Assembly (NCBI GenBank): GCA_031291995.1
Contig: JARLHZ010000022.1
Location: forward strand, 11,330-75,329
Length of the DNA stretch: 64,000 nucleotides
Source of the DNA: Candidatus Doudnabacteria bacterium
GTDB taxonomy: Bacteria; Patescibacteriota; Doudnabacteria; UBA920
Direction: 5' to 3'
Shown here: positions 1 through 64,000 of the stretch, piece by piece
How the letters are laid out: the number at the start of each line of letters is the position of its first letter
Numbering within the stretch: position 1 is the first letter of the stretch
The notes under the pieces: model-generated
Databases searched by the model: none
Told to the model about the DNA's origin: nothing
Seen by the model: only the letters and a program-made list of their open reading frames with translations
Position numbers and translations under genes: made by a program

Positions 1-1
1 G

Positions 2-715
2 GTTTCCGGCAACAAGACCTATGATATCAAATTGGATCTAGGTACTGTCGGCACAGGAACGGGCACCGCGGGTAGCGACGTACGGGTAACCTTGGTATCT
101 TATACTGCCAATGGTTCTAACGGTACGCCGCACACGGGACCCTCCACTGGCTTTACCATCAACGGTTCCACTTCTGGTACAGCTCCTGGAAACCACATTT
201 ATGTTTACAACGCCGTCCCGTCCGTCACTTCTGCCGGCGGCAGCGGCACTTTGAGCACTGGTCAGCAGACTTTGTACACCTTCACAATTGGTGGCACCAA
301 TGTAACCTGGGATAAGATTGGCTTTAACGTCAATGTCGCCGGGTCTGGTGTATCAGTATCTACTACCACTTTGGGCGTGTATAACAGCTCTAACCAGTTA
401 GTTGCAAATGCCTGTTCTACGTACGATGGCAGCGGAAATACGTTCTGCACAGCCACCACCGAACAACCGACCGGCACCTTTACCTTAAAGGGTACTGTTG
501 CCGCCACCGGCGCTTTGACTGGTGCGTCTGTCAGCACTTACATTCCGATGTCCTCCAGCAGCCAGTCCAACGCGACTGCTTCTGCGCAGACCGGTTCATT
601 TGTCTGGTCAGATAACTCGGCTTCGGCCCATGATTTGACCACTTCCACCGACTGGTTCACGGACTACTTAGTCCAGAGCCTGCCGTTGACTTCTTACAGC
701 CTGACCCACAACTAA
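2..715 (+). CDS. C-terminal fragment of Thr/Ser/Gly-rich secreted/surface protein (5' end outside window)
   Basis: Frame 2 is open from position 2 with no stop before 713-715. Composition is T/S/G-rich and low complexity. A Cys pair (CSTYDGSGNTFC) sits near the C-terminus. An intrinsic terminator follows. Confidence 0.5.
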   Translation, partial: VSGNKTYDIKLDLGTVGTGTGTAGSDVRVTLVSYTANGSNGTPHTGPSTGFTINGSTSGTAPGNHIYVYNAVPSVTSAGGSGTLSTGQQTLYTFTIGGTNVTWDKIGFNVNVAGSGVSVSTTTLGVYNSSNQLVANACSTYDGSGNTFCTATTEQPTGTFTLKGTVAATGALTGASVSTYIPMSSSSQSNATASAQTGSFVWSDNSASAHDLTTSTDWFTDYLVQSLPLTSYSLTHN

Positions 716-771
716 GGGTTTAGCTTTAGTGAATAAACTGCCTTAAGCCAGTTGGAAAAAGCTTAAGCAAA

Positions 772-806
772 AACCCCCGCTTCGCAAGAAGCGGGGGTTT
801 TGTTTG
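772..806 (+). terminator. Rho-independent terminator (stem CCCCCGC / GCGGGGG, loop TTCGCAAGAA, T-run)
   Basis: GC-rich 7-bp stem followed by TTTTGTTTG, directly after the stop of the upstream CDS. Confidence 0.6.
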
Positions 807-820
807 CGGGTTAAGGCAAA

Positions 821-865
821 GTGTCAAAGGTGCTCTTTGCCAGTGGCAAAGAGCACCTTTGACAC
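821..865. repeat. REP doublet (REPIN-like): two inverted copies of 23-nt palindromic unit GTGTCAAAGGTGCTCTTTGCCAC
   Basis: GTGTCAAAGGTGCTCTTTGCCA-GTGGCAAAGAGCACCTTTGACAC. The same unit recurs at 3771, 7951, 8621 and 34481. Confidence 0.75.
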
Positions 866-888
866 TGGGAGCTGAATTGCGGCTGTGG

Positions 889-917
889 TTGATAAATAGG
901 GCCGCTGTTGGTATAAT
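889..917 (+). promoter_or_regulatory. Sigma70-like promoter TTGATA-17-TATAAT upstream of adhesin gene
   Basis: Near-consensus -35 and -10 hexamers with a 17-nt spacer, about 95 nt upstream of the ATG at 1012. Confidence 0.45.
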
Positions 918-1011
918 TAGTATGTCAGATGAGGGCAAATTTACACCATATTTACCATTTCATCCGTATAAATATTACGGAATTAGAAACCAAAAAATTA
1001 ATTAAGCATTT

Positions 1012-3585
1012 ATGAACATCAAACAAAAGATTCCGCTTTTTTTGGCAGCGGTTATTGTATTTTTAATGGCTTTGGGCAATGTTCCGGCCGCCCGGGCGGC
1101 TACACCGGTTTTGTCGCTGGCCTTAAACAGCAATGGCAATACTGTCCAGGTTACTGTTAACGGAGATCCTAACGCCAGCGTGATTTTTTATTACACTAAG
1201 ACAAACGTTGGCGCTCAAACGGCTTATTTGGGTTTGACTAATGCTAGCGGCGTTTTTTCCACCAACATTGACACCTCCTCTTACGTAATTGTCGCAAACA
1301 GTACGGCTTATGTTACGGTCGGCGGAATAAACGGGCTAAAATCAAACACCGTAACCTGGCCAAACGTTTCGGCTTCGGGGAATTTTTATGTGAGCCCGAC
1401 CAGCGTCGCGTTGTCATCCGGACAAACGTCAAGCATTACGGCGTACAATCTCGGGTCCTCGTCAGTTTACATGTCCAATAATTCCAATCCGCCAATTGCC
1501 AACGTAAACATTAACGGCAGCCAGATTACGGTTACCGCCCTGGGTTACGGATCTACCGTAATTAACCTGTGTATTCAGGGCAATACCGCAAATTGCGCCA
1601 GCGTATATGTGACGGTGCAAAACGGCAATGTTCAGGCGCTGACTTTTAGCATCAGTAATGTTACCGTGTCTCCGGGGCAGAGCGTGCCGGTAACCATAAC
1701 CGGCGGTACCGGAGTTTATTCCGTGCAGAATAATTCCAACTCTTCAGTTATTCAGGCCAGCATAAGCGGCAACATTATTACCCTAACTACCACCGCCACT
1801 TCGGGTAGCGGGGCGATTACCGTTTGTTCCTCGGATATGGGTTCCTGCGGCATTATTAATGTTACGGCAAGCAGTGTCAGCTCCACGCCGCTGGTATTTA
1901 GCCCGTTAAACCCTGTGCTTTCCATCGGGCAGGTGATGACCGTCGCGTTATCCAACGGTTCAACCGGCACTTATTTTGTTTCCGCCAATTCAAATTCCAC
2001 GGCCGTAACTGCAAGCGTTAGCGGCAGCAGTTTGTTGTTGACGGGTCTAGCTAACGGTTCATCTAATATTACCGTCTGTTCTTCGGCCGGTTCATGCGGC
2101 ACGCTTCCCGTTACGGTTAGTTATACTTCCAACGGCGGCGTACTTCAGCTTAGCCAATCAACCGTATCGCTTTTGGTGGGACAGGTTTTGAGCATTACGG
2201 TTTCCGGCGGCACCACGCCTTATAATTTATATCCGGCCACCCAGGGCTCCATATTCCAAGCCAGTTTAAGCGGCAACATAGTTACTTTGTCCGGCATTAG
2301 CGCCGGCTCGGCAACGGTTAACGTCTGTACGGCCGGGGGGGCATGCCAACTTTTATCCGTAATTGTAAACAGCTCGGGTGCCGGTACTCCGGTAACATTC
2401 AGCCAGAATAATTTGTCTATAAATGTGGGAGCCGTAACGGCCGTTGCCCTTTCCGGCGGCGGCGGGTATTACGTTTCCAACAGCTCCAACTCCAACGTGG
2501 CTTCGGTGCAGATTTCCGGAAGCGTGGCCGCGGTAACCGGCCTGGCAGCGGGAAGTACCAATATTTCCGTGTGCCAAAGCGGCGGGCAGTGCGCGATTTT
2601 GTTTGTTACCGTAACAAGCGGTTCTACGAGCGCTTTAATTCCCTCATTCAGCGCGGCTAATCCGACCATAGCGGTCGGGCAAACTTCCAGCGTAACGGTT
2701 TCCGGCGGTGCCGGGTCGAATTATTACATTTCGGCAAATTCCAATCCGAACGTTGCCAGTCTGAGCGTTTCGGGAAACGCTTTGCTGATTACCGGTTTGG
2801 CCCAGGGTTCCTCTTCGGTCGCGGTCTGCGCCACCGCAAACAGCTGCGGCGTATTGACGGTTACGGTCAGCGGAACCGCCCCGGCTTCAACTCCAATCAG
2901 TTTTGCCTCAGCCGCTTTGTCGGCGGCAACTACGGGACAGGCTTATAATTACCAGTTGCAGGCATCGGGCGGAAGCGGCAGTTTGGTTTATTCGGTTACC
3001 TCTGGAAATTTACCGGCGGGTCTGGTACTTTCCACCAGCGGGCTAATTTCCGGGACGACTAACGCCACGGGCATTAGCAATTTTACCGTAAAAGTTACCG
3101 ACGGTTCGGGGCAAACGGCTTCGGCTAGTTTTAATATTACGGGTGCTTTACCCTCCGCTCCTTCCGGGGTGGTTGTTCCCACGTCAACGCCTGTTAGTGC
3201 GGGAAATTTTTCCAGCGGGGAATTAATAAATGAAGGCGGAACTATTTATATTGTTTATCAAAACACCAAAGTCGGATTTGCGAACGCACCGGCATTTTTG
3301 GGGCTGGGTTTTAGTTTTGATAACGTGACGAATACGGACAATTCCGGGTTGGCCCTTTCCGATAAGGTTGTTGTTACAGCCGATGGCGCGCATCCCCGGG
3401 GCACATGGGTAATTAGCGGCCAGACCGTTTATTTTCTAACTCCGGCCGGACTGATACCGGTTTCGGACTGGAATACGTTTTTGGGCAACGGCGGCCAGGC
3501 CAGTTATATTGTTAAAGCCAACAGTTATGATATGGCGTTTAAACAGCTTCCGCTAATGACAGCCAATGACAGCCGGGTAAAATAG
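1012..3585 (+). CDS. Large secreted surface protein (adhesin-like) with signal peptide, six tandem ~85-aa Ig-like (Big-type) repeats each carrying a Cys-x4-6-Cys loop, plus a cadherin-like/putative-Ig domain
   Basis: N-terminal signal peptide (LFLAAVIVFLMALGNVPAARAA). Repeated motifs are VCSSxxGSCG, VCTAGGACQ, VCQSGGQCA and VCATANSCG at about 255-nt periodicity. The C-terminal motif 'LPAGL...SGLISGT...FTVKVTDG' is typical of dystroglycan/cadherin-like Ig domains. Confidence 0.8.
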   Translation: MNIKQKIPLFLAAVIVFLMALGNVPAARAATPVLSLALNSNGNTVQVTVNGDPNASVIFYYTKTNVGAQTAYLGLTNASGVFSTNIDTSSYVIVANSTAYVTVGGINGLKSNTVTWPNVSASGNFYVSPTSVALSSGQTSSITAYNLGSSSVYMSNNSNPPIANVNINGSQITVTALGYGSTVINLCIQGNTANCASVYVTVQNGNVQALTFSISNVTVSPGQSVPVTITGGTGVYSVQNNSNSSVIQASISGNIITLTTTATSGSGAITVCSSDMGSCGIINVTASSVSSTPLVFSPLNPVLSIGQVMTVALSNGSTGTYFVSANSNSTAVTASVSGSSLLLTGLANGSSNITVCSSAGSCGTLPVTVSYTSNGGVLQLSQSTVSLLVGQVLSITVSGGTTPYNLYPATQGSIFQASLSGNIVTLSGISAGSATVNVCTAGGACQLLSVIVNSSGAGTPVTFSQNNLSINVGAVTAVALSGGGGYYVSNSSNSNVASVQISGSVAAVTGLAAGSTNISVCQSGGQCAILFVTVTSGSTSALIPSFSAANPTIAVGQTSSVTVSGGAGSNYYISANSNPNVASLSVSGNALLITGLAQGSSSVAVCATANSCGVLTVTVSGTAPASTPISFASAALSAATTGQAYNYQLQASGGSGSLVYSVTSGNLPAGLVLSTSGLISGTTNATGISNFTVKVTDGSGQTASASFNITGALPSAPSGVVVPTSTPVSAGNFSSGELINEGGTIYIVYQNTKVGFANAPAFLGLGFSFDNVTNTDNSGLALSDKVVVTADGAHPRGTWVISGQTVYFLTPAGLIPVSDWNTFLGNGGQASYIVKANSYDMAFKQLPLMTANDSRVK

Positions 3586-3659
3586 GTAATAAATTGCCAA
3601 TACTGTCTTAAGCCTTTCGACTTCGCTCAAGACGAGCGACAGTTGCAAAAACTTAAGCC

Positions 3660-3718
3660 GCCTGCCGGATGGCAGGCCAGCCTGCCTGGAAGGCAGGCCC
3701 GCCTGCCGATGAGGCAGG
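3660..3718. repeat. Array of three consecutive ~19-nt hairpin units (GCCTGCC-N4/5-GGCAGGC) in 3' UTR
   Basis: gcctgccGGATggcaggc / gcctgccTGGAAggcaggc / gcctgccGATGAggcagg, each self-complementary. A further hairpin, tcgctcAAGAcgagcga, lies at about 3623-3640. Confidence 0.6.
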
Positions 3719-3760
3719 AAAACGCCCCGCCCCTTCGCAAGAATGGGCGGGGTTGTTTTA
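3719..3760 (+). terminator. Rho-independent terminator sharing the TTCGCAAGAA loop with the terminator at 772-806
   Basis: CGCCCCGCCCC-TTCGCAAGAATG-GGCGGGG followed by TTGTTTT. Confidence 0.6.
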
Positions 3761-3770
3761 TAGAAGCAGA

Positions 3771-3793
3771 GTGGCAAAGGTGCTCTTTGCCAC
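3771..3793. repeat. REP unit (GTGGCAAAGGTGCTCTTTGCCAC, perfect-stem variant)
   Basis: Sequence match to the REP family seen at 821, 7951, 8621 and 34481. It lies about 10 nt after the terminator, as at 821. Confidence 0.7.
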
Positions 3794-3808
3794 GCTTTAA
3801 ATCCGTTG

Positions 3809-3838
3809 TTTGACTTAAGGGTAATTAATGGCTAAAAT
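3809..3838 (+). promoter_or_regulatory. Promoter TTGACT-18-TAAAAT for hicBA, positioned for a leaderless transcript
   Basis: The -10 element ends 7 nt before the ATG at 3845. No Shine-Dalgarno sequence is present. Confidence 0.4.
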
Positions 3839-3844
3839 TAGATT

Positions 3845-4105
3845 ATGAAAACTTTCCGATACAATTTAGTTTTTCAATCCGAACCGGAAGGCGGGTTTAC
3901 AGTAATTGTTCCGGCCCTGCCGGGGTGCGTTAGCTATGGAAAAAATTTAAAGCAGGCCAAAGCCATGGCTCAGGACGCCATTACCGGCTATCTGCAAAGT
4001 TTGCGTAAACACGGCAAAAATATTCCAAACGATAACGACAGTTTTATAACAGTTACGGAAGTCAGTTTGGAGGAGAATAAATTTAAAAAAATCTCTTATG
4101 CCTAA
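3845..4105 (+). CDS. hicB: HicB-family antitoxin (UPF0150)
   Basis: 86 aa. The motif 'FTVIVPALPGCVSYGKNLKQAKAMAQDAITGYL' is typical of HicB N-terminal domains. It overlaps the downstream hicA by 8 nt. Confidence 0.7.
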   Translation: MKTFRYNLVFQSEPEGGFTVIVPALPGCVSYGKNLKQAKAMAQDAITGYLQSLRKHGKNIPNDNDSFITVTEVSLEENKFKKISYA

Positions 4106-4313
4106 GCTCCCGGTTTTGACGGCAAGGAGAATTATCAAACTTCTTAAACGCAACGGTTTTATTCTTGATCACGCAACTGGCGCCCACTATATTTTTTATA
4201 ACGCTGCCCGTGACCGCCATGTGACGGTTCCTTATCATGCCAAGGATTTGCCAAAAGGGACACTGCTTTCCATCCTTGACCAAGCCGGGTTGGACAGAAA
4301 AGACATAATATAA
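4098..4313 (+). CDS. hicA: HicA-family mRNA interferase toxin
   Basis: 71 aa. 'LTARRIIKLLKRNGFILDHATGAHYIF...HVTVPYHAKDLPKGTLLSILDQAGL' matches the YcfA/HicA family. It is translationally coupled to hicB. Confidence 0.75.
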   Translation: MPKLPVLTARRIIKLLKRNGFILDHATGAHYIFYNAARDRHVTVPYHAKDLPKGTLLSILDQAGLDRKDII

Positions 4314-4630
4314 GCCAAAAGAGCAGAGTTATACTGCAATGGCCATTATTTTATTTTTTAGTCCAAAGTTACCACAAAATCCCTGTCACTTTAGAAGCTC
4401 TCCTGGCAAAAATGAAGGCCGAGGATAAGCAGAAAACCGTTTCTGTAGAACGCTTTGAGATGCTGGAAAAATGGGCTGTGTTGGTCGGTAAAAAATTGGC
4501 ATTGAGCTGGAATTGTAAAATTTAAAGAAAATCTGTGTAAAACTTTTGTAAATATGGGGAATTTATATATTTTTCCTTTATTTACAGAAGTTTTTTATTT
4601 AATTACTATAACCCTATGAGTAATTTAATT

Positions 4631-4656
4631 GCCGCCCCCTCCGGGCGGTTTTTGTT
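4631..4656 (+). terminator. Orphan intrinsic terminator (CCGCCC-CCTCC-GGGCGG + TTTTT) in a 410-bp gene-free region
   Basis: GC stem plus T-run with no annotated upstream gene. It may terminate a small RNA or peptide transcribed from 4320-4630. Confidence 0.4.
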
Positions 4657-4726
4657 CGGTAATACGTAAAAATATAAATTATGTATACTTTAAGAAGGTG
4701 TAAAAATTAATCCCAAAGGGAAAAAC

Positions 4727-5047
4727 ATGACAAAAACACAAAAGGTTTGGTTAGGGCTTTTTATAGCAATAGTATTAGTTCCGGAAATTTTTTTGCAAAG
4801 TACGACACGCCTAATTCACGGAGTTTTTACACTCCAAGATATTGCCTTAGGCCACAAATATACAATAGTTCTTGTCCAAGCCGTCGCCTCGTTAATTTCC
4901 GCGGGTTTGCTATTTAGTTTAAGAAAGAACTTTCAACGTAAATGGCTGTGCTATTTATTGGTCGGTTTTTTTATACTATGGGCAATTGTGGGTTACTTGT
5001 CATATGATACGGCACTACACGCTGTCGTTGAATTTAGGGGTTTTTAA
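4727..5047 (+). CDS. Small hypothetical membrane protein (3 predicted TM helices)
   Basis: 106 aa with hydrophobic segments. No recognisable family. Confidence 0.4.
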   Translation: MTKTQKVWLGLFIAIVLVPEIFLQSTTRLIHGVFTLQDIALGHKYTIVLVQAVASLISAGLLFSLRKNFQRKWLCYLLVGFFILWAIVGYLSYDTALHAVVEFRGF

Positions 5048-5064
5048 AATATAACTGCTTGCTT

Positions 5065-7938
5065 ATGAAAAAAATATTATTTTGGTTGATTGTAATAATG
5101 CTTGTAACACCCGTATTTTCTTTTGCTGACTCAGGCGATGGCGGCGGTGGTAATCCACCGCAACCTTTTGAAGGGAACTGCGGATTTAATTATTGGTTAA
5201 GCAATGACGATAATATTTTTCAGGATTTCCATAGTCAGGAATATGTTAACGGACTATTAGAAATACATTTAATGTTCAACAGTACTACCGAAGGCTACAA
5301 TAATATTAACCACTATTTGGTTTTATATGACTCCGATTGCAATAAATATTTTTATTATGCGGATTTCGCGCAAGACCCGTCGTTAAATATTCCACCAAAT
5401 ACCAGCGGGGTTAGTTTGCGTTTTACGAGCCCAACACATTTTCAAGTTTGGGATGACGATCTTAATCAGCGCTTAGATTGCGACCAATGCGATGTTGATT
5501 TAAGTTCTTATGGTTTCCCTTCCGGCCTCCGCGCGTCTTTCCATCTTCAATTAAACGATTATGATAATAATAAGTACGATTGGGACTTTTCCGAAGGATT
5601 TCCGGTTCAGGAGCCGGTAACTGATCAAAAAACTCCGGTTTTAATAGTTCCCGGAATTTTAGGGACGAAAATAGTCAAACAAAGCGAGGTTTTGTGGCCG
5701 GATGTCGTGCGGATGGCGGCACCTTTAGGGGATGACAGTTTTATGGATCCTTTAATTTTAAACCCGGACGGTTCACCGTTGGATACAAGCGTTGCCATGC
5801 CGGACATTTTAAGGGAACCTTATCCAGGTGAGCATTTTTATGACGGGATAATTCAGTCGTTTATAGACCAGGGTTACGTAGAAAATAAAGATCTGTTTGT
5901 ATTTCCTTATGACTGGCGACAGGATATTTTCAAGACGGCTTATAATGAAGAGGAACAGGGTTTATCGTTAGACAAAAGAACCGACCTTGCGGGCAAAATA
6001 GATCAAATTTTGTCGAATACCGGAGCTGATAAAGTGGATATTATCGCTCATAGTCAGGGAGGTCTTGTTACTAAGCGCTTACTATTTGAGAAACCCTCAT
6101 ATCAGGATAAAATCCGCAAATTAGTTTTAGTAGGGGTTCCAAACTTTGGATCACCTCAAACCGCAAAGACTTTATTATATGGTGATAATATGGGAATAAT
6201 TTTCAAAAAGAACGGTATAAACCTAGGCCAACTAAACCCCGAAGAGTTAAAAAAAATGGGCCTGAATATGCCCTCGGCGTACGAATTATTGCCCAGTCCT
6301 TCTTATTTTCTCCATGAACCGCTTGGCTATATTTACGATTATTATCAATTTTACTTAAATACTTATCAGAAAAGCGCAAATTATTTAAAACAAAATAATT
6401 TAAACGGCCTTCTTATTGATAACGCCACAATTTTCCACGATTATAATTATGATAATTTTGATTTTAGTAAAACAGGAATTGAAACTTTTAACATAGTAGG
6501 TTGTGAGCAGGGGACGCTTGGCACATTGGTAACCAAAGCCAATGCAGATCAGCCGGGCTTATGGTTTACAGCCGGAGACGGTACGGTTCCTTTTAATTCC
6601 GCAAATCAGGCTAAAGGAGCAACAAGTTATTATATTCGGGGGGCAGTAGAGCATTCAAAAATGTTGAGTGATGCAAGTATTATGCCTTTAGCAACCGACT
6701 TGATAACAGGAGTTATTTTGCCGGCACCAGCTAATGTTGTCACAGATTCGTCCCAATGCCATTTCGATGGGACTGAAGTTTCCGTTCATAGCCCAGTCGA
6801 CTTAGATATTTATGATGAACATAACAATCATGTAGGTGTATCTAATAATGACAATAGTCCCTTTGTGGATTTGGGAGTTCCGGGGGCGCAATATGAAGAA
6901 ATAGGCCACAACAAGTTTGCTTTTTTACCGGCGGGACATACTTATAAGGTTCAGCTTAACGCGACCGGTGCGGGAAGTTTTAGTTTAGATTCTTCACAAA
7001 TTCAAAACGGGGGAGTGGTAGGAACCACACATTATGATTCAGTAAATATTACCGCCAGTTCAAAAGCGGAAGTAGATTTAACTTCGGGAAATAACCAGCC
7101 AATTAAACTTGATCTTAACGGCGACGGAACCGTTGACCAGACCATTCAGCCATCGTCCGTTCTTAATGCTGACCAGTCGCAGGATTTAGTCCCGCCGGTT
7201 TCTACTTCCACCATTGCGGGGATTATGGGGCAGGAGGGGTTTTATCGGAGTAATGCTACGGTTACATTGGTGGCCATTGACCCGCTTTTAGCCGGGCAGG
7301 AGAGCCAGACATCGGGAATTTTAAATATCCGCTATAGCCTGGACAACAGCGCGACCACAACTTACCAGAGTCCTGTAATTGTAACTGCCGAAGGGCCGCA
7401 TAGCATCAGTTTTTTTGCCACGGACAAAGCCGGGAATAACGAACCGGCGCAAACCGTCAGCTTTACCGTGGACAAGACCGCGCCGGAGGCAGTCATCCAG
7501 TTCAGCCCCAGCCTTAAAGACATCCAGTTTACCGGCAGCGACAATATTTCCACCACTTCCAAGGTCGCCGTACTGGACAAGGTTAACGATATTTTGTTAA
7601 CCGACCAGGCCGGCAACGTTACGGAAATAAAATTAAAAGAAAAAAACCGCAAAGCCAGTATGCAGTCCACCATCCAGTCGTTAAGCTACAACGGCACGGC
7701 TCAGGATGTCAGCAAGAACACCCTGGCGTTTGTTTGGCAATATGACAAAAAGAATAACCTAACCAAACTTACCCAAAACGTGGCCGCCAAAAAAACCTAT
7801 TATATTTTGGCCGTTTACAACGGCAAAAAAACCACCCTGGCCGGCCTCGACAAATCCGGCATAATTCTAAAATCTATTCCCGGTCTATCCCTGCTAAAAG
7901 TCACCACCAACAAAGGCGACTTGGGCTGGTCAATTTAA
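5065..7938 (+). CDS. Secreted alpha/beta-hydrolase lipase/esterase (PGAP1/LCAT-like, GxSxG = AHSQGG) with Cys-rich N-terminal region and C-terminal Ig-like (DKTAP-type) domains
   Basis: The ORF track starts at a TTG (5059). The first ATG is at 5065 (MKKILFWLIVIMLVTPVFSFA signal peptide). The motif 'PVLIVPGILGTK...DIIAHSQGGLVTKRL...LVGVPNFGSP' is typical of lipase class 2/PGAP1-like enzymes. Confidence 0.7.
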   Translation: MKKILFWLIVIMLVTPVFSFADSGDGGGGNPPQPFEGNCGFNYWLSNDDNIFQDFHSQEYVNGLLEIHLMFNSTTEGYNNINHYLVLYDSDCNKYFYYADFAQDPSLNIPPNTSGVSLRFTSPTHFQVWDDDLNQRLDCDQCDVDLSSYGFPSGLRASFHLQLNDYDNNKYDWDFSEGFPVQEPVTDQKTPVLIVPGILGTKIVKQSEVLWPDVVRMAAPLGDDSFMDPLILNPDGSPLDTSVAMPDILREPYPGEHFYDGIIQSFIDQGYVENKDLFVFPYDWRQDIFKTAYNEEEQGLSLDKRTDLAGKIDQILSNTGADKVDIIAHSQGGLVTKRLLFEKPSYQDKIRKLVLVGVPNFGSPQTAKTLLYGDNMGIIFKKNGINLGQLNPEELKKMGLNMPSAYELLPSPSYFLHEPLGYIYDYYQFYLNTYQKSANYLKQNNLNGLLIDNATIFHDYNYDNFDFSKTGIETFNIVGCEQGTLGTLVTKANADQPGLWFTAGDGTVPFNSANQAKGATSYYIRGAVEHSKMLSDASIMPLATDLITGVILPAPANVVTDSSQCHFDGTEVSVHSPVDLDIYDEHNNHVGVSNNDNSPFVDLGVPGAQYEEIGHNKFAFLPAGHTYKVQLNATGAGSFSLDSSQIQNGGVVGTTHYDSVNITASSKAEVDLTSGNNQPIKLDLNGDGTVDQTIQPSSVLNADQSQDLVPPVSTSTIAGIMGQEGFYRSNATVTLVAIDPLLAGQESQTSGILNIRYSLDNSATTTYQSPVIVTAEGPHSISFFATDKAGNNEPAQTVSFTVDKTAPEAVIQFSPSLKDIQFTGSDNISTTSKVAVLDKVNDILLTDQAGNVTEIKLKEKNRKASMQSTIQSLSYNGTAQDVSKNTLAFVWQYDKKNNLTKLTQNVAAKKTYYILAVYNGKKTTLAGLDKSGIILKSIPGLSLLKVTTNKGDLGWSI

Positions 7939-7950
7939 TCCAATTCGGCA

Positions 7951-7973
7951 GTGCCAAAGGTGCTCTTTGCCAC
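7951..7973. repeat. REP unit (GTGCCAAAGGTGCTCTTTGCCAC) flanking the 5' side of RAYT
   Basis: Family member lying 24 nt upstream of the RAYT start. Confidence 0.7.
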
Positions 7974-7996
7974 TATACTAAATAAGCGGATAGTTA

Positions 7997-8614
7997 ATGA
8001 ACTCAAGGGATTATAAAATCCTCCGGCCCGGAAATTATTATCATATTTTTAATCGGGGGAATAATAAAGAAAAAGTTTTCCTTGATAGCCAGGATTACGG
8101 GGTCTTTTTGATACGTTTAAAAATGGCTTTGGGCTTGTTGCAACTTAGCTTTAACAAGAATAGCCGTGTTCGCATTAGGCCATTGCCCCAAGGATCTTTT
8201 ACCATAATTTGTTACTGTTTAATGCCCAATCATTATCATTTTTTGATAAGGCAAAATTCCGGTATTGGAATAGACAAGCTAATTGCGAAAGTCTGTACCA
8301 GCTATGCAAAATATTTTAATTTAAAGTACGGACATATTGGTAATGTCTTTCAAGATCGTTTTAAATCAAAATTAGTAGATAGTGACTCTTATCTTACCTA
8401 CCTATCCGCCTACATTCACAACAATCCGGATCAACCGCTGGATTGGGAATATTCCAGCTTTCGCGACTATCTTGGCTTAAGACAAGGTCAGATTTGCGAT
8501 AAAACCTTTTTGCTGGGAATGTTTAATAATCGTCCCGACGATTATAGAAAATTTGTGTTGGATTTTTCCGAAGAAGGAGCAGCTAAGATTAAAGATTTGC
8601 TATTTGAAGAATAA
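7997..8614 (+). CDS. REP-associated tyrosine transposase (RAYT; IS200/IS605-like HUH transposase family, COG1943)
   Basis: 205 aa. The N-terminal 'YHIFNRGNNKEKVF' compares with 'GRYHVxNRGNxRQxIF' in E. coli RayT. The HuH motif is 'LMPNHYHFLI'. Downstream Tyr candidates lie in 'TSYAKYF'. REP copies flank the gene on both sides. Confidence 0.8.
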   Translation: MNSRDYKILRPGNYYHIFNRGNNKEKVFLDSQDYGVFLIRLKMALGLLQLSFNKNSRVRIRPLPQGSFTIICYCLMPNHYHFLIRQNSGIGIDKLIAKVCTSYAKYFNLKYGHIGNVFQDRFKSKLVDSDSYLTYLSAYIHNNPDQPLDWEYSSFRDYLGLRQGQICDKTFLLGMFNNRPDDYRKFVLDFSEEGAAKIKDLLFEE

Positions 8615-8620
8615 TTGGAA

Positions 8621-8670
8621 GTGTCAAAGGTGCTCTTTGCCACAGCTGTGGCAAAGAGCACCTTTGACAC
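8621..8670. repeat. REP doublet (inverted pair separated by AGCT) flanking the 3' side of RAYT
   Basis: GTGTCAAAGGTGCTCTTTGCCAC-AGCT-GTGGCAAAGAGCACCTTTGACAC, 6 nt after the RAYT stop. Confidence 0.75.
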
Positions 8671-8711
8671 TATCATGCATCTGTTGACGGGATGCGCGGT
8701 TTAAAATATAC

Positions 8712-8742
8712 TTTAGTTGAACAGTTGAACTGTTCAACTAAA
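8712..8742. promoter_or_regulatory. 31-nt near-perfect palindrome (TTTAGTTGAACAG-TTGAA-CTGTTCAACTAAA), likely TA operator
   Basis: 13-bp inverted arms with GTTGAAC triplets lie 20 nt upstream of the AbrB-type antitoxin. Autoregulated TA promoters typically carry such operators. Confidence 0.45.
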
Positions 8743-8762
8743 TATTAAATAGTCGTTTATTT

Positions 8763-9056
8763 ATGCCTATTGTTACCGTAAAAAATAAATATCAGGTGGT
8801 TATACCGCAGACTCTGCGGCAGCAGATTGGAGTTAATATTGGGGACTTAATGGAGGCCAAAGTGGAAAAGGGGAAAATTACTTTTACCCCAAAGACTCTT
8901 GTTGACAGCCTGGAAAGCCGGATTGCCGAGAGCATGGCAGACTATAAAGCCGGACGGTCTTACGGACCGTTTGAGACCGCGGATGAACTTATCGCGTCTT
9001 TAAAGGGTATGCTAAAAAAGCGCGCAGCTTTTAAAAAGAAACATAAGATTTTATAA
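8763..9056 (+). CDS. AbrB/MazE/SpoVT-family antitoxin
   Basis: 97 aa. 'PIVTVKNKYQVVIPQTLRQQIGVNIGDLME' forms a swapped-hairpin AbrB-type DNA-binding domain. Its stop overlaps the downstream toxin start (TAAATG). Confidence 0.6.
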   Translation: MPIVTVKNKYQVVIPQTLRQQIGVNIGDLMEAKVEKGKITFTPKTLVDSLESRIAESMADYKAGRSYGPFETADELIASLKGMLKKRAAFKKKHKIL

Positions 9057-9302
9057 ATGCGAGCCCGTTATTCAAAAGGATTTTTTGATGCGTTAGAAAT
9101 TGCTCCTGATGCAATAAAAAAAGCTTTTTTCAAACAAGTTCGTTTTTTGGTTGCCAATTTGCGACACCCATCTTTGCATGCCAAAAAATATGACGAAAGC
9201 GGCGATCTCTGGCAGGCCCGCGTAAATGACGATTGGAGATTGTACTTTACCATACAAGGAGACGAATACCGCCTGCACGACATAAAACCCCATCCAAAAT
9301 AG
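9057..9302 (+). CDS. RelE/YafQ-like mRNA interferase toxin
   Basis: 81 aa. The C-terminal 'HPSLHAKKY..G.LWQARVNDDWRLYFTIQGDEYRLHDIKPH' matches the YafQ/RelE pattern (hP..ykdh..G.w...R..hv.pDwlLiY....d.l.l.rtGtH). Confidence 0.55.
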   Translation: MRARYSKGFFDALEIAPDAIKKAFFKQVRFLVANLRHPSLHAKKYDESGDLWQARVNDDWRLYFTIQGDEYRLHDIKPHPK

Positions 9303-9410
9303 GCCAACTTGGCCTATTTTTATATTGTTGAAAGGAATATACAGCAAAACGTGCCGTTTTGCCGAAGTTTTGCTATAATAGCAATTACTATCCTTTAACA
9401 TGTATTTATT

Positions 9411-11693
9411 ATGGCGAAAACCGTTTATCAGTCGGGCACCACTAAAGTCGTTGGCGTTATTTTTTTTATTTTAGTCAGCTTGAGCCTGCTTGCGCCCCTG
9501 TGGGTGTTTCGGGATCTGTTGTTTCCCTACGTGACCAGTAAGGCGTTTTTTTTCAGGATTTGCCTGGAGCTGGCTTTGCCGTTTTATGTTTATTTGTTGA
9601 TTGTCCGTCCCGAACTGCGTCCCAAATGGCGGCGGCAGTATTTGAACTGGTTGATGATTGTGTTTTTAATTTTGAATCTGGTTTCCGCCCTTTGGGGTGA
9701 TGTCCCGACCAGAAGCCTCTGGGGAAATTTTGAACGCATGGGCGGCGTTTATTACATTGCCCATTTAACATTGTTATATTTTTACGCGATTGCCCTGGCC
9801 CAAATGGGCGGGTCTTATTTTAAACGTTTTTTGCAGGTATTTTTAGCCGGCGCCATGGTGGTAACCATAAACGGAATTTTCGGCAAGCTTGGCCTGCCGA
9901 CTCTGGTAATGGATCCGTCCCTGCCGGTCCGCGTGTCCAGCACTTTAGGGAACCCGATATATGTAGGCAGCTTTTTAATTGTCCCGATGTTTTTGGCCAT
10001 GTTTTTTGGCGGCCAGGCGGAAGAGGCCTGGCAGAAGTACGGTTACTATTTTTCCGCTTTCTTATTTTTTGTGGGCATAGTGCTAAGCGGCACCAGAGGA
10101 GCCATGGTCGGCCTGATTGCCGGGGTATTTTTAGCCGCCGTTGCTTATGTGATTTTTAACCCCAGCCGCAAATTGAGGCTTTACGGCGCGGGTGCAATCG
10201 GTATATTTGTCTTGCTTTGCGCTTTATTGTTCGCATTTAACAGCAAGCTGCCGCAGGGTGATTTTCAGCGTCTGTTCCACTTAAAAGACAGCAACACCTC
10301 CGCCCGCCTGGTGCAGTGGGGCGTGGCTCTAAAGGGCTATAAAGAGCATCCCTGGTTCGGGGTCGGACCGGAAAATTATTACATTATTTCCAACAAATAT
10401 TACAATCCGGCTATTTTTGTGTTTGACCGCAGCTGGTTCGATAAGCCTCACAATTACTGGATAGAGGTTTTGGTGACCGATGGCGTGTTTGCCTTTATCA
10501 CATATTTGGGGATTTTGTTGTTGCTTGCCTGGGCGCTTTATAAAGGATACCGCGGAGGGTTTTTAACCCTGACGGAATTCTCCCTGCTTTTGGCGGCTTT
10601 GCTGGCCTATCAAATCCAAAACCTAACCGTATTTGACACCGTGCCGGCCAGCATCGCCTTTTACTGCCTAATGGGTTTGGCCGGATTTATTTGGGACGCT
10701 CAATTATCATCGAACGGCGGAAACGGCAAGGCCGCTCCGACGCCAAAGTTTAAACCTGCCGACCCTATTCTGCCCGCGGCCGCTTTTGGCGCGGCTCTGG
10801 TAGTTGCCGCTTATTTGGTTTACTCCACCAATATCGTACCGATGGAAATTGCCAAAGCCGTTAACTATGGATACGCCTACAGCAGCGTAGATCCGGCAAA
10901 GGCCGATGAATATTTCCAGCGCGCGGTAACTTTGCCGTTTAATTTTGACAAAACCCAGGTCGCCCAAAAATACGCGGAATTTTCCATAAACCTGGAACGT
11001 TCAGCAACTACTGCGACCCAAGCTACGGCTTCTAAGGTTAGCGATGAATCCATAGCATTTTTAAACGAGGCCTTGGCAACGGAACCGCAATACCCGATTT
11101 TATGGCAGGAATTGGCCGAGGTCTATTTGTTCAAGAATATTCAAAACGGACGGCTGTCCAGTGTGGATCCCCATGCCGAGATTGATATTCAAAAGGCTAT
11201 TGCCCTGGCGCCCGGGCGGGAAGAGCCATTAATAACCGAGGCGCAAATTCAGGCTTCGGAAGGGAACCTGACGGGTTCGGAAAATATTTTGAAAAATTTG
11301 GAAGCGGAGTTTCCAACCGATAACACCATTCCGGCGCAACTGGCTACCATTAACCGCTTGGGCGGGAAAGCGGACGAGGCGGCGGCGAGCATGCAAAAAG
11401 CTTTGGACGCCGGTTACGCCGTAACTTCGGCCAGCGAAGCGCAGTGGCTGGTGGATTATTATGGAAGTAAAAAACAGTACCCGCAGGCCCTGGAGCTGGA
11501 GCTGAAAATCCAGGCCATAGATCCGAATAATCCGGACGTCTTGCTCGGCCTGGCTCAGCTGTACGCGCAAAACGGGCAAAATACCGAGGCTATTGCCGCG
11601 GCTCGCGCGGCGGAACAGAGCGACCCGACCAAACAAAAAGAAATAGAAGCGTTTATTACTTCCTTGGGCGGCGCGGCTACTACAACTAAATAA
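9411..11693 (+). CDS. O-antigen ligase/polymerase-like (Wzy_C) membrane protein fused to C-terminal TPR repeats
   Basis: 760 aa with about 10 TM helices. It carries a Wzy_C-like loop and a C-terminal 250 aa rich in TPR-like helices (ALAPGREEPL..., AIDPNNPDVLLGLAQLYAQNGQNTEAI). Confidence 0.7.
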   Translation: MAKTVYQSGTTKVVGVIFFILVSLSLLAPLWVFRDLLFPYVTSKAFFFRICLELALPFYVYLLIVRPELRPKWRRQYLNWLMIVFLILNLVSALWGDVPTRSLWGNFERMGGVYYIAHLTLLYFYAIALAQMGGSYFKRFLQVFLAGAMVVTINGIFGKLGLPTLVMDPSLPVRVSSTLGNPIYVGSFLIVPMFLAMFFGGQAEEAWQKYGYYFSAFLFFVGIVLSGTRGAMVGLIAGVFLAAVAYVIFNPSRKLRLYGAGAIGIFVLLCALLFAFNSKLPQGDFQRLFHLKDSNTSARLVQWGVALKGYKEHPWFGVGPENYYIISNKYYNPAIFVFDRSWFDKPHNYWIEVLVTDGVFAFITYLGILLLLAWALYKGYRGGFLTLTEFSLLLAALLAYQIQNLTVFDTVPASIAFYCLMGLAGFIWDAQLSSNGGNGKAAPTPKFKPADPILPAAAFGAALVVAAYLVYSTNIVPMEIAKAVNYGYAYSSVDPAKADEYFQRAVTLPFNFDKTQVAQKYAEFSINLERSATTATQATASKVSDESIAFLNEALATEPQYPILWQELAEVYLFKNIQNGRLSSVDPHAEIDIQKAIALAPGREEPLITEAQIQASEGNLTGSENILKNLEAEFPTDNTIPAQLATINRLGGKADEAAASMQKALDAGYAVTSASEAQWLVDYYGSKKQYPQALELELKIQAIDPNNPDVLLGLAQLYAQNGQNTEAIAAARAAEQSDPTKQKEIEAFITSLGGAATTTK

Positions 11694-11695
11694 GC

Positions 11696-11728
11696 AAAAG
11701 CGCCCCACTTAACGGGGCGCTTTTAAAA
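11696..11728. terminator. Bidirectional intrinsic terminator between convergent genes
   Basis: AAAAGCGCCCC-ACTTAAC-GGGGCGCTTTTAAAA has A-runs and T-runs on both sides. It overlaps the stop of the minus-strand GT4 gene. Confidence 0.6.
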
Positions 11729-12848
11729 TATGTTGATAAATTTTTTCGGTATCTTCCAGCATTTTTTGTTCATCGAATAGATTCGACCGCTCAAGCGAAT
11801 TTTGGGAAAGCTCCCGCATTTTTTCGGGATTATTAATCAGGAAACTAATGCCGCCGGCTAAAGCCCCGGGGTCTTCGGACTTTACCAGCATGCCGGCACC
11901 CCCCAAGGCTTCCGGGACACCACCGACATTTGTGGCTATAATCGGCAATCCGGCCTGTATGGCTTCCAAAATGGCATATGGAAAGCCTTCTTTTCGGGAA
12001 GGAAGGACAAAGATATCAAAAGCCTTTAAATACTTTGAGGCATCGCGGATCTCCCCTAAAAGCTTAATGTATTTTTCCAGACCATAATTCCTAATTCCTA
12101 ATTCCAAATTCTTTCTCTCCGCGCCATCACCCAATATTACTATCTGAAGTTTTGATATTATTTGTTCATCGATTTTTGCCGCGGCTTCCACCAAAACATC
12201 CAGCCCCTTGGTCTTATAAAAATTAGCCACGGTGCCAATAATAATTTTATCATCCGCGATTTTTAAACTCCGGCGCGCTTCCTGTTTATTCAGGAATTGA
12301 ATTTGTCCGATGCCGTTATGAATGGTGCTGATTTTATCCGGAGAAATTAATTTATTAGCCAGAGCCGATTGTTTGTCCGCCTCCGACACCGTAATAATAT
12401 AGTCGCGGTAATTGGAGGCCATTTTTTCCAGGGCCAGAAAAAAATTCCTTTTTGCCGCGCCCATTGGCTCGTTAAAAATAAAGCCGTGGGCGGTAAACAC
12501 CACTTTCGTTTTGCCGCCGAAAGCGGATCCTCTACTGGCGGAAAGCCCCACCGCGGCAAAGCTGCCAAGGACTCCGGCTTTGCTGGAATTTAAATGCACT
12601 ATATCCGGTTTTTCGCGTTCAATGAGCCGCCGGATTTCCCAGGCGGCCAAAAAATCGTTTAGCGGGCTAAGCGCGCGTTTTAAATGAGGTAAGTTGTATG
12701 TTGTAATTTGTAAGTTTCGGGCATCATCAAACAGCTGTCCGGCTTCGCTCCCGGCCGCAATACTGCCGCCAAAATGCCTGGCCAACCCCAAAACATACTT
12801 TTGCGCCCCCCCGCCATCGGCCTGGGTAATAATGTAAAGAATTTTCAT
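11709..12848 (-). CDS. Glycosyltransferase family 4 (GT-B, retaining)
   Basis: 379 aa. The N-terminal motif is 'MKILYIITQADGGGAQKY'. The C-terminal EX7E motif is 'RKEGFPYAILEAIQAGLPIIATNVGGVPE'. Confidence 0.75.
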   Translation of the reverse strand: MKILYIITQADGGGAQKYVLGLARHFGGSIAAGSEAGQLFDDARNLQITTYNLPHLKRALSPLNDFLAAWEIRRLIEREKPDIVHLNSSKAGVLGSFAAVGLSASRGSAFGGKTKVVFTAHGFIFNEPMGAAKRNFFLALEKMASNYRDYIITVSEADKQSALANKLISPDKISTIHNGIGQIQFLNKQEARRSLKIADDKIIIGTVANFYKTKGLDVLVEAAAKIDEQIISKLQIVILGDGAERKNLELGIRNYGLEKYIKLLGEIRDASKYLKAFDIFVLPSRKEGFPYAILEAIQAGLPIIATNVGGVPEALGGAGMLVKSEDPGALAGGISFLINNPEKMRELSQNSLERSNLFDEQKMLEDTEKIYQHILKAPR

Positions 12849-12873
12849 TACGCTAATTGTAGCGGAAAACCGA

Positions 12874-12902
12874 TTGATTTAAAAGGGGAATTATGATAAA
12901 TT
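12874..12902 (+). promoter_or_regulatory. Candidate promoter TTGATT-17-TAAATT upstream of gmd (would give a leaderless mRNA starting at the second ATG, 12909)
   Basis: Hexamers with 17-nt spacing in the divergent intergenic region. The -10 element ends 0 nt before the first ATG and 6 nt before the second. Confidence 0.3.
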
Positions 12903-13925
12903 ATGTTTATGATTACACCACAAAAGACCGCGCTAATTACTGGCATCACCGGACAGGACGGCTCCTATTTGGCCGAATTTTTGTTGGCCAAGGGCTACTC
13001 GGTCCACGGGATTATGCGCCGGGCATCAACATTCAATACCGGGAGAATTGAACAAATTTATCAGGACCCGCATATGTCTCATCGCCGTTTATTTTTGCAT
13101 TACGGCGATTTATCCGACGCGTCAAATTTAAACCAACTTATAAAAACCATAAAGCCCATTGAAATTTATAACCTGGGGGCGCAAAGCCATGTCAAGGTCA
13201 GCTTTGAAATACCTGAGTTTACGTCCAATGTGGATGCCTTGGGGACTTTGAGGCTTTTGGACGCGGTGCGAGACAGTGGAGTCAAAACAAAAATTTATCA
13301 GGCCGGAAGCAGCGAAATGTTCGGGGAGGCGCTGGAAAAGCCGCAGACCGAGAAAACTCCTTTTAACCCAGTTAGCCCTTACGCGGCGGCCAAAGTTTTT
13401 GCCCATCAAATGTGCAAAATTTATCGGGACAGCTACGGGATGTTTATTTGCAACGGCATATTGTTTAATCACGAAAGCGAGCGACGGGGGAAAACTTTTG
13501 TCACGCGAAAAATTACCGCGGGGATAGCCGCGATTTTAGCCGGTAAACAGGACAAAATTTTTTTGGGGAATTTGGACGCCAAACGGGATTGGGGATATGC
13601 TCCCGAGTATGTTAAAGCCATGTGGCTGATGTTACAAAAAAGCAAACCGGACGATTATGTAATCGCCACGGGGGAAACCCACAGCATAAGGGAATTTTTG
13701 GATGTGGCTTTTGGCCTGGTGGGCAAAAAAAACTGGAAGCCATTTGTTAGTATTGACCCGGCGTATTACCGTCCGAGCGAAGTTGACTATTTGCTGGGTA
13801 ATGCAGGCAAGGCCAAAAAACAGCTCGGCTGGAGGCCAAAGGTCAAATTTAAGGAACTGGTCCGGATAATGATGGAAGCCGATTTACGGGATGCGGGCTT
13901 AAATCCGGCACAGTATTTAATATGA
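12903..13925 (+). CDS. gmd: GDP-mannose 4,6-dehydratase
   Basis: 340 aa. '[46 protein letters not shown]' is the canonical Gmd N-terminus. The SDR catalytic region and the C-terminal region are conserved. Confidence 0.85.
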
Positions 13926-14701
13926 AGCTGTTAACGTTGAATGTTTGGGGCGCAACGCGGGGCCAGGTGCTTTTTGATTATATCAGGGAGGAAGCCGAGG
14001 ATACCGATATTTTTTGTTTCCAGGAAATATTTTCCGCTTTGCCGGGCGCCCCTGAAATCAGCTCGGGCGGCAGGATGTTTTTATTTCAGGAGTTGTCCCG
14101 GATGTTGCCGGAATTTGCCGGATTTTACGACCCCCGCAGCAGCGAAGCGGATTTTAACGGCCCAATCGCGCAGCCAATCAGCCATGGGACAGCGATGTTT
14201 GTGCGCAAAAATTTGGAAATTTTAAATTATAGCGCGGAAATTATTGAGCAAACGCATAACGCTAATGATGCCGCGGAAGGCTGGACCAAAGCGCAAGTCT
14301 TAAAATTGGAACACTTGGGCGGGGCTTTTTTTGTTATAAATTTTCACGGCGTGGCACAGCCGGGCAACAAGCTGGATACTCCCCAAAGGCTGGCGCACGC
14401 GAAAAGGCTGAGGCTGATTTGGGACAGTTTGGATGGCGGGAAAATTTTGTGCGGGGACTTTAATATGTATCCGGAAATTGAGAGCATTAAACTTTTGGAG
14501 GAGCGGAGCCGAAACCTAATAAAGGAATTTAATGTTCAGAACACCCGTAATAATTTGTCCTGGGCCAAATATCCGGGCGGCAGGCAAACCTTCGCCGATT
14601 TCACTTTTGTCAGTTCGGAAATAAAAGTTAAAAATTTTGAGGTTCCGTATAATGAAGTTTCCGACCATTTGCCCATGATTTTGGAGTTTGATTTCCACTG
14701 A
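13922..14701 (+). CDS. Endonuclease/exonuclease/phosphatase (EEP) family protein
   Basis: 259 aa. It carries the 'LLTLNVWG' N-terminal EEP motif and a C-terminal 'SDHLPM' His motif. It is translationally coupled to gmd (ATGA overlap). Confidence 0.6.
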
Positions 14702-14774
14702 TTACCAATAAACACAAATACTACCGGTTATCATTTTACGCCCATTTGAAAATTTGTGATTTGTCGTGAAGTAT

Positions 14775-15833
14775 ATGAAAATTCTCTTTTGCGGACTAAA
14801 GTATGAATATGGCAAGCCCTCGGCCGGTTTGTCTTTTGAATATCAAAATTTTTATCAGGTTTTAAATTCCATGCCGGGCATAGACTGCTCTCTGTTTGCC
14901 GTGGATGAAAAAATGTTGGAAGGCGGGCGGGAAGCAATGAACGCGCTGCTGATTAAAGAGGTTGAACTTACTAGTCCCGACTTATTGTTTTGCTTTCTTT
15001 TTACCGATGAAATCAAACAGAAAACTATCGAGCATATAACTAATCGTACCAAAACCAAGACTTTTAACTGGTTTGCGGACGACCATTGGCGACTGCCCAT
15101 TTATTCGCGATATTGGGCGCCATTGTTTACCATGGTCGGAACCACCGACTCCCGGGCACCGGCAAGGTACGCCGCATATGGCATAAAAAATGTGGTTAAA
15201 ACGCAATGGGCGGCCAATGTATCATTGTTCCGTCATGTCGGGGAATTGGAAAATCGGGGAATTGGAAGTTGCGATATTACATTTGTGGGAAAAAATTATG
15301 GGAAACGGGGAAAATATATTTCGGGGCTTAAATCGACCGGCCTTCCGGCCCGAGGTTTTGGCAAAGGCTGGGATGGCGGAATTGTCAGCCAACAAACTAT
15401 GTTGGAAATTTTTTCCCAGTCCAAAATCAACCTGAATTTTACCGAGAGTTATTTTACCTGGACCAACCAGTTGGCAAAGTTGCTTTTTAAAAAAAATCGC
15501 GGACGCTGGGCGTTAAGCTTCCATCCGCTTGACCAATTGCGTTCCTTGGCTGGCGCCAGGCGCCGGCAAATAAAAGGCCGCACCTTTGAAATTCCGGCCT
15601 GTGGCGGCTTTTTATTGAGCGGCGATGCGGACGACATCGGCAATTACTATGTGGACGGTAAAGAGGCAGTTATTTTTAAAAACGAGGCGGAGTTATTTGA
15701 AAAATGCCGTTATTACCTGTCTCATGATGCGGAACGCCAAGCTATCGCCCGAGCCGGACATGAGCGCACTTTGAGGGATAATACTTACGAAAAAAGATTT
15801 ACGGAAATTTTTAGGGCTTTGGGCTTAATGTGA
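14775..15833 (+). CDS. CgeB-like glycosyltransferase (DUF3880 + Glyco_trans_1_2)
   Basis: The ORF track starts at a GTG (14766). The first ATG is at 14775. The C-terminal 'CGGFLLSGDADDIGNYYVDGKEAVIFKNEAELFEKCRYYLSHDAERQAIARAG' is typical of the CgeB/GT1-like family. Confidence 0.5.
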   Translation: MKILFCGLKYEYGKPSAGLSFEYQNFYQVLNSMPGIDCSLFAVDEKMLEGGREAMNALLIKEVELTSPDLLFCFLFTDEIKQKTIEHITNRTKTKTFNWFADDHWRLPIYSRYWAPLFTMVGTTDSRAPARYAAYGIKNVVKTQWAANVSLFRHVGELENRGIGSCDITFVGKNYGKRGKYISGLKSTGLPARGFGKGWDGGIVSQQTMLEIFSQSKINLNFTESYFTWTNQLAKLLFKKNRGRWALSFHPLDQLRSLAGARRRQIKGRTFEIPACGGFLLSGDADDIGNYYVDGKEAVIFKNEAELFEKCRYYLSHDAERQAIARAGHERTLRDNTYEKRFTEIFRALGLM

Positions 15834-15846
15834 TATTATAACTATA

Positions 15847-16788
15847 ATGGATTTAAAACGAGCAAAAATTTTATTGACCGGCGGCCACGGATTTTTGGGA
15901 GAAAAGGTCTACAGCGAGCTTTTAAAAGCGGGCGTTTTGGCTGGCAATGTAAGCCGACCCCGGAGTAAAGAGCTTGATTTTAGGCTGGCCTCAGCTTGCG
16001 ATAAAGCCGTTAGTGGGCGGGATTTGGTTATTCATTTGGCGGCCAGCGTCGGCGGCATCGGGTTTAACCAAAATCATCCGGGTCAATTATTTTATGATAA
16101 TGCCATAATGGGCATTAATTTAATCGAGGCTTCGCGCAAAGCCGGGGTTAAAAAGTTTGTACAAGTGGGGACTGTATGTGCTTACCCAAAAGTTCCGGAG
16201 CATATTCCGTTTCGTGAAGACGATTTATGGAAAGGTTATCCTGAAGAAACCAATGCCCCGTACGGTTTAGCCAAACTGATGCTTTTGGAAATGCTTCAGG
16301 CTTATCGGCGCGAATATGGCTTTAATGGAATTTATTTATTACCGGTAAATTTATACGGCCCCGGTGATAATTTTAAGCCGGAATCGTCCCATGTTATTCC
16401 GGCTTTGATAAAAAAATTTGTCGAGGCCGCCAAAAATCATAATTCGGAAGTTGTGGTTTGGGGTTCAGGTAAAGCGTCGCGTGAATTTTTATATGTTGAC
16501 GATGCCGCACGGGCCATTGTTTTAGCTGCGCGAAAATACGACAAGCCCTACCCTGTCAACATCGGATCCAGCAATGAATTAAAAATCAAGGAGCTTGTAG
16601 CGCTTATCGCAAAAATCACCGGGTTTAAAGGCGAGATTGTTTGGGACGCAGCCAAGCCCGATGGCCAACCCCGCCGTAAGCTCGACGTAAGTCGGGCCAA
16701 AAAGGAGTTTGATTTTATATCTAAAGTTGAGTTTAAATATGGTTTGGGGAAAACAATTGCATGGTATAAGCAAAATTACCATAAATAA
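15847..16788 (+). CDS. fcl: GDP-L-fucose synthase (GDP-4-keto-6-deoxy-D-mannose 3,5-epimerase/4-reductase). A ColC-type GDP-colitose synthase cannot be excluded.
   Basis: 313 aa SDR. 'KPDGQPRRKLDVSRAKK.FDF' compares with Fcl 'KPDGTPRKLLDVSRL'. The N-terminal NAD-binding motif is 'ILLTGGHGFLG'. It is adjacent to gmd. Confidence 0.7.
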   Translation: MDLKRAKILLTGGHGFLGEKVYSELLKAGVLAGNVSRPRSKELDFRLASACDKAVSGRDLVIHLAASVGGIGFNQNHPGQLFYDNAIMGINLIEASRKAGVKKFVQVGTVCAYPKVPEHIPFREDDLWKGYPEETNAPYGLAKLMLLEMLQAYRREYGFNGIYLLPVNLYGPGDNFKPESSHVIPALIKKFVEAAKNHNSEVVVWGSGKASREFLYVDDAARAIVLAARKYDKPYPVNIGSSNELKIKELVALIAKITGFKGEIVWDAAKPDGQPRRKLDVSRAKKEFDFISKVEFKYGLGKTIAWYKQNYHK

Positions 16789-16825
16789 GCGGATTTACTA
16801 AAATTTTTGATACCTATTGACACCT

Positions 16826-16863
16826 AAATACACCTCTTGATACAATTGAGGTGTATTTTTTTT
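16826..16863 (+). terminator. Intrinsic terminator (AATACACCTC-loop-GAGGTGTATT + T8)
   Basis: 10-bp stem followed by TTTTTTTT after the fcl stop. Confidence 0.5.
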
Positions 16864-16871
16864 GTATAATT

Positions 16872-17117
16872 ATGCCTGAAATAAAACCAAATGAAGTTTA
16901 TACTACGGAAGAAAGTCGAGTATTATTGAAGATTAGCAATAGCACCATTAAACGGATGCTGAAGAGTGGATTATTGCGTGCCAATAAAGTAGGAAAACAA
17001 TACCGGATTTTGGGACACGAACTCCTGAGATTGGTTTCGCCGGAAATTGAAGAAAAAGCAGTTGATGTTTACCAAAAAATTAAGACAACCGCCAGAGAAA
17101 AAACCAAAAATTGGTAA
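16872..17117 (+). CDS. Helix-turn-helix DNA-binding protein (excisionase/MerR-like HTH_17)
   Basis: The first ATG is at 16872 (MPEIKPNEVYTTEESRVLLKISNSTIKRMLKSGLLRANKVGKQYRI). This is an excisionase-family HTH signature. The ORF-track start at 16851 overlaps the terminator. Confidence 0.45.
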   Translation: MPEIKPNEVYTTEESRVLLKISNSTIKRMLKSGLLRANKVGKQYRILGHELLRLVSPEIEEKAVDVYQKIKTTAREKTKNW

Positions 17118-17195
17118 AAAATAATTGACAAAATTTTAAGACAGCAATTTTTGTCAGTTATATCAATTTTTTAAATTTTGTCATTGTAACTATTT

Positions 17196-18662
17196 ATGGA
17201 TCATAACGAACAGGCAGGTAAGAATTTTGCTTGGCTATCAGCCGCCCAGCTCGGAACCCGCATTCTTGGGGCGGCGTTTTTTATTTTTCTTTCGCGAAAA
17301 TTATTGGAAACCGGAGTCGGGGAGTACAGCTTTGTTTCTTCTTTTGTGCCCTTTTGGTTTATTTTAGTGGATTTCGGCGGCGCCGCGTATTTATTCCGCG
17401 AGTGGACCCATGGCAAAAAAACCGCGGCGGAAATTAAAGACGACTTCCACCAGTTGTTCACGCTCAGGTTGTTGATTGTACTGGCAATTGGTATACCGTT
17501 TTTAACGGTAAATTATTTTATAAACCGCCAGGTTTTGGGCTCCTTGGTTTTGTTTTACATTTCCATGTATTTAGCCATGTTCACAAACCTTTTGGATTTG
17601 TATTTTCAATCGCAAAACCAGTATCGGTATCTGGCAGTCAGACAAGTAATTGAGAAAACCACCGCCGTAGCGGCAGGCGTGGTTTTGCTCCTGATTCATC
17701 CTTCGGTCATAATGGTATTTGTTGCAATTTTAATAAGCCAATTGGCGAGCATTGCCTATTATTATTTGGCAACTTCGCCCTTTGGCATAAAATTAGTTTT
17801 GCGTAAAGAGTATGCCAAAAAGTTATTCATTAAAGGAATGCCTTTTTTATTTATTGGAATTTTTGCATCCCTTTATGCCAAAATTGATGTGACCATGCTC
17901 AGGTATATGGACAATTTTCAGACCGTCGGTTACTATGGCGCGGCCTACAAGTTTATGGATTTTACGGCGCTTTTTTCATCATTGTTCATTTCAGCCATTT
18001 TTCCCGTGCTATCGCCACTTTGGCAGGGCGGCAAGGATAGTCTGGCTTTTAACGATTTTTTTCAGAAATGTTTTCGGATTTTATTTTCCGCCGGCTTGCT
18101 GGTCGCCTTGTTTTTAATTGTGGCCGCGCCTTTGCTTATAAAAATATTTTTTCCCGCTTCTTTCGGCCCCTCCGTACTGGCCCTGAGGATTTTGGCAATT
18201 GGGCAGACGTTGGCGTTTTTAAGCGCGATTTTCAGTACGATGCTGATTATTGAAGGGCGCGAAAAAATCGGTTTGGCTATAATTATTTTTGGAGCGGTAT
18301 TCAATATTGTTCTCAATTTTATTTTAATTCCCCGCTTTTCCCTGTATGGCTCGGCGTGGGCTACCGTCATTGCCGAAATGGGAAATCTGTATCTCCTTCA
18401 GCATTTTGTCTCATGGAAAAAACCGGTCAACTTGCTGTTTAAGATTGTCAGCGTCGCTGGCGTAAACACCGTAATTTTTGTGTTTTTAAAGTTTACCGGA
18501 CTGACAAACAGCCTGCTGGCCGGGACCGTTATTCTATTGACGAACGCCGTAATCTTATTTACAGTTAAACTATTGGAAAAACAGGATGTCGCTCTCTTTG
18601 TTAACCCGTTTTTAGGCAAAGTTAAAACTTTATTTGGCCCTTTAATAAGTAACATTTTTTAA
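17196..18662 (+). CDS. wzx: Oligosaccharide/polysaccharide flippase (Wzx, MOP superfamily)
   Basis: 488 aa with about 12-14 TM helices, typical PF01943/PF13440 topology. It sits within the glycan locus. Confidence 0.7.
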   Translation: MDHNEQAGKNFAWLSAAQLGTRILGAAFFIFLSRKLLETGVGEYSFVSSFVPFWFILVDFGGAAYLFREWTHGKKTAAEIKDDFHQLFTLRLLIVLAIGIPFLTVNYFINRQVLGSLVLFYISMYLAMFTNLLDLYFQSQNQYRYLAVRQVIEKTTAVAAGVVLLLIHPSVIMVFVAILISQLASIAYYYLATSPFGIKLVLRKEYAKKLFIKGMPFLFIGIFASLYAKIDVTMLRYMDNFQTVGYYGAAYKFMDFTALFSSLFISAIFPVLSPLWQGGKDSLAFNDFFQKCFRILFSAGLLVALFLIVAAPLLIKIFFPASFGPSVLALRILAIGQTLAFLSAIFSTMLIIEGREKIGLAIIIFGAVFNIVLNFILIPRFSLYGSAWATVIAEMGNLYLLQHFVSWKKPVNLLFKIVSVAGVNTVIFVFLKFTGLTNSLLAGTVILLTNAVILFTVKLLEKQDVALFVNPFLGKVKTLFGPLISNIF

Positions 18663-18663
18663 T

Positions 18664-19476
18664 ATGAAAGTCGTCATTTTGTGCGGCGGGGAAGGTACCC
18701 GCATGAAGGAAGAAACCGAATTTAAACCCAAGCCGCTTGTCTTAGTCGGTGGCAAGCCGATTTTGTGGCATATTATGAAAATGTATGCCCATTATGGTTA
18801 TAATGAGTTTATTTTGACCCTGGGTTATAAAGGCGAAATGATAAAGGATTATTTTTTGAACCAGAATCGATATCTTAACGATTTTACCTTGGACACAAAA
18901 TCAGGCAAAGTCGATTATCATAACAACGAGTGCGATGATTTTCAGATCACCTTCGTTGAAACCGGTCTAAAGAGTTTGACCGGAGAACGGGTCAGGCGCG
19001 CTAAAAAATTTATCGAAGGGGAGGATTTTATGGTCACATACGGCGACGGCCTGGCCAATATTGATATTGCCAAGTTGGCGGAGTTTCATAAATCGCAGGG
19101 GACATTAGGGACAATCAGCGGTGTCCATCCCATTACCAGATTCGGCGTGCTGTCCATAAACGAGGACAACAAGAAAGTGGAAAAATTCCGACAGTACGGG
19201 GTCATTGACGAAGATATGAGCCCCAAGCAGATACACGAAGCCCGTAAAAGTTATATGAATGATTTTATTAACGGCGGCTTTATGGTGTTTAAAAACAGTG
19301 TCCTTAATTACGTCCACGAAAACAGCATGATTGAGGAGGCTTTTCCTCTTTTGGCCAAAGAAGGCAAATTGTCAGTCTACGAGCATACCGGTTTATGGAA
19401 AGCCATGGACACTTACAAGGACGTGGAGGAAATGAATATACTGTGGCAAAAAGATCCGTTTTGGAAAGTCTGGTAA
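18664..19476 (+). CDS. rfbF: Glucose-1-phosphate cytidylyltransferase
   Basis: 270 aa, alignable end to end with Salmonella RfbF. '[41 protein letters not shown]' matches '[41 protein letters not shown]'. The C-terminal 'DPFWKVW' matches 'APWKTWE'. Confidence 0.85.
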   Translation: [270 protein letters not shown]

Positions 19477-19553
19477 GCCGCGGATTGGACGCGGATAGCT
19501 GCGCGGATTAAGCGCGGAATCTGAATTCGATTATAACTGCGGGCTTGGCATAA

Positions 19554-20540
19554 ATGAAAAACTTAAATTTTATGAGCGAGTCATGGTCGGGAAAAAACGT
19601 GCTGGTGACCGGCGGTACCGGTTTGGTCGGGTCGCATTTGACGGAAAGGCTTTTGGAGCTCGGAGCTAAGGTTTTTGTATTGGATATTGTTTTGGAAGCG
19701 AATTCTTATTTTGCTTCCAAAAAGCTGGCTGATAAAGCCGGACTTTTTATGGTTGATTTGCGGAATTTTGAGGGAGTGAAAAAAGTCATTGCGGAAAATC
19801 AGATCAACTACATTTTCCATTTGGGCGCGCAGGCGCTGGTGCCGGTGGCATTAGAACAGCCGATGGAAACTCTGGACGCCAATGTTATGGGTACGGTTCA
19901 TGTGCTGGAAGCGGCGCGGCAGCTGGGAACGGTGAGCGGCATAGTGGTTGCTTCATCGGACAAGGCTTACGGCAAGGATTGCATTAACGTCAAAGAAGAC
20001 CAAAAACTGGCCGGCGACCACCCTTATGATGTGTCCAAGACCTGTGCCGATTTAATTTCTACAACCTATTTTAAAACGTATAATTTGCCGGTGGCCGTAG
20101 CCCGCTTTGGCAATATTTTCGGGCCGGGCGATTTACATTTTGACCGGATTGTGCCGGGAGTTATGGAATCGCTGATAAAAAATCAGGAATTGCAAATCCG
20201 CAGCAATGGGAAATTTCGTCGGGATTATTTATACGTTAAGGACGTGGCGGAAGGCTATATCAAGATGGCTCAAAAAGCCGAAGAAATTAAAGGCGAGGCC
20301 TTTAATTTTAGCACCAACTGGAATTTTTCCGTCACTGAACTGGTGGAAAAAATCGGCCAGATTCTGGGACGGCAGGTTCATTACAAAATCTTGGACACCC
20401 AAAAAAACGAAATTCCCGAACAGAGTCTGAACTGGGATAAGGCCAAAAAAGTTTTGGGCTGGGAACCGGAATGTTCTTTTGAGAAGGGAATAGAGGAAAC
20501 CGTTAACTGGTATAATAACTATTTTTCCGGAAAGGATTAG
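19554..20540 (+). CDS. rfbG: CDP-glucose 4,6-dehydratase-like SDR
   Basis: 328 aa. 'PMETLDANVMGTVHVLEAARQLG...ASSDKAYG' compares with RfbG 'PIETYSTNVMGTVHLLE...TSDKCY'. The motif is 'VLVTGGTGLVGSHL'. Confidence 0.65.
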   Translation: MKNLNFMSESWSGKNVLVTGGTGLVGSHLTERLLELGAKVFVLDIVLEANSYFASKKLADKAGLFMVDLRNFEGVKKVIAENQINYIFHLGAQALVPVALEQPMETLDANVMGTVHVLEAARQLGTVSGIVVASSDKAYGKDCINVKEDQKLAGDHPYDVSKTCADLISTTYFKTYNLPVAVARFGNIFGPGDLHFDRIVPGVMESLIKNQELQIRSNGKFRRDYLYVKDVAEGYIKMAQKAEEIKGEAFNFSTNWNFSVTELVEKIGQILGRQVHYKILDTQKNEIPEQSLNWDKAKKVLGWEPECSFEKGIEETVNWYNNYFSGKD

Positions 20541-20543
20541 TCT

Positions 20544-21422
20544 ATGAAGCTTCTTCTAACGGGGGCGGGAGGGTTTATCGGAAAAAATTTGATCCAATCC
20601 GATTTGGCGAAAAAACATCAGATAATTGCCCCTTCTAGATTGCAACTGGATTTAATGGACGAAAAGGCGCTTAAAGAATTTTTTTTCCGAAACCAAGTTG
20701 ACTGCGTAATACACGCGGCCGGCAAGCCCGGGCACAGGAACGCTAAAGATCCGAGCAACATTTTTTACAGCGATACGCGGATGTTCCTGAATCTTTTACA
20801 AAATTCTGATCGCTACAAAAAAATGATTGTGTTAAGTTCCGGAGCAGTTTACGACCAGAGGTTTGCGATTGATAAGGTCAAGGAGTCGGACTATAAGTTG
20901 CGTCTGCCAGCTGATGAACACGCTTTATTTCGTAGGGTCTCGGCCGATTATATAGGGCGATCGGACAAAATCGTGGAGCTTAGGATTTTTGGCATCTTCG
21001 GTCCTTATGAAGATTATGCTATCCGCTTTATTTCCAACGCCATCTGCAAATGCCTGTTTAATTTACCCATTACCATCAAACAAAACCGGATGTTTGATTA
21101 TATTTATGTTAAAGATTTGCCCGGTATTTTAGAAAATATTTTACAAACTAGCGATATGAGCGGCGCTTATAATTTAACTCCCGATGAGCCCATTGAGCTA
21201 TTGCAGTTGGCGGAAATGGTAAAAAATTTATCCGACAAAAATGTGCCGATTATCGTCCAAAAATCCGGCATGGGGCCGGAATACAGCGGCAATAACGAAA
21301 AAATTAAACGGGACATTAATTACAATTTACGTCCCTTGCCGGAGGCAGTGGAAGAATTATATAAATGGTACAAAGAGAATTTTTCAACCCTAGATCAAAC
21401 AAAACTTTTAACCGATAAATAA
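20544..21422 (+). CDS. NAD-dependent epimerase/dehydratase family protein (candidate sugar 4-reductase/epimerase)
   Basis: 292 aa with a 'LLLTGAGGFIGKNL' Rossmann motif. It lies between rfbG and the NeuB-like gene. Confidence 0.55.
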   Translation: MKLLLTGAGGFIGKNLIQSDLAKKHQIIAPSRLQLDLMDEKALKEFFFRNQVDCVIHAAGKPGHRNAKDPSNIFYSDTRMFLNLLQNSDRYKKMIVLSSGAVYDQRFAIDKVKESDYKLRLPADEHALFRRVSADYIGRSDKIVELRIFGIFGPYEDYAIRFISNAICKCLFNLPITIKQNRMFDYIYVKDLPGILENILQTSDMSGAYNLTPDEPIELLQLAEMVKNLSDKNVPIIVQKSGMGPEYSGNNEKIKRDINYNLRPLPEAVEELYKWYKENFSTLDQTKLLTDK

Positions 21423-21434
21423 TTAATACTATAT

Positions 21435-22523
21435 ATGCAAAGAGATATATTTGAAGATCTGTTCGTTCTGGAAATGGCCAGTAATCACTTGGGAAGCCTG
21501 GACAGGGCGCTAAAGATTGTGGAGCAGCACTCTAAAATAGTTAGGTTCAACAACGTACGCGCGGCTATAAAGCTGCAATTCCGCGACGTTGATAATTTTG
21601 TACACAAGAATTTTACTGACCGCAAGGAAATTCGCTACATCCGCAGGACCCTGGAAACAAAAATGTCCAAAGAAGATTACGGGGTATTGGTGGAAGCCAT
21701 TAAAAAGAGCGGTTGCATCCCCATGGCAACGCCTTTTGACGAGAAGTCTGTGGATTTGTGCGTGGAATTTAACATGCCGATTATTAAGGTTGCCAGCGCG
21801 GACAGTAATGACTGGATGCTCTTGGAAAAAATCGCTTCGACCAAAAAACCTGTTATTGTATCCGTAGGCGGATTGTCCCTAAAAGATATGGATGATATGG
21901 TGACTTTTTTTGAGCACCGCAATACGACCCTGGCCATTAACCACTGTGTTGCCGCATATCCCCACGAAGACTCGGAATGCGAGTTGGACCAGATAGATTT
22001 CCTCAAAAACCGCTTCCCTGACCACACTATCGGCCTATCCACACACGAATATCACGATTGGTATTCTTCGCTGCTTATCGCTTATGGCAAAGGCGCCCGC
22101 ACTTTTGAGCGGCACATAGATATTGACGAAGGCGGGGCGGAAGTGGCAAAATATTCTTCCCTTCCGGAACAAATAGATGTTTGGTTTAGAGCTTACAACA
22201 AGGCCAGGGAAATGTGCGGAACTGCCAAAACTGAACGCAGGGTGCCGTTGGAACGGGAGTCAAAATATTTGGACGGTTATATTCGAGGGGTCTATGCCAA
22301 GCATGACCTTAAGAAAGGGGATATTTTGATGGAAGAGGATATTTATATGGCCATTCCCCTCCAGAAAGGCCAGATTTCCAGCCGGGAATTAATGCTCGGA
22401 AAGTATGGGCATAAAATGATTGCCGACTGTAAAGCCGACGAGCCAATTAAAATTGATATAATAGACACTCCTTACGCCCATAATGAAGAATTGAAAAAAA
22501 CAATTTATGGCAGGGGTCTCTAA
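21435..22523 (+). CDS. NeuB-family (N-acylneuraminate/nonulosonate synthase-like) protein with C-terminal SAF domain
   Basis: 362 aa. 'MATPFDEKSVDLCVEFNMPIIKVASADSNDWMLLEKIASTKKPVIVSVGGLS...INHCVAAYPHEDSECELDQIDFL...IGLSTHE' follows the NeuB TIM-barrel pattern. The C-terminal SAF is 'LKKGDILMEEDIYMAIP'. Confidence 0.7.
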   Translation: MQRDIFEDLFVLEMASNHLGSLDRALKIVEQHSKIVRFNNVRAAIKLQFRDVDNFVHKNFTDRKEIRYIRRTLETKMSKEDYGVLVEAIKKSGCIPMATPFDEKSVDLCVEFNMPIIKVASADSNDWMLLEKIASTKKPVIVSVGGLSLKDMDDMVTFFEHRNTTLAINHCVAAYPHEDSECELDQIDFLKNRFPDHTIGLSTHEYHDWYSSLLIAYGKGARTFERHIDIDEGGAEVAKYSSLPEQIDVWFRAYNKAREMCGTAKTERRVPLERESKYLDGYIRGVYAKHDLKKGDILMEEDIYMAIPLQKGQISSRELMLGKYGHKMIADCKADEPIKIDIIDTPYAHNEELKKTIYGRGL

Positions 22524-22529
22524 AAACAG

Positions 22530-24338
22530 ATGATTAAAGTTTCCGATTATATTTTCCATCGATTGCATAAAGTCCACGGTGTGGATCAGGTGTTTATGAT
22601 TACAGGAGGTGGCGCCATGCATTTAAACGATGCCATTGGCCGTTGTGAAGGCTTAAAATTTATCTGCAACCACCATGAACAAGCCTGCGCCATTGCCGCG
22701 GAGGGTTATGCGCGCACCACAGGAAAGTTGGCGGCGGTAAATGTCACCAGCGGTCCCGGAGGTACGAACACCTTGACGGGCGTGCTTGGGCAATGGACCG
22801 ATTCCGTACCTGTAATTTATATTTCCGGCCAGGTCAAGTTTGAAACTACAATTTCGTCCTGTCCCGATTTGGGTTTGCGCCAGCTTGGCGATCAGGAATT
22901 TAATATAATTGACGTTGTCCGGCCATTCACTAAATTCGCCGCAATGGTCACGGATAAAAACGATATTAAAAAATTTCTTGACCAGGCTGTCCATTTAGCC
23001 ACGCATGGACGTCCCGGGCCGGTATGGCTGGATATCCCCATGGACGTGCAGGGGGCTCTGGTGGATGAAAAAAAATTAGGTGAATTCGCTATGACGGAAA
23101 GTTCCGCGGACGCAGTTCCACTTGAGTCGGAAGTTGGCAAAGTCATCGAATTGCTTGGGCAAGTCAAGCGGCCGGTGCTGGTTTTGGGGCGGGGCGTGCG
23201 AATTGCCGGAGCGCGGGATTTAGCCTTGGCATTGGCCAAGAGGATAGGCCTGCCTTTGCTCGGTACTTTTAACGCTTATGATTTGATTCCGGCCAGCCAT
23301 CCCAATTATGCGGGAAGGATTGGGACTTTAGGCGATCGCGCCGGAAATTTCGCCCTGCAAAATTCCGACTTGTATATTTCCGTGGGCAGTCGTAATAATT
23401 TGCGGCAGGTCAGCTACAACTGGCAGTCATACGCACGGGTCGCAAAAAAAATTGTCGTGGATATAGACCCTGCCGAACTTGCTAAACCTACCTTGATTCC
23501 CGATATCCCAATTTTGGCCGATGCTAAAGTTTTTTTGGAATTGCTCGGCGGGAAATTAAAATCCGCTACCTTGCCGGATTGGTCGGAGTGGAATGCCTGG
23601 TGTCAAAAACGCAGGAAAAGTTATCCCGTGGTCTTGCCCGAATATAGTGATGATAGCATGGGGGTCCATCCTTACTATTTTATGCAACGCCTGACCCAGG
23701 CCTTGGAGCCGGGAGCGGTGGCGGTGGCCGGGGATGGGACTGCCTGCGTCGCTTTGTTCCAGGCCGGGGAAGTCAAGGAAGGCCAGACGATTTTTTGGAA
23801 TTCCGGCTGCGCGGCTATGGGTTATGATTTACCGGCTGCCATCGGCGCGTGTATTGCAAATAAAAAGAGCACCGTATGCATAGCGGGGGACGGCAGCCTG
23901 CAGTTAAATATCCAGGAACTGGAAACAGTGGCTTTTAATAAACTTCCGTTAAAAATATTTTATTTGAATAACGGCGGCTACCAGTCCATTAAGCAGACCC
24001 AGGCCAATTATTTTCCGGATAATTTTATAGGTTGCAGCCCGGATAGCGGGATTGGCTTTCCCGATATTGTCAAAGTGGCTCGGGCTTACGGTCTAAAAAC
24101 CGAAATAATCGATAATCATAAAAATTTGGATAAAATTGTCCGGGCGGTACTAGAGGCTGAGGTTCCGGTGGTTTGTGAGGTAAGGTTAAGGGCTGATTAT
24201 GTTTTTTCCCCTAAATTATCTTCAAAAAAATTATCTGACGGAAGGATGATTTCCAAGCCCTTGGAAGATATGTATCCGTTTTTAAGCCGCGAAGAATTTA
24301 AATCTAATATGATAATTGAGCCTTTAGCGGAGGAATAA
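22530..24338 (+). CDS. Thiamine-diphosphate-dependent acetolactate-synthase-like enzyme (YerE-like candidate sugar C-branching enzyme)
   Basis: 602 aa with the three-domain ALS/IlvB architecture. The TPP motif is 'IAGDGSLQLNIQELET...NNGGYQSI'. The N-terminal 'ITGGGAMHLNDAI' carries the PYR-domain glutamate region. It sits inside a CDP-deoxysugar gene set. Confidence 0.75.
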   Translation: MIKVSDYIFHRLHKVHGVDQVFMITGGGAMHLNDAIGRCEGLKFICNHHEQACAIAAEGYARTTGKLAAVNVTSGPGGTNTLTGVLGQWTDSVPVIYISGQVKFETTISSCPDLGLRQLGDQEFNIIDVVRPFTKFAAMVTDKNDIKKFLDQAVHLATHGRPGPVWLDIPMDVQGALVDEKKLGEFAMTESSADAVPLESEVGKVIELLGQVKRPVLVLGRGVRIAGARDLALALAKRIGLPLLGTFNAYDLIPASHPNYAGRIGTLGDRAGNFALQNSDLYISVGSRNNLRQVSYNWQSYARVAKKIVVDIDPAELAKPTLIPDIPILADAKVFLELLGGKLKSATLPDWSEWNAWCQKRRKSYPVVLPEYSDDSMGVHPYYFMQRLTQALEPGAVAVAGDGTACVALFQAGEVKEGQTIFWNSGCAAMGYDLPAAIGACIANKKSTVCIAGDGSLQLNIQELETVAFNKLPLKIFYLNNGGYQSIKQTQANYFPDNFIGCSPDSGIGFPDIVKVARAYGLKTEIIDNHKNLDKIVRAVLEAEVPVVCEVRLRADYVFSPKLSSKKLSDGRMISKPLEDMYPFLSREEFKSNMIIEPLAEE

Positions 24339-24340
24339 CC

Positions 24341-25015
24341 ATGAAAACTTTATTTATTACCGGAGGCCATGGGGGCATTGGACAGGCTATTGTTCAGGAA
24401 TTTCAGGCGCGGAACTATAAAATTATCTCGCCAAGCAGTCGGGAGTTGGATTTATCCCAGGTCGAGTCTATTAAATCCTATTTTTCAGCTTCGGTTCCGG
24501 ATATTGATGTGTTAGTTCATAGCGCGGGCATAAATTTTCCCAAACCCCTGGAGGAAATTAATGGTGAGGAATTTGAGAAGACTCTTGCCGTAAATGCAAC
24601 CAGTTTGTTTTATTTGGCGCAGATTTTTTTGCCCCGCCTTAAAGCAAAAAATGGCGGACATATTTTGGCCGTAAATTCAATCTGGGGAATTATTTCTAAA
24701 CCAGGGCGGCTGTCTTACGCCATGTCAAAACAGGCCTTGAACGGTTTGGTAAAAACATTGGCCTTGGAGCTGGCTCCCCATAATATTAAAGTCAACTCCG
24801 TCGCTCCCGGCTTTGTCGATACAAAACTTACTAGGCAAAACAATACCGAGGAGCAGATTAAATCGATTGTAAAACAGGTACCACTTGGCCGCTTGGCTAA
24901 GCCCGAAGAGATCGCAAGGGCCGTTTATTATTTATGCTCAGATGATAACAATTATATCACTGGACAAAATTTGGTAATTGACGGCGGTTTTACCGCTGGG
25001 ATTTTTGGAAATTAG
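24341..25015 (+). CDS. Short-chain dehydrogenase/reductase (SDR, classical)
   Basis: 224 aa. The motifs are 'LFITGGHGGIGQAI', 'YAMSKQALNGLVKTLALELA' (YxxxK) and a C-terminal 'VIDGGF'. A strong GGAGG Shine-Dalgarno sequence lies upstream. Confidence 0.75.
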   Translation: MKTLFITGGHGGIGQAIVQEFQARNYKIISPSSRELDLSQVESIKSYFSASVPDIDVLVHSAGINFPKPLEEINGEEFEKTLAVNATSLFYLAQIFLPRLKAKNGGHILAVNSIWGIISKPGRLSYAMSKQALNGLVKTLALELAPHNIKVNSVAPGFVDTKLTRQNNTEEQIKSIVKQVPLGRLAKPEEIARAVYYLCSDDNNYITGQNLVIDGGFTAGIFGN

Positions 25016-25019
25016 TTTT

Positions 25020-26159
25020 ATGGGACAATTTGATTTTAAAATCCAGGATGAAAGTTTTACCCTGCCGGATAAATATTCGGAGTTGTCTGATTTTAAAGTG
25101 GATTCAGTTCCGCGCCCTTATAAAGTCGCCTGGTGGGACGAGGATCCGGCGCAAATCATTAACAGGGAAATGGCTGACGCAGCCGGGAATGTTTTGGTCA
25201 TTGACGAAAAATTGCGGCAATTATTTTCCGCCGCATTTGGTTTTTCACCGGAGAGAATTTTTTCTTTGGTTGCGGACGAGGAGCATAAAATTTTAGATAC
25301 AGCCGCCGCTTTGTTTGATTTTTTGCAGGCTCGGGGCTTTTCTAAAAGCGATAGGCTGATAGTGGTTGGAGGCGGAGTAACACAGGACGTTGGCGGGTTT
25401 GTCGGTGGCATTTATAAGCGCGGCCTAAACTGGGTATTTTACCCGACAACTCTTTTATCAATGTGCGACAGTTGTATAGGCGCCAAAGCGGGATTAAATT
25501 TTAAGGGCGTCAAAAATCAGCTGGCAATTTTTTCCGCTCCAAGGGAAGTGGTAGTAAACCCTCAATTCCTCAAGACTTTAAATGAGCGGGAATTCCATTC
25601 CGGTTTGGGGGAAATCCTAAAGTTGCATGTTACCGGAGGCGGGGGATTGCTGGAAAACTACCAAAAAATAGTGGCTGACGGCATAGTTAAGGATTTTACC
25701 GGATATAAGTCCCTCATCTTCGGATCGCTTTTTGTAAAAAAAGCCGTCATAGAGAAAGATGAATTTGAACAGGGTTTAAGGAAAAGTCTAAACTACGGCC
25801 ACACCTTTGGCCACGCTATTGAGACGCTGACCGGTTATAACATTCCTCATGGCCAAGCAGTCGCGGCCGGCATGATTATTGTTAACCAACTCGCACATGA
25901 GCGCGGGTTGCTGCGTGCGGATAAAAATCTTTTGATGCAAAATTTATGCCTTAAGCTTCTGGATGCGCCAACCAGGCGCAAAATTAAATGTTTATCCGGA
26001 GATAATTTTCTTGAATTATTGAGGCAGGACAAGAAAGCTTCGTCCGGCCGGATTAACCTGGTGTTTTTAAAAGACTTAGGAGAAACAATTTTTGTAAATT
26101 ATGAAATTAATAAAGACCTGTCCAAATCGGTGGATAAGGTAATTACGAGTATCTTTTGA
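25020..26159 (+). CDS. 3-dehydroquinate synthase-like (sugar phosphate cyclase superfamily) enzyme
   Basis: Start set at the ATG at 25020 (MGQFDF...) to avoid overlap with the SDR. 'VVGGGVTQDVGGFVGGIYKRGLNWVFYPTTLLSMCDSCIGAKAGLNF' compares with AroB '[46 protein letters not shown]'. The motif 'EFHSGLGEILKLHV' compares with 'ELASGLAEVIKYGI'. Confidence 0.7.
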   Translation: MGQFDFKIQDESFTLPDKYSELSDFKVDSVPRPYKVAWWDEDPAQIINREMADAAGNVLVIDEKLRQLFSAAFGFSPERIFSLVADEEHKILDTAAALFDFLQARGFSKSDRLIVVGGGVTQDVGGFVGGIYKRGLNWVFYPTTLLSMCDSCIGAKAGLNFKGVKNQLAIFSAPREVVVNPQFLKTLNEREFHSGLGEILKLHVTGGGGLLENYQKIVADGIVKDFTGYKSLIFGSLFVKKAVIEKDEFEQGLRKSLNYGHTFGHAIETLTGYNIPHGQAVAAGMIIVNQLAHERGLLRADKNLLMQNLCLKLLDAPTRRKIKCLSGDNFLELLRQDKKASSGRINLVFLKDLGETIFVNYEINKDLSKSVDKVITSIF

Positions 26160-26248
26160 CGATTAATGGTGTCTGCGACAGGCGCGATTTTGCTTAAACC
26201 CGTTTTTTTACTATAATTATGTAGGTGTTTATAATTATTTACGAAACA

Positions 26249-27472
26249 ATGCCGACAAAAATACAGTCGAATATGAGAGTCCCTTACGGCCTGTCCGTAC
26301 ATGGGCAGGAAGAAATAGACGCTGTTGTTGAAGTTTTAAAAGGCAATACCGCCCTGGGCGACAAGGTGAAGGAGTTTGAAAATAAGGTTGCCAAAATGTT
26401 CGGGAAAAAGTATGGGGTAATGGTTAACTCCGGCTCCAGTGCCAACCTTTTGGCTCTTGAACTTCTTAATTTACCCCGCGGCAGCGAAGTCATAACTCCC
26501 GTTTTAACTTTTTCCACCACTGTCGCGCCGATTGTCCAAAAGGGCTTGGTTCCGGTGTATGTCGATATCAACCCGCAAACATATATTGCGAACCTTAACC
26601 AGGTCGAAAAAGCCATCGGCAAAAAAACCAAAGCTTTGATGATCCCGTCGTTAATGGGGAACATTCCAAACTTAAAGCGACTGCAGGCAATAGCGAAAAA
26701 ATACAAACTTTGGCTGATTGAAGATTCCTGCGATACCTTGGGCGGCAGTTATAACGGGCGGCCGAGCGGGACATATTCGGATATTTCCACAACAAGTTTT
26801 TACGGATCTCATGTTATTAACGGCGCGGGAGGGGGAGGCATGATTTGCGTTAATAATCCGGAGTGGGTGGATCGTTTGGTGGTACTTCGGGGTTGGGGCA
26901 GGCAGTCTTCTTTGTTTGGCGAAAAATCCAATTCCGAATTGCTCGCCAATCGTTTTCAAGGAAAAATTGACGGTACCCCTTACGATAATAAATTTATTTT
27001 CAGTGAAATCGGCTATAATTTTTTACCTCTGGAAATTTCGGCCGCCTTCGCGCTGGTCCAGCTAAAGAAGTATCCAAAATTTTTGGCTCTCCGCCAAAAA
27101 TATTTTGCGGAAATGTACAAATTTATAGAAAAAAAACATCAAAAATATTTTCTCCTGCCCAAACAAACGCCCAATACCAAAACCGCCTGGCTGGCTTTCC
27201 CCCTTATTATCAAACCCGGCGCGCCGTTTACCCGCCTGGACATAGTGACGTTTTTGGAAAATAATAATGTCCAGACCAGACCGGTGTTTACCGGAAGCAT
27301 TTTAAAGCAGCCCGGCTTTAAAAATATCAGGCATCGCAATGCCGTCAATAATTTTCCCCATTCGGAAGACGTCATGAAGAACGCTTTTGTCGTAGCCTGC
27401 CATCATGGCTTGTCGGATCGGCAAATTAAATATTTGCAGGAATGCTTTAATGAATTTTTAGCAGCTTTTTAA
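26249..27472 (+). CDS. RfbH/ColD-type PLP/PMP-dependent sugar 3-dehydrase (DegT family), lacking the E1 [2Fe-2S] cysteine motif
   Basis: The first ATG is at 26249 (the ORF track starts at a GTG, 26225). 'NSGSSANLLALELL', 'WLIEDSCDTLG', 'TTSFYGSHVING' (His where aminotransferases carry the Schiff-base Lys) and 'QTRPVFTGSILKQPGF' parallel RfbH/DdhC. The region matching the RfbH Cys cluster (CYCAPGCDNTCGKRF) reads 'WGRQSSLFGEKSNSELLANRF'. Confidence 0.7.
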   Translation: MPTKIQSNMRVPYGLSVHGQEEIDAVVEVLKGNTALGDKVKEFENKVAKMFGKKYGVMVNSGSSANLLALELLNLPRGSEVITPVLTFSTTVAPIVQKGLVPVYVDINPQTYIANLNQVEKAIGKKTKALMIPSLMGNIPNLKRLQAIAKKYKLWLIEDSCDTLGGSYNGRPSGTYSDISTTSFYGSHVINGAGGGGMICVNNPEWVDRLVVLRGWGRQSSLFGEKSNSELLANRFQGKIDGTPYDNKFIFSEIGYNFLPLEISAAFALVQLKKYPKFLALRQKYFAEMYKFIEKKHQKYFLLPKQTPNTKTAWLAFPLIIKPGAPFTRLDIVTFLENNNVQTRPVFTGSILKQPGFKNIRHRNAVNNFPHSEDVMKNAFVVACHHGLSDRQIKYLQECFNEFLAAF

Positions 27473-27473
27473 A

Positions 27474-28424
27474 ATGACAAATCCGAGTACTCCTCCCATA
27501 TTAAGTATTTGCATACCGACTTTTTCCCGCTCTCATTTTCTGCGGGAATGCCTGGACAGTATTACCGCGCAGTTTTCGGACGAGGCTATCCGTTCGGTTG
27601 TGGAAATCGCGGTTTCCGACAACGCGAGTACGGACGATACCGAAGCGGTGGTAAAGAGTTACCAAAAAAAATATCCCAACATCCGTTACAGCCGTAATGC
27701 CGAAAATTTGGGTTTTGACCGCAACGTGGCTGCGGCGCTTGCGCTTGGTGGTGGCAGGTTTTTATGGCTGATGAGCGATGATGAAATGCTGGCGCCGGAG
27801 GCTTTAAAATTTATTTTGCCTTTGCTGCTGGGGCATCCGCAAGTGGCTTATTTTTGCGTCAACCACGGCGGCCTGCCGCGGGACACGGAATTTGAGGTCT
27901 TTTCGGATGGCAGCGCCTGGCTGGATAGTTTGGGTTTGACCGGCGGTTTAATTTCGCAGAATATTTACAACCGGGATTTTTTGCCGGCAGATATCTCCCG
28001 GTATTACGGCAATTACTGGATACATTATTCGCTGGCGTTTGAAGTTATGGCCGCGCATCCGGCCATGCTGGTAAAAAAATTATTTTTGGATCCGCCACAA
28101 GAGCGTGAGTGCGGCTGGGCGGAAGGCGGGCACGCCCTGACTGTTTATAACAGTTTAAATGCCATCTTAAAAGGTTTGCCGGCTTTAGGTTACCGGCCAT
28201 CGGCCGTGCGCCGCCGGCTGCGGGATATGGCCAAAGGGCTGGCGAGGCAGGTTGCTTCCTCTAAAATACACAATTTAAAAATTTCCGCGGCTGTTTTTAA
28301 AAAACTTTGCCGCGATTATGGGGCATATCCCTGGTGGCTGCTGCCGGCGCTGGCGGTTTATTTATGCCCCAACGCCTGGCTGCGGCCGTTGCGGGGTGCC
28401 GTAAAAGCCGCCGGGGTAATTTGA
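27474..28424 (+). CDS. Glycosyltransferase family 2
   Basis: 316 aa. 'LSICIPTFSRSHFLRECLDSITAQ...SDNASTDDT' is the GT-A DXD-type N-terminus. Confidence 0.7.
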   Translation: MTNPSTPPILSICIPTFSRSHFLRECLDSITAQFSDEAIRSVVEIAVSDNASTDDTEAVVKSYQKKYPNIRYSRNAENLGFDRNVAAALALGGGRFLWLMSDDEMLAPEALKFILPLLLGHPQVAYFCVNHGGLPRDTEFEVFSDGSAWLDSLGLTGGLISQNIYNRDFLPADISRYYGNYWIHYSLAFEVMAAHPAMLVKKLFLDPPQERECGWAEGGHALTVYNSLNAILKGLPALGYRPSAVRRRLRDMAKGLARQVASSKIHNLKISAAVFKKLCRDYGAYPWWLLPALAVYLCPNAWLRPLRGAVKAAGVI

Positions 28425-28443
28425 TCATTATACAGTTTGCTAT

Positions 28444-29493
28444 ATGGTGCCAAAAAAATTAGTAGTCTTGGATTTTGACGAGCCGCGCCTGCTGGAGAAT
28501 AAGATTTTCAATCCGGCGGAAGCCATAAAAGTCAGCCATACTATTTTGCCGACTTGTTATTTGCAGCGCCAAGCCGCGTTGCTGGGCATTGCTATGGTGA
28601 CCCCCGACGTCTACCTGCGCGGCCGTCCGCTTCCGGCTTTAATGCTGTCCCACCTGCATACCTCCTGGACCAAACGGCTGATTGGCGCCGGCGCCCGCCC
28701 GATAATTTTGACCTGCCAGGAGTCGCCGTTCATTGCCACGCGGTTTTACGCTAACTTAAAAAATTACAGCGGACTATATAAACATTCCTTTGTGTTCGCG
28801 GGAATGAGAAAAAGGTTGTCGTCGAAAACCCAGTATCGCCAGATGTTTTTCCCCCAGGCCTATAACCCGGCGGTTATTGCGGAAGTGCCGTTCGGACAAA
28901 GAAAATTTTTGACAATGATCAGCGGCAATAAGCGGATGGGCAATTGGAAAAAAACTTTGCTGATAAAATTCATGTATGGCTGGGGTATAAAAGAAATTTA
29001 CTCATTGCGCCAGCGCGTAATTAATTTGATGGCCACCCGCGGGGGTTTTGACCTGTATGGCGTTGGCTGGGACAGGGGCGGCTTAAATCCGGGCGACACG
29101 TCCAATATAAAAAAAGTTTATCGGGGTAAAGTGGACGACAAAACCGAAACACTGCGGCAATACAAGTTCGCTTTTTGTTTTGAAAACAGCGTTTTTCCCG
29201 GCTACGTCACGGAAAAAATTTTTGACGTGATGTTCGCCGGCTGCGTGCCGGTGTATAACGGCGCGCCGGACATTAAAAATTTTGTGCCGGCCGGCGCCTT
29301 TATTGACGTCCGCGATTTTTCCGGCCTGGACCGGCTGGCGGAGTTTTTGGAAAATATGGACGAATCCGTTTATAATAGATATATGGCAAACATAAAAAAA
29401 TATTTGGCTTCGCCGGAGTTTTTAAAATTTTCCCAGGAAAATTTTGCTGAAAATATTTTGGGGATTTTGGAACAGGAGTTCAATAATGAGTAA
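28444..29493 (+). CDS. GT10-like alpha-1,3-fucosyltransferase family glycosyltransferase
   Basis: 349 aa. 'YKFAFCFENSVFPGYVTEKIFDVMFAGCVPVY' matches the FucT signature (FxxxFENS...GYxTEK). The locus also carries a GDP-fucose supply (gmd and fcl). Confidence 0.6.
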   Translation: MVPKKLVVLDFDEPRLLENKIFNPAEAIKVSHTILPTCYLQRQAALLGIAMVTPDVYLRGRPLPALMLSHLHTSWTKRLIGAGARPIILTCQESPFIATRFYANLKNYSGLYKHSFVFAGMRKRLSSKTQYRQMFFPQAYNPAVIAEVPFGQRKFLTMISGNKRMGNWKKTLLIKFMYGWGIKEIYSLRQRVINLMATRGGFDLYGVGWDRGGLNPGDTSNIKKVYRGKVDDKTETLRQYKFAFCFENSVFPGYVTEKIFDVMFAGCVPVYNGAPDIKNFVPAGAFIDVRDFSGLDRLAEFLENMDESVYNRYMANIKKYLASPEFLKFSQENFAENILGILEQEFNNE

Positions 29494-30412
29494 AGTCACC
29501 ATTGCCGTCCCGACATACAACCGGCCGGAATTTCTGGCGGAAAGCCTTAGGAGTATTCTCAATCAGGCATTCCAGGATTTTGAAATAATTATTTTTGATA
29601 ACCACAGCGATTACGACGTACGGGCCGCCCTGAAAGCGAAGGCGCTGGACGACCCGCGCATCAGCCTGATCCAAACTCCGGTTAACCTGGGCGGCCCGGA
29701 AAATTTCCACCGAATTTTTCGCCAACGGTACGCTTCCGAATATGTCATGGTCTTCCACGACGATGACACCATGCACCCCGAACTGCTCTCGCGCCAGCTG
29801 AAAGTTATGGAGTCGCGCGCGGACGCGATTTGGGCCGGCACGGATTTGCGTTTTGTCCATCGCGGCGCGCGGATGGGAATTTTTGCGGAGGCGGGGCCGG
29901 AGATAAAATTTGGCGTTTATGATAAAGTCGGAATCGTGCGTCTGCTGCTGACTAATTTTAACCTGGCATTTGACACTGTGTTATATCGCAGCAGGTACCT
30001 GGAAGATATTGAGCCTTTCAACCGTGACTTTTCCAAGTGGGGGGACAGGCCGTACCTGGTTCGTTTGGCGGAAAAAGGCTCCGTAGTTGTACTTAAGGAG
30101 AGGCTGGTAAATTACCGGATGCATCCCGGCCAGGATTCCAAGCTGGCGCCGGTTGGCCAAGCAGATTTTATTTTTAAGCTTTATGGATTTTATCGCGACA
30201 ATCTTCCGCAGCCTTTACTGCCGGTGGACGAAAAATTATTCAGATCCTGGGCGGCAAACAACAGCGTACTGCCGGCGGCGGCCTTCGTAAAAAATTTTCA
30301 TGATTACCGAAAATTACTGTGGCAATTTAAAGACAAGGGTTTTTTTGATTACCGATACATTAATGCCCGGGGAATTTGGTATTTTTTAAAAGCGATTAAA
30401 AAATTCATCTGA
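29486..30412 (+). CDS. Glycosyltransferase family 2
   Basis: Start at the ATG at 29486 (MSKVTIAVPTYNRPEFLAESLRSILNQAFQDFEIIIFDNHSDYD). The ORF-track start at 29444 overlaps the upstream gene. Confidence 0.7.
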   Translation: MSKVTIAVPTYNRPEFLAESLRSILNQAFQDFEIIIFDNHSDYDVRAALKAKALDDPRISLIQTPVNLGGPENFHRIFRQRYASEYVMVFHDDDTMHPELLSRQLKVMESRADAIWAGTDLRFVHRGARMGIFAEAGPEIKFGVYDKVGIVRLLLTNFNLAFDTVLYRSRYLEDIEPFNRDFSKWGDRPYLVRLAEKGSVVVLKERLVNYRMHPGQDSKLAPVGQADFIFKLYGFYRDNLPQPLLPVDEKLFRSWAANNSVLPAAAFVKNFHDYRKLLWQFKDKGFFDYRYINARGIWYFLKAIKKFI

Positions 30413-30420
30413 AATAAACT

Positions 30421-31356
30421 ATGCTGCCTCCGACAAAAGTGTTATTAAAGGGTCTGGCCACGTTTATCCCCGGCGCTTACGCGCTGTTTTCTAAAGGCAC
30501 GGGCGGCACGGGCTCGGCGCGGTATTGTTACAGTGTCTGGCTGAGGCATTTGGTGCTGGCAAAAAAATCCGGGCGTTTAAACCGGTTCCCGTCAGTCATA
30601 GCCGAATTAGGGCCGGGCGATTCTTTGGGTATCGGTTTGGCGGCGCTGTTGTCTGGCGCCGATAAATATTATGGCTTGGACGTGGTGAGGCATACCGACA
30701 CCCGAACCAATTTAAAAATTTTTGAACAATTAATTGAATTGTTCAAGCGGCAAGCCCCAATTCCCGACAGCCGGGAATTTCCCAACATTTATCCTTTATT
30801 GGATAATTATGAATTCCCGTCGGATATTTTAACCGTCGAGCTGCTGCAAAAAACGCTCGCGGCGGAGCGTTTGTGGCAGTTGCGGAAGGATATAGAAGCG
30901 TCAAGCGAAAAATTTATTGCTTATTTTGTGCCTTGGGATGACGCCAAAGTCATCAAACCTAATTCCGTGGATTTTATTTATTCCCAATTCGTCCTGGAGC
31001 ACGTCAATAGCCTGGAACTGACCTACGGGTCTTTAAACCGGTGGCTCAAGCCCGGCGGCTTAATGTCCCATATGGTGGATTTTCGCTGTCACGGCACGGC
31101 CACAAAGTGGAACGGGCAGTGGGCGTACTCCGATTTTATGTGGAAATTAATTAAGGGTGGCCGGCCGTTTTTATTAAACCGGCAACCGGCATCGGCGCAC
31201 ATTCAATTGTTGGAAAAATTCGGGTTTAACATCATCAACAGCTTAAAGTTTACGTCCAATGACGGGATAGCGCGCGCTAATCTGTCCGCGGCTTTCAAAA
31301 ATTTGGCAGACGACGATTTAAAGACCTGGGGGTTGTTTGTCCAAGCCACAAAGTAA
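30421..31356 (+). CDS. Class I SAM-dependent methyltransferase-like protein
   Basis: 311 aa. 'VIAELGPGDSLGIGLAALLSGADKYYGLDV' is a motif-I-like glycine-rich loop with an acidic residue at the end of beta2. Confidence 0.45.
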   Translation: MLPPTKVLLKGLATFIPGAYALFSKGTGGTGSARYCYSVWLRHLVLAKKSGRLNRFPSVIAELGPGDSLGIGLAALLSGADKYYGLDVVRHTDTRTNLKIFEQLIELFKRQAPIPDSREFPNIYPLLDNYEFPSDILTVELLQKTLAAERLWQLRKDIEASSEKFIAYFVPWDDAKVIKPNSVDFIYSQFVLEHVNSLELTYGSLNRWLKPGGLMSHMVDFRCHGTATKWNGQWAYSDFMWKLIKGGRPFLLNRQPASAHIQLLEKFGFNIINSLKFTSNDGIARANLSAAFKNLADDDLKTWGLFVQATK

Positions 31357-31359
31357 TTT

Positions 31360-32385
31360 ATGATTAATATCATTTCCAAAAGTTATTGCAGCCGGCTGGT
31401 TTCTGGGCCGAAGAAGGTTGTGGATAATTTAATTAAGGGCCTGGATTTAATCGGCTACCCGTATGTCGTCAATCGCCGACTGGATGCTTGCCGGAGATTA
31501 TGGATCCACGATGACGCCGCGGCCCTGAAAAAAATCAATAAACTGCCCGGCAATATTAAAGTTGTCCTTGGGCCGAATTTATTTGTTTTGCCCCGCCAGA
31601 TCCCGCCGGACATTAACCTGTCAGCTGCGGTGTACCTGCAGCCTTCAGACTGGGTCAGGAATTTTTGGAAAGAGTTTGGCTTTAATAAGTGCCCGATCGC
31701 GGTTTGGCCTGCCGGCATAGATACCGCGGAGTTTTCGCCGGTGCCGGCTCATAAGCGGCAAGTCATTCTTTATTATAAGCAGCGCCAGGCCGGGGAATTA
31801 GCTCAAGTAAAACGGGCTTTGAGCAGTAAAAATATCGGCTACCATGTGTTATACTATGGTAAATACTCGGAGAAAGATTATAAGAGACATTTGGCCTCCG
31901 CGCGCTATATGGTCTGGCTGGGCAGGCAGGAAAGCCAGGGTATAGCCCTGGAAGAGGCCTTGTCGGCGGATGTTCCTGTTATAGTATGCGACGTGAAAAA
32001 TTTGGGACACTGGTCGGCCAGCCAAAAAGAGATGGCGGTATTTAATCAGGGTGAAAACGCTTATGCGGGCGTCACCAGCTGTCCTTACTTTGACGCTTCC
32101 TGTGGCGTACAAATTAAAGATTTGGACGGCCTTGACCAGGCTTTGGAAGATATGGAAGCGGGGTGGAAAAATTTTCAGCCGCGGCGGTATGTATTAAACA
32201 ATCTAAGCTTGGAAAAACAGGCCAGGGATTTTGTCGGGATTTTCGGCAAATATTTTGGGTTGAGCTATGAAGATGGGCTTAAAGAAAGGTTGTTAAAAAA
32301 AGGGGATTGGGTTAATTCTTATCCGCTGGCCCGGGTTAAATTTTTTGTTAAAGATTTTACAAAGGGCTTCAATAATTTTAAATAA
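31360..32385 (+). CDS. Putative GT-B fold glycosyltransferase (divergent GT1/GT4-like)
   Basis: 341 aa. 'IAVWPAGIDTAEFSP' and 'ESQGIALEEALSADVPVIVCD' resemble the GT4 C-terminal EX7E region. The family assignment is weak. Confidence 0.4.
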   Translation: MINIISKSYCSRLVSGPKKVVDNLIKGLDLIGYPYVVNRRLDACRRLWIHDDAAALKKINKLPGNIKVVLGPNLFVLPRQIPPDINLSAAVYLQPSDWVRNFWKEFGFNKCPIAVWPAGIDTAEFSPVPAHKRQVILYYKQRQAGELAQVKRALSSKNIGYHVLYYGKYSEKDYKRHLASARYMVWLGRQESQGIALEEALSADVPVIVCDVKNLGHWSASQKEMAVFNQGENAYAGVTSCPYFDASCGVQIKDLDGLDQALEDMEAGWKNFQPRRYVLNNLSLEKQARDFVGIFGKYFGLSYEDGLKERLLKKGDWVNSYPLARVKFFVKDFTKGFNNFK

Positions 32386-32393
32386 TCGGAACG

Positions 32394-32642
32394 ATGATGG
32401 CTCTGAAACATTACATTTCCATTGCCCGGCCTAACCATTGGTTTAAAAATATTTTTATTTTGCCCGGGGTCATTTTGGCGACACTGCTGACCCATAAGTC
32501 CTGGCAGGAGGTTATTTTTAATTTATTTGTCGGTTTTTTGGTGGCATGTTTAATCGCTTCGGCAAATTATACCATTAACGAATGGCTGGATGCGGAGTTT
32601 GACCGGTATCATCCTTTAAGAGAGTTAATATCCCAATGGTGA
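32394..32642 (+). pseudogene. N-terminal fragment of a UbiA-family prenyl/phosphoribosyltransferase (decaprenyl-phosphate phosphoribosyltransferase-like), truncated at 82 aa
   Basis: 'ARPNHWFKNIFILPGVILA...ASANYTINEWLDAEFDRYHP' carries the first Asp-rich motif (NxxxDxxxD). The gene stops after 82 aa and is overlapped by the next gene. Full-length homologues are about 290 aa. Confidence 0.4.
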
Positions 32643-33367
32643 AAAAGACCTTGAAAAAAATTTGGCGGATGGTTTTGAACGCGTTAAGCGGCGCATTTTG
32701 GTATAGCAGAGATTTAATCCGCTACCGTCGGATTTTACGGCCTGCCGGGGATGCATTTTATTTGTTTCCTCGGATTTTTGACAAAAATCCTTCCTCCCAT
32801 ACTTTTGACAAACATTACGTTTATATGGATAGGTGGGCTTTTAAACATATAATGTCGGCCAGGCCGGCGGAACATGTGGACATTGGTTCTTCCATCCGGT
32901 TTTTATCTATGGCCAGTACCGTGGTCAAGTTGAAGTTTGTAGACATCAGACCGGTTCATTTGGATTTTGACAATTTTGAATGCATAGAAGGAAGTATTTT
33001 AAAACTGCCGTTTGCCGACAATTCCGTAGCGTCTTTATCCTGTCTGCACGTGGCGGAACACATCGGTCTTGGACGCTATGGCGACCCGCTTGACGTTGAT
33101 GGAACAAAAAATGCCTGCCGGGAACTGGCGCGAGTGTTATCGCCGGGAGGAAAATTATATTTTGCTTTACCGGTTGGCAAATCGGCAATTTATTTTAACG
33201 CGCACCGCGTGCATAGTCCGCAAACAATAGTTGAGTACTTTTCGGGCCTTAAGTTATTGAGTTTTGCCGCAGTCAATGATGCCGGGCATTTTATAGCGCA
33301 AGCTAAAACCCAGGATTTTTTAAACGCCAATTACTCCTGCGGGATGTTTGAATTCACAAAAATATAG
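32636..33367 (+). CDS. SAM-dependent methyltransferase (DUF268/Methyltransf_11-like)
   Basis: 243 aa. 'VDIGSSIRFLSMAS' and 'LSPGGKLYFALPVGK' are methyltransferase-fold signatures. Confidence 0.5.
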   Translation: MVKKTLKKIWRMVLNALSGAFWYSRDLIRYRRILRPAGDAFYLFPRIFDKNPSSHTFDKHYVYMDRWAFKHIMSARPAEHVDIGSSIRFLSMASTVVKLKFVDIRPVHLDFDNFECIEGSILKLPFADNSVASLSCLHVAEHIGLGRYGDPLDVDGTKNACRELARVLSPGGKLYFALPVGKSAIYFNAHRVHSPQTIVEYFSGLKLLSFAAVNDAGHFIAQAKTQDFLNANYSCGMFEFTKI

Positions 33368-33369
33368 CA

Positions 33370-33662
33370 ATGTCCATTAAGGAAAAAATTTACCAGCACT
33401 TTCGGCGGAAGACCAATACGACCAGTTTTATTCCGCAAATTGACGGGTTGAGGTTTTTAGTCATTATAATATCTCCCATTCCTACCCCCTGGATTATTTA
33501 TGGCATACTTTAGTTTTGCTTCCGGTTATCCTGATAATTTCCGCGGCCTTTTATCTGCTGATTGAGCGGCCATGCATGGATAAAGATTGGCCAACTAAAA
33601 TGTGGCATTGGTTAAAAATTTTTTTAAAGGTGCCGGTATTGCCCCGAATCAGCCAGAATTAG
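33370..33662 (+). pseudogene. Internally deleted acyltransferase-3 (OafA/O-acetyltransferase) family gene remnant
   Basis: The 47-aa ORF (33370-33513) 'MSIKEKIYQHFRRKTNTTSFIPQIDGLRFLVIIISPIP' matches the AT3 N-terminus (IP.lDGLR.lAi). A shifted frame at 33510-33662 encodes 'LVLLPVILIISAAFYLLIERPCM...', the typical AT3 C-terminus. About 250 aa of TM core is missing between them. Confidence 0.5.
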
Positions 33663-33674
33663 TAAAATAATGGA

Positions 33675-34481
33675 ATGCTAAAAAAGTTTTTAAAATTTTT
33701 ATCCGCCCCATTTTTGGGCAACAAATACCTGCAATGGTTTTATTCGGGGTTATTTTTTGTATCCTTAAAAGGCATGAATTTTGGCGGGGGCAGCAGTTAT
33801 GATGAAAGCGGCGAATCGTGGGTATTAAAAATGATGGCGCAAAAAATCTCTGAGCCGGCTATTATTTTTGACGGCGGCGCCAACCGGGGAAATTACGCCC
33901 TGATGGCCGATAAAATTTTAGGCGGACGCGGAACCGCGCCGCAAATTTACTGTTTTGAGCCTTCGGCCGAAACTTTTTCTCTTTTGGGAAAAAATCTCGG
34001 CGAACGAAAAAATATTCGGTTGATAAATCAAGGTTTGGGCGAGCGCGCAGGTTCTTTAACCCTTTACTCCAATGCTAAAGGGTCGGGCCTGGCCAGTGTT
34101 TATAATAGGGAACTTTTAGCAAGCGGCTCGGGTCCCCATTTGACCGAACAGGTCGGCATAATCAGCGTAGATGATTTTTGTACCCGTAATAAGATCGGGC
34201 ATATTGATTTGTTAAAACTGGACACAGAAGGCCACGAGTTGGCCGCTCTGCGCGGCGCGGCGCAAATGATAGCCCGGGGCGCCGTAGCCAATATCCAATT
34301 TGAGTTCGGCGGGACAGATATAGACGCCGGAGTATATTTTCGGGATTTTTACCGGCTGCTTTCGCCACGTTACCGGATTTTTCGAATTTTAAAAAATGGA
34401 CTCAGGCCGATTAATAAATATTCCGAATGGGATGAAATATTTATAACCACAAATTACTACGCAGAATTAAAAAGAAATTAG
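33675..34481 (+). CDS. FkbM-family SAM-dependent methyltransferase
   Basis: 268 aa. 'IFDGGANRGNYALMA...CFEPSAETFSLLGKNL' and 'IDLLKLDTEGHELAAL' are the FkbM domain hallmarks. Confidence 0.7.
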   Translation: MLKKFLKFLSAPFLGNKYLQWFYSGLFFVSLKGMNFGGGSSYDESGESWVLKMMAQKISEPAIIFDGGANRGNYALMADKILGGRGTAPQIYCFEPSAETFSLLGKNLGERKNIRLINQGLGERAGSLTLYSNAKGSGLASVYNRELLASGSGPHLTEQVGIISVDDFCTRNKIGHIDLLKLDTEGHELAALRGAAQMIARGAVANIQFEFGGTDIDAGVYFRDFYRLLSPRYRIFRILKNGLRPINKYSEWDEIFITTNYYAELKRN

Positions 34482-34503
34482 TGTCAAAGAGCACCTTTGA
34501 CAC
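34481..34503. repeat. REP unit (GTGTCAAAGAGCACCTTTGACAC, perfect palindrome variant)
   Basis: Same family as 821, 3771, 7951 and 8621. It lies immediately after the stop of the FkbM gene. Confidence 0.7.
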
Positions 34504-34512
34504 TACTGATTT

Positions 34513-35253
34513 ATGCCCAAAGTTTCCGTAAATATTTTAACCAAAAACCGCGCCGAGCGCTTAAAAAAAGCTCTGGAGTCGGTTTTGGCGCAGGGCTTTA
34601 AGGATTTTGAGGTTATTGTAGTTAATGACGGTTCTACCGATACGACCGCCGAAGTCTTAAAAAATTTTGCTTCCGTTCTGGACCTAAAAATTATCAGCCA
34701 TAACCTTTCGCTTGGTATTACTCAAAGCCGGCAGGAAGCTTTGGCGCTATCAACGGGGGATTACGTGGCTATTTTGGATGACGACGACGTTTGGCTAAAC
34801 CCCAATAAGCTAAAAAAACAGGCGGAGTTTTTGGACCACAACCCGAACTGTGTTTTAACCGGGGGCGGCATGGAAATTGACGGCGATGAAAATTCTTGTA
34901 TGGGCAAGTTCCGGCCCCAAAGCGACCGGGCCATCCGCAGTTCCATGTTGTTTAAAAACAATTTTTTTACCTCCACGGCCATGTTCCGGCGCGGGGCGGC
35001 CATACAGGCCGGGGGGTTTATCAGCCGGGGCGCGGACCTGGCCGAAGACTACGACCTCTGGCTGAGGCTGGGACTGCTCGGCCAATTTTATAATTTCCAT
35101 GAGGTATTTACCTTATACGCCAAACCGAAGTATAATAAGGAAAGGTTTAAGCGGTTTTTACAAAAGCAGCTGATGTTAATAGCAAAATACAAAAATGATT
35201 ACCCGGGCTTTTATTTAGCCAGCCTTATCCTCCGCCTCCGCTTAATTTTTTAA
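34513..35253 (+). CDS. Glycosyltransferase family 2
   Basis: 246 aa. 'VSVNILTKNRAERLKKALESVLAQGFKDFEVIVVNDGSTDTT' and the 'AILDDDD' DXD motif. Confidence 0.7.
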   Translation: MPKVSVNILTKNRAERLKKALESVLAQGFKDFEVIVVNDGSTDTTAEVLKNFASVLDLKIISHNLSLGITQSRQEALALSTGDYVAILDDDDVWLNPNKLKKQAEFLDHNPNCVLTGGGMEIDGDENSCMGKFRPQSDRAIRSSMLFKNNFFTSTAMFRRGAAIQAGGFISRGADLAEDYDLWLRLGLLGQFYNFHEVFTLYAKPKYNKERFKRFLQKQLMLIAKYKNDYPGFYLASLILRLRLIF

Positions 35254-35277
35254 ATCTCCCTCCTCGCCCCTAACTTT

Positions 35278-35312
35278 TAACTTGTCACTTGTCACTTGTA
35301 ACTTGTCACTAA
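35278..35312. repeat. Short tandem heptamer repeat (ACTTGTC/ACTTGTA x4-5) upstream of the initiating transferase
   Basis: aacttgtcacttgtcacttgtaacttgtcact lies directly 5' of the ATG at 35318. The preceding 25 nt are pyrimidine-rich (ctccctcctcgcccc). Confidence 0.5.
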
Positions 35313-35317
35313 TTCCC

Positions 35318-36628
35318 ATGTCCAAACCTGCCCTCCGTTTTTGGTTAATTGTCATCCCGACCGCCGCGATTTTTTATTTGAGCCTGCAGGCGACTCTGGT
35401 TTTGCGCTATCACGGTCAGCTGGCCTACGATGCTTTGGACGCGCACTACAAAATATTCAGCATAATATTTGTCATATGGCTGCTGGTCTTTTTTATCCAC
35501 GGCCTGTTCGATGTCCGGGTGTTTCGCCGCTACTCAAGCCTATTTTTTAATTTGGTTTCGGCCATGGCGGTCAACCTGCTGCTGGCCATTATATATTTTT
35601 ATTTCCAGCCGAATTTAATTTTGACCCCCAGGCGCATTTTGTTGTTATTGGTCGGCGTCGCCTTTGTCCTTATTTTGTTATGGTATTTGCTGGTCAAGTA
35701 TATTTTTAAAAGTCGGTTGTCCGAAGGTATTTACCTGTTTTCGTTCAACAACGAACTGTCGGAATTGGAAGGGGAAATTAAGGGACATGCATTTTTGGGT
35801 TTTCGCGTGCTTGGGCATTTAAATCAGCAAAGCCTGGGGCAAATGGCGCTGGACAAAAATTCCAGCATTATTTTTCCCGATAACCTTCAGGCCAGCCCGC
35901 AAACCGCGGAACAAATGTACCAGCTGCGGACCCTGGGCGTGCGGTTTTATAACCACAAAAGTTTTTACGAGCAGCTGCTGCGCCGCATATATCTTTCCCA
36001 AATTGACGAGCTGTGGTTTTTGGAAAACATAGATTATCAGGAAAAACGGTTTTATAACCTGGCAAAACGGGCCATGGATATTATTTTGGGGGCGATAGGC
36101 CTGATTTTCTTTTTGGCAAGCCTGCCATTCTGCGCCCTGTTGATTAAGCTGGCCGACCGGAAAGGCTCAATATTTTTTGTCCAGGAGCGGGTGGGCCGCG
36201 GCGGCAAGCTGTTTAAGGTTTACAAGTACCGAACCATGAATTCCTGGGGCGTGACCAATACCTGGACTTCGGCCAACGATCCGCGCATTACCGGGGTCGG
36301 CAAATTTTTACGGAAGAGCCGTATAGACGAATGGCCGCAGTTTATAAATTTGTTGTTTGGGCACATGAGCCTGGTCGGGCCCCGTCCCGAACAGCCCCAT
36401 ATTGTGGAAGAGTTAAAAAAGCAAATCCCGTTTTACGATGAGCGTCACCTGGTTAAACCCGGTCTGACCGGCTGGGCGCAAATTAACAACATCTACGCCG
36501 CCAGCCTGGAAGAAACCAGAACCAAGCTCCAGTACGACCTCTACTATATTAAGCACCGCAGTCTGCTGTTTGATTTGGAAATAATTTTAAAAACCATCTA
36601 CTATATATTTACCTGGCAGGGGAGATAA
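35318..36628 (+). CDS. Polyprenyl-phosphate sugar phosphotransferase (WbaP/EpsB-type initiating glycosyltransferase, bacterial sugar transferase family)
   Basis: The first ATG is at 35318 (the ORF-track start at 35282 is a TTG inside the repeat). There are five N-terminal TM helices. The C-terminal 'KRAMDIILGAIGLIFFLASLPF...FVQERVGRGGKLFKVYKYRTM...DEWPQFINLLFGHMSLVGPRPE' is the canonical PF02397 domain. Confidence 0.8.
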   Translation: MSKPALRFWLIVIPTAAIFYLSLQATLVLRYHGQLAYDALDAHYKIFSIIFVIWLLVFFIHGLFDVRVFRRYSSLFFNLVSAMAVNLLLAIIYFYFQPNLILTPRRILLLLVGVAFVLILLWYLLVKYIFKSRLSEGIYLFSFNNELSELEGEIKGHAFLGFRVLGHLNQQSLGQMALDKNSSIIFPDNLQASPQTAEQMYQLRTLGVRFYNHKSFYEQLLRRIYLSQIDELWFLENIDYQEKRFYNLAKRAMDIILGAIGLIFFLASLPFCALLIKLADRKGSIFFVQERVGRGGKLFKVYKYRTMNSWGVTNTWTSANDPRITGVGKFLRKSRIDEWPQFINLLFGHMSLVGPRPEQPHIVEELKKQIPFYDERHLVKPGLTGWAQINNIYAASLEETRTKLQYDLYYIKHRSLLFDLEIILKTIYYIFTWQGR

Positions 36629-36782
36629 CGTAGTAATCGCAAAGATACGAATCTTAATTAATATACAAAACCGTCAGTTGTAGGCAAGTCGGGATAGAAA
36701 AGATAACTTACAGTGTACGGCTTCGTATATTAATATTAATTTGTATATTCGCGATTACTCGTATATTCGCGATTACTACTAT

Positions 36783-37550
36783 ATGAAACAATCTACATCC
36801 TGGGGCAAAGTCGCCGGCTGGTATAACCAGCTTTTGCAGGAAGGCGAAGATACTTATCAGGAAAAAATAATAAAACCGAATTTATTAAGAATTCTCGCGC
36901 CAAAATCCGGCGAGGAAATTTTGGACGTGGGCTGCGGGCAGGGATTTTTCGCGCGCGAGATTGGCAAAGCTGGGGCAAAAGTTTTGGGGATAGATGTGGG
37001 CGGGGAATTAATCCGGCTGGCCAAAGCTCAAGCGGGCAAAAATGAAACATATTTGGTGCTGTCGGCCGAAAAAATGGCCGGGTTGGCGGACTCCCGATTT
37101 AACGCGGCCGTTTGCGTGCTGGCCCTGCAGAATATCAAGAATATGCAGGCGGCAATTTTGGAAATTTCCCGCGTGTTAAAACCCGGCGGCCGCGCAGTTT
37201 TGGTGTTAAACCATCCGGCGTTCCGTATTCCCGGCGCATCAACCTGGGGTTACGATGAAAAAACTAATATCCAATATCGCAATATCAACAAATATCTGTC
37301 CCAAATTTCCCAGGAAGTGGATATGACCCAGGGCGTGGCCGATCCGAAACGGAAGAAATTTACCTTGTCCTTCCATCACCCTTTACAGGTTTACTTTAAA
37401 GCGTTTGCCAAAGCCGGGCTGGCTGTTTCGCGCCTGGAAGAATGGGTGTCGCACAAAACCAGCGACAAAGGCCCGCGCAAACAGGCCGAAGACGCGGCCC
37501 GAAAAGAGATTCCGTTATTTATGTGCCTGGAATTGAAAAAAATTTATTAA
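36783..37550 (+). CDS. Class I SAM-dependent methyltransferase (Methyltransf_11/UbiE-like)
   Basis: The first ATG is at 36783 (the ORF-track TTG start at 36741 lies in a tandem repeat). 'ILDVGCGQGFFAREIGKAGAKVLGIDVG' is motif I. 'LKPGGRAVLV' is the post-motif II region. Confidence 0.65.
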   Translation: MKQSTSWGKVAGWYNQLLQEGEDTYQEKIIKPNLLRILAPKSGEEILDVGCGQGFFAREIGKAGAKVLGIDVGGELIRLAKAQAGKNETYLVLSAEKMAGLADSRFNAAVCVLALQNIKNMQAAILEISRVLKPGGRAVLVLNHPAFRIPGASTWGYDEKTNIQYRNINKYLSQISQEVDMTQGVADPKRKKFTLSFHHPLQVYFKAFAKAGLAVSRLEEWVSHKTSDKGPRKQAEDAARKEIPLFMCLELKKIY

Positions 37551-37571
37551 TATTAATTTAACTCTAATCGT

Positions 37572-37925
37572 ATGGGTGAAAAAATCAAACCAAATATCGA
37601 CCGCGAATCTGAAGAGGATATCTCGTTGGGAAGCTACGGCAGATTTGAAAACATGCCGCCGCTGGCCGCTTTGTCGAATTTTCACGTTTTGCGGTATCAA
37701 GGCTGGGAATTTTTAAACAATCATCCGGATAAAGCCCAGGTTATCGCCAGAGTGGCTAACGCTACCGACCAAGAAATTTTTGCTTGGGCTCAGCTTACGT
37801 CAAAAGGAAAAGCACATGAAGATATAAATTTTTATGTCAATCTAGGAGAAGGATATAGAACAGAAGCTAATAAGATTTTAGGAGATATCACAGATATTAA
37901 AATTAAGCCGCCAACTGTTCAATAG
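37572..37925 (+). CDS. Hypothetical protein (no recognisable family)
   Basis: 117-aa ORF with an ATG start, co-oriented with its neighbours. Confidence 0.35.
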   Translation: MGEKIKPNIDRESEEDISLGSYGRFENMPPLAALSNFHVLRYQGWEFLNNHPDKAQVIARVANATDQEIFAWAQLTSKGKAHEDINFYVNLGEGYRTEANKILGDITDIKIKPPTVQ

Positions 37926-37965
37926 GTTTAATCCATTTTTTTGTCTTTACTTGTGGAAAAGTTTA

Positions 37966-37995
37966 AAAAAATGCCTCAAAATAAGGCATTTTTTA
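37966..37995. terminator. Intrinsic terminator (TGCCT-CAAAATA-AGGCA + T-run, A-run upstream)
   Basis: Hairpin flanked by A7 and T6. It looks bidirectional. Confidence 0.4.
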
Positions 37996-37998
37996 ATT

Positions 37999-38027
37999 TT
38001 GACGGGCGGTGAACGAAGGTTTACTAT
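37999..38027 (+). promoter_or_regulatory. Promoter TTGACG-17-TACTAT upstream of the secreted repeat protein gene
   Basis: Good -35 and -10 hexamers with 17-nt spacing. An AAGGAG Shine-Dalgarno sequence lies 8 nt before the ATG at 38084. Confidence 0.45.
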
Positions 38028-38083
38028 ATATTCATAATAATTAGGGGGAACGTCATAATCTTAGAACGTCAAAAGGAGAATGT

Positions 38084-38878
38084 ATGAAAAAAGTCTATTT
38101 GGCGTTGGTTGCGGCCGTTGTTGCCGGTTTTTTTGCGCCCGTAATATGTGCGGCCGCGCCGCCGGTTTACTCCGGCACGGTCACTAAAATTTACGGCAGC
38201 GGCGTGTATTTTATATCCACTAACGCCGCCACTTATTCGGCTGACTCTTCCGGCGCCCAACTTTTGCGCAAAAACGGCGCGATGATGGCACTCACTGAAA
38301 TTTTGGTCGGGGACAAGGTGCAGGTTACCGGCCAGATTTGGCATGATAACAGCATTAGCGCGGCAGTCATTAAAGATATGTCGCTTTACGCGCATACCGG
38401 GACTTTTAGCGGAAAAATTACCGGCATAAACACATCCAACAACAGTTTTACCCTCCAAACCAAGGCTTATGGGGATCAAACCATTAACACCACCAACCTG
38501 ACCGCGTATACCAAAAACGATTCCAGTGCCGGCTTGCCCGACATGCAGCTGGGAATGACGGCCAGCGTCAAAGGCCAGTGGGAGCGAAGCAATAAAAACG
38601 TAACCGCTTCTTCGGTCGCGGGCATATATAAGCCGGTCTCCATAGATCTAACCGGCAGTTTATTGTACCGGATTGGCACGTCGCTAACCGTGCTTGGCAA
38701 TGGCAATGTCCTGTACGGCGTGGATGCCGGCTCGGCTAAACTGGTCAGCAAAAATAACAAGACCATGTCTGTGGCCGAATTTAAGCAGGGCGACACCCTG
38801 CGCGTAACGGGCAAACATCTGTCCGGAATGGTCGCGGTCACGGCGACTCAGGTTAAAGATAATAGTGTGGTAAAATGA
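38084..38878 (+). CDS. Secreted protein with three ~75-aa DUF5666-like repeats
   Basis: Signal peptide (MKKVYLALVAAVVAGFFAPVICAAA). The internal repeats are 'GDKVQVTGQIWHDNS', 'GMTASVKGQWERSN' and 'GDTLRVTGKHLSGM'. Confidence 0.5.
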   Translation: MKKVYLALVAAVVAGFFAPVICAAAPPVYSGTVTKIYGSGVYFISTNAATYSADSSGAQLLRKNGAMMALTEILVGDKVQVTGQIWHDNSISAAVIKDMSLYAHTGTFSGKITGINTSNNSFTLQTKAYGDQTINTTNLTAYTKNDSSAGLPDMQLGMTASVKGQWERSNKNVTASSVAGIYKPVSIDLTGSLLYRIGTSLTVLGNGNVLYGVDAGSAKLVSKNNKTMSVAEFKQGDTLRVTGKHLSGMVAVTATQVKDNSVVK

Positions 38879-38895
38879 CAAAGCAACGAATATAG

Positions 38896-38940
38896 GTCGT
38901 ATAAGTCCTATACGACATATTTATCTTATTTTTATTAGCG
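38896..38940 (+). terminator. Terminator hairpin (GGTCGTATA-AGTCC-TATACGAC) + T-rich tail
   Basis: Inverted repeat directly after the stop, followed by ttatcttatttttatt. Confidence 0.45.
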
Positions 38941-39080
38941 ACGTAGAGCGAGTCCGGCCATTTATGGCCGCGCGAGCCGAGGAGCTAATACAGGTTCAAT
39001 ACCGCGCGGCTCGCCGCGCAATTGTAGCGATGTCTTTGCAGTAATACCCCGCTGCTTGCGGCGGGGAACCTTTATTTTTT

Positions 39081-41129
39081 ATGTCCGACCAACCCCAACC
39101 CACAAAATATAATATAGCAGAACTCCGCAAAATTCACCCCAAAATAGGGCTGAAGTGGGAACAGGAAGAAGACGAGCGGTTAAAAAAGTTGTACACCGAA
39201 AACCGAACCGCAAGAGCCGGTGATTTTGACGAGTTCGTGCTTGAGTTAACCGAGGACTTTGGCCGCGCGGCCGGCGGACTCAAGGCCCGGCTGGCCATGC
39301 ATTTTACCGACGTCCCGGGCTGGGATTACAGCCGTGACGAGTTCCGGCGCCAGGAAATGGACAAAAAGGCCGCTGCGGCCATCCCGGAAAGCCGCAATGA
39401 TTTTTTGCGCGATGAATATAAAAAATATTCGGAAAATAAGAAAGAAACTTATACCGGTTTTCTCAAACGCTTATCTCAGTCTTTGGGAGGCGTGGAAGGG
39501 ACTTTTGTGAAGCATCGTTTGGAGCAGTTGGTCGGCAAGCTGGAGAAATATCGGCGGGACGACGTGAATCCTTTTGCCAGAGCGCATAAACCGGACCCGG
39601 AGCCCGAAATTCCTAAATATTCTTTTGCCGAAAATCCCGAGGCTATGGAAACGTTAAAGATAATGGGCCGGACGGCGGAAAATTTGTTTTTAACCGGCGA
39701 GGCTGGCACGGGCAAGTCCACATTGCTGCAATATTTTCGTCTTACGACCCAAAAAAATGTCGTGGTTCTGGCTCCTACCGGCGTGGCAGCTATTAACGTG
39801 GGCGGGCAGACCATTCATTCGTTTTGCGCCTTTGGGCCGGATATTACTTTAAGCAAAGTTAAAAAGCTCGGGTCGGGCAGCGGTAAATTCCAGCTGCTGC
39901 AAAAATTGCAGATTATCATTATCGATGAAATCTCCATGGTACGGGCGGATTTATTGGACTGCGTAGATAAATTTTTGCGCATAAACGGTCCGGCCAAAGA
40001 CGAGCCGTTTGGCGGCATCCAAATGGTATTTATAGGCGACCTTTACCAGCTGCCCCCGGTGGACCGAGATTTTATTTCCGGAGACGGGCTGTTTGGTAAT
40101 TATCAATCCCCATATTTTTTTGATTCCCGGGCGTTTAAAGGCGCCAAGTTCCACCATATCCAGTTAAAGCAAATGTACCGGCAAAAGGAGCAGGTGTTTA
40201 TAGACGTGTTAAACGCGGTGCGCAATAACGCGGCCACTCAGGAACATTTGCAGGTTTTAAACCGGCGCGCGGACGTTGCCGGCGCCAAATTTACTTTTGA
40301 GAAATTCGCCATATATTTAACGCCGCACAACCATCAGGCGCGCAAAGTTAATAATTATTTTTTGGAAAGAATAGCCGCGCCGGTAAAAATTTATGAAGGG
40401 CTCGTTAGCGGTAGTTTTGAAGACCGCGAACCGCCAACGGACGTTAGCCTCCAGGTAAAAGTTGGCGCCCAGGTTATGATGCTCAACAACGACCAGCGCA
40501 AACGCTGGGTCAACGGGACAATGGGCAAAGTGGTGGGGATACGGGGGAACGAGGACAATAGCGATAACAATAACTATAACCGAGATGTAGTGCAGGCCCG
40601 TGGCCTGCCCGACGATAATTATAGTGATAATGTTGATGATATTGAGAATTCCCGCTCTCCCCTTGTGAGGGGAGATGCCCCGGAGGGGCAGAGAGGTTGG
40701 TCCTACGCTGTTGATGACGATGAGGACTCTTCTTCATCCGACTCCATCCTCATAGAACTTGAAACCGGCGAAACCGTGTATGTACAGCCCCACACCTGGG
40801 AAATGTTCCAGTTTACCCTGGACAAGCACACGCAAAAAGTGGACAGCAAGACCACCGGCACGTTTACCCAGTATCCGTTTAAGCTGGCCTGGGCGGTAAC
40901 CATCCATAAGGCTCAGGGCAAAACTTTTGACAAAGTCTATGTGGACCTGTCCACCGGCACCTTTGCCCACGGCCAGCTTTATGTTGCCCTGTCCCGCTGC
41001 CGCACGCTGGAAGGTTTGTATTTAAAGCGGCCGATTACCCAAAAAGATATTATTTTGGACAACCGCATAGTGGAATTTTTGCACGGCTTAAACCCGACAG
41101 AATCGTATTATTCGACCGTCGATGAATAA
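39081..41129 (+). CDS. PIF1/RecD2-family SF1B DNA helicase with ~190-aa N-terminal domain of unknown function and a ~75-aa acidic low-complexity insertion
   Basis: Walker A is 'LTGEAGTGKSTLL'. Walker B is 'IIIDEISMV'. 'MVFIGDLYQLPPV' is a Pif1 signature. The C-terminal motif is 'WAVTIHKAQGKTFDKVYVDL'. The insertion 'NEDNSDNNNYNRDVVQARGLPDDNYSDNVDDIENSRS...DDDEDSSSSDS' lies at about 40540-40760. Confidence 0.75.
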   Translation: MSDQPQPTKYNIAELRKIHPKIGLKWEQEEDERLKKLYTENRTARAGDFDEFVLELTEDFGRAAGGLKARLAMHFTDVPGWDYSRDEFRRQEMDKKAAAAIPESRNDFLRDEYKKYSENKKETYTGFLKRLSQSLGGVEGTFVKHRLEQLVGKLEKYRRDDVNPFARAHKPDPEPEIPKYSFAENPEAMETLKIMGRTAENLFLTGEAGTGKSTLLQYFRLTTQKNVVVLAPTGVAAINVGGQTIHSFCAFGPDITLSKVKKLGSGSGKFQLLQKLQIIIIDEISMVRADLLDCVDKFLRINGPAKDEPFGGIQMVFIGDLYQLPPVDRDFISGDGLFGNYQSPYFFDSRAFKGAKFHHIQLKQMYRQKEQVFIDVLNAVRNNAATQEHLQVLNRRADVAGAKFTFEKFAIYLTPHNHQARKVNNYFLERIAAPVKIYEGLVSGSFEDREPPTDVSLQVKVGAQVMMLNNDQRKRWVNGTMGKVVGIRGNEDNSDNNNYNRDVVQARGLPDDNYSDNVDDIENSRSPLVRGDAPEGQRGWSYAVDDDEDSSSSDSILIELETGETVYVQPHTWEMFQFTLDKHTQKVDSKTTGTFTQYPFKLAWAVTIHKAQGKTFDKVYVDLSTGTFAHGQLYVALSRCRTLEGLYLKRPITQKDIILDNRIVEFLHGLNPTESYYSTVDE

Positions 41130-41170
41130 ATATTAAGGCTGAAATAGTTATATAATACAATCAATCGAAG

Positions 41171-41200
41171 CCCGCGAGACTCATATGGTCTTGCGGGTTT
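41171..41200 (+). terminator. Intrinsic terminator (CCCGCGAGAC-TCATATG-GTCTTGCGGG + TTTT)
   Basis: 10-bp stem with one G-T wobble pair, followed by TTTTATTTT. Confidence 0.5.
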
Positions 41201-41204
41201 TATT

Positions 41205-41897
41205 TTGATTACTAATTTTAATAAAAAAATAACCTTGCCCATAAAAAATCTCCACAAAATTGAACAGCCCAGGGAAAAATTGCAAAAGTACGGCGCGGAA
41301 AGGCTTTCCGATGCCGAGCTGTTTGCCATTCTGCTGCGGACCGGGCCAAAGGGGAGCGGGGTTTTGGAACTGTCAAAAAAAATTCTTAGGCAGTTGCCGG
41401 GAGTAAGGCTTGCCAATGCCGGGTATAAGGAATTGCGGCAGATTTACGGTCTTGGCCCGGCCAAGGCCTGTGAAATTGTTGCCTGCTTTGAACTTGGCCG
41501 GAGAATGCTTAAGGACAAAAAGGCATCGCTGATTATTTCACCGCGCGAAGTCTGGGAGCAATGCCGGGACATTTGGGCCAGTAAAAAAGAGCATTTTGTG
41601 GTGTTCTTTTTGGACACGCAAAACCAGGAAATAAAACGCGAACTTATAAGCATTGGCACGCTTAACGCCAGCTTAATCCACCCCCGCGAAGTCTTTGAGC
41701 CCGCCATAAAATATCTGGCCTCGCACATCATCCTCTGCCACAACCACCCCAGCGGCAGTCTGGAACCTTCCGACGAAGACCTTGCCGTCACCAAGCGCCT
41801 CACCGACTCCGGCAAACTGTTAGGAATAGAAGTTATTGATCACGTGATTATTACTAGTAGGGGATATATGAGCTTTAAAGAGAAGAACCTTCTTTAG
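41205..41897 (+). CDS. radC: RadC-family JAB/MPN domain protein
   Basis: 230 aa. 'PREKLQKYGAERLSDAELFAILLRTG' is the RadC N-terminal HhH region. 'HNHPSGSLEPSDEDLAVTKRL' is the JAMM motif. The only in-frame start is a TTG. Confidence 0.8.
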   Translation: MITNFNKKITLPIKNLHKIEQPREKLQKYGAERLSDAELFAILLRTGPKGSGVLELSKKILRQLPGVRLANAGYKELRQIYGLGPAKACEIVACFELGRRMLKDKKASLIISPREVWEQCRDIWASKKEHFVVFFLDTQNQEIKRELISIGTLNASLIHPREVFEPAIKYLASHIILCHNHPSGSLEPSDEDLAVTKRLTDSGKLLGIEVIDHVIITSRGYMSFKEKNLL

Positions 41898-41992
41898 TGT
41901 CATTCCTGCGAAGGCAGGAATCTTGCATTTATTCACTTGACCTAATGTTCAAATGTACGCTATTATGTACATATAAATATAATCCCCAATAT

Positions 41993-42355
41993 ATGAACTC
42001 AAAAACAACGCTATCTATAACCGAGGCCAGAAAAAGGATTTTTGAAATTTGCGATGCCGTCCAGCAGCCGGACAGTTATTATACTTTAACCGAAAACGGC
42101 AAGCCCAAGGCCGTTATTCTTTCCTATGCAGAATATGAATCGATAATCGAAACTATAGACGTAATGCAGGAAATGCCGGAACTCGGCAGGGAATTAAAGG
42201 AAACCCGGGAAGCAGTTAAAAGAGGCAAGCATAAAAATTGGACCACGCTAGAAGAATTATTGGCCAAACAAGGTTACGTTTTGGCTGAGAAAGCAAAAAA
42301 ACCATATGGCTTTTCGTCTAAAACTGCATCCAAGAGCCGAAAAACAACTAAATAG
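41993..42355 (+). CDS. Phd/YefM-family antitoxin with C-terminal extension
   Basis: The first ATG is at 41993 (MNSKTTLSITEARKRIFEICDAV...KAVILSYAEYESIIETIDV), a Phd/YefM fold signature. It overlaps the downstream toxin by about 50 nt. Confidence 0.55.
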   Translation: MNSKTTLSITEARKRIFEICDAVQQPDSYYTLTENGKPKAVILSYAEYESIIETIDVMQEMPELGRELKETREAVKRGKHKNWTTLEELLAKQGYVLAEKAKKPYGFSSKTASKSRKTTK

Positions 42356-42563
42356 CACCCCCAGTCCATACAATGAAAGAATTAAAATTACCCTTACAGC
42401 TATTGCCAATAATCCTTGGATTGGAAAAAAGCTTAGGGGCGAATACAATGGGTCTTATACAGTTAGGGTTTGGCCATATAGGATTATTTACGATATTTAC
42501 AAACACGAGCTTTTAGTAACGATAATTAAAATCAAACACCGAGGCCAAGGGGTCTACTCCTAA
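42306..42563 (+). CDS. RelE/ParE-family toxin
   Basis: 85 aa. 'LKLHPRAEKQL...NNPWIGKKLRGEYNGSYTVRVWPYRIIYDIYKHELLVTIIKIKHR' is the canonical RelE/StbE pattern. Confidence 0.65.
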   Translation: MAFRLKLHPRAEKQLNSTPSPYNERIKITLTAIANNPWIGKKLRGEYNGSYTVRVWPYRIIYDIYKHELLVTIIKIKHRGQGVYS

Positions 42564-42567
42564 ATTT

Positions 42568-43215
42568 ATGGGTTTATTAGGGAAAATTTTCGGGGGTCAA
42601 AAGGACGCGCAAGGGATTGCCACAGATGTGGCTATGCTTATTGCCCAAGAGTCTTTTCATAAATTCCGTGAACCTGAGTTTAGGAAGCAGCTGAATTTTA
42701 GCAATTTGGACCAGGAAGAACAGGATAGGATTTTTAACGAGTTGGTTATTACCGGCCTGTGTCTGGTTTATTTGACTTTGGAACGCGGCGAGCTTGAAAA
42801 CGCGCACGAAAAATCTCGCGAGACTTTTAGACAAATTAAAAACCAGTTGGCTGGCGGCTACGCGCGGACGTTGGCGGAAGGGGGAGTGGAAAAGGAATTT
42901 ACAGATTTGTGGTATCAGCTCATAGCCATGCGCTGCGAGGAATATCGCCAGGATTTTAAGGAACACAGGGACTTGTTTGACGACCCTTGGGTGAATTATT
43001 GGATCCATGTTTGTGCCATCGGCGGCTCAGACCACATTTGCCGCGGAAAAGGAGAACAAGTAGAAAAATTGTTGCCGGATTTAACCAGATGGTGCGGTAA
43101 AATTTATATTGAAAGCATGCGCAGTCTCGCGGGACAGCTTCACGCTACTTTAAGCGAAGGCGGCAAGTCGGTGAAAGTCGATGTCAAAGACGACGGGAGC
43201 TTAGATGTCAAGTAA
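42568..43215 (+). CDS. Hypothetical cytoplasmic protein (215 aa, no recognisable family)
   Basis: ATG start 4 nt after the relE stop. No TM helices or known motifs were seen. Confidence 0.4.
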   Translation: MGLLGKIFGGQKDAQGIATDVAMLIAQESFHKFREPEFRKQLNFSNLDQEEQDRIFNELVITGLCLVYLTLERGELENAHEKSRETFRQIKNQLAGGYARTLAEGGVEKEFTDLWYQLIAMRCEEYRQDFKEHRDLFDDPWVNYWIHVCAIGGSDHICRGKGEQVEKLLPDLTRWCGKIYIESMRSLAGQLHATLSEGGKSVKVDVKDDGSLDVK

Positions 43216-43504
43216 AATTATTAATTTTTAACTTATGCCAGGGCAATTTTACGACGACTGCGAAATCTGCCGCGCCATGAAGGCGGCCGAGGAGCGGGGC
43301 GTGCCGCTGTCGGAAAAGGAACTGTTTGCCGCTTTTGAAGCCCAAAAGAAAACCGGCATTGGAATGTTCGGTACCGGAGAAGATTTGGAAAAAATGGAAT
43401 AGCCTCTCAACCCGCCAATTGAAACGCCCTGATTTTGCTATGGTACGCGTTTAAAAAAGGGTGTAATATAAGGCTAAGCGAGGCTTATCTTTAATATAAA
43501 ATTT

Positions 43505-43801
43505 ATGCCAACAATAGAAGAGTTTGATAGCAAGCAAACAGATGTTGAGGGAAGGGCCGATGATTTGCGTCGGCAAATTCCCAAAGAAGGCGAAATTCCA
43601 AAGGATGCCAAGCCTTTTAGTCCGGCCAAGCGTTGGGAGCTTGAAGCGGAGTTGGAAGAAATGCGCCATCCCCATCGCGAACCTGAAAGGAGAAACCCTT
43701 TTTCGCCAAAGAATGCCGAAGACGCGTCTAATTCTAAACCGGAGCCGGCGGGAGGCAAAAAGGGAATTATGACCGAAGTCCGCGGCGAAGAAAAAATATA
43801 A
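43505..43801 (+). CDS. Hypothetical highly charged (K/E/R-rich) small protein
   Basis: 98 aa with an ATG start. A purine-rich region generates ORFs in several frames. This + strand frame is the one co-oriented with its neighbours. Confidence 0.3.
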   Translation: MPTIEEFDSKQTDVEGRADDLRRQIPKEGEIPKDAKPFSPAKRWELEAELEEMRHPHREPERRNPFSPKNAEDASNSKPEPAGGKKGIMTEVRGEEKI

Positions 43802-43875
43802 TTGTAACAGATTATTAAAGTTTGTACTAAAGTAAAAAATTTTATGAGTGAAGAATCGGACATGATGGATGGGGA

Positions 43876-44151
43876 GTGGGATGCTCATGGCGAGGCGCAT
43901 TTTGGCGACATCAATCTATAGAGGCATTAACCGAACTTGATACGGAGCTTATTAAAGCCGGGCCGCATGGGAAAAATTATTCTTTAAAGCCAAAAATCGC
44001 GAGGGCAATTGCCAATATGACTGACGATAATTTAGTTACTTGGATAAATTTAATGGCGCCGGATCACAACCCAAAAGTCATTGAATTTTATACCAAAAGA
44101 GCCATGGAAATTTACAACAGCTGTTGTTCCTATGTAAAAAGCCTGGAATAA
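43876..44151 (+). CDS. Hypothetical small protein (start uncertain: GTG at 43876 or ATG about 44006)
   Basis: Open frame with a C-terminal 'MTDDNLVTWINLMAPDHNPKVIEFYTKRAMEIYNSCCSYV'. The coding call is weak. Confidence 0.25.
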   Translation: MGCSWRGAFWRHQSIEALTELDTELIKAGPHGKNYSLKPKIARAIANMTDDNLVTWINLMAPDHNPKVIEFYTKRAMEIYNSCCSYVKSLE

Positions 44152-44186
44152 ATTTAAAATATTTTATTTAACGCCGCTTTTAATTT

Positions 44187-44420
44187 ATGAACAAAGTTAC
44201 AAGTATTGAATCGGGAAAGAGGTTCCAAACTCAAGAAAATAGAATTTTGGAACTTCGCAAGCAAATCGAGGAAACCAAGCGTAGGGTTGAAGACCTGGAT
44301 ACTATTTTAGGTAATTCTACAGATGTCGGCAAGAATGAAGAAATTAATCAAGAAGAAACCGCGTTAAGGTTAAAACTTCGCATATATTTAGAGGAGCTTG
44401 AAAGCCTTGAAAAAGATTAA
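44187..44420 (+). CDS. Hypothetical coiled-coil small protein
   Basis: 77 aa, heptad-like and E/K/L-rich (RILELRKQIEETKRRVEDLDTIL...LKLRIYLEELESLEKD). Confidence 0.35.
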   Translation: MNKVTSIESGKRFQTQENRILELRKQIEETKRRVEDLDTILGNSTDVGKNEEINQEETALRLKLRIYLEELESLEKD

Positions 44421-44424
44421 TTTT

Positions 44425-44715
44425 ATGGGGTACACCGAAGATTTTATAAAAGCCCAGGAAACTCCGAGCAGTTCGCCCCACGGATACCTCCAGGGCAGTT
44501 TGCCTTTGGCGGCAAAATATAACCCCAAAGGCCTGAGAAAATTTACCCTGCTAACCTACACCCTTTTCCCCCTCGCCATAATCTCCATAGCCCTTGCCCT
44601 GGAATCCACCCAGCTCTGGCTCAAGCTCCTCTCTATCGTCGTCTTCCTCCTTTCCCTATGGGGCATTTACAAATTCAGGAAAACTAATTTCATCAAACCT
44701 CCCCAAACCCCCTAA
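44425..44715 (+). CDS. Hypothetical small membrane protein (2 TM helices)
   Basis: The first ATG is at 44425 (MGYTEDFIKAQ...). There are two hydrophobic helices (LLTYTLFPLAIISIALAL, LLSIVVFLLSLWGIY). A terminator follows. Confidence 0.35.
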   Translation: MGYTEDFIKAQETPSSSPHGYLQGSLPLAAKYNPKGLRKFTLLTYTLFPLAIISIALALESTQLWLKLLSIVVFLLSLWGIYKFRKTNFIKPPQTP

Positions 44716-44742
44716 AAGCCCCGCCCAAGCGGGGCTTTTGCT
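44716..44742 (+). terminator. Intrinsic terminator (AGCCCCGC-CCAA-GCGGGGCT + TTT)
   Basis: 8-bp GC-rich stem plus T-run after the membrane-protein ORF. Confidence 0.5.
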
Positions 44743-44861
44743 ATGGCAAAGTCTTGAAAATAAGTATAAAATATACTAAAGTAAGATTATTTAAACTTAT
44801 CCACTTTACAATAGGTGAACGATTGTATACGATTAAGACACAGAGAATTATCAGCTAATCT

Positions 44862-45842
44862 ATGAACAAAAAAATCAAAACCAATAAGAAAAAAATATCC
44901 AAATCCAAGAAAAATGTTTCTTACAATATAAAAAGCAAGGGGCACAGCCATCTTAAAGAGCAGGGAGCGTTGCTTTATACTCCAACAACAATATCTAAAC
45001 CGGTAGAAAGCAAAATTCTAACTCAAATTAAAGAGCAGCCTTATTTTAGCAAGGGTAATTTTGTTTTGTACAACGACGACTGTTTAAAAATATTGGAACA
45101 GTTACCTGAGAATTCAATTGACATGATTTTTGCTGACCCGCCATATAATCTTTCCAACGGAGGTTTTACCGTTCATGCAGGAAGGCGAGTAAGCGTAAAT
45201 AAGGGTGCGTGGGATTCCAGTAAGGGTTTTGCAGATGATTTTCAATTTCAATTAGCGTGGATAAAAGCCTGTAAAAGAGTTCTTAAGCCAAATGGAACAA
45301 TTTGGATTAGCGGCACCTATCATTCTATATATCAATGCGGCTATGCGTTACAATTAGAAGGCTATAAAATTTTAAACGATATTTCTTGGTTTAAACCCAA
45401 TGCTTCACCTAATTTAAGCGGCAGGTATTTTACGGCCAGCCACGAAACTTTAATTTGGGCGCGAAAAGACGAACAGGCCAAACACACTTTTAATTATAAG
45501 CATATGAAGCTAACAAGTTGGCCGGGTGACTTTTTTAAAAACGAGGGCAAACAAATGAGGAGCGTTTGGCATATTCCGGAAAACGAAGATGTTTGGGTAG
45601 AAGGCACCCCAAAATCCGCAGAAAAAATTTTTGGCAAACATCCAACCCAAAAACCCCTGTCATTATTAAACAGGATTGTGTTAGCCTCAACAAACCCAGG
45701 AGAAATAGTTTTAGATCCTTTTGCCGGGAGTTCAACCACAGGCATTGCCGCTGCTATAAGTGGTAGAAAATTTATTGGTATTGATATGGAAAAGGACTAT
45801 CTTGAATTATCGAAAAAAAGGTTTTTAGAATTAAATAAATAA
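44862..45842 (+). CDS. Beta-class DNA methyltransferase (DPPY motif; N6-adenine or N4-cytosine) with Lys-rich ~60-aa N-terminal extension
   Basis: 'IDMIFADPPYNL' is motif IV, which precedes 'VLDPFAGSSTTGIAA' (motif I). This permuted order defines the beta class. The N-terminus is 'MNKKIKTNKKKISKSKKNVSYNIKSK'. Confidence 0.8.
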   Translation: MNKKIKTNKKKISKSKKNVSYNIKSKGHSHLKEQGALLYTPTTISKPVESKILTQIKEQPYFSKGNFVLYNDDCLKILEQLPENSIDMIFADPPYNLSNGGFTVHAGRRVSVNKGAWDSSKGFADDFQFQLAWIKACKRVLKPNGTIWISGTYHSIYQCGYALQLEGYKILNDISWFKPNASPNLSGRYFTASHETLIWARKDEQAKHTFNYKHMKLTSWPGDFFKNEGKQMRSVWHIPENEDVWVEGTPKSAEKIFGKHPTQKPLSLLNRIVLASTNPGEIVLDPFAGSSTTGIAAAISGRKFIGIDMEKDYLELSKKRFLELNK

Positions 45843-45854
45843 TTAAACAATGCT

Positions 45855-46379
45855 ATGATAGAAAAAGGTAAGGGCGGTGCCAACACTCAAACAGGATTAA
45901 AATTTGAAAAAAAGATTGACATTTTAAGCTTGCTATCTAAGACTAAAGGTTACACAATTCGAGACAAGAGTTTAATATTGTTTAATGGAAAAGAAGTTGC
46001 CAGAAGCTATAGAAAAAATGCATTGTATAAATATTTAGAGGAGAAAGGGGTTGATTACAAAAGCATAATATCAAAAAAATGGCTCCCTGATGAAGCGCTT
46101 TATGTAATTGCAAACAACACCTTGTTTATTATTGAAATCAAATTCCAAAAAGTTGGAGGCTCGGTTGATGAAAAATTACAGACTTGTGACTTTAAAAAAA
46201 AGGTATACAAAAAACTTATGGCCCCATTAAATATCGATGTTGAATACATATATATTTTAAGCAATTGGTTTCAGCATCCAAGGTATAAGGACACTTTAGA
46301 ATATGTAATTGATATGGGTTGTCAGTATTATTTTGAATTTTTACCACTAAAAAAAATTGGTTTACCGCTTCCAGAATAA
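45855..46379 (+). CDS. Candidate cognate type II restriction endonuclease (PD-(D/E)xK-like) of the adjacent methyltransferase
   Basis: 174 aa. 'LPDEALYVIANNTLFIIEIKFQK' gives a PD...(E)IK arrangement. It lies 12 nt downstream of the MTase on the same strand. There is no detectable similarity to anything I can name. Confidence 0.4.
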   Translation: MIEKGKGGANTQTGLKFEKKIDILSLLSKTKGYTIRDKSLILFNGKEVARSYRKNALYKYLEEKGVDYKSIISKKWLPDEALYVIANNTLFIIEIKFQKVGGSVDEKLQTCDFKKKVYKKLMAPLNIDVEYIYILSNWFQHPRYKDTLEYVIDMGCQYYFEFLPLKKIGLPLPE

Positions 46380-46482
46380 AAGAAAGCCATATTTAACAAT
46401 AGTATTGTTCGTTCTTGTTATAGAGGACAGACTACAAAAATGGGTATATGCCCATTTTTTTGTTTTGTGGTATGGTAATAGT

Positions 46483-48108
46483 ATGGATTTTAATTTATTG
46501 AATTTACTTAAGGAAAAACGGCGGGAGATTGCTGGGAGGGAGGGGAGGGAGCTTTTTCGGGTGTTTCAGAATAAAACATTAGAGGCTACAGTTGAGGCTA
46601 TGCCTAAGGGTCTTAGGGATTTGGAAAACATTAAGGGTTGGGGAAAAAAGAAAATTGCGATGTATGGCCGGGAGATTTTGGAAGTTTTAAATGGCACACC
46701 GGTTAATGATAATTCCTTATTTAGTTTTAATAGTAAAAGCACAACTCCTGCCCAGACTCCGGCGGTTAAATCGGCAACTCCTAAACAGCCGGCAGGTCCG
46801 AGGGTTTTGAGCGTGCAGGAATTGCTGGCGTATTTAAATGACCGATTTGTGCAGCTGGGGACTTTGCAGGTGCGAGGAGAAATTACGGAAATTAGCAAGC
46901 GGGATAATTATTGTTTTTTTACCATCAAAGATTCCCAAAGTCAGGATCATCTGGTCAGCTGCTTTATGGGCCGCATAGCTATGAATGCCTACGACTACTT
47001 GTTGGACGAAGGAATGGAAGTGGTTATAAGCGCCGTACCGTCATTGTATAAAACCGGACGCTTTAGTTTAACCGTCAGCAAAATTGAGGCTTTTGGCGAA
47101 GGCGCGTTAAAAAAAGCTTTTGAGGCTTTAAAAAATAAACTCCAGGATAAAGGTTTTTTTGACGTGGAGCGCAAACGGCCGATGCCGGAGTACATAAACA
47201 AAATCGGACTCATTACGTCGGAAAGCGGCGCCGCGGTGCGCGACTTTTTAAAAAATTTGGGGAATTACGGTTTCCAAATCACCCTTTGCGACGTGCGGGT
47301 GGAAGGGGATTACGCCGAGGAGTCTATTATAAACGCCATTGGCAAACTTAATAAAGCCCGACCGGATTTGGACGTATTGGTCCTGCTGCGCGGCGGCGGC
47401 AGTCTGGAAAATTTTAAAGCCTTTAATTCGGAAGGCGTGGCCGAGGCCATAGTCACATCGCGCCTTCCCATCCTTACGGGAATTGGCCATGAGCGGGATA
47501 TTAGCATTGCGGATTTGGCCGCGGATCTGTCGCTTTCCACGCCCACGGCCGTGGCCGCGTATATTAAAAACCAGAGGATTGGTTTGATCGAACATGTCGG
47601 CAGAATTGCGGATGACTTAGCAGCAGCTGCCGAAAATATTTTATCGGCACAAAAAGAAAAACTGGCAGACGCGCAAATGGGGCTGAAGAACTCCTATTAC
47701 GAAATTTTACATAACCAAAAGGTTAAGTTGGGCCGGCTGGCCGCGCAAATGCAGTATGGTTTGGATAAAGTTTTTAACCGGTTCCGGGAACTGGAGAAAG
47801 CCTTTATTCACAGCTTTTATCATCAGCGCTCGCTTATTCAGGCCCACTTACACAGAACCGGCCAAATTACGCGAGAAAGTTGCATTATACTGGCAAAGAA
47901 ATTACAATTCCATAAGGGGCGGCTGGATGTGGCCGAAGCCGCGCTAATGCCGCTAAGCCCCGAGGCCGTGCTAAAAAAAGGCTACAGCATTGTTTATAAA
48001 TCGGGCAAAGTCTTAAAAAATGCCGCCGATGTTCAGCCCGGCGATATGTTAAATTTAAAATTATATAAAGGAAATATTTTAACGTCTGCTGAGGAAATAA
48101 ATAATTAA
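46483..48108 (+). CDS. xseA: Exodeoxyribonuclease VII large subunit with ~100-aa N-terminal HhH-like extension
   Basis: The first ATG is at 46483 (MDFNLLNLLKEKRREIAGREGRELFRV...LENIKGWGKKKI). The OB-fold is 'LSVQELLAYLNDRFVQLGTLQVRGEITEIS'. The catalytic core is 'IGLITSESGAAVRDFLKNL' and 'LLRGGGSLENF'. Confidence 0.8.
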   Translation: MDFNLLNLLKEKRREIAGREGRELFRVFQNKTLEATVEAMPKGLRDLENIKGWGKKKIAMYGREILEVLNGTPVNDNSLFSFNSKSTTPAQTPAVKSATPKQPAGPRVLSVQELLAYLNDRFVQLGTLQVRGEITEISKRDNYCFFTIKDSQSQDHLVSCFMGRIAMNAYDYLLDEGMEVVISAVPSLYKTGRFSLTVSKIEAFGEGALKKAFEALKNKLQDKGFFDVERKRPMPEYINKIGLITSESGAAVRDFLKNLGNYGFQITLCDVRVEGDYAEESIINAIGKLNKARPDLDVLVLLRGGGSLENFKAFNSEGVAEAIVTSRLPILTGIGHERDISIADLAADLSLSTPTAVAAYIKNQRIGLIEHVGRIADDLAAAAENILSAQKEKLADAQMGLKNSYYEILHNQKVKLGRLAAQMQYGLDKVFNRFRELEKAFIHSFYHQRSLIQAHLHRTGQITRESCIILAKKLQFHKGRLDVAEAALMPLSPEAVLKKGYSIVYKSGKVLKNAADVQPGDMLNLKLYKGNILTSAEEINN

Positions 48109-48175
48109 GCCGTAGCGTGCCCATTTATGGGCGTTCTAGAAATCGCCGATGAATCGGCACGCTACACATATAACT

Positions 48176-48406
48176 ATGCCAACCGAAAAAAATAAACTTC
48201 AAACCGCGCTTAAACAGCTTGAAACCATTGTCGACGATCTAAGCAATAAAGACGTAGACGTCGAGTCCGGGCTGGAAAAGTTCAGGAGCGGCGTGGACTT
48301 GATTAAGTACTGCCGCACGGAATTAAACAAAGCCGAAAACGAATTCCAAAAACTCAAAACGGAATTGGAAACCGAAGAAACCTTACAGGACGAAAATCCG
48401 GTGTAG
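48176..48406 (+). CDS. xseB: Exodeoxyribonuclease VII small subunit
   Basis: Start at the second ATG (MPTEKNKLQTALKQLETIVDDLSNKDVDVESGLEKFRSGVDLIKYCRTELNKAE), the classical XseB helix pattern. The upstream ATG at 48149 lies inside a palindromic element. Confidence 0.7.
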   Translation: MPTEKNKLQTALKQLETIVDDLSNKDVDVESGLEKFRSGVDLIKYCRTELNKAENEFQKLKTELETEETLQDENPV

Positions 48407-48525
48407 TTTGCCGATTTGTCAGTGTCGGTCGCGACCGAAGGGAGTTATCGTACTTCCAGCCAAACAAATATTAAAGCAAAAAACCCCGGGATAAGGTTAA
48501 GATTGGAGCTCATTTTATAAATTTT

Positions 48526-49086
48526 ATGGTTATGATAAAATCCGTATTCTTTTTTACTTCTATAGTTTTATTGGCCGCCGGTTGCGGGAAGACAAGCCCT
48601 AATCCGAGCCCAAGCCCCAGCCCCAGCCCTATTGACTGCACGCAGGAAGCTAGGCAGTGTCCGGACGGCAGTTATGTTAGCCGCAGCGGGCCAAATTGCG
48701 AGTTTGCGGCCTGTCCGTCATTTCATGCCGTGCCAACTTCATCGGCTCCATCATTACCGCCCCCAAGCCTTCCGGCAAAAACGGGTGGAATTAATGGTTA
48801 CGTGCATACCGGGCCTTCGTGCCCGGTGCAAAAAGATCCCCCCGATCCGAATTGCGCTGACAAGCCGTATGTTTATATCGAAGTCGCCGTTATCGGTCCG
48901 GACGGCAAACAAGTCCAAATCCAAACCGACTCGTATGGTAAATTTAGCCTGCCAGTGCTGGCAGGGACCTATACCGTTAAAGTAATCCAAGAAAGCATGT
49001 TGCCCCGTTGTGAAGAAAAAACAGTGGCAGTTACCGGAGGCAAGCCTTCATTAGTAGATATTTCGTGTGATACCGGAATCCGTTAA
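48526..49086 (+). CDS. Lipoprotein (signal peptide + lipobox LLAAGC, (SP)n linker, Cys-rich globular domain)
   Basis: 'SIVLLAAGCGKTSPNPSPSPSPSP', then 6 Cys residues. Coordinates are taken from the ORF track. My reading of the printed line is offset by 1 nt here. Confidence 0.45.
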   Translation: MVMIKSVFFFTSIVLLAAGCGKTSPNPSPSPSPSPIDCTQEARQCPDGSYVSRSGPNCEFAACPSFHAVPTSSAPSLPPPSLPAKTGGINGYVHTGPSCPVQKDPPDPNCADKPYVYIEVAVIGPDGKQVQIQTDSYGKFSLPVLAGTYTVKVIQESMLPRCEEKTVAVTGGKPSLVDISCDTGIR

Positions 49087-49217
49087 ATTGGCCGCAAAAA
49101 TTTGGCATCATTTTATGAACTCATATGAACGCGTCCGGAAAAGATCGTAGTTTTCAAGAGTATGCCATTAGGATATCATAATGGCTGGCCCATTAATTAT
49201 TATCTAATATTAATTTT

Positions 49218-49616
49218 ATGCGCGGATTTAATTCAAATATTGAACAGGACACTTTGGCCAATACCAATTTTCGCAAAGTATTATATACCGGCCGGCATAG
49301 TCAACTGGTATTAATGAGCCTTAAACCGAAAGAGGAAATCGGCATGGAGGTACACGCGGAAAATGACCAGTTTTTTCGTATTGAAAAGGGTCAGGGCAAG
49401 TGTATAATCGACGGGCATGAGTACGTTTTGGCTGACGGCACCGCCATTGTTGTTCCGGCCGGGGCACAGCATAACGTAATAAATACATCGGCCACCGAAG
49501 ACTTAAAGCTTTACACCCTTTACAGTCCGCCGCATCACAAAGACGGCATTGTGCGCGCCAGCAAGGCAGAGGCCGAGCGGAGCGAAGAGGAATTTGACGA
49601 CCAAACTACGGAATAA
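49218..49616 (+). CDS. Cupin-domain protein
   Basis: 132 aa. 'MEVHAENDQFFRIEKGQGKCIIDGHEYVLADGTAIVVPAGAQHNVINT' is the two-motif cupin signature. Confidence 0.6.
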   Translation: MRGFNSNIEQDTLANTNFRKVLYTGRHSQLVLMSLKPKEEIGMEVHAENDQFFRIEKGQGKCIIDGHEYVLADGTAIVVPAGAQHNVINTSATEDLKLYTLYSPPHHKDGIVRASKAEAERSEEEFDDQTTE

Positions 49617-49622
49617 AAAATT

Positions 49623-49880
49623 ATGAACAAATACGAGCGCGTGCCGGAAAAAGTAATAGATTTGCACGGATATACCACCCGGGAGGCAAAGGAGATTTTA
49701 GACGAGTTGCTCGGAGGGGCGTTTAAGCATGTGCGGATTATTACCGGAAAAGGGACTTTTAGGGAGACAGGGCCGGTAATGCGGAATTTTGTGGAAGGGT
49801 ATTTAAAACGCCTTGAAATAAAATTTGAAACCGCCAAACTTTACAACGGCGGCGATGGCGCGTTTGAAGTTTATTTTTAA
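49623..49880 (+). CDS. Smr-domain protein
   Basis: 85 aa. 'IDLHGYTTREAKEILDELL...VRIITGKG' is the Smr motif. Confidence 0.6.
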   Translation: MNKYERVPEKVIDLHGYTTREAKEILDELLGGAFKHVRIITGKGTFRETGPVMRNFVEGYLKRLEIKFETAKLYNGGDGAFEVYF

Positions 49881-49952
49881 TAGTTTCCCGGACCAAATAA
49901 TTTGCCTAAAATTTACGGCAGACTAGATGGAATTTAGTGTTATAATTCATAT

Positions 49953-50681
49953 ATGAATACACAAACACAACCAATTACGGTTCCGCATATTGTGCCGACA
50001 CACGCAAAACCCGGAACAAAGTTAAACTGGCTCCGCGCGGCGGTCCTCGGTGCGAATGACGGGATTGTTTCCACCGCGTCGCTTATTGTCGGCGTGGCCG
50101 GAGCATCCAATTCCCGCGGGTTTATTTTAACGGCGGGCGTGGCCGGTTTGGTGGCCGGGGCGTTAAGTATGGGGGTAGGGGAATATGTTTCGGTAAGCAC
50201 CCAGCGCGATACGGAAAAGGCCATGCTGGAAAAAGAGCGCGAGGAATTATTAAAAAATCCCGATTACGAACTTCAGGAACTGGCCTCCATGTACAAGCAA
50301 AAAGGACTAAGCGACCAAACCGCGCTTACGGTTGCGCGGGAGCTGACTTCCCATGACGCTTTTGCTTCGCATGTTGAAACGGAGCTGGGAATAGACCCCA
50401 ATAACCTTACCAACCCGTGGCACGCGGCCTTTGCTTCTTCCGGAGCATTTGTGTTTGGGGCCATTATTCCGATTGTAATGATCCTTATTTCCTCCGCGGA
50501 CTGGAGATTGCCCGTAACTTTTGCCGGGGTGTTAATGGCCTTAGTAGTAACGGGGGCGGCCAGCGCGCACGCGGGCGAAGCCGGCAAAGTGAAAGCCACG
50601 GTGCGCGTGGTAATTGGCGGTATGCTGGCTATGGCCGTAACTTTCGGCATCGGCAAACTGTTTGGCACCACGGGCATATAA
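49953..50681 (+). CDS. VIT1/CCC1-family membrane protein (putative Fe/Mn transporter)
   Basis: 242 aa. 'LNWLRAAVLGANDGIVSTASLIVGVAGA' and C-terminal TM helices. VIT-family signature. Confidence 0.6.
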   Translation: MNTQTQPITVPHIVPTHAKPGTKLNWLRAAVLGANDGIVSTASLIVGVAGASNSRGFILTAGVAGLVAGALSMGVGEYVSVSTQRDTEKAMLEKEREELLKNPDYELQELASMYKQKGLSDQTALTVARELTSHDAFASHVETELGIDPNNLTNPWHAAFASSGAFVFGAIIPIVMILISSADWRLPVTFAGVLMALVVTGAASAHAGEAGKVKATVRVVIGGMLAMAVTFGIGKLFGTTGI

Positions 50682-50739
50682 CGGGAGACAATTACCCGGC
50701 GCGGGCGTATAAGCTAAAGCCATTAACGAAAGGAGTTTT

Positions 50740-51183
50740 ATGTTGAATGCGGGAACTAAAGCCCCGGAGTTTACGCTATTGGACGACGGTTTGAATAAAA
50801 TAAGCTTAAGCGATTTTGCCGGAAAATATGTGGTGGTGTATTTTTATCCGGAAGACGACACCCCTGGCTGTACCAAAGAAGCCTGTGCTATTCGTGATTT
50901 CTTCGGTGAATTTGAAAAACAGGGAATTGTTGTTTTAGGAATTTCTAAGGATTCGCCGGAGTCGCATAAAAAATTTAAAGAAAAATATCATTTGCCGTTT
51001 ACCCTGCTTTCGGATCCGGAGCGGCAGGTAATTACCGGCTACGGCGCGGCCGAGGGAGCGCGGAACAAACGCGTTAGTTATGTTATTGATCCGCACGGCA
51101 TTATTGTCAAAACATACCCCAACGTGGATCCTTCCTCCCACGCGGCGGAAATTTTGAACGATTTCAAAAGCCTGCAAAATTAA
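50740..51183 (+). CDS. bcp: Peroxiredoxin Bcp (thiol peroxidase, thioredoxin-dependent)
   Basis: 147 aa. 'YVVVYFYPEDDTPGCTKEACAIRD' has the peroxidatic Cys in a PxxxTxxC context. An AAGGAG Shine-Dalgarno sequence lies upstream. Confidence 0.8.
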   Translation: MLNAGTKAPEFTLLDDGLNKISLSDFAGKYVVVYFYPEDDTPGCTKEACAIRDFFGEFEKQGIVVLGISKDSPESHKKFKEKYHLPFTLLSDPERQVITGYGAAEGARNKRVSYVIDPHGIIVKTYPNVDPSSHAAEILNDFKSLQN

Positions 51184-51198
51184 AAACCACAAAGCTTA

Positions 51199-51906
51199 AT
51201 GGCCAAATTTTACGGCAGAAACAGCCGGTACCTAATTTGGGGCGATTTAAAAAATTACATTTACGCGGTAGGGTTGGTTTTATCGGTGCTGGTTATTGTC
51301 TGGGCGTTTTTAAAATCATCCTGGGTCCTGGCCGCGCCATTTGCCGCGCTAATCGGGATTTTTATTTTGGTCCGGCTTGCCGATCCGCTATTAATGCATT
51401 TTCGGCGAAAGTCGGACAAGTATTATCGGGGGTTTGCCGGCGAAGTGGCCATAAAACAGGTGCTTAAAGAATTGTCCGACGATTATATTGTTTTTCAGGA
51501 TTTAAAATTTCCCGGGCTTCGGGGCAATATAGATTTTGTGGTGATGGGACCTACGGGAATTTTTACCCTCGAGGTTAAAAGCCATTACGGGGAAATCGGA
51601 TTTAATGGCCGGGATTTGACCTTAAACGGCCGGTTATTCCCGGAACAAAATATTTTAAAGCAGGGCTACGCCGAAGCTTTAAGGCTGAAAAATTATATCC
51701 GGGATTCTGCCGGCCGGGAAGTTTATATAATACCGGTTATAGTTTTTAGCCGCGGCTACGGTTTGCGTTTTGGTTTAAATCCCGTTGACGGCGTTTACGT
51801 AGTCGGTAAAGACTTTTTGTTGGAGCTCATTGGCCGCCACCCCAACTATAAATACCCGCTGTCCCAAGAGCAATTAATCGCCGATCTCAAGATGCTTGTC
51901 GCTTAG
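51199..51906 (+). CDS. NERD-domain protein (nuclease-related) with N-terminal TM helices
   Basis: 235 aa. 'GFAGEVAIKQVLKEL...YIVFQDLKFP...NIDFVVMGPTGIFTLEVK' is the NERD signature. Confidence 0.55.
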   Translation: MAKFYGRNSRYLIWGDLKNYIYAVGLVLSVLVIVWAFLKSSWVLAAPFAALIGIFILVRLADPLLMHFRRKSDKYYRGFAGEVAIKQVLKELSDDYIVFQDLKFPGLRGNIDFVVMGPTGIFTLEVKSHYGEIGFNGRDLTLNGRLFPEQNILKQGYAEALRLKNYIRDSAGREVYIIPVIVFSRGYGLRFGLNPVDGVYVVGKDFLLELIGRHPNYKYPLSQEQLIADLKMLVA

Positions 51907-51921
51907 TTCTACCTGCTCTAA

Positions 51922-51951
51922 TTCGCGCGAATAGGAGAATGGTGGTATAAT
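51922..51951 (+). promoter_or_regulatory. Extended -10 promoter (TGgTATAAT) placed 7 nt upstream of the arsR ATG (leaderless)
   Basis: gtggTATAATggttgtATG with a weak -35 (TTCGCG, 18-nt spacer). There is no room for a Shine-Dalgarno sequence. Confidence 0.4.
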
Positions 51952-51957
51952 GGTTGT

Positions 51958-52218
51958 ATGGAACAAACGGAACAGATATTAAAAGCCTTAGCCAACAAAC
52001 GGCGGCTGGCCATTGTCAAACTGCTGAGCAACAACGCGAAATATTCGGTGGGGCACATTGCCAAAGAAATAAAATTGTCTCTCAAGGCCACTTCCAAGCA
52101 TCTCGGCATTTTATTCAACGCGAATATTTTGGAGAAGGAACAGGTTAACTTATTAATTTATTACAGTCTGGTCCGCCCGACCTCTTCCATAGTCCGGTCA
52201 GTAGTGGGCAGGCTCTAA
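51958..52218 (+). CDS. ArsR/SmtB-family transcriptional regulator
   Basis: 86 aa. 'ILKALANKRRLAIVKLLSNNAKYSVGHIAKEIKLSLKATSKHLGIL' is a winged HTH of the ArsR type. Confidence 0.7.
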   Translation: MEQTEQILKALANKRRLAIVKLLSNNAKYSVGHIAKEIKLSLKATSKHLGILFNANILEKEQVNLLIYYSLVRPTSSIVRSVVGRL

Positions 52219-52222
52219 ATTT

Positions 52223-52702
52223 ATGGAAAAATTCAAATACAAATTAACTTCGCCTGTTATAATGTGGGGGATTATCGCCATCGGCGGGGTCATCTTGTGG
52301 TACTCGGTTCCCCGTGGCCGATTGTTTTACAGCGGAATGTTTGGGATTGCGCTGTTGGTTTTGGGAGCGGTAAATTGGATATATATTTTAGTTAAGTCCT
52401 TCAGCGTCCATGCCAAAGTCGGCGCCAGCGTTAACCGCATTGACCGGCTGATTACCGAAGGAACGTACGCGGTAGTCCGGCATCCGATTTACGCGGCCGA
52501 TATTGTTTTTGTCTGGTGCATATTTTTATATTATCCGGCCTTTGTCATGTTATTTATTGCCGTCTGGGCTACCATAGTCTTTGTTTTTTGGTCCGCTCTG
52601 GAAGAGCGCATGCTTGAAGAAAAATTTCTGGACGACTACCGCGCCTACAAACAGCAGGTACCCAGGTTCATTCCAAGGTTTAATGCGCGTCGTCCGGTTT
52701 AA
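52223..52702 (+). CDS. Isoprenylcysteine carboxyl methyltransferase (ICMT)/phospholipid methyltransferase-family membrane protein
   Basis: 159 aa and 4 TM helices. 'LITEGTYAVVRHPIYAADIVFV' and 'EERMLEEKFLDDYRAYKQQVPRFIP' are ICMT/PEMT motifs. Confidence 0.55.
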   Translation: MEKFKYKLTSPVIMWGIIAIGGVILWYSVPRGRLFYSGMFGIALLVLGAVNWIYILVKSFSVHAKVGASVNRIDRLITEGTYAVVRHPIYAADIVFVWCIFLYYPAFVMLFIAVWATIVFVFWSALEERMLEEKFLDDYRAYKQQVPRFIPRFNARRPV

Positions 52703-52716
52703 ACACAACAACCGTC

Positions 52717-53124
52717 ATGGATAACGCATATAACTGGTACAATCGGCTCATACTGCCCTCCTGGGCGCCGCCCAAGCAAGTTTTTGCCCCGGTCTGGACC
52801 GTGCTTTATATGTTAATAGCCGTATCTTTCGGTACGGTTTTTTATATGGCCTGGCAACAGCAAATCTCTCTCGTGGTCGTTTTACCTTTTGTCCTGAATT
52901 TGCTTTTTAATTTTTCATTTACCACAATCCAATTCAGGCTGAGAAACAACCTTTTTGCCGCCGCGGATATTTTGCTGGTTTTGGCCACCATTGTCTGGGC
53001 CGCGATTGCTATATTTCCTTTTAAACCTTGGATAGCATATATCCAAACCCCTTATTTTCTTTGGGTTATATTTGCTACGGCATTACAATTAACCGTCAGT
53101 TATTTAAACAGGATAAAAAAATAA
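52717..53124 (+). CDS. tspO: TspO/MBR family (tryptophan-rich sensory protein)
   Basis: 135 aa. 'WYNRLILPSWAPPKQVFAPVWTVLYMLIAVSF' is the hallmark TspO N-terminus. Confidence 0.7.
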   Translation: MDNAYNWYNRLILPSWAPPKQVFAPVWTVLYMLIAVSFGTVFYMAWQQQISLVVVLPFVLNLLFNFSFTTIQFRLRNNLFAAADILLVLATIVWAAIAIFPFKPWIAYIQTPYFLWVIFATALQLTVSYLNRIKK

Positions 53125-53128
53125 AATT

Positions 53129-53581
53129 ATGGATATGCAAAAACCGCTTAACTTTGACGAACTGAAAAAAACTTTTAAGCCGATGCGCGACGTTAATGCC
53201 GAACACCGGCAGCATCTTTCCAAGCTGGAACGGTTGGCGGTCTGGATTACCGATCATATAGGCACAATGGGATTTATCCTGATAATTTTTTGCTGGACCA
53301 TATTGTGGCTGTCCTGGAACACGCTCGCTCCCAAAGCGGAAAGGTTTGACCCGTTTCCGGCCTTCGTTTTATGGTTGTTTATTTCCAATATGATCCAAAT
53401 ATTTCTTATGCCGCTAATTATGATCGGCCAAAATTTGCAGGGCCGCCACGCGGAACTGCGCGCGCAGGCGGATTTTGAAGTTAATACCAAGGCGGAACTG
53501 GAAGTTGAGGCGATATTAAGACATTTGGAAAATCAAAATAAATTGATTTTGGAAATTTTAAGAAAATTGGAAAATAATTAG
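53129..53581 (+). CDS. DUF1003-family membrane protein
   Basis: 150 aa. 'LERLAVWITDHIGTMGFILIIF...ISNMIQIFLMPLIMIGQNLQGRHAELRAQADFEVN' follows the DUF1003 pattern. Confidence 0.5.
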   Translation: MDMQKPLNFDELKKTFKPMRDVNAEHRQHLSKLERLAVWITDHIGTMGFILIIFCWTILWLSWNTLAPKAERFDPFPAFVLWLFISNMIQIFLMPLIMIGQNLQGRHAELRAQADFEVNTKAELEVEAILRHLENQNKLILEILRKLENN

Positions 53582-53673
53582 CCACGGGCGGCACTGGAAA
53601 TGCGGCATTTTGCGGACAAACCATCCTTAAATATAAACTTTTTCCGGATTCGGCCGCCATGCCGGATCTTTTT

Positions 53674-53701
53674 TTGAATTCTTCCCCTGTTATGTTATAA
53701 T
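53674..53701 (+). promoter_or_regulatory. Promoter TTGAAT-16-TATAAT upstream of pilB
   Basis: Near-consensus hexamers about 58 nt upstream of the pilB ATG. Confidence 0.45.
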
Positions 53702-53758
53702 GATTACGACAATTTGCCTGTGGAAACAAAAAGCTAAAGCTTTGATAATAAAACAAAT

Positions 53759-55513
53759 ATGGATCGTAACGAGCTCAATACAGCTTTAATACAAAAGAAT
53801 ATCCTTACCGACGACAAGCTCAAAGTCCTGGAAAAAGAAGCCGCCCAATTAAAGGTTCCTGAAGCCTGGGATGATTTTCTTATCGGGAAAAAGGCGCTTA
53901 AGGAAGACGAACTGCTTAACGTTAAAAGCGAACTTTTGGGCGTGCCGGTCGTGGATTTAACCAGCCTGCAAATCCCCCAGGATGTGTTGAATTTGGTGCC
54001 GGAACCGATTGCTCACCGCCATCAGGTTATTAGCTTTGCCAAGACTAAGGAAGATTTGTCCCTGGCCATGACCGATCCCGACGACATCCAAACCAAAGAA
54101 TTTATTCAAAAAAAGACCGGGTTAAAAATAAAAGCTTTTGTTATCGGTAAGACCAGTTTGGATTTCGGCCTGTCCAAGTACCATTCCAGCCTGGAAAAAG
54201 AAATCAAACATTTATTTACCCCCGAAGGCAAACCGTTGAGCAGTAAGCCGGAAGGGGAGAGCGCGCTGGATGACGGGCTCAAGAAAATGGCCCAGGAAAT
54301 TCCGGTTATCCGCGTAGTGGATACTTTGCTGGAATACGCGGTATTCGAAAAAGCCAGCGATATCCATATTGAGCCGCAGGAAAACGCCGTAACCGTACGC
54401 TACCGCATTGACGGCGTACTGCATGACGTTATGACTCTGCCCAAAGTAATCCAGGCGGCTATTGCGGCACGCATAAAAGTACTGTCCAACCTTAAAATCG
54501 ACGAGCATCGCCTGCCGCAGGACGGCCGTTTTAAAATCGACAAGGACGGTTACAAATTTTCTTTGCGCGTATCCACCATCCCGATTTTTGACGGTGAAAA
54601 AGTGGTAATACGTTTATTGGATGAATCGGCCAAAGCTTCAACTTTGGAAGATTTGGGGTTTGAACAGAACTCCCTGGAGATAATCAGCCGAAACATCAAA
54701 AAGCCGCACGGTATGCTTTTGGTAACCGGGCCGACCGGTAGCGGAAAATCCACAACTTTGTACACGGTTCTGTCCATGCTCAATACCAAGAGCGTGAACA
54801 TATCAACCATAGAAGACCCGGTGGAATACCGAATTGTCGGCGCCAACCAGATGCAGGTGAACCCCAAAATCGGCTTAACCTTTGATATCGGGCTTCGGGC
54901 GCTTTTGCGGCAAGATCCGAATATTATAATGATCGGTGAAATCCGCGACCGCGAAACCGCCGAGGAAGCGGTACACGCGGCTATGACCGGGCACATTGTG
55001 TTTTCCACGTTGCACACCAACACCGCGGCCAGCGCCCTGCCCCGGCTTTTGGATATTGGCGTGGAACCTTATTTAATCGCGTCAACAATTAACGCGGTAC
55101 TGGCTCAACGGCTGGTGCGCGTTGTCTGCAAGGACTGCCAGCAGGCATATAATTTGGACGAAGCCACGGTGGAGGGACTGTCAAAACAATTTCATTTGGA
55201 AAAACTTATTCCCATCCTTGTCCGCGCCGGTCTGGCGCCAGCCAAAATTAAAAGCCTGACGGAACTGCGCTTTTACAAAGGCCAGGGCTGCGACAAGTGC
55301 AACCACAGCGGCTACAAAGGACGCGTCGGCATTCACGAGATTTTGGAAGTGACCCCCGAAGTCCAGCAAATGATTATGGAACACAAATCCGCCCAGGAAA
55401 TCCAGGACGAAGGCGAAAAAGAGGGAATGGTTTTAATGTGGGAAGACGGGTTTTTAAAGGCGCTGAAGGGAATTACCACGATTGACGAGATAGTAAGGGT
55501 GTCGAAGGAGTAA
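53759..55513 (+). CDS. pilB: Type IV pilus assembly ATPase PilB/GspE (with N-terminal T2SS_E_N domain)
   Basis: 584 aa. Walker A is 'LLVTGPTGSGKSTTLY'. The Asp box and His box are 'IMIGEIRDRETAEEAVHAAMTGHIVFSTLHTN'. The tetracysteine motif is 'CKDCQ...CDKCNHSGY'. Confidence 0.85.
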   Translation: MDRNELNTALIQKNILTDDKLKVLEKEAAQLKVPEAWDDFLIGKKALKEDELLNVKSELLGVPVVDLTSLQIPQDVLNLVPEPIAHRHQVISFAKTKEDLSLAMTDPDDIQTKEFIQKKTGLKIKAFVIGKTSLDFGLSKYHSSLEKEIKHLFTPEGKPLSSKPEGESALDDGLKKMAQEIPVIRVVDTLLEYAVFEKASDIHIEPQENAVTVRYRIDGVLHDVMTLPKVIQAAIAARIKVLSNLKIDEHRLPQDGRFKIDKDGYKFSLRVSTIPIFDGEKVVIRLLDESAKASTLEDLGFEQNSLEIISRNIKKPHGMLLVTGPTGSGKSTTLYTVLSMLNTKSVNISTIEDPVEYRIVGANQMQVNPKIGLTFDIGLRALLRQDPNIIMIGEIRDRETAEEAVHAAMTGHIVFSTLHTNTAASALPRLLDIGVEPYLIASTINAVLAQRLVRVVCKDCQQAYNLDEATVEGLSKQFHLEKLIPILVRAGLAPAKIKSLTELRFYKGQGCDKCNHSGYKGRVGIHEILEVTPEVQQMIMEHKSAQEIQDEGEKEGMVLMWEDGFLKALKGITTIDEIVRVSKE

Positions 55514-55622
55514 TTTTAAAATTACAAATATCAACTGGCAAATTTCAAATATAGTAAAACGAAACCGATATAAGATCAGCGACCAATCAGCGTAACTATC
55601 AGCGTTAATTCAGCGGAATCCA

Positions 55623-56831
55623 ATGGCCGAATTTGCATACACAGCCCTGACTAAAGACGGGCATCACGAAAGCTCCACCATCCAGGCGCCGAACGCGGCG
55701 ACCGCGGGCCATTTACTCAAGGATCAGGGTCTGTTGCCAGTGCAAATTTCGGAAAAAGGCGGCAAGGGTGGTACCGATGTCCTGCAATTCTTATCCACTG
55801 TAAGTTTTAACGAAAAAATCGGTTTCATAGAAAACCTGGGAGTTATGTTGAAAGCCGGTATTTCCATAACCCGCTGTTTGCAAATTTTAGTCAAACAAAC
55901 CACCAATCCAAAATTTAAATCCATCCTGGCCGATGTCGGTACCCAGGTTGAACAGGGCAAATCTTTGGGTGAGGCTCTGTCCAAGTACCCCGGGGTTTTC
56001 CCCGGTATCGCCGTCAGCATGGTTAAGGTCGGCGAATTGTCGGGAAATTTGGACAAAAGCCTGGAATATTTAACGGTACAGCTGCATCGCGAGGCCGATT
56101 TAAAAAGCAAAGTTCGCGGCGCCATGATATATCCTTCGGTTATTGTCGGAGCCATGCTGATTATCGGCCTGCTTTTGTCCATATTTGTGTTGCCCGGTCT
56201 GGTTAGTATTTTTAAGGAGCAGGCGGCGGATTTGCCTTTGACCACCAAAATAGTAATTGCTTTTTCGGACTTTATGAGCGGCCACGCGATATTGGTCATT
56301 GGCGCGTTAATTGCCATTATTGCCGGTCTTGTTTCCGTTTACCGGACTTACCCCGGCCAGCGCGCTTTTGATACCATGAACCTCCATATTTTCAGCATCG
56401 GCCCGGTTGTCAGAAAAGTTAATTTAGCCAGGTTTGCCAGAATTTTAAGCTCAATGCTCAAGAGCGGGATCCCGATTGTCCAGGCTTTGGACGTGGCCGC
56501 CGACTCGCTGGGCAATATCCGCTATCGCGAACTTGTCAAAGAGGCTTCCGGGGAAGTTAAGGTCGGCAAAACCCTGGCCGAATCTTTGGGCAAAAATTCC
56601 CAGCTTTTCCCCGTGTTGGTGCTGCAAATGATCCAGGTCGGCGAAGAAAGCGGTACGGTGCAGGAAATTTTGGAACAACTGGCCGGGCATTACGAGGAAG
56701 AAGTCGACAATACTTTAAAAAATTTATCTTCGATTATCGAGCCGTTGCTTTTGCTGGCCATTGGCGCGGTGGTCGGCTTGCTTGCTTTGGCGTTAATTTC
56801 CCCAATTTACAGTATTTACCAAAATCAATGA
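55623..56831 (+). CDS. pilC: Type IV pilus inner-membrane platform protein PilC/GspF
   Basis: 402 aa with two T2SF domains (LGVMLKAGISITRCLQIL ..., LSSMLKSGIPIVQALDVA ...) and 3 TM helices. Confidence 0.8.
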   Translation: MAEFAYTALTKDGHHESSTIQAPNAATAGHLLKDQGLLPVQISEKGGKGGTDVLQFLSTVSFNEKIGFIENLGVMLKAGISITRCLQILVKQTTNPKFKSILADVGTQVEQGKSLGEALSKYPGVFPGIAVSMVKVGELSGNLDKSLEYLTVQLHREADLKSKVRGAMIYPSVIVGAMLIIGLLLSIFVLPGLVSIFKEQAADLPLTTKIVIAFSDFMSGHAILVIGALIAIIAGLVSVYRTYPGQRAFDTMNLHIFSIGPVVRKVNLARFARILSSMLKSGIPIVQALDVAADSLGNIRYRELVKEASGEVKVGKTLAESLGKNSQLFPVLVLQMIQVGEESGTVQEILEQLAGHYEEEVDNTLKNLSSIIEPLLLLAIGAVVGLLALALISPIYSIYQNQ

Positions 56832-57892
56832 AATTTAAACTATTTTCCAAAACCATACCCGCGTTCGGACTGGATATTTCCGGGAGTTCTTTTAAGTTTA
56901 TGCAGTTGGACGGCCCGGCCAAAAACCTGGGCGTTAAGGCTTACGCGGACGTTGCCGTACCCAAGAGCCTGATAGCCAACGATGTTATTACGGACAATAA
57001 AACATTCCTGACGCTGCTGAAGCAAAGCTTGGATCGGCCACAGTTTGGCCGGCTCACGACCAATTACGTAGTGGCCAGCCTGCCGGAATCAAAATCTTTT
57101 GTCCGCGTCATCCAGATTCCCAAAATGAGCGAGGGCGAGGCCGATAACGCCGTACCGTTTGAAGCGGAAAATTTTATCCCCCTGCCGCTCGACCAGGTCT
57201 ATTTGGATTGGGAAAAAATCGGCGAAGAGGGCGATAAAATGGTGGTACTAATGGTCGCGGCACCCAAAGAATTTGTAGACGGCTATATGGATTTGCTGGA
57301 GAAAGCCGGCCTTAAGCCGGCCGCGCTTGAAGTGGAGTCGCAAAGCTGCCGCCGGGCCGTTCTGTTGCCGGACAGCCGGGAAACCGTTTTGCTTGTGGAT
57401 ATAGAGGCCTATCGCAGCAGCATGATAATGGTGGAAAACGGCAGCCTGCAATTTACTTCCACTATTCCCATAGCCGGAAACAGTTTTACCGAAAGCGTGG
57501 CCAAGGCCCTGGGCGTTTCCGCCGCCAAGGCCGAGGAAATTAAACGCAAGGTTGGGATTGCCAATACCGCCGAATACCCCAATATTAAAACTTCACTGTT
57601 GCCGGTATTGGGGAATTTGGAAGCCGAAATCAAGAATATTTTAAAATTCCATGGCGAACATTCCAGCCGCCAGGTCGAGCGGATAATCCTTTCCGGCGGG
57701 AGCGCCAAACTCAAAAACCTGGCCGAATATTTGGGTCCGCAAATGTCGGGTTCCGGCGTCGCGAGAGTGGAGCTGGCAAACCCGTGGTTAAACGTCGGCA
57801 GCCAAAAACAGGAGTCCTTCCAGGAAGACAGCCTGAGTTTTGTTACGGCTATCGGCCTGGCCCTGCGCGGCGGCAATTACGAGATCACTTAA
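56828..57892 (+). CDS. pilM: Type IV pilus assembly protein PilM (actin-like ATPase fold)
   Basis: 354 aa. The N-terminal motif is 'FGLDISGSSFKFMQL'. The later motif is 'ILSGGSAKLKNLAEYL'. It overlaps the pilC stop by 4 nt. Confidence 0.7.
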   Translation: MKFKLFSKTIPAFGLDISGSSFKFMQLDGPAKNLGVKAYADVAVPKSLIANDVITDNKTFLTLLKQSLDRPQFGRLTTNYVVASLPESKSFVRVIQIPKMSEGEADNAVPFEAENFIPLPLDQVYLDWEKIGEEGDKMVVLMVAAPKEFVDGYMDLLEKAGLKPAALEVESQSCRRAVLLPDSRETVLLVDIEAYRSSMIMVENGSLQFTSTIPIAGNSFTESVAKALGVSAAKAEEIKRKVGIANTAEYPNIKTSLLPVLGNLEAEIKNILKFHGEHSSRQVERIILSGGSAKLKNLAEYLGPQMSGSGVARVELANPWLNVGSQKQESFQEDSLSFVTAIGLALRGGNYEIT

Positions 57893-57901
57893 ATTTATCA
57901 T

Positions 57902-58468
57902 ATGGCTAAAGTCATTAACCTGTTGCCCAAACCAAAGCAAAGGGAACTCCATTACGATTCCATTCTGCACAGCTTATGGAAACTCGTGATTTGGTCGTGC
58001 TTTAGTTTTGCCCTGGTATTTTTCGTCCAGGTTGCCACTAAGTTTTACCTGCAATTGGAAGGCCAGGTTATCCACGACCAAATCCAGGCGCTGCAGCAGC
58101 AGGTGGGCAAGCAGCAGAACAGCGACGTTAAAGTGCAAATTACCACGGCCAACAATTTAATTAAAGATTATCACGCGCTTTCCGTGGCCAGCCCGCAATG
58201 GTCTAAAATTATTAACGCTTTTGCCCCGCTGCCCCCGTCTGGGATAAAAATAAATTCCTTCGGGGTTAATACCGACACTAAGGCGATTACCATAACCGGT
58301 TTGAGCCCGACGCGCGATTTGGTCATTAAGCTCTATAATATTATTCTGGCGGATCAAAAAGATTTTTACGGGATAGACTATCCGCTGGAGAATGTCGTGT
58401 CGCCGACGGACGATACCTTCCACTTTACTTTTTACGTCCAAAACAGCCTTTGGAAACAGGCGCCTTAA
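57902..58468 (+). CDS. pilN: PilN-like bitopic membrane protein
   Basis: 188 aa with a single N-terminal TM helix after a short cytoplasmic tail (MAKVINLLPKPKQRE), the PilN signature N-terminus. Confidence 0.5.
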   Translation: MAKVINLLPKPKQRELHYDSILHSLWKLVIWSCFSFALVFFVQVATKFYLQLEGQVIHDQIQALQQQVGKQQNSDVKVQITTANNLIKDYHALSVASPQWSKIINAFAPLPPSGIKINSFGVNTDTKAITITGLSPTRDLVIKLYNIILADQKDFYGIDYPLENVVSPTDDTFHFTFYVQNSLWKQAP

Positions 58469-58483
58469 TTCCCGCGATTTTTT

Positions 58484-59035
58484 ATGGGTAAAATGTCAGC
58501 AAAAAATAAAATAATTATTTTACTTATTGTCTGGATTATGTCCGGCGCTTTAATGCTGGGCTATTTCTTTAAGATTTTAGACGGGCAAAATCTGCAGACT
58601 TTGAATGACATGGGCCAGGAGAGACTAACCTTGGCCGTGCTTCAGGCTGAGGATCAGAGTTTTAAGGAAGCGCAGAGCGATTTGCAAAAGCTGGCCCGGG
58701 AGCCAAAGCAGCCCGCTGATTTTTTCAGCAGCGATATTACGCTGGTAAAGGAACTGGTTATTTTGGAAAACATGCAGCCAAAATATGGGGTCCAAATGAC
58801 CCTGTCCGGCGTATCCGGCACGATTAATAATTTGCCGTCCGCGCCCACAGCCAGCCCGATTGTGGTCGTCCCATACAGCATCAGCCTATCGGGTTCGCTT
58901 GGCCAGGTGGTTAATTTTCTGGAAGCTTTGGAGAACGCCCCTTTTGTTACCGATATAAACGGTTTGTCCGTTTCCGTGGGGGGGCAAAACAGCGTGAATC
59001 TTAACTTGGCAGCCAATTTTTATCTGCTTAAATAG
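58484..59035 (+). CDS. pilO: PilO-like bitopic membrane protein
   Basis: 183 aa with an N-terminal TM helix then a coiled-coil. Its position after pilN supports the call. Confidence 0.45.
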   Translation: MGKMSAKNKIIILLIVWIMSGALMLGYFFKILDGQNLQTLNDMGQERLTLAVLQAEDQSFKEAQSDLQKLAREPKQPADFFSSDITLVKELVILENMQPKYGVQMTLSGVSGTINNLPSAPTASPIVVVPYSISLSGSLGQVVNFLEALENAPFVTDINGLSVSVGGQNSVNLNLAANFYLLK

Positions 59036-59043
59036 GAATTATT

Positions 59044-59490
59044 ATGGATAAGAACCTCAATATTAATATTAGTTTCAGCAAGCAGTCCTTTGGCGCGTTG
59101 TTTAAAAATTTAATTTGGATATTTTTTTGCGTGTTTCTGTGCCTGCTGGCCTTTGAAGGACTGGAAATCCGCAATTCGGTCGGACTTATTTTACAACTTA
59201 ACGAGGCGCCGCAGCAGGCCCTGCCGGCCAGGAATTCCGTAGATCGTATTGATTTCGGCACTTACGACAAAAATTTGACAAGAGTCCAAAACGCGCAAAG
59301 TTTTGTTTCTCCCGGCGGCATTAACTATGATCCGTTTAACGATATCGGCACGCCGCCCGCCGGCGGTCCGTCCGGAGCCGTTCTTGCGCCGAGTTCCACT
59401 CCGATTACCGCGCCTCAAAGCACCGGCACGACCCCTGCTCTTCCCGGATCTTTGGTTGCCACTTCAACATCCGGAACGCTCCCGCATTAA
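59044..59490 (+). CDS. Hypothetical pilus-operon membrane-anchored protein with Pro/Thr-rich C-terminal tail
   Basis: 148 aa with a TM helix at residues 20-40, then 'PPAGGPSGAVLAPSSTPITAPQSTGTTPALPGS'. Confidence 0.35.
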   Translation: MDKNLNINISFSKQSFGALFKNLIWIFFCVFLCLLAFEGLEIRNSVGLILQLNEAPQQALPARNSVDRIDFGTYDKNLTRVQNAQSFVSPGGINYDPFNDIGTPPAGGPSGAVLAPSSTPITAPQSTGTTPALPGSLVATSTSGTLPH

Positions 59491-59498
59491 CAGGAAAA

Positions 59499-59530
59499 CA
59501 AAAAACCGCCCTGGGCGGTTTTTTGTTGTT
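59499..59530 (+). terminator. Intrinsic terminator (CCGCC-CTG-GGCGG + T6GTTGTT) ending the pilus operon
   Basis: GC stem with a long T-run. An A6 tract lies upstream. Confidence 0.6.
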
Positions 59531-59590
59531 CGGGTTAAGGGATTTTTGCTATAATGGCAATCGGGGAAGCTAAATGCCGCCAGACTCGCA

Positions 59591-59667
59591 TGGTGACCTC
59601 GGTAGGATTCGAACCTACTACCTCCTGGTTCGAAGCCAGGCGCTCTATCCAAATGAGCTACGAGGCC
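59591..59667 (-). tRNA. tRNA-Arg (anticodon TCG), CCA-encoded
   Basis: The reverse complement GGCCTCGTAGCTCATTTGGATAGAGCGCCTGGCTTCGAACCAGG...GGTTCGAATCCTACCGAGGTCACCA folds as a cloverleaf. The anticodon loop is CTTCGAA. The T-loop is GGTTCGAATCC. Confidence 0.85.
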
Positions 59668-59714
59668 GCAAGGCGAGTCGGGCGGAATAACCTTACTCAT
59701 TTGCGGTTCTGTGT

Positions 59715-59790
59715 TGGTGGGTCGGGTGGGGATCGAACCCACGACAAATAGCTTAAGAGGCTACTGCTCTACCAACTGAGCTACCGACCC
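59715..59790 (-). tRNA. tRNA-Lys (anticodon CTT), CCA-encoded
   Basis: The reverse complement is GGGTCGGTAGCTCAGTTGGTAGAGCAGTAGCCTCTTAAGCTATTTGTCGTGGGTTCGATCCCCACCCGACCCACCA. The anticodon loop is CTCTTAA. Confidence 0.85.
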
Positions 59791-59874
59791 TTGCCTGCCA
59801 AAGCTTGCCAGGCGAACCCGTTTCACTTTAACTCTCGTTATTTTACATCAAACAGCCTTTAATTTCAAGTCTTT

Positions 59875-60861
59875 ATGGTATCAATGCTGCTGGGCTCCGA
59901 CGACTTTTCCAAAAAAATGCACATCGCCGAGCTGGCCAAAAAGCACCGGGCCGAAGTGGAGTTTTTTGGCGCGGATGGAACAAGACCGGAATTGGCGGGT
60001 TTTTTTGGCCAGGATCTTTTTGCCCGGCCCAAGATTGTTATTTTGGAGAATTTACTGACCGGATACGGGTACAGCGCCGGGTTGGTTGAAAAGTTGTCCG
60101 CCAGTAAAAATATTATTATATTTCAAGACACCAAGCTGGATAAGCGCCTGTCAGGCAACAAGCAATGGCTGGCCGACAAGAATCTCGAAATCCTGACTTT
60201 CGATTTGCCTCACGGCACGGAATTGGATAATTGGATTATCAAAAGGGTTAAAGAACTCGGCGGGTTAATCGGCCCGGCAGCGGCCGGTTTGCTGGGCTTT
60301 AAATTGGGGCGTGACGACGCAAAAGAGACGAGGTTTGGCGGAAAAGTTGTTGCCGTAGAAGAGATTTACAATTTATGGCAGGCGCAAGCGGAAATCCAAA
60401 AGTTGATTTCTTATTCAAGCGGCCGGGAAATTACGGAAGCGGATGTCCAGGCGCTGGCTTCGGAAAACGGCGAAGTCGATGTGTTTAATTTAATTAGCGC
60501 TATCGCGGAAAACCGGCGGCGGGAGACCATGACCCTGTTGGGCCGGTTTTTGGCCGGCCAAAGCACCGTAGACGAAAAGGGTTCCATAATCCAGTTAAAC
60601 GCCCTGTTGTCGGAACAATTTCGCAATGTCGCCATGGTGCAGGATTTTGTGGCGCGGAAAACTACGGATAACGAAATACTTGAAATTTCGGGCTGGAAAT
60701 CCGGCCGGTTGTTTGTAATAAAAAAAATTGCGGCCCGGTTCGCTCCGGACAAAGTCAGGGATACGTTGAATAAGCTTGCGGCGCTGGATGACGAACTTAA
60801 AACCGGCAGTGTGCCGCCGAAAGTTTTATTGGATTTGATTTTAGCACAGCTGTTTGTTTGA
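59875..60861 (+). CDS. holA: DNA polymerase III delta subunit-like protein
   Basis: 328 aa with a helical C-terminal domain. The N-terminal 'LLGSDDF' resembles the delta 'YLLYGEDxFL' motif. The assignment is moderate. Confidence 0.45.
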   Translation: MVSMLLGSDDFSKKMHIAELAKKHRAEVEFFGADGTRPELAGFFGQDLFARPKIVILENLLTGYGYSAGLVEKLSASKNIIIFQDTKLDKRLSGNKQWLADKNLEILTFDLPHGTELDNWIIKRVKELGGLIGPAAAGLLGFKLGRDDAKETRFGGKVVAVEEIYNLWQAQAEIQKLISYSSGREITEADVQALASENGEVDVFNLISAIAENRRRETMTLLGRFLAGQSTVDEKGSIIQLNALLSEQFRNVAMVQDFVARKTTDNEILEISGWKSGRLFVIKKIAARFAPDKVRDTLNKLAALDDELKTGSVPPKVLLDLILAQLFV

Positions 60862-60939
60862 CACGCGGTGCCGCCCGGTGTAATATTAAATTAAGATTTA
60901 ATACATCCTTCCCATCCCGGGAGGGATTTTACATGTTTT

Positions 60940-62175
60940 ATGGTGGAAAATATAAAAAATTTTGGTAAAATAACTTTTGCGTCCCTGGCAATAAGGAATT
61001 TCCGGCTGTATTTTATCGGCCAGGCTATTTCGTTAAGCGGCACCTGGATGCAGACTATCGGCCAGAGCTGGCTGGTGTTGGTTATAACCCATTCCGGTAC
61101 CCAGTTGGGTTTGGTTACGGCCGTGCAGTTTGTGCCGATTTTATTTTTCGGGCCATGGGGCGGAGTGGTGGCTGACCGATTCGATAAGCGGAAACTCCTT
61201 TATTTTACCCAAAGTGCCGCCGCCGTGCTGGCTTTGATTTTGGGAATTTTAGTCGCAACCGCCACAGTGCAGTTGTGGATGATTTATATTTTAGCCGCGG
61301 CGTTGGGGCTTGTTAATGCCTTGGACAATCCGGCTCGACAGACTTTTATAATGGAAATGGTGGGAAAGGATAATTTGTCCAACGCCGTGTCGCTTAATTC
61401 CACGCAGGTTAATTTGGCGCGTGTGATAGGTCCGGCCATAGGAGGGGCATTTATAGCTACCCTTGGATTGGCGCCTCTGTTTATTTTTAACGCGGTTTCT
61501 TATATAGCGGTTTTGATTGTTTTAAAAATGATGTCAGCCAGAGAATTGTCTCCCGCCCCCGTCGCTCAAAAAGCCGCCGGCCAGCTCAGGGAAGGCTTTA
61601 ATTATGTAAAGTCAACTCCGGTTTTGCGCGACACCTTGCTTATGATGGCAATTATTGGTACGTTGTCATACGAATTCTCCGTTATTCTACCTTTATTGGC
61701 GCAGTTCAGTTTCCACGGCAATGCCACAACTTATGCCAGTTTGACAGTGGCTATGGGAGTCGGTTCCGTTGCAGGAGGCCTTTATACCGCCAGTCGCAGT
61801 AAGCGATCGGCATTAATGCTTATTGCCGCGGCTTTGATGTTTGGCGCTACCATGTTACTTTCATCTGCTATGCCCAACCTTGAGTTTGAGCTTGCAGCGA
61901 TGGCCTTAGTAGGGTTTTTCTCCATAAATTTTTTGGCTCTGGGCAACTCGATCCTGCAATTGGAAAGCAGTCCGCAAATGCGCGGGCGGGTTATGGCTTT
62001 ATGGGCTGTGGCTTTTTTGGGATCTACTCCCATTGGCGGACCGATTATTGGGGCAATTGGACAGTATTTTAACCCGCGCTGGGGCTTGGCGGTTGGCGGT
62101 TTGGCCGCGGTATTCGCGGCCGGCCTGGGTTATTGGCGGCTGAAGCGGGACAGCAGACCGAGTTTGGTGGTATGA
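60940..62175 (+). CDS. MFS transporter
   Basis: 411 aa with 12 TM helices. The MFS motif A-like 'GPWGGVVADRFDKRKLL' lies between TM2 and TM3. Confidence 0.75.
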   Translation: MVENIKNFGKITFASLAIRNFRLYFIGQAISLSGTWMQTIGQSWLVLVITHSGTQLGLVTAVQFVPILFFGPWGGVVADRFDKRKLLYFTQSAAAVLALILGILVATATVQLWMIYILAAALGLVNALDNPARQTFIMEMVGKDNLSNAVSLNSTQVNLARVIGPAIGGAFIATLGLAPLFIFNAVSYIAVLIVLKMMSARELSPAPVAQKAAGQLREGFNYVKSTPVLRDTLLMMAIIGTLSYEFSVILPLLAQFSFHGNATTYASLTVAMGVGSVAGGLYTASRSKRSALMLIAAALMFGATMLLSSAMPNLEFELAAMALVGFFSINFLALGNSILQLESSPQMRGRVMALWAVAFLGSTPIGGPIIGAIGQYFNPRWGLAVGGLAAVFAAGLGYWRLKRDSRPSLVV

Positions 62176-62210
62176 TAATGGCATAGTCCAGTAACCATAA
62201 ATATACTGCC

Positions 62211-62420
62211 ATGACTATAATACAGCGGTCGCAAGCATGGCTGCAAAAAATCAGGGACAGCAAATCTCCCTATAAAAAAATAGTCGGGGTGGTATTTATT
62301 ATTTTGGGTTTTTTGGCGCTGGTTACTCCGTTTACCCCGGGTTCATGGCTGATTTTCGTGGGTTTGGAATTGGTGGGTTTGCGCATCACTGCCTGGGACT
62401 GGATAAAATCTAAATTATGA
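62211..62420 (+). CDS. Small hypothetical membrane protein (2 TM helices)
   Basis: 69-aa ORF. It overlaps the engB start by 4 nt, which suggests translational coupling. Confidence 0.3.
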   Translation: MTIIQRSQAWLQKIRDSKSPYKKIVGVVFIILGFLALVTPFTPGSWLIFVGLELVGLRITAWDWIKSKL

Positions 62421-62986
62421 ACATTACATCCGCGCAATTTGTAAAAGGTCTGGTGGAAGACGACGTAATACTCAACGATGGCAAACCGCAAGTCGCGTTT
62501 GTCGGCCGTTCAAACGTCGGCAAATCCAGTTTAATCAATTCGCTTACCAAACAAAAGAATTTGGCCAAGACCAGCTCGTTTCCCGGACGCACCCAGCAGG
62601 TAAACGTGTTTTTGGTTAATAAGGATTTTTATTTTGTCGACCTGCCCGGCTACGGTTTTGCCAAAGGTTCAAAGCAGGACCAGGAACGTATTCAGGCTTT
62701 AATTTATTGGTATTTACTGGATTCGGATTATCGGCAAAAAACTGTTGTGTTAATAATGGACGCCAACATCGGACCCACGGAAAACGATATGCAAATGATC
62801 CATAGCCTAAAAGAGCGGCATAAAAACATAATTGTGGTGGCCAATAAAGTGGACAAACTAAAAAAATCCCAGGTTAAAAACCAGCTAAACAAGATTCAGG
62901 AAGTAATCGGGGACTACAAAATAATTCCGTATTCATCGGAATCCAAAATAGGGATAAGTGAGCTGACAAACGAAATATTTAAATAG
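62417..62986 (+). CDS. engB: Ribosome biogenesis GTP-binding protein YihA/EngB
   Basis: 189 aa. G1 is 'FVGRSNVGKSSLINSL'. G3 is 'VDLPGYGFA'. G4 is 'ANKVDK'. Confidence 0.8.
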   Translation: MNITSAQFVKGLVEDDVILNDGKPQVAFVGRSNVGKSSLINSLTKQKNLAKTSSFPGRTQQVNVFLVNKDFYFVDLPGYGFAKGSKQDQERIQALIYWYLLDSDYRQKTVVLIMDANIGPTENDMQMIHSLKERHKNIIVVANKVDKLKKSQVKNQLNKIQEVIGDYKIIPYSSESKIGISELTNEIFK

Positions 62987-63051
62987 ATTATTTGCCATAG
63001 CAAAACAGCGCGGGACCTGGGAGGATCTCGCGCTGCTTATTTTTTTTGTAA

Positions 63052-64000
63052 TTATTTTCTTTCCGAGCGTTTTCTTTCGGTGCCGTTTAGAATTTTTTTG
63101 CGGATTCTAATTGATTGCGGAGTGACTTCTACCAGTTCATCGCCGCCTACGTATTCCAAGGCAAAGTCGAGTTCAACGGGGTGCGGGGGAGTCAGAATAA
63201 TCGCTTCATCCGTGCCAGAGGAACGGATATTGGTGAGTTTCTTGGTTTTACAGACATTTAATTCCAGGTCGGTATCAACGCCATTTTTACCCACAACCAT
63301 ACCCTCATACACATCCACAGCGGAGCCTATGAACATCATGCCGCGCTCCTGGGCGTTGTTTAAGCCGTAAGCGTTGCTGACACCGGTTTCGCTGGAAATC
63401 AGCGAGCCGTGCTCGTTGCTGCGAATGTCTATATCGTGCACCGCTTTATAGGAATCGAATAAACTGTTCATAATTACCGTGCCGCGGGTTCGCGTTAACA
63501 GCAAATTTTTTAAACCAATTAAGCCGCGGGTCGGAATAAGATATTCGGCATGGATGTCTCCGCCGCTATGGCCGCTTTCCAGAATTTGCATTTGTCCGCC
63601 GCGTTTGCCGAGTTCTTCTATAACCACACCCTGGTGCTCGGTCGGCACGTCAATGGTTACAACTTCGTAAGGTTCCATTTTTTTGCCGTCTTGTTCATGG
63701 TAAATAACTTCCGGCTGGGAGACCTGCAACTCGAAACCTTCGCGCCGCATGGTTTCCACTAAAACAGCCAAATGAAGTTCGCCGCGACCGGAGACCAGGA
63801 AGGAATCACTGCCCTGTTCTAATCCTTCAACCTTCAAAGCAACGTTAGTTTCCAATTCTTTGATTAAGCGTTCGCGCAATTGACGGGAAGTCACAAATTT
63901 TCCTTCGCGTCCGGCAAACGGGGAAGTGTTGACGCCAAAAGTCATTTTAATGGTCGGTGGTTCAATTTCCACAGGCGGCAGGACTTTGGGATTTAACGGA
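63052..64000 (-). CDS. typA: Translational GTPase TypA/BipA, C-terminal two-thirds (5' end beyond window)
   Basis: Minus-strand ORF open to the window edge. 'PTIKMTFGVNTSPFAGREGKFVTSRQLRERL' is the BipA domain III/IV signature. The C-terminal BipA-specific domain is present. Confidence 0.8.
   Translation of the reverse strand, partial: PLNPKVLPPVEIEPPTIKMTFGVNTSPFAGREGKFVTSRQLRERLIKELETNVALKVEGLEQGSDSFLVSGRGELHLAVLVETMRREGFELQVSQPEVIYHEQDGKKMEPYEVVTIDVPTEHQGVVIEELGKRGGQMQILESGHSGGDIHAEYLIPTRGLIGLKNLLLTRTRGTVIMNSLFDSYKAVHDIDIRSNEHGSLISSETGVSNAYGLNNAQERGMMFIGSAVDVYEGMVVGKNGVDTDLELNVCKTKKLTNIRSSGTDEAIILTPPHPVELDFALEYVGGDELVEVTPQSIRIRKKILNGTERKRSERK

Follow-up and report, generated by a model that had tools for sequence, protein, structure and literature searches.

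The window analyzed here is a 64-kb stretch of DNA from Candidatus Doudnabacteria. The genes at positions 18664-27472 are real and belong to one tight + strand operon within a Wzx/Wzy glycan cluster. The operon opens with the gene for a Wzx-type flippase (17196..18662, + strand; Pfam Polysacc_synt, 3.3e-28), which ends 1 nt ahead of the gene for an RfbF-like cytidylyltransferase. This is followed by genes for a 4,6-dehydratase, an extended SDR of 292 residues (SDR292), a NeuB-family synthase, a ThDP-dependent enzyme, a classical SDR of 224 residues (SDR224), an AroB-like enzyme and an RfbH-like protein devoid of Fe-S cysteines. Directly 3' of the latter is a block of GT2, GT10 (fucosyltransferase-like) and GT2 glycosyltransferases (27474..30412, + strand; Pfam matches), which are candidate transferases for the sugar product. 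The same order is found after the cassette in a related locus (L094) of the candidate phyla radiation (CPR).

The open reading frames named in the first-pass annotation can all be found on the + strand, exactly at or close to the coordinates assigned there, and have strong profile matches. That inventory was, however, incomplete, as SDR292, the NeuB-like gene (21435-22523) and the AroB-like gene (25020-26159) had been missed. Nearly all NCBIfam matches of the operon proteins score below the trusted cut-offs. Thus, substrate specificities may differ; the nucleotide is maybe not CDP and the hexose maybe not glucose. A tblastn search of the whole 64 kb revealed no E3-like reductase, no HpcH aldolase and no HAD phosphatase.

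For comparison, 80 related genome loci were used, which are centered on homologs of the ThDP enzyme (49-64% identity). Gene content was determined by tblastn. Those with 5 kb or more on either side (50 loci) are referred to as full loci.

CDP-Hexose Entry Enzymes

The RfbF-like glucose-1-phosphate cytidylyltransferase (18664..19476, + strand) scores 267.8 bits with TIGR02623 (cut-off 300.25). It aligns over its full length with 1TZF from Salmonella typhi (residues 2-270 versus 4-258, 43% identity, 203 bits). The CDP-glucose-type 4,6-dehydratase (19554..20540, + strand) has TIGR02622 as its top NCBIfam model (218.5 bits; cut-off 278.45), and among solved structures it is nearest to 1WVG and 1RKX, both CDP-glucose 4,6-dehydratases. 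The S-D-K and YxxxK motifs are conserved, with SSDK and YDVSK aligning to TSDK and YSNSK. On this basis, the initial assignment of RfbF- and RfbG-type entry enzymes holds. Relatives of RfbF, the dehydratase and RfbH were found in 53, 57 and 51 of the 80 loci, respectively.

An RfbH-Like Protein without Fe-S Cysteines

The DegT family protein encoded at 26249..27472 (+ strand) is an E1/RfbH-like PMP-dependent 3-dehydrase. It is closer to Yersinia E1 (3BCX; 240 bits, 36% identity) than to ColD (176 bits, 31% identity), and its PRK15407 score (339.7) is under the cut-off of 423. The first-pass annotation had described a protein with His in place of the PLP lysine, without an Fe-S cluster and without an E3 partner, and had suggested alignment with E1 and ColD. 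This description is confirmed by the tblastn search of the 64 kb and by the alignment. The His in SFYGSHVI is positioned on E1 His220, there is no catalytic Lys, and the CxC...C cysteines of the [2Fe-2S] cluster are replaced by Ser, Leu or other residues, so that only one of the four cluster ligands is left. The motif that follows the His is AGGGG, not GEGG.

These features are shared by a clade. SFYGSH[IV][IV] is kept in all of the 120 best relatives, always with His and never with Lys. The Fe-S region lacks Cys in 119 of them; the pattern search gave no result on the remaining one. The sole conserved Cys at a ligand position is the equivalent of E1 Cys193. The named members among these 120 are CPR bacteria, and on CPR contigs a gene of the clade forms a triad with those for an NTP-transferase and a 4,6-dehydratase, while E3 is lacking. 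The sugar had been considered uncommon for such an organism, a view that we abandon, because the 120 best relatives are alike and the named ones are from CPR bacteria.

The missing E3 by itself means little, since of the 35 canonical Fe-S E1 genes found across the 80 loci, only 4 have an E3-like neighbor. The loss of three cluster ligands, however, makes electron entry as in E1 impossible. ColD is a documented Fe-S-free precedent (PMC8987622). We propose that the RfbH-like protein is a ColD-type CDP-4-keto-6-deoxyglucose 3-dehydratase, and we regard the odds for ColD-like hydrolytic turnover as balanced. It might instead be an aminotransferase that forms a CDP-4-amino-4,6-dideoxyhexose, or a dehydrase that is reduced by an unlinked cellular reductant. 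SpnQ without its reductase transaminates, as does E1 H220K (PMC8987622), and both the higher similarity to E1 than to ColD and the AGGGG motif would fit. We nevertheless consider this improbable. His replaces Lys in all 120 relatives, an E1-type electron entry is precluded, the clade is found in dideoxyhexose-type triads, and a transaminase would remove the 4-keto group that a YerE-like enzyme requires in its acceptor.

The ThDP-Dependent Enzyme

The gene at 22530..24338 (+ strand) codes for the putative branching enzyme, a YerE-like ThDP-dependent carboligase. A profile search, as suggested in the first-pass annotation, matched all three TPP_enzyme domains (N, M and C), and the GDG...NN motif and Glu50 are present. 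The protein scores 401 bits against JanthE (8RPH; 36% identity over 590 aa), with which it shares the C-terminal FSPKL...PLED tail, versus about 234 bits against acetolactate synthases (E. coli AHAS I, 234). The score against 5AHK, which we take to be PpYerE, is 239 bits. No solved relative is closer than JanthE, which has been described as YerE-like and accepts pyruvate (PMC12188165).

Among the NCBIfam models, biosynthetic acetolactate synthase large subunit ranks first (344.9 bits), and homologs are so annotated in some sources. It is nevertheless extremely improbable that the protein is a normal acetolactate synthase of branched-chain amino acid synthesis whose gene lies in a glycan cluster by chance. 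The score is far below the cut-off of 538, as it is for every NCBIfam acetolactate synthase model. There is no regulatory (small) subunit gene beside the ThDP gene, its neighbors being the NeuB-like and SDR224 genes, and the small-subunit, ilvC and ilvD families are not represented among the Pfam-scanned ORFs. Homologs of the ThDP enzyme adjoin CDP-dideoxyhexose genes in many phyla and are located within sugar cassettes in 80 of 80 loci. These comparisons support the original view of a YerE-type rather than an IlvB-type enzyme, with the likeness judged via JanthE. YerE-type branching on a CDP-4-keto-3,6-dideoxyhexose appears quite probable.

The Two SDRs

SDR292 (20544..21422, + strand; Pfam Epimerase, 9.5e-24) has homologs in 48 of the 80 loci, mostly directly upstream of the ThDP gene. 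It is likely the YerF/ErwF-type reductase of the side-chain ketone. The family has a [H/Y]xxxK motif, while the copy in the window has H126...R130. With H...R instead of Y...K, its activity is not certain.

SDR224 (24341..25015, + strand; Pfam adh_short_C2, 6.4e-52) has TGxxxGIG, Ser and YxxxK. It is found in 34 of the 80 loci beside the AroB-like gene, and the two occur together in about 32 loci. This SDR had been equated with YerF, which is probably not right, as it co-varies with the AroB-like gene while SDR292 usually adjoins the ThDP gene. We propose that SDR224 is the ketoreductase of a donor module, which would supply the side chain.

NeuB-Like and AroB-Like Enzymes as a Proposed Donor Module

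The NeuB-family PEP-dependent synthase (21435..22523, + strand; Pfam NeuB, 3.5e-38) scores far below the cut-offs of the PseI and NeuB models. Its top solved relative is the uncharacterized 3G8R (206 bits), with PseI and NeuB at 76-90 bits. The NeuB-like gene and the AroB-like/SDR224 pair directly surround the ThDP gene, and the gaps are 2-12 nt.

In 48 loci, the ThDP gene is adjoined by a member of the HpcH/HpaI aldolase family. Among the 50 full loci, 33 have the aldolase and 12 have the NeuB-like gene, but none has both (hypergeometric P = 5e-8). NeuB products are 4-hydroxy-2-keto acids, the same class as the aldolase products. We thus propose that the NeuB-like synthase makes a 3-deoxy-2-ulosonic acid, possibly its phosphate, as keto-acid donor. 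That the donor is a NeuB-derived keto acid, not pyruvate, is the somewhat favored option.

The closest CPR relatives (L094 and L092) keep the SDR29x, the ThDP enzyme and the Fe-S-less RfbH-like gene, while the donor module is swapped, being HAD plus HpcH aldolase in L094 and NeuB plus HAD in L092, which has its GT2 and GT10 elsewhere in the locus. The NeuB-like gene is beside a HAD phosphatase gene in six loci (L006, L008, L011, L033, L051 and L052) and near one in L065 and L092. The full loci contain the AroB-like/SDR224 pair in 20 cases, a HAD phosphatase in 16 and neither in 14. As both the HAD and the AroB module are present in L006 and L052, these modules are not strict alternatives. An FGGY sugar kinase is encoded between the AroB-like and NeuB-like genes in five of the six genome loci having both, which fits the need for a phosphate ester; the kinase is absent from the window, though present in most such loci.

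It may be argued that the ThDP enzyme simply uses pyruvate to attach a two-carbon branch as in yersiniose A, with SDR224 as YerF, while the NeuB-like and AroB-like enzymes serve a separate sugar (an ulosonic acid or cyclitol). YerE/YerF logic is established (PMC9306805) and JanthE takes pyruvate (PMC12188165). Loci such as L069 have only RfbF, the dehydratase, RfbH, SDR292 and the ThDP gene, without a donor module, so that pyruvate-type use exists in the family. We consider this unlikely for the window, as the ThDP gene is enclosed by the NeuB-like gene on one side and the AroB-like/SDR224 pair on the other, the NeuB-like gene is strictly exclusive with the aldolase (the donor supplier in the published scheme), and SDR224 tracks the AroB-like gene rather than the ThDP gene. 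In addition, the cluster ORFs scanned with Pfam included no CMP-ulosonate synthetase (NeuA/KdsB-like).

The AroB-like sugar-phosphate phospholyase (25020..26159, + strand) scores 309 bits with TIGR04425 (cut-off 400) and 265 with aroB (cut-off 305). Its ATG at 25020 corresponds to the start of the called gene on a near-identical contig (L001). Across 33 family members, the conservation of every DHQ-synthase active-site residue is 97% or higher. K250 and R264 are presumably the carboxylate binders. As the metal, phosphate and presumed carboxylate residues are kept, a DAHP-like ulosonate phosphate is favored as substrate, and we propose that the enzyme strips the terminal phosphate from the donor precursor. 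DHQ-synthase chemistry normally finishes with cyclization, and the enol intermediate cyclizes spontaneously. A non-cyclizing outcome would need a new enzyme property; it is thus with reservation that we suggest that the AroB-like enzyme and SDR224 deoxygenate the NeuB-derived donor without cyclizing it.

If the AroB-like enzyme were a true cyclase, it would convert a DAHP-like acid from NeuB to a dehydroquinate-like carbocycle. After reduction by SDR224, this would serve either as a building block of its own or as the ketone to which the ThDP enzyme adds its donor. The catalytic and binding residues of DHQ synthase are all conserved, the TIGR04425 model is named [quoted passage not shown], and YerE-like enzymes take cyclic ketones in vitro (PMC12188165). 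However, cyclization removes the 2-keto acid function, so that the product is unusable as a ThDP donor, and in 15 of 50 loci the module takes the place of, or accompanies, donor-supplying aldolases beside the ThDP gene. Where an AroB-like gene is lacking, the ThDP gene still goes with those for the CDP-dideoxyhexose, and we saw no enzyme that would activate a carbocyclic acid. This makes a cyclase rather unlikely.

Proposed Pathway

The interval is the sugar-synthesis core of the Wzx/Wzy operon. Its most probable product, to which we give an even chance, is a CDP-activated 3,6-dideoxy-4-C-(polyhydroxyalkyl)hexose, an acyl-branched sugar of the erwiniose, caryophyllose or gastriose kind, not plain yersiniose. 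The family assignments, motifs and co-occurrence patterns observed here lead to the following prediction, in which all substrates, the order of ulosonate synthesis and dephosphorylation, the absence of cyclization and the ColD-like turnover are inferred. The RfbF-like enzyme would provide CDP-glucose, which the 4,6-dehydratase would convert to CDP-4-keto-6-deoxyglucose. The C-3 hydroxyl would be lost via the PMP chemistry of the E1-like enzyme. Since this enzyme is Fe-S-free and cannot take electrons, the 4-keto-3,6-dideoxy product would be released by hydrolysis, as in ColD, and PMP would be regenerated by an amino donor. In parallel, a 3-deoxy-2-ulosonic acid may be formed by the NeuB-like synthase through condensation of PEP with an aldose, probably in its phosphorylated form. 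The AroB-like enzyme would eliminate the terminal phosphate, and SDR224 would reduce the resulting ketone, yielding a terminal-deoxy keto acid. The YerE-like enzyme would decarboxylate this acid and join the remainder to the C-4 ketone of the CDP-sugar. Finally, SDR292 may reduce the new side-chain ketone, and the downstream glycosyltransferases may install the sugar.

YerE-like enzymes are reported to couple functionalized 2-keto acids made by cluster-encoded enzymes to CDP-4-keto-3,6-dideoxyglucose, followed by a reductase; the donors in this scheme are products of cluster-encoded pyruvate aldolases (PMC9306805). ErwE rejects pyruvate. The NeuB-like and AroB-like genes point to a longer, functionalized keto-acid donor. 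Thus, of the branched dideoxyhexose with a ColD-like route that had been predicted initially, CDP entry and YerE-type branching are retained, but the two-carbon branch of yersiniose A is not the best prediction. The side chain of caryophyllose, reported as 1,3,4,5-tetrahydroxyhexyl in the structure that PMC5706390 quotes, is exactly what a 3,7-dideoxyheptulosonate donor would yield. We found no description of a supply route involving NeuB-like, AroB-like and SDR224 enzymes in the literature searched.

Comparison with Known Systems

As in the NeuB and HAD pairs (Neu5Ac-9-P or KDN-9-P logic), PEP and an aldose or aldose phosphate would give a 3-deoxy-2-ulosonic acid, and NeuB-like genes of sister loci are beside or near a HAD phosphatase. 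However, the NeuB-like protein is only distant to NeuB, PseI and LegI (76-90 bits), there is no CMP-activating enzyme, and its product is proposed to be a substrate of the ThDP enzyme and not to end up as a nonulosonic acid residue. The AroB-like enzyme shares its fold with DHQ synthase and retains every residue by which the latter binds metal, NAD and substrate, so that NAD-dependent phosphate elimination is expected. It differs from AroB by an N-terminal extension of about 60 residues and by a gene that is always beside a classical SDR in sugar cassettes, not among shikimate genes; it scores under both family cut-offs, and a non-cyclizing outcome is proposed.

The RfbH-like protein has E1/E3 (RfbH/DdhC with DdhD/AscD) and SpnQ as its nearest sequence family, with the His on His220 and the Cys193 equivalent retained, but it lacks the CxC...C cysteines and E3. 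With ColD (GDP-4-keto-6-deoxymannose 3-dehydratase, colitose), it has in common that it is a PMP enzyme with His for Lys, without an Fe-S cluster and without a reductase partner. ColD provides the mechanistic precedent, with hydrolytic release of the 3-deoxy-4-keto product and regeneration of PMP by glutamate (PMC8987622). The context is distinct (a cytidylyltransferase and a CDP-glucose-type dehydratase, not GDP-mannose), as is the post-His motif (AGGGG versus MEGG).

The yersiniose A pathway of Yersinia pseudotuberculosis (DdhA-D, YerE, YerF) likewise combines a cytidylyltransferase, a CDP-glucose 4,6-dehydratase and a PMP 3-dehydrase with His for Lys with ThDP-dependent branching at C-4 and subsequent ketoreduction. 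In the window, E3 (DdhD) and the Fe-S cysteines are absent, and the nearest solved ThDP relative is JanthE, not 5AHK. The extra donor-module genes, which the yersiniose A pathway lacks, argue for a branch longer than two carbons.

The "unifying scheme" (Steitz et al. 2022, PMC9306805) covers the clusters for erwiniose (ErwE/F/I/J), caryophyllose (MMAR_2331/2332) and gastriose (MyGE/MygI/MygF). Unlike these, the window has a NeuB-family PEP-dependent synthase in place of a pyruvate aldolase, an AroB-like enzyme and a classical SDR (neither mentioned in that paper), an E1 without Fe-S cluster, and a CPR host. In common are the surface-glycan locus, the genes for a CDP-4-keto-3,6-dideoxyhexose, the YerE-like carboligase, the NAD(P)H reductase next to it, and the cluster's own enzyme for a 4-hydroxy-2-keto acid donor.

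The operon and the surrounding glycan cluster

The region from 18664 to 27472 is a continuous run of eight genes on the + strand, with gaps of just 1-89 nt. It codes for an RfbF-like cytidylyltransferase (18664-19476), a 4,6-dehydratase (19554-20540), a 292-aa extended SDR (SDR292, 20544-21422), a NeuB-family protein (21435-22523), a ThDP enzyme (22530-24338), a 224-aa classical SDR (SDR224, 24341-25015), an AroB-like protein (25020-26159) and an RfbH-like protein of the DegT family (26249-27472). The first-pass annotation had listed five genes and predicted a yersiniose-type branching pathway. Its branching logic, the dehydrase devoid of an Fe-S cluster and the absence of an E3 reductase gene stand, while the gene count and the assignment of YerF had to be revised. 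Our most far-reaching reading combines two parts: a clade of ColD-like CDP-hexose 3-dehydratases that is derived from E1 and is free of both Fe-S cluster and E3, and a donor route of the type "condense, eliminate phosphate, reduce". As a whole, this combination is possible but rather doubtful. The underlying framework has already been published; neither a donor module of NeuB-like and AroB-like proteins nor an Fe-S-free E1 clade is described in the literature searched.

A Wzx/Wzy-type glycan cluster spans about 9.4-37.5 kb of the window. It encodes a Wzy_C-TPR protein, a GT4, a GDP-mannose 4,6-dehydratase, a Wzx flippase, several GT2, GT10 and GT1 enzymes, methyltransferases and a Bac_transf initiating transferase. 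The GDP-mannose 4,6-dehydratase (12903-13925) is a strong match (460 bits) and is accompanied by a 313-aa epimerase/reductase (15847-16788) and a GT10 fucosyltransferase-like gene (28444-29493), so that a GDP-derived 6-deoxyhexose is probably also present in the glycan. The operon offers a rare view of surface-glycan complexity in uncultured CPR bacteria.

Several further features were observed in and around the cluster. The protein encoded at 9411-11693 combines a Wzy_C (O-antigen ligase/polymerase-like) domain with TPR repeats at its C terminus, and this fusion also adjoins related cassettes of other CPR contigs (L090, L092). A small HTH_17 (excisionase-like) gene (16872-17117) lies within the glycan operon, immediately upstream of the Wzx gene, and is kept in the near-identical contigs L001-L003; contigs near-identical to the window originate from several runs of a single sequencing project. 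An IS200-like (Y1_Tnp) transposase gene (7997-8614) is located upstream of the cluster. An 82-aa ORF at 32394-32642 has a weak, sub-threshold match to UbiA prenyltransferases (23.7 bits, cut-off 34.2) and could represent either part of a gene or a small membrane protein. Downstream (39081-48108 and 53759-57892), a PIF1-like helicase, RadC and an N6/N4 DNA methylase are encoded, together with an exonuclease VII large subunit that carries a fused HRDC domain; genes for a type IV pilus (T2SSE ATPase, T2SSF, PilM) come next. Almost every gene of the window is on the + strand.

CDP-hexose entry and the putative branching enzyme

RfbF had been reported as a near full-length match to its Salmonella counterpart, and it does align over its whole length with 1TZF, the RfbF of Salmonella typhi (203 bits, 43% identity). 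The closest solved structures to the 4,6-dehydratase are the CDP-glucose 4,6-dehydratases 1WVG and 1RKX, which have T-S-D-K and YxxxK motifs where the window protein has S-D-K and YxxxK. Each of the two falls slightly short of its NCBIfam equivalog cut-off (RfbF-like: 267.8 bits, cut-off 300.25, TIGR02623; dehydratase: 218.5 bits, cut-off 278.45, TIGR02622), so that the exact nucleotide and hexose are predictions from sequence.

The ThDP enzyme has all three Pfam TPP_enzyme domains (N, M and C), a ThDP motif (GDG453-455...NN480-481) and a catalytic glutamate, E50, that is invariant among 21 homologues. In public data, the identical protein is assigned to a metagenome-assembled genome of Candidatus Doudnabacteria. 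Among solved structures, JanthE is by far the closest relative (8RPH; 36% identity, 401 bits over residues 2-595). The runner-up solved matches are 5AHK (239 bits), which we take to be a YerE homologue from Pseudomonas protegens, and E. coli AHAS I (234 bits, the best score for an acetolactate synthase). JanthE is described as YerE-like and joins 2-keto acids to ketones, with its physiological substrates still undefined (PMC12188165). The window enzyme and JanthE have the C-terminal tail FSPKL...PLED in common; the 5AHK alignment ends at query residue 563, and the acetolactate synthase matches end at about 551-561. At the ThDP motif, the window enzyme has the canonical GDG and JanthE has CDG.

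The alternative is that this gene codes for an acetolactate synthase (IlvB). The enzyme scores 344.9 bits against TIGR00118, where the cut-off is 538.35, and the remaining NCBIfam acetolactate-synthase models are likewise far below their cut-offs. These scores, the JanthE match and the gene context all argue against this alternative. The immediate neighbours are the genes for the NeuB-like protein and SDR224, and no small-subunit or ilv gene family was found among the Pfam-scanned ORFs of the window. In the operon and in 80 related loci, the ThDP gene is found beside genes for CDP-4-keto-3,6-dideoxyhexose and a reductase. In comparison with JanthE, 5AHK and acetolactate synthases, the enzyme is thus predicted to be YerE-like and not IlvB, in line with the first-pass annotation, and would add an acyl anion equivalent to a ketone acceptor; no gene for a regulatory subunit is adjacent.

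Conservation of the family across phyla is strong, with identities of 57-72% for the best 120 database matches, and the query gave no match at 1e-80 in the plasmid collection. With members that are 50-64% identical over many phyla, it represents a pool of predicted ketone-accepting carboligases of interest for tertiary alcohol synthesis.

Related loci and a candidate YerF-like reductase

In a one-genome-per-species scan, relatives of the ThDP enzyme were detected in at least 574 species, and the best 80 loci were examined with 10 kb flanks. Carriers of related cassettes that are in culture include Paenibacillus (L010), Gabonibacter massiliensis (L023) and Campylobacter concisus (L070). When searched by tblastn with the window proteins, these loci contained RfbF (53), the dehydratase (57), SDR292 (48), RfbH (51), SDR224 (34), the AroB-like protein (31) and the NeuB-like protein (16). 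Recurrent neighbours were found by clustering all ORFs of the 80 loci and then scanning representatives. They include an HpcH/HpaI-type aldolase (48 of the 80 loci, mostly adjoining the ThDP gene), an ArnC-like GT2, a GtrA-like protein and two families of HAD phosphatases. Searches of the 64-kb window found no HpcH aldolase, HAD phosphatase, GtrA, ArnT-like protein or FGGY kinase.

The architecture of the 80 loci is that of a published "unifying scheme" for acyl-branched sugars (PMC9306805). In this scheme, the YerE-like proteins ErwE, MMAR_2332 and MyGE add functionalised 2-keto acids to CDP-4-keto-3,6-dideoxyglucose, the donors are made by cluster-encoded pyruvate aldolases (MMAR_2331 belongs to the aldolase/citrate-lyase family), and a YerF-like reductase acts after the YerE-like enzyme (PMC9306805). 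Where the keto-acid donors for long-branched deoxysugars come from is only partly known, the published scheme being based on aldolases alone. In the CPR loci most closely related to the window cassette, the donor genes are swapped and the frame is constant. Locus L094, with a ThDP enzyme 71% identical to that of the window, has the order methyltransferase, SDR294, HAD, HpcH aldolase, ThDP enzyme, Fe-S-less RfbH-like protein, GT2, GT10, GT2. Locus L092 has the order Fe-S-less RfbH-like protein, dehydratase, NTP-transferase, methyltransferase, SDR293, NeuB-like protein, ThDP enzyme, FkbM, HAD.

SDR224, encoded between the ThDP and DegT genes, had initially been equated with YerF. We abandon this assignment because SDR224 co-varies with the AroB-like gene, to which it is normally adjacent. 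The SDR292 family is mostly found directly beside the ThDP gene across phyla and is therefore the better candidate for a YerF/ErwF equivalent. The family has an unusual catalytic dyad, [H/Y]xxxK, with His in 34 and Tyr in 11 of 49 members (loci L005-L084). In the window protein, His126 and Arg130 occupy the positions of Tyr and Lys, so that it is a candidate reductase of uncertain activity.

A candidate donor module

The NeuB-like protein contains the Pfam NeuB catalytic domain (131.9 bits), and its STHE and ERH positions align with those of PseI (8H2C) and are conserved over 17 NeuB-like sequences. It scores below the equivalog cut-offs (PseI: 127 vs 340 bits; NeuB: 117 vs 400 bits) and its relationship to NeuB and PseI is only a distant one (76-90 bits); the closest relative is an uncharacterised structural-genomics protein (3G8R, 206 bits). 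NeuB enzymes convert PEP and an aldose into a 3-deoxy-2-ulosonic acid, which is a 4-hydroxy-2-keto acid. In 50 loci, the ThDP gene is flanked by 5 kb or more on each side; the aldolase is encoded in 33 of these, the NeuB-like protein in 12 and both in none (P = 5e-8); the two do not occur together in any of the 80 loci. The class of 4-hydroxy-2-keto acids is the one that ErwE prefers (PMC9306805). Since the product of a NeuB-type reaction would be in the same class as that of an aldolase acting on pyruvate, we consider the NeuB-like protein a candidate donor synthase.

The AroB-like protein has its best score with TIGR04425 ("AroB-related putative sugar phosphate phospholyase"; 309.4 bits, cut-off 400) and is also below the cut-off for aroB itself (TIGR01357; 265.2 bits, cut-off 305). 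Its gene has sugar genes as neighbours, which is not a shikimate context. In the plasmid collection, the query found only matches with 31-37% identity, annotated as aroB wherever features were given. In 33 members of the family, the active-site residues of DHQ synthase, among them those that bind metal and phosphate, show a conservation of at least 97%, with equivalents of R130, D146, K152, N162, E194, K197, K250, R264, N268, H271, H275, H287 and K356 (the numbering is presumably that of Aspergillus nidulans DHQ synthase). The Lys/Arg pair corresponding to K250/R264 is, we assume, the one that holds the DAHP carboxylate in the A. nidulans structure. The conservation of this pair and of the active site favours a DAHP-like ulosonate phosphate as substrate, which in turn places the AroB-like step after the condensation. 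The family is also extended at the N terminus by about 60 residues (1-60), without counterpart in the DHQ-synthase fragment compared, with conserved Ser29, Tyr34 and Asp62, and Cys152 is at the position of a Ser in DHQ synthase.

A DegT protein and an AroB-like protein in one operon could also be read as an aminoshikimate/AHBA-like pathway. In CPR contigs, however, the RfbH-like gene follows those for the NTP-transferase and the 4,6-dehydratase, and elsewhere the AroB-like gene occurs together with canonical E1 genes; we reject such a pathway on both counts.

DHQ synthase oxidises its substrate, eliminates phosphate and re-reduces, and its enol intermediate cyclises readily. The AroB-like protein would perform the same oxidation, elimination and re-reduction; if the enol is then protonated instead of cyclised and SDR224 reduces the ketone, a terminal-deoxy 3-deoxy-ulosonic acid would result. 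The donor route may proceed from a NeuB-like synthase or HpcH aldolase via an AroB-like non-cyclising phospholyase to an SDR, and may provide YerE-like enzymes with donors in the form of terminal-deoxy 3-deoxy-ulosonic acids. An FGGY-family sugar kinase (434-468 aa) is encoded between the AroB-like and NeuB-like genes in five of the six genome loci that have both (L006, L038, L049, L052 and L066) and may take part in the route in some loci. The handling of phosphate varies: the pair of AroB-like protein and SDR224 is found in 20 of the 50 loci, a HAD phosphatase in 16 and neither in 14; in sister loci, the HAD gene adjoins the NeuB-like gene or the aldolase. The operon and its relatives suggest that donor modules are interchangeable, with an aldolase or a NeuB-like synthase for condensation and either a HAD phosphatase or the AroB-like protein plus SDR for phosphate removal. 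If so, the length of the side chain and its terminal chemistry could be predictable from sequence.

With a HAD phosphatase, the terminal CH2OH would be retained, which is the pattern of gastriose. Starting from DAHP, the AroB-like/SDR224 donor would be 3,7-dideoxyheptulosonate, and its decarboxylative addition followed by ketoreduction would result in a 1,3,4,5-tetrahydroxyhexyl chain, as reported for the side chain of caryophyllose (PMC5706390). It is attractive to speculate that the AroB/SDR and HAD modules map to the chain ends of caryophyllose and gastriose, respectively. This mapping is weakened by the ready cyclisation of the enol and by the lack of an FGGY kinase in the window. In the literature searched, no paper links caryophyllose with dehydroquinate synthase-like genes, and the combination of dehydroquinate synthase, acetolactate synthase and CDP-glucose dehydratase retrieved only unrelated gene lists. 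The NeuB-like and AroB-like genes, which had been missed initially, shift the predicted product from the two-carbon branch of the first-pass annotation to a longer branch of the polyhydroxyalkyl type. Long-branched deoxysugars, caryophyllose among them, shape the way in which hosts recognise bacterial surfaces, and the donor route, if true, would explain the origin of caryophyllose-type methyl-terminated side chains.

A putative Fe-S-free, RfbH-like dehydrase

The RfbH-like protein is closest to Yersinia E1 (3BCX, 240 bits), followed by ColD (176 bits). As previously noted, it has His in place of the PLP lysine and lacks the [2Fe-2S] cysteines: the His of its SFYGSHVI motif aligns with His220 of E1, the residue that is Lys in the H220K mutant (3BB8), and the region of the Fe-S cysteine motif, which is RDWGRDCYCAPGCDNTC in E1, reads RGWGRQSSLFGEKSNSELL and does not match the four-cysteine pattern (C...CxC...C). 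His and the cysteine motif are both kept in 48 full-length E1-type homologues from the 80 loci, and the cysteines are also kept in two N-terminally truncated ORFs (L006, L068). Elsewhere in the 80 loci, the Fe-S-less form occurs only in a Legionella MAG (L080, 53% identity) and a Verrucomicrobia MAG (L065, 49% identity). In a database search, this form makes up a large and tight clade: SFYGSH[IV][IV] is present in all of the best 120 matches (69-100% identity), and the cluster region of 119 is devoid of Cys (for the remaining one, the pattern search gave no result); named members include Paceibacteria, Microgenomates, Azambacteria, Taylorbacteria, Vogelbacteria and other CPR lineages. The equivalent of E1 Cys193 is the sole invariant cysteine at a ligand position in the CPR clade and is Ala in L080 and L065.

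In CPR contigs, the RfbH-like protein forms a triad with the NTP-transferase and the 4,6-dehydratase, followed by SDRs and lacking E3. In L090/L091 (JBGGGZ010000002.1, 3323-5022), the triad occurs with a split transketolase (Transketolase_N plus Transket_pyr/C) and no YerE-like enzyme; this transketolase may be an alternative ThDP branching enzyme.

The claim that the window has no E3 reductase gene was confirmed by tblastn of the 64 kb, with no match to the E3-like FAD/NAD (flavin) reductase family seen beside RfbH elsewhere. Even canonical E1 loci rarely have an E3-like neighbour (4 of 35), so that a missing E3 alone is weak evidence. A 239-aa FAD/NAD reductase is encoded near canonical Fe-S RfbH in nine loci (L012, L013, L015, L016, L018, L019, L057, L061 and L064). 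It lacks a ferredoxin domain, is encoded directly downstream of RfbH in six of the nine, and may be a shortened E3 partner.

According to a 2022 review, E1, ColD and SpnQ are the only characterised 3-dehydratases, and the hydrolytic, glutamate-dependent ColD route is the one that does not need a cluster (PMC8987622). Because the window dehydrase also has none, the simplest reading is that the RfbH-like protein would act on a CDP-sugar by a ColD-like mechanism. An E1 free of Fe-S cluster and reductase, if true, would be a simpler catalyst for CDP-3,6-dideoxyhexose synthesis and would show how minimal-redox organisms retain deoxysugar synthesis. The window protein has the ColD-type features of His for Lys, no Fe-S cluster and no reductase in the window. 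However, the scores (176 bits for ColD vs 240 bits for E1) do not support membership in the ColD lineage, and ColD acts on GDP-4-keto-6-deoxymannose, whereas the context in the window is a cytidylyltransferase and a dehydratase of the CDP-glucose type.

Follow-up and report, generated by a model that had tools for sequence, protein, structure and literature searches.

What do a NeuB-family synthase and a 3-dehydroquinate-synthase (DHQS)-like enzyme contribute to the same surface-glycan locus? The preliminary description of this DNA considered an unusual nonulosonate, a cyclitol-type constituent or the recruitment of both enzymes to a new NDP-sugar chemistry. Most likely, the two genes serve neither a sialic-acid nor a shikimate pathway, and they are best read as part of a known kind of pathway, that to acyl-branched 3,6-dideoxyhexoses (PMC9306805), with a differing keto-acid supply module.

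An eight-gene cassette in a Wzx/Wzy-type locus

ORFs and profile searches across the window (the whole 64-kb stretch analysed) delimit one tight operon-like block of eight genes at 18664-27472, all on the same strand and spaced by 1-77 nt according to the ORF coordinates, within a Wzx/Wzy-type locus:

18664-19476, + strand: glucose-1-phosphate cytidylyltransferase-like (makes CDP-glucose); PF00483; TIGR02623 (G1P_cyt_trans), 268 bits, cut-off 300
19554-20540, + strand: CDP-glucose 4,6-dehydratase-like extended SDR; PF16363, PF01370; top NCBIfam match TIGR02622 (CDP_4_6_dhtase), 218 bits, cut-off 278
20544-21422, + strand: extended SDR (SDRe), candidate YerF-like reductase of the branch C1' ketone; PF01370
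21435-22523, + strand: NeuB-family PEP-condensing synthase of a distinct subfamily; PF03102
22530-24338, + strand: YerE/JanthE-like ThDP-dependent carboligase, putative branching enzyme; TPP_enzyme N, M and C domains
24341-25015, + strand: short classical SDR (SDRc), partner of the DHQS-like enzyme; PF13561, PF00106; TGxxxGIG and YxxxK motifs
25020-26159, + strand: DHQS-like NAD+/metal-dependent phospho-lyase-type enzyme; PF01761 and PF24621
26225-27472, + strand: E1/RfbH-like PMP-dependent 3-dehydrase, Cys-less subtype; PF01041

Both genes flagged earlier were recovered together with the motifs quoted for them, and the DHQS-like gene does lie between the short SDR and the RfbH-like gene. The carboligase gene, situated between the two, had been left out of the preliminary description. 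The DHQS-like ORF as listed begins at a TTG (24978) within the preceding gene; its start is likely the ATG at 25020, 4 nt past the SDR stop, and in most of the 80 loci surveyed there is a 4-nt overlap between the end of SDRc and the beginning of the DHQS-like gene.

Every CDP-sugar enzyme of the cassette scores below its NCBIfam equivalog cut-off. The 4,6-dehydratase-like protein shows the YxxxK motif and the S-D-K triad, and the 3-dehydrase reaches 340 bits against RfbH (NF011936, cut-off 423), has E1 (3bcx, 240 bits) as its top PDB match and carries a His in place of the PLP lysine (SFYGSH). Comparison with E1 revealed no Fe-S cysteine motif in this protein, and the ORFs scanned in the window include none for an E3 reductase, so that C3 deoxygenation must presumably be ColD-like. 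SDRe, whose candidate role we infer, has orthologues in the same cassette of Elusimicrobia-type loci, and its position is taken by a different extended SDR (c10) in Legionellales-type loci.

The ThDP carboligase and its keto-acid donor

The key to the locus is the ThDP enzyme, a three-domain protein of 602 aa in which the HEQ glutamate and the GDG...NN motifs can be seen. Its top PDB match, at 401 bits and over the full length including the C-terminal extension, is 8rph, the structure of JanthE, a characterised YerE-like ThDP carboligase that accepts ketones (PMC12188165); PpYerE (5ahk) and AHAS score 239 and 234 bits, respectively. YerE-like carboligases need an alpha-keto acid donor, which in the case of YerE itself is pyruvate (PMC9306805). 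The class to which they contribute includes yersiniose, erwiniose, caryophyllose and gastriose, and in its clusters genes for CDP-4-keto-3,6-dideoxyglucose are combined with those for a ThDP enzyme, a reductase and an aldolase, the last of which generates the alpha-keto acid donor (Steitz et al., 2022, PMC9306805). The combination of this carboligase with the SDRs and the CDP-4-keto-3,6-dideoxyhexose genes places the locus among these acyl-branched sugar clusters, and the earlier suggestion of recruitment to a new NDP-sugar chemistry is thereby essentially supported.

Like the YerE-type clusters, the cassette unites CDP-4-keto-3,6-dideoxyhexose genes, a YerE-like carboligase, NAD(P)H reductases and a keto-acid-making enzyme in one surface-glycan cluster. 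However, the published clusters employ a pyruvate aldolase of the HpcH/HpaI or DmpG type, whereas the keto-acid module of the window consists of the NeuB-family synthase, the DHQS-like enzyme and the short SDR, and its 3-dehydrase has neither the Fe-S cluster motif nor an accompanying E3 gene. JanthE of Janthinobacterium sp. HH01, the closest solved homologue (C-terminal tail included), is likewise encoded right after glucose-1-phosphate cytidylyltransferase, 4,6-dehydratase and DegT genes, but it has CDG where the window's enzyme has GDG, and its locus contains no DHQS-like or NeuB-like gene. The donor is supplied there by an acetaldehyde dehydrogenase/DmpG aldolase pair of the erwiniose type, and with this DmpF/DmpG-type module the JanthE locus fits the scheme of Steitz et al. 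(2022). For the module of NeuB-like synthase, DHQS-like enzyme and SDRc no description was found in the literature; Krug et al. (2024) may catalogue such clusters. We consider it quite likely that the cassette is of the YerE type and that its NeuB-like synthase supplies the keto-acid donor.

This synthase matches PF03102 (E=3.5e-38) and shares with NeuB, PseI and LegI the barrel, the metal-binding His pair and the PEP-binding motifs, all kept in alignments to PDB homologues, as well as a SAF-like C-terminal domain. The SAF domain reported earlier was recovered in part: PF08666 finds no match in the window's protein, but the C-terminal part aligns to the C-terminal domains of PseI and NeuB, and two homologues with 72% identity have precomputed PF08666 matches. 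Family membership and this C terminus would suit an unusual nonulosonic acid of the sialic, legionaminic or pseudaminic type, with NeuA and partners encoded elsewhere in the genome, of which the 64-kb window is the part in view. Such a product is nevertheless very improbable, as the protein scores far below the equivalog cut-offs (127 bits against 340 for PseI, 117 against 400 for NeuB) and matches 3g8r at 206 bits, compared with 90 for PseI and 75 for NeuB. It is a member of a separate, highly conserved subfamily, with more than 120 homologues at 70-85% identity, and it has an Ile at what we take to be the site of the N-acetyl-binding Arg of NeuB. The nearest structure, 3g8r, has no assigned function.

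The neighbourhood also argues against a nonulosonate. NeuA (CTP_transf_3), Epimerase_2 and hexapeptide acetyltransferases are absent from the ORFs scanned in the 64-kb window, as had been observed for the vicinity of the flagged genes; the statement that these genes lack their usual partners holds for NeuA-type proteins but overlooks the carboligase, the SDRs and the genes for CDP-4-keto-3,6-dideoxyhexose. Unlike NeuB, PseI and LegI, which have a CMP-transferase partner, the synthase would have the ThDP carboligase as its consumer. Instead of NeuA-type partners, the genes that recur beside it encode the ThDP enzyme, a short SDR and either a HAD phosphatase or a DHQS-like enzyme, and the ThDP enzyme occurs with DHQS or HAD in 43 of the 54 informative loci among 80 metagenomic homologues of the synthase.

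Conservation of the module across phyla

DHQS-like enzymes had been regarded as rare in glycan loci, yet a motif scan found relatives in 290 species-representative genomes. Around 80 genomic homologues from more than 12 phyla, with loci in Legionellales, Elusimicrobiota, Spirochaetota, Bacillota, Verrucomicrobiota, Chloroflexota, Patescibacteria and one archaeon, SDRc lies directly upstream in 69, and 66 of the loci contain the ThDP enzyme, usually as the direct neighbour of the SDRc-DHQS pair. Termitidicoccus mucosus, Elusimicrobium simillimum and Brachyspira intermedia are carriers that have been cultured. CDP-sugar genes accompany 47-54 of the 80 (cytidylyltransferase 49, 4,6-dehydratase 54). 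Fifty-five loci have 5 kb or more of flanking sequence to either side, and in 47 of them the slot of the aldolase is filled, by NeuB-like (25), HpcH/HpaI (15) or HMGL-like (7) proteins according to Pfam, one locus with both NeuB-like and HpcH/HpaI being scored as NeuB-like. Many loci are closed by genes for a GtrB-like GT2 and GtrA, and their end product is accordingly a nucleotide sugar.

In the 80 metagenomic NeuB-like loci, the slot beside the ThDP and NeuB-like genes is occupied by SDR plus DHQS-like genes in 34 and by a HAD phosphatase in 13, never by both. Such an alternation would be expected for a phosphorylated NeuB-like product whose phosphate is lost by either hydrolysis or elimination. 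Neu5Ac-9-P and KDN-9-P synthases pair with HAD phosphatases, and the sister cassettes with HAD beside the NeuB-like gene are comparable. In Elusimicrobia-type loci the module also includes an FGGY kinase, and in 12 loci the DHQS-like gene is accompanied by one for a HAD-like protein; therefore, the alternative of HAD or DHQS is limited to kinase-less cassettes, that of the window included.

These surveys bear on whether the cassette might encode two independent neighbouring pathways, in which the ThDP enzyme would use pyruvate to build a yersiniose-type C2 branch, and the NeuB-like, DHQS-like and SDRc proteins would make a separate constituent. Pyruvate could be the donor, as it is for YerE (PMC9306805), and donor specificity is not readable from sequence. 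Additionally, Brachyspira pilosicoli carries SDRc-DHQS-FGGY with HMGL-like aldolases and three CTP_transf_3 genes and has no ThDP gene within 10 kb, and the module can therefore feed another consumer. The joint occurrence of the ThDP gene and the SDRc-DHQS pair in so many phyla makes such independence improbable, however, as do the persistence of the ThDP gene beside NeuB-like genes where the DHQS-like gene is missing and the lack, in the window, of a CMP- or NDP-transferase that would activate a second product.

The DHQS-like enzyme and the proposed pathway

The DHQS-like protein matches PF01761 and PF24621 (each E=1e-31), and its top PDB matches, at 156 bits, are true DHQS enzymes. It belongs to the fold family of AroB (for example 5eks, 3clh and 1dqs) and shares with it the sites for NAD and metal, an intact phosphate cage and the Lys and Arg that bind the carboxylate. 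These two are K240 and R254, which correspond to K250 and R264 of AnDHQS, the residues that bind the carboxylate of DAHP, and all metal-, phosphate- and carboxylate-binding residues are invariant in the aligned family. Because these carboxylate binders and the phosphate cage are kept, the sequence suggests that the substrate is a carboxylated sugar phosphate of the size of DAHP, and the enzyme probably acts on the phosphorylated product of the NeuB-like synthase. The full catalytic complement and the NCBI annotation as 3-dehydroquinate synthase would also befit the housekeeping aroB of the organism, but this is hardly credible for a protein that scores 265 bits against an aroB cut-off of 305, bears an N-terminal extension and the family signature DSCIG where AroB has DSSVGG, and pairs with a short SDR in glycan cassettes, a context that at least 66 of the 80 genomes retain. 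The gene has no aroK neighbour in any of the 80 loci, and the scan of ORFs throughout the 64-kb window yielded no shikimate gene.

A more substantial question is whether the enzyme closes a ring. In that case, the NeuB-like and DHQS-like proteins would act like a DAHP synthase/DHQ synthase pair to form a dehydroquinate-like carbocycle, which SDRc would reduce and which would serve as a carbocyclic glycan constituent or be borne on a branch (compare caryose and bradyrhizose). The invariant DHQS residues and the genuine DHQS enzymes among the PDB matches favour this outcome, as does the name of the nearest NCBIfam model, TIGR04425 (309 bits, cut-off 400), a cyclising phospholyase. Carbocyclic sugars occur in some LPS O-antigens, and DHQ formation is largely spontaneous once phosphate is lost. 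Nevertheless, cyclisation is unlikely, and the cyclitol or carbasugar reading offered earlier is disfavoured, since ring closure would destroy the 2-keto acid function required of a donor for the ThDP carboligase, the only conserved coupling enzyme, and since the conserved cassette has no ligase or acyltransferase to attach a free carbocyclic acid. The sister cassettes in which a HAD phosphatase replaces SDRc and DHQS beside the same ThDP and NeuB-like pair would leave an open-chain keto acid, which suggests that the ThDP enzyme likewise receives its donor from the DHQS variant.

The preferred reading is that the cassette most likely makes, and we hold this with moderate confidence, a CDP-activated 3,6-dideoxyhexose with a long C-acyl-derived branch at C4; its substrates and products we infer from homologies, catalytic residues, gene order and co-conservation across phyla. 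The cytidylyltransferase, the 4,6-dehydratase and the His-type 3-dehydrase would provide CDP-4-keto-3,6-dideoxyhexose. The NeuB-like synthase would join PEP to a small aldose phosphate, for which a tetrose 4-phosphate is the simplest candidate, giving a phosphorylated 3-deoxy-2-ulosonic acid of DAHP size. From this, the DHQS-like enzyme may expel the terminal phosphate by NAD+/metal-dependent oxidation and beta-elimination, and the ketone so formed would be reduced by the co-translated SDRc, its proposed ketoreductase. The alpha-keto acid would be kept and the terminus would become deoxy, as in a 3,7-dideoxyheptulosonate-type acid. The ThDP enzyme would then decarboxylate the ulosonate and direct the acyl anion at the CDP-sugar, to which it would be added at the C4 ketone, SDRe would reduce the new side-chain ketone, and a glycosyltransferase of the surrounding locus would install the sugar.

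Elimination without cyclisation, in which this enzyme would differ from AroB, and a deoxygenated keto acid as its outcome are proposed tentatively. The complete DHQS catalytic set might mean the full DHQS reaction, which counts against a non-cyclising outcome. Additionally, work by Bartlett and Knowles reportedly found that the enol-pyranose intermediate of DAHP cyclises spontaneously once released, so that the non-cyclising outcome needs an additional explanation. By analogy only, the proposed sequence of transient NAD+ oxidation, beta-elimination and ketoreduction by a separate SDR to a terminal deoxy group resembles that of RmlB/RmlD-type NDP-hexose 4,6-dehydratases and 4-ketoreductases, but here phosphate would be the leaving group, departing from a free ulosonic acid, and a protein of the DHQS fold would catalyse the elimination.

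Gene content, cluster type and setting of the cassette

A preliminary description of the interval 21435-26159 had reported a NeuB-family synthase and a 3-dehydroquinate synthase (DHQS)-like gene without their usual partners. Both genes and the motifs quoted for them are present, but ORF calling and Pfam place four co-directional genes in this interval, not just two, and these lie within an operon-like block of eight genes separated by gaps of 1-77 nt:

18664-19476, + strand, glucose-1-phosphate cytidylyltransferase-like, upstream of the NeuB-like gene
19554-20540, + strand, CDP-glucose 4,6-dehydratase-like, upstream of the NeuB-like gene
20544-21422, + strand, extended SDR (SDRe), upstream of the NeuB-like gene
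21435-22523, + strand, NeuB-family protein (PF03102, E=3.5e-38)
22530-24338, + strand, three-domain ThDP enzyme (Pfam)
24341-25015, + strand, short classical SDR (SDRc; Pfam)
25020-26159, + strand, DHQS-like protein (PF01761 and PF24621)
26225-27472, + strand, RfbH/E1-like gene, downstream of the DHQS-like gene

The DHQS-like ORF is listed from a TTG at 24978; the ATG at 25020, which falls 4 nt past the SDRc stop, is almost certainly its true start. The ORFs scanned over the 64-kb window include no CTP_transf_3 (NeuA-type) gene, no UDP-GlcNAc 2-epimerase, no hexapeptide acetyltransferase, and neither a shikimate gene nor an E3 reductase; the window holds no pyruvate aldolase. The usual partners are thus indeed missing from the window, but other partners are present, and the usual ones are absent because the two flagged genes have this different set.

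The cassette is of a type already described, the YerE-type acyl-branched sugar clusters. Its ThDP enzyme matches JanthE (8rph) over the full length at 401 bits, as against 239 for PpYerE (5ahk) and 234 for AHAS, and scores under the acetolactate synthase equivalog cut-offs. JanthE, a YerE-like enzyme, joins alpha-keto acids to ketones, and its physiological substrates are unidentified (PMC12188165). Longer acyl-branched sugars have been shown to share a single scheme: an aldolase generates a functionalised alpha-keto acid, which a YerE-like ThDP enzyme decarboxylates and joins to CDP-4-keto-3,6-dideoxyglucose before a reductase completes the branch (Steitz et al., 2022; PMC9306805). The window holds every element of this scheme save the pyruvate aldolase, and a NeuB-family enzyme sits in the slot that HpcH/HpaI or HMGL-like aldolases occupy in homologous cassettes. 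Two SDRs (20544-21422 and 24341-25015) are candidates for the branch reductase, assignment of the step to either one being presumptive. The JanthE locus follows the same scheme with an acetaldehyde dehydrogenase/DmpG module; a DHQS module was expected there and is absent, the locus being erwiniose-type, so that the link to JanthE is limited to the ThDP enzyme and the cluster logic. Generic NeuB-family chemistry condenses PEP with an aldose to give a 3-deoxy-2-ulosonic acid, likewise an alpha-keto acid, and the NeuB-like enzyme is a plausible supplier of the alpha-keto acid donor.

For the CDP-sugar part of the pathway, the cytidylyltransferase, the 4,6-dehydratase and the E1-like dehydrase each find the right model as best match, all below the equivalog cut-offs. 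The RfbH-like protein matches E1 (CDP-6-deoxy-4-hexulose 3-dehydrase) best, at 240 bits; the diagnostic His replaces its PLP lysine, and it lacks the Fe-S cysteine motif of E1. The 3-dehydrases of the cassettes fall into two subtypes, both with His for the PLP Lys: one retains the E1 Fe-S motif WGRDCWCxPGxDNTC, and the other, found in the window, in Legionellales and in a Rhizobium MAG, is Cys-less (WGR[SQ]SSLF) and comes without an E3 gene. The lack of an E3 gene suggests ColD-like turnover on a CDP-sugar for this second subtype, and the window enzyme would have to work in that manner.

The block is set in a long plus-strand glycan locus with a Wzx, a Wzy_C-TPR protein, an initiating sugar transferase, several GT2, GT4 and GT10 enzymes and methyltransferases. 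The Wzy_C-TPR protein (9411-11693, 760 aa) fuses an O-antigen ligase/polymerase-like domain to C-terminal TPR repeats in the source genome, an uncultured MAG labelled CPR (Doudnabacteria), which also carries type IV pilus genes at 53759-57892. A GDP-mannose 4,6-dehydratase gene (12903-13925), a further SDR epimerase/reductase gene (15847-16788) and a GT10 fucosyltransferase-like gene (28444-29493) make it probable that fucose or another 6-deoxyhexose is also part of the same glycan. A member of the endonuclease/exonuclease/phosphatase family (PF03372, 13922-14701), for which a glycan operon is an unusual setting, separates the GDP-mannose 4,6-dehydratase gene from a glycosyltransferase-like gene. 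At 32394-32642, an 82-aa ORF weakly resembles the beginning of the UbiA prenyltransferase family; it could be what is left of a gene, or else encode a small membrane protein. An IS200-like transposase gene upstream of the glycan locus (7997-8614) and genes for a PIF1-like helicase, RadC and an N6/N4 DNA methylase downstream of it (39081-45842) may represent mobile-element or defence-related flanks.

The NeuB-like and DHQS-like enzymes

With NeuB, PseI and LegI synthases the NeuB-like protein shares the PF03102 barrel, the metal-binding His pair (in GLSTHE and ERH) and the PEP-binding residues (E-x-x-x-NH, K-x-Q and K-x-x-S), all of which align with NeuB and PseI. The SAF model (PF08666), the other half of the family assignment first proposed, is undetected by Pfam; the last part of the protein aligns with the corresponding C-terminal domains in 8h2c, 4ipi and 3g8r, and two close homologues carry precomputed PF08666 hits. 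The closest solved relative is the uncharacterised 3g8r (206 bits), as compared with 90 bits for PseI and 75 for NeuB. The window protein scores far below the equivalog cut-offs (127 bits for TIGR03586 PseI, cut-off 340; 117 bits for TIGR03569 NeuB, cut-off 400), and its locus lacks a CMP-nonulosonate synthetase, a UDP-GlcNAc epimerase or dehydratase and an aminotransferase/acetyltransferase. The suggestion of an unusual nonulosonate synthase is not upheld by these scores or by the lack of pathway partners among the ORFs scanned in the 64-kb window. The subfamily is strongly conserved (more than 120 clusters at 70-85% identity), and its recurrent neighbour is the ThDP enzyme, accompanied by either SDRc and DHQS or a HAD phosphatase.

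The DHQS-like protein is 100% identical to an annotated protein of a Candidatus Doudnabacteria MAG. Its assignment to the DHQS fold holds at the level of PF01761, joined by PF24621, but it falls below the aroB equivalog cut-off (TIGR01357, 265 bits against 305); the top-scoring model is TIGR04425, an AroB-related putative sugar phosphate phospholyase, at 309 bits and under its cut-off of 400. Among PDB entries, true DHQS enzymes match best (156 bits), followed by ValA (4p53, 110 bits), DOIS (2d2x, 91 bits) and DDGS (5tpr, 76 bits). A cyclase of the EEVS/DOIS/DDGS type was accordingly rejected on the lower scores and on retention of the equivalents of the carboxylate-binding K250 and R264. Across two family alignments, with 20 and with 5 members, R134, D150, K156, N166, E198, K201, K240, R254, N258, H261, H265, H277 and K338/339 are invariant, so every metal, phosphate-cage and carboxylate-binding position of DHQS is conserved, and the comparison with AroB called for by the preliminary description thus finds its Zn ligands and its phosphate- and carboxylate-binding positions retained. 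From motif spacing, we take the A. nidulans equivalents to be R130, D146, K152, N162, E194, K197, K250, R264, N268, H271, H275, H287 and K356.

Similar to AroB in its N- and C-terminal domains and ligand residues, the window protein differs in its context, a glycan cassette and not a shikimate one. No aroK was detected in 80 DHQS-like loci with an approximate E. coli AroK sequence as query. The refuting cases named in the preliminary description, a sole aroB and a neuA elsewhere in the genome, were thereby addressed at the level of the gene families. Canonical aroB genes were also considered among the DHQS-like genes outside cassettes and rejected, as these show no AroK matches and all carry the family motif. 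That motif is DSCIG, where AroB has DSSVGG; most family members additionally have an N-terminal extension relative to AroB. In DSCIG (residues 149-152 of the window protein), a family-specific Cys, absent from AroB, adjoins the substrate-binding Asp. This Cys is invariant in five aligned cassette proteins, divergent ones included, and is present in 75 of 82 clustered family members.

Recurrence of the cassette across genomes

The cassette is a real feature and is strongly co-conserved. A motif scan of species-representative genomes yielded 290 DHQS-like relatives, and in the best 80 loci, which were fetched, the cassette genes recur as the preliminary description had thought worth checking:

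Homologues of cassette genes in the best 80 of 290 DHQS-like loci
SDRc: 69 of 80
ThDP enzyme: 66 of 80
4,6-dehydratase: 54 of 80
Cytidylyltransferase: 49 of 80
RfbH-like: 47 of 80
NeuB-like: 32 of 80

ORF clustering of the loci agrees with these counts and adds an FGGY kinase, HpcH/HpaI and HMGL-like aldolases, a second extended SDR, a GtrB-like GT2 and GtrA to the recurrent genes; NCBIfam models did not help to define the specificity of either the FGGY kinase or the HpcH aldolase. Two gene orders are typical:

Elusimicrobia-type: cytidylyltransferase, dehydratase, RfbH, SDRe, SDRc, DHQS, FGGY, NeuB, ThDP
Legionellales-type: cytidylyltransferase, dehydratase, RfbH, SDR, ThDP, SDRc, DHQS, HpcH aldolase

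In most loci the end of SDRc runs 4 nt into the start of DHQS. The aldolase slot is occupied in 47 of the 55 loci flanked by 5 kb or more on each side (NeuB-like 25, HpcH/HpaI 15, HMGL-like 7, one locus with both NeuB-like and HpcH/HpaI being counted as NeuB-like), and the FGGY kinase is present in 23 of the 25 loci with NeuB-like and in none that have HpcH alone.

Carriers of the DHQS-like gene belong to Pseudomonadota, Elusimicrobiota, Spirochaetota, Bacillota, Myxococcota, Nitrospirota, Actinomycetota, Bacteroidota, Patescibacteria and Melainabacteria, together with one Methanomassiliicoccaceae archaeon. The locus in this archaeal MAG (L008) contains SDRc, DHQS, ThDP, RfbH, cytidylyltransferase and dehydratase genes, which suggests either inter-domain transfer or a binning error. 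In Brachyspira pilosicoli (L082, 4592-12402), an SDRc-DHQS-FGGY module is accompanied by two HMGL-like aldolases as well as by three CTP_transf_3 (KdsB/NeuA-type) genes, with no ThDP enzyme within 10 kb; the product of this module may be CMP-activated. As a general sign of an ulosonic acid product, neighbouring CMP-transferases were set aside as weak, being confined to Brachyspira loci.

Approached from the other gene, five close NeuB-like homologues were examined for neighbours. ThDP, SDRc, DHQS and NeuB genes occur together in Termitidicoccus mucosus, a Chloroflexi MAG and a third contig; a fourth contig has ThDP, HAD phosphatase, methyltransferase and NeuB genes without DHQS or SDRc, and the fifth homologue stands by itself. 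In an unbiased metagenome scan (80 NeuB-like loci), at least one partner was present in 54 and ThDP in 43; DHQS-like genes occurred in 34, HAD homologues in 13 and both in none, and the FGGY kinase in 0 of 80. This exclusivity is restricted to kinase-less NeuB cassettes, and replacement of DHQS by HAD was rejected as a universal rule because both co-occur in 12 kinase-containing loci. In these (L001, L007, L025, L037, L043, L055, L057, L058, L064, L067, L071 and L008), a HAD-like protein, 26-32% identical to the HAD of locus L088, follows directly after the FGGY kinase, alongside DHQS-like. One metagenomic locus (L154, 3617-14070) reproduces the order of the window (cytidylyltransferase, dehydratase, SDRe, NeuB, ThDP, RfbH) without SDRc-DHQS, so that this pair behaves as an insertable two-gene module; in L154 a metallo-beta-lactamase-fold hydrolase gene lies upstream, and ThDP is followed by a methyltransferase gene.

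Candidate route to the branch donor and its implications

Three features, taken together, indicate that the NeuB-like enzyme would make a phosphorylated, DAHP-sized ulosonate on which the DHQS-like enzyme would act: the DHQS-like enzyme keeps the full DAHP-type pocket, including the carboxylate ligands; a HAD phosphatase takes its place in sister cassettes; and a kinase accompanies it where the NeuB clade differs. In this inferred route the DHQS-like enzyme would then eliminate phosphate and SDRc would carry out a ketoreduction, giving a terminally deoxygenated ulosonate and, as the end result, a caryophyllose-like C6 branch. This non-cyclising elimination with ketoreduction is favoured over dehydroquinate-like ring formation because the sole conserved consumer, the ThDP carboligase, requires a 2-keto acid, and because the HAD variant necessarily yields an open-chain keto acid. 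Alternatively, the DHQS-like enzyme could be a genuine cyclase and the NeuB-like enzyme a non-canonical DAHP-synthase analogue, together building a ring of the dehydroquinate or quinate type into a surface glycan derived from a CDP-sugar. Spontaneous cyclisation of the enol-pyranose intermediate in the DHQS reaction lends this alternative some plausibility, but a ring product would not meet the 2-keto acid demand of the ThDP enzyme, and we regard cyclisation as the less likely outcome. If true, a mobile cassette found in more than 12 phyla, CPR bacteria and an archaeon among them, would produce a carbasugar or a sugar bearing a carbocycle; the favoured phosphate elimination would be a milder novelty, a DHQS-fold enzyme having been turned into a non-cyclising deoxygenase of ulosonic acids.

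Acyl-branched sugars, antigenic constituents of bacterial surfaces, are rarely encountered, and their ThDP enzymes are in demand as biocatalysts for making tertiary alcohols. Hundreds of genomes from many phyla carry the cassette (among them Legionellales, gut Elusimicrobia, Brachyspira, Verrucomicrobia, CPR bacteria and a methanogen relative), and the proposed route offers a concrete hypothesis on the physiological donor for a large group of YerE/JanthE-like enzymes, and it would give two families a new role, the DHQS fold deoxygenating through loss of phosphate and the NeuB family providing a carboligase with its keto acid. According to a 2025 review (PMC12247030), the structure of the product sugar is unknown for the great majority of the YerE-like enzymes predicted so far. 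The full-text literature searched contains no relevant report that places a DHQS-like or NeuB-like gene in a branched-sugar or O-antigen cluster, and a NeuB-like, DHQS-like and short SDR module for keto-acid supply and tailoring does not appear in the searchable literature. An in-silico survey of more than 200 YerE-like clusters (Krug et al., 2024, as cited in PMC12247030) may already list clusters like this one.

In current annotation, the two flagged genes are named '3-dehydroquinate synthase' and 'N-acetylneuraminate synthase'. Both names are functionally misleading, and they would wrongly assign shikimate and sialic-acid capacity to the genomes that carry the cassette.

Follow-up and report, generated by a model that had tools for sequence, protein, structure and literature searches.

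Probable dead remnants of an acyltransferase-3 gene and a UbiA-family gene in a surface-glycan locus of Candidatus Doudnabacteria

Short open reading frames (ORFs) on either side of a methyltransferase gene in a surface-glycan locus raise the question of whether they are dead pieces of larger genes, small genes in use or products of faulty assembly. We addressed this question in a 64-kb stretch of DNA (hereafter the window; G+C content, 45.7%) from a metagenome-assembled genome (MAG) of Candidatus Doudnabacteria (Patescibacteria/CPR). Positions 12.9–37.5 kb form a single + strand locus, about 25 kb long, for the biosynthesis of a surface glycan, and because of this gene content the label "glycan locus", used in an earlier note on this sequence, is correct. 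The first part of the locus encodes a GDP-mannose dehydratase, epimerases, a Wzx-type flippase, a nucleotidyltransferase, a NeuB-like protein, a TPP enzyme, a DHQS-like protein and a DegT aminotransferase, followed by GT2, GT10 and GT2 proteins, a methyltransferase and a GT4-like protein; then come the two remnants flanking a DUF268-type methyltransferase, an FkbM methyltransferase, a GT2 protein, Bac_transf and another methyltransferase. A Wzy_C/TPR protein (9411–11693) is encoded upstream of the locus. Both remnants sit toward its 3′ end, and we consider it highly likely that they are the dead remains of an acyltransferase-3 (AT3) gene that suffered an internal deletion and of a UbiA gene that was truncated at a module boundary.

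The genes around the remnants are intact. The variable upstream part ends, as far as complete genes go, with that of a GT4-like glycosyltransferase of 341 aa (31360..32385, +), and the UbiA remnant follows it directly. Between the remnants lies the gene for a 243-aa DUF268-type SAM methyltransferase (32636..33367, +; Pfam DUF268, 2.8e-13), which has its native N-terminus. Downstream on the + strand are the FkbM-family methyltransferase (33675–34481), the GT2 glycosyltransferase (34513–35253) and the initiating phosphoglycosyl transferase Bac_transf (35282–36628), all three assigned by Pfam and NCBIfam. The DUF268 methyltransferase, AT3, the FkbM methyltransferase, GT2 and Bac_transf make up a conserved block of five genes, with the DUF268 methyltransferase as the first. 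Scans for promoters and terminators told little about the region: 8 promoter-like sites turned up where 6.2 were expected, and 11 terminator-like sites where 5.4 were (sd 2.3). The window is tightly packed except for three stretches devoid of ORFs of at least 100 aa, at 3586–4726 (1141 nt), 8615–9410 (796 nt) and 16789–17195 (407 nt), which might hold small genes, RNAs or more remnants.

The ORF upstream of the methyltransferase (32394..32642, +) encodes 82 amino acids and had been read in the earlier note as a truncated, DPPR-synthase-like UbiA transferase with the first Asp-rich motif. Our comparisons bear this out. The best-matching model was NCBIfam NF008977 (decaprenyl-phosphate phosphoribosyltransferase; E 8e-12, 45 bits against a cut-off of 234, profile positions 2–71 of 297), and Pfam UbiA (PF01040) matched at E 3.5e-5 (23.7 bits against a cut-off of 34.2, profile positions 2–52 of 250). 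The ORF stays below the Pfam gathering score because it is short; only the N-terminal quarter of the family is matched, and the curated cut-offs for whole-domain membership are not reached. In a word-indexed search of 5.8 billion sequences, 46 UbiA-type proteins matched the 82-aa query with 45–63% identity and E values down to 5e-24. This search gave only proteins of at most 144 aa, many of them from contigs of a few hundred bases, and full-length relatives were therefore extracted from 80 metagenome loci. All 71 complete relatives were 296–508 aa long (mostly 306–330 aa), and the remnant was 50–63% identical to the intact relatives of 296–346 aa that it matched. In an alignment of 27 sequences it retains 16 of the 16 invariant N-terminal columns; it leaves the consensus HPxKKxRPSV after HPLR. 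The first Asp-rich motif, N-x-x-x-D-x-x-x-D, is present as N62-E-W-L-D66-A-E-F-D70, and its columns are invariant in the same alignment. Via a full-length relative, this NEWLDAEFD aligns to NDVRDVEAD of the decaprenyl-phosphate phosphoribosyltransferase structure 8j8j. One full-length relative matches that structure at E 1.9e-15, which makes the intact relatives only distant from the mycobacterial DPPR synthase and their substrate assignment putative.

Homology to UbiA is confined to codons 1–76/77 (32394–32624), a stretch with predicted membrane helices 1 and 2 and the first Asp-rich motif. The end of the ORF, codons 77/78–82 (ELISQW) plus the TGA stop, is non-homologous, and the TGA overlaps the methyltransferase ATG at 32636 by 7 nt (ATGGTGA); the earlier note had observed that the next gene overlaps this ORF. 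A tblastn search with full-length relatives, which that note had proposed, placed the end of the match at the same point: 65 of 72 N-terminal alignments stopped at 32621–32627, 54 of these at 32624. No further part of the UbiA protein was found across the 64-kb window or in comparison loci L005–L043. The best other UbiA-like match in the window (6949–7170, E 0.004) falls in an unrelated LCAT/hexosaminidase-type protein and was rejected as chance. UbiA enzymes have a second Asp-rich motif and about 8–9 membrane helices. The ORF, which ends at residue 82, has neither that motif nor the full helix set; about two of nine helices, the first of two Asp-rich motifs and 25% of the protein remain. Judged by its sequence, the predicted product is excluded from UbiA catalysis, because it lacks some three quarters of the protein, the second motif among them. 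The remnant resembles DPPR synthase (8j8j, NF008977) in its two N-terminal helices and first Asp-rich motif, and differs from it in being a fragment with no partner genes adjoining. Near the intact UbiA relatives, a HAD-type hydrolase/phosphatase follows in 3 of 10 loci inspected (L058, L089 and L092), and large polytopic membrane proteins flank the relative in L047 (DUF6044) and L108 (PMT_2-like); L054 was also among the UbiA-relative loci whose neighbours were noted. Such HAD and polytopic neighbours suggest a putative lipid-linked pentose donor module.

On the other side of the methyltransferase, the earlier note had recognized the N- and C-terminal ends of an AT3 protein in different frames within 33370–33662, with the core missing. 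Pfam and NCBIfam scans of both pieces gave no match, PF01757 included, and the family assignment comes from direct comparison with relatives. Residues 1–34 of a 47-aa ORF starting at 33370 are 62% identical (21/34) to the N-terminus of the PF01757 protein P0048, with which a full phmmer search gave about 100 full-length relatives of 350–440 aa, P0050 (401 aa) being the best. Residues 5–34 of P0050 align to 33382–33471 with 70% identity, and its residues 342–401 align in another frame to 33477–33656 with 55% identity (E 1e-23, in a small search), in agreement with the two-ended arrangement described before. About 300 codons that should separate the two aligned stretches are absent. The 5′ remnant (33370..33464, +) consists of the native start and codons 1–32, among them those for IPQIDGLRFL, the motif that contributes the Arg of R-X10-H, and continues out of frame as the 47-aa ORF to a TAG at 33511–33513. 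The 3′ remnant (33465..33662, +) corresponds to about codon 334 to the end of the 404-aa orthologue in locus L008 (YNISHSYPLDYLW...FYLLIERPCMDKDWP...) and is in the frame of a 48-aa ORF at 33516; its stop (33660–33662) falls in the poorly conserved C-terminal tail, as do the stops of the orthologues.

To define the ancestral state we scanned one genome per species with P0050, which gave 36 loci. In four Patescibacteria genomes (L008–L011, of which L008 and L010 are labelled Doudnabacteria), an intact AT3 gene of 398–404 aa directly follows an orthologue of the window's DUF268 methyltransferase (67–71% identity over the full length). The gene order in these four is GT4, DUF268 methyltransferase, AT3, GT2 and Bac_transf, with FkbM between AT3 and GT2 in L010 and L011. 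The spacing between AT3 and FkbM is also tight, the AT3 stop lying 12 nt before the FkbM start in the window and 9 nt before it in L011. The AT3 start codon lies 13–58 nt past the last aligned methyltransferase residue in L008–L011, and the methyltransferase ends 2 nt before it in the window. The 5′ piece is 82% identical to the L008 AT3 over 34 aa, and the 3′ piece is 69% identical to both L008 and L011. Descent from AT3 is evident in that both termini match the same full-length proteins and occupy the orthologous genomic slot. Since L008–L011 hold an intact AT3 in this slot, comparison of the loci directly supports a deletion in place, and for AT3 the deletion that the earlier note had proposed stands. 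No sister strain with the undeleted ancestral state was found, the nearest genomes being only about 70% identical in protein. A 3′ block common to several Patescibacteria, with FkbM optional, is seen at 32636–36628 of the window and at about 9150–14700 of L008–L011, and the upstream genes differ. In a gammaproteobacterial MAG (L014), GT4, a DUF268 methyltransferase (40% identity) and AT3 also lie close together.

Alignment of the nucleotide sequence with the four intact orthologues produced a single gap of ~910 columns with flanks of 54–69% identity and placed the junction at 33464/33465 (±3 nt). Measured against the L008 protein (404 aa), the window lacks codons 33–333 and one extra base, about 904 nt (about 300 codons), and because this length is not divisible by three the ends are joined out of frame. 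At the breakpoints we found only a near-repeat of 7–8 nt (TTAGCCAT / TTACCAT), seen in L008, from which the true ancestor may differ. On the reading that we favour, a stand-alone AT3 gene of about 400 aa once lay between the DUF268-type and FkbM methyltransferase genes, and a single internal deletion of ~904 nt removed codons 33–333 and created the out-of-frame junction. The native ATG with the first 32 codons survives at one end and, at the other, the last ~65 codons with the stop in the tail.

The AT3 family is described as having an "absolutely conserved" R-X10-H in helix 1, an RXXR in helix 3 and a ten-helix domain (PMC9833829). The intact orthologues have these features: one matches PF01757 at 3e-33, and L008–L011 contain R-X10-H of the R28...H39 type (the His is H39 in L008–L010 and H40 in L011) together with RRLTR. 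They are about 400 aa long and, with both motifs and a typical position within a glycan locus, resemble stand-alone AT3 (PF01757) carbohydrate O-acyltransferases (PMC9558356, PMC9833829). The earlier attribution to "OafA/acyltransferase-3" was right as to AT3 and needs amending as to OafA, because the gene is of the stand-alone kind and, unlike OafA/OafB, which are AT3-SGNH fusions, has no SGNH domain. Unlike an intact stand-alone AT3, the window copy is down to about 97 of about 400 codons, split between two frames. R28 is kept (IDGLRFL), the family sequence is left after residue 32, the His is deleted, and RRLTR falls within the absent codons 33–333. With the His, RXXR and most of the ten helices gone, acyl transfer by the window AT3 is not possible, as far as its predicted protein tells, from which we infer that the glycan of this locus has lost an AT3-dependent acylation, probably O-acetylation.

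The earlier note had called the losses recent, and the state of the pieces agrees with this. Of 36 positions that five intact relatives have in common, the AT3 remnant matches 34 and differs at two (A to V, I to V). Its identity to these relatives is 48–67%, and theirs among themselves over the same columns is 53–66%, so that its divergence does not exceed that among intact orthologues. The UbiA remnant, as noted, has all 16 of its invariant columns. Neither secondary stops nor frameshifts occur within the remnant pieces. Because the remnants show no extra decay, both events appear recent, in the relative rather than absolute sense of being later than the split from the nearest available genomes (~70% protein identity).

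The UbiA piece has a different relation to its surroundings. Its homology ends immediately upstream of the methyltransferase start codon, defining a breakpoint zone at 32622..32635 (+); the last homologous codon, 76–77, lies about 12 nt before this start, which is the left edge of the conserved block. Just upstream of the start, the DNA is unrelated among the window and L008–L011, and the methyltransferase N-termini align. The GT4 at the corresponding position in L008–L011 is only 26–30% identical to the window GT4-like protein. None of the loci L005–L043 has a UbiA gene within 10 kb, none of the 80 UbiA loci showed synteny with genes of the window, and among the GT4-like, AT3 and UbiA loci no UbiA gene adjoins a GT4-like or methyltransferase gene of the window type. 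The GT4-like gene itself was tried as a synteny anchor and rejected, as its homologues, with 98–100% length coverage, are at most 59% identical and their loci (L005–L007) lack both UbiA and AT3. Because the relatives' loci are without UbiA and the piece ends ~12 nt from the edge of the conserved block, we infer from its position that it marks a recombination or deletion boundary and is boundary debris, not a conserved locus member decaying in place. A UbiA gene of the polyprenyl-phosphate phosphoribose-making type would have been cut after codon 76–77 by a recombination or deletion breakpoint that fell inside it at the module boundary. As the donor arrangement was not found, position is also what points to the source and the mechanism. 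If a lipid-linked pentose donor step was once encoded in the locus, it would have been lost with the truncation.

A single event could in principle account for both lesions, if a DUF268 methyltransferase cassette had been inserted and had disrupted a former UbiA–AT3 arrangement. The methyltransferase does lie exactly between the remnants, overlapping the UbiA stop by 7 nt and ending 2 nt before the AT3 start. However, its adjacency to AT3 is ancestral, with intact AT3 in L008–L011. The AT3 lesion, moreover, is internal, with the native start and the C-terminal end and stop in place, so it is not a by-product of a neighbouring insertion. We therefore regard a one-step insertion as extremely improbable and retain two separate lesions, an internal deletion in AT3 and a truncation of UbiA at the module boundary.

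The window comes from a MAG, and a repeat collapse or a chimeric join in assembly or binning might have mimicked both lesions while the genes are intact in the organism, the outcome that the earlier note had named as its refutation. We looked up the exact proteins in Logan contigs, and those from five separately assembled runs (SRR23300977, 978, 980, 985 and 986) were 100% identical to the window, and every contig that reached a junction crossed it intact. These runs are apparently from one study and one identical strain; they exclude random assembly error, and a minority intact allele could still occur in the population. Among the contigs with identical flanking proteins only the deleted AT3 form was present, and no intact allele was found. 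Some Logan contigs do break within neighbouring intact genes, that of SRR23300980 at 32772–32795 (DUF268 methyltransferase) and that of SRR23300985 at 34192–34200 (FkbM methyltransferase), in single runs in each case, where low coverage or minor strain variation could be responsible; none breaks at either junction. A search of the region for long direct repeats able to explain deletions or collapse gave none, the intact orthologues showing only the short near-repeat at the deletion ends. The chance that the lesions are artefacts of assembly or binning is accordingly very small. As disabling lesions that recur across assemblies, an out-of-frame 0.9-kb deletion in AT3 and the loss of 75% of the length in UbiA mark both genes as probable pseudogenes. 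Farther downstream, the Logan contigs of all five runs end exactly at 36676, in the spacer between the Bac_transf stop at 36628 and the methyltransferase at 36741, where the MAG contig continues; a 17-nt unit (GTATATTCGCGATTACT x2) is repeated in tandem at about 36743–36776. A fork between strains, or a repeat that borders the conserved block on the right, may explain this contig end.

Gene finders still predict both remnant ORFs, which remain open, and a residual role for them would be formally conceivable. They might be short functional ORFs under selection, the 82-aa two-helix peptide serving as a coupled upstream ORF or a small membrane protein and the 47- and 48-aa ORFs encoding small peptides. 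The 82-aa ORF has a native start codon, keeps all of the invariant UbiA residues and overlaps the methyltransferase start. By eye, the upstream GT4 in L008 and L011 also appears to reach or overrun the methyltransferase start, and a strong Shine-Dalgarno sequence is absent before this start in every genome, so that coupling may matter. Yet a recent event accounts just as well for the conserved residues being kept, and no other lineage has a UbiA-type ORF ending there, given that every complete relative is at least 296 aa long. The cluster containing the 82-aa protein holds this organism only, and most of the short database matches are either partial sequences from contigs no longer than a few kilobases, some only a few hundred bases, or reads with frameshifts. 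The 47-aa ORF, for its part, has a nonsense, out-of-frame tail. Selection for short functional products is improbable on this evidence, and we keep to the reading of both ORFs as dead gene pieces. Three UbiA N-terminal "proteins" on longer contigs (P0003, P0027 and P0031) become apparently frameshifted soon after the HPxKK motif, which may point to errors of sequencing or to more truncated copies, carried by other organisms.

Comparable losses are on record in cultivated bacteria. Mutated or deleted O-acetyltransferase genes can create new serotypes, examples being oafA variation in Salmonella Typhimurium (PMC9426603) and pneumococcal capsule type 33E, reported to have arisen via wciE inactivation (PMC10462825). 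The Doudnabacteria locus is like O-antigen and capsule loci in combining a conserved end with a variable middle, in having a modification enzyme knocked out with the rest of the pathway intact, and in carrying a gene fragment at a module boundary. It is unlike them in that the host is an uncultivated CPR bacterium, for which the effect on phenotype is a prediction from the genes. The lesions might be the trace of recent adaptive glycan editing in an episymbiotic CPR bacterium, with the loss of an acyl group and the swap of a sugar module favoured by, for example, phage escape or host attachment, and with the UbiA stub kept open for coupling to the methyltransferase; we hold this to be unlikely.

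The remnants are clean but ordinary wear of a mosaic, fast-shuffling polysaccharide locus; they open no new mechanism and settle no open question, and their relevance is mainly to annotation and strain-level ecology. The 82-aa ORF, which is identical to the NCBI entry P4L74_03320 (Candidatus Doudnabacteria MAG, 102-kb contig) and stands as a hypothetical protein in that public record, and the 47-aa ORF, a gene-finder call in the Logan contigs, should be flagged as pseudogene pieces. Strain-level surface variation, which the earlier note had suggested, is plausible. The finding documents that CPR glycan loci evolve in the manner known from O-antigen and capsule loci in cultivated bacteria, by exchanging modules and shedding modification genes.
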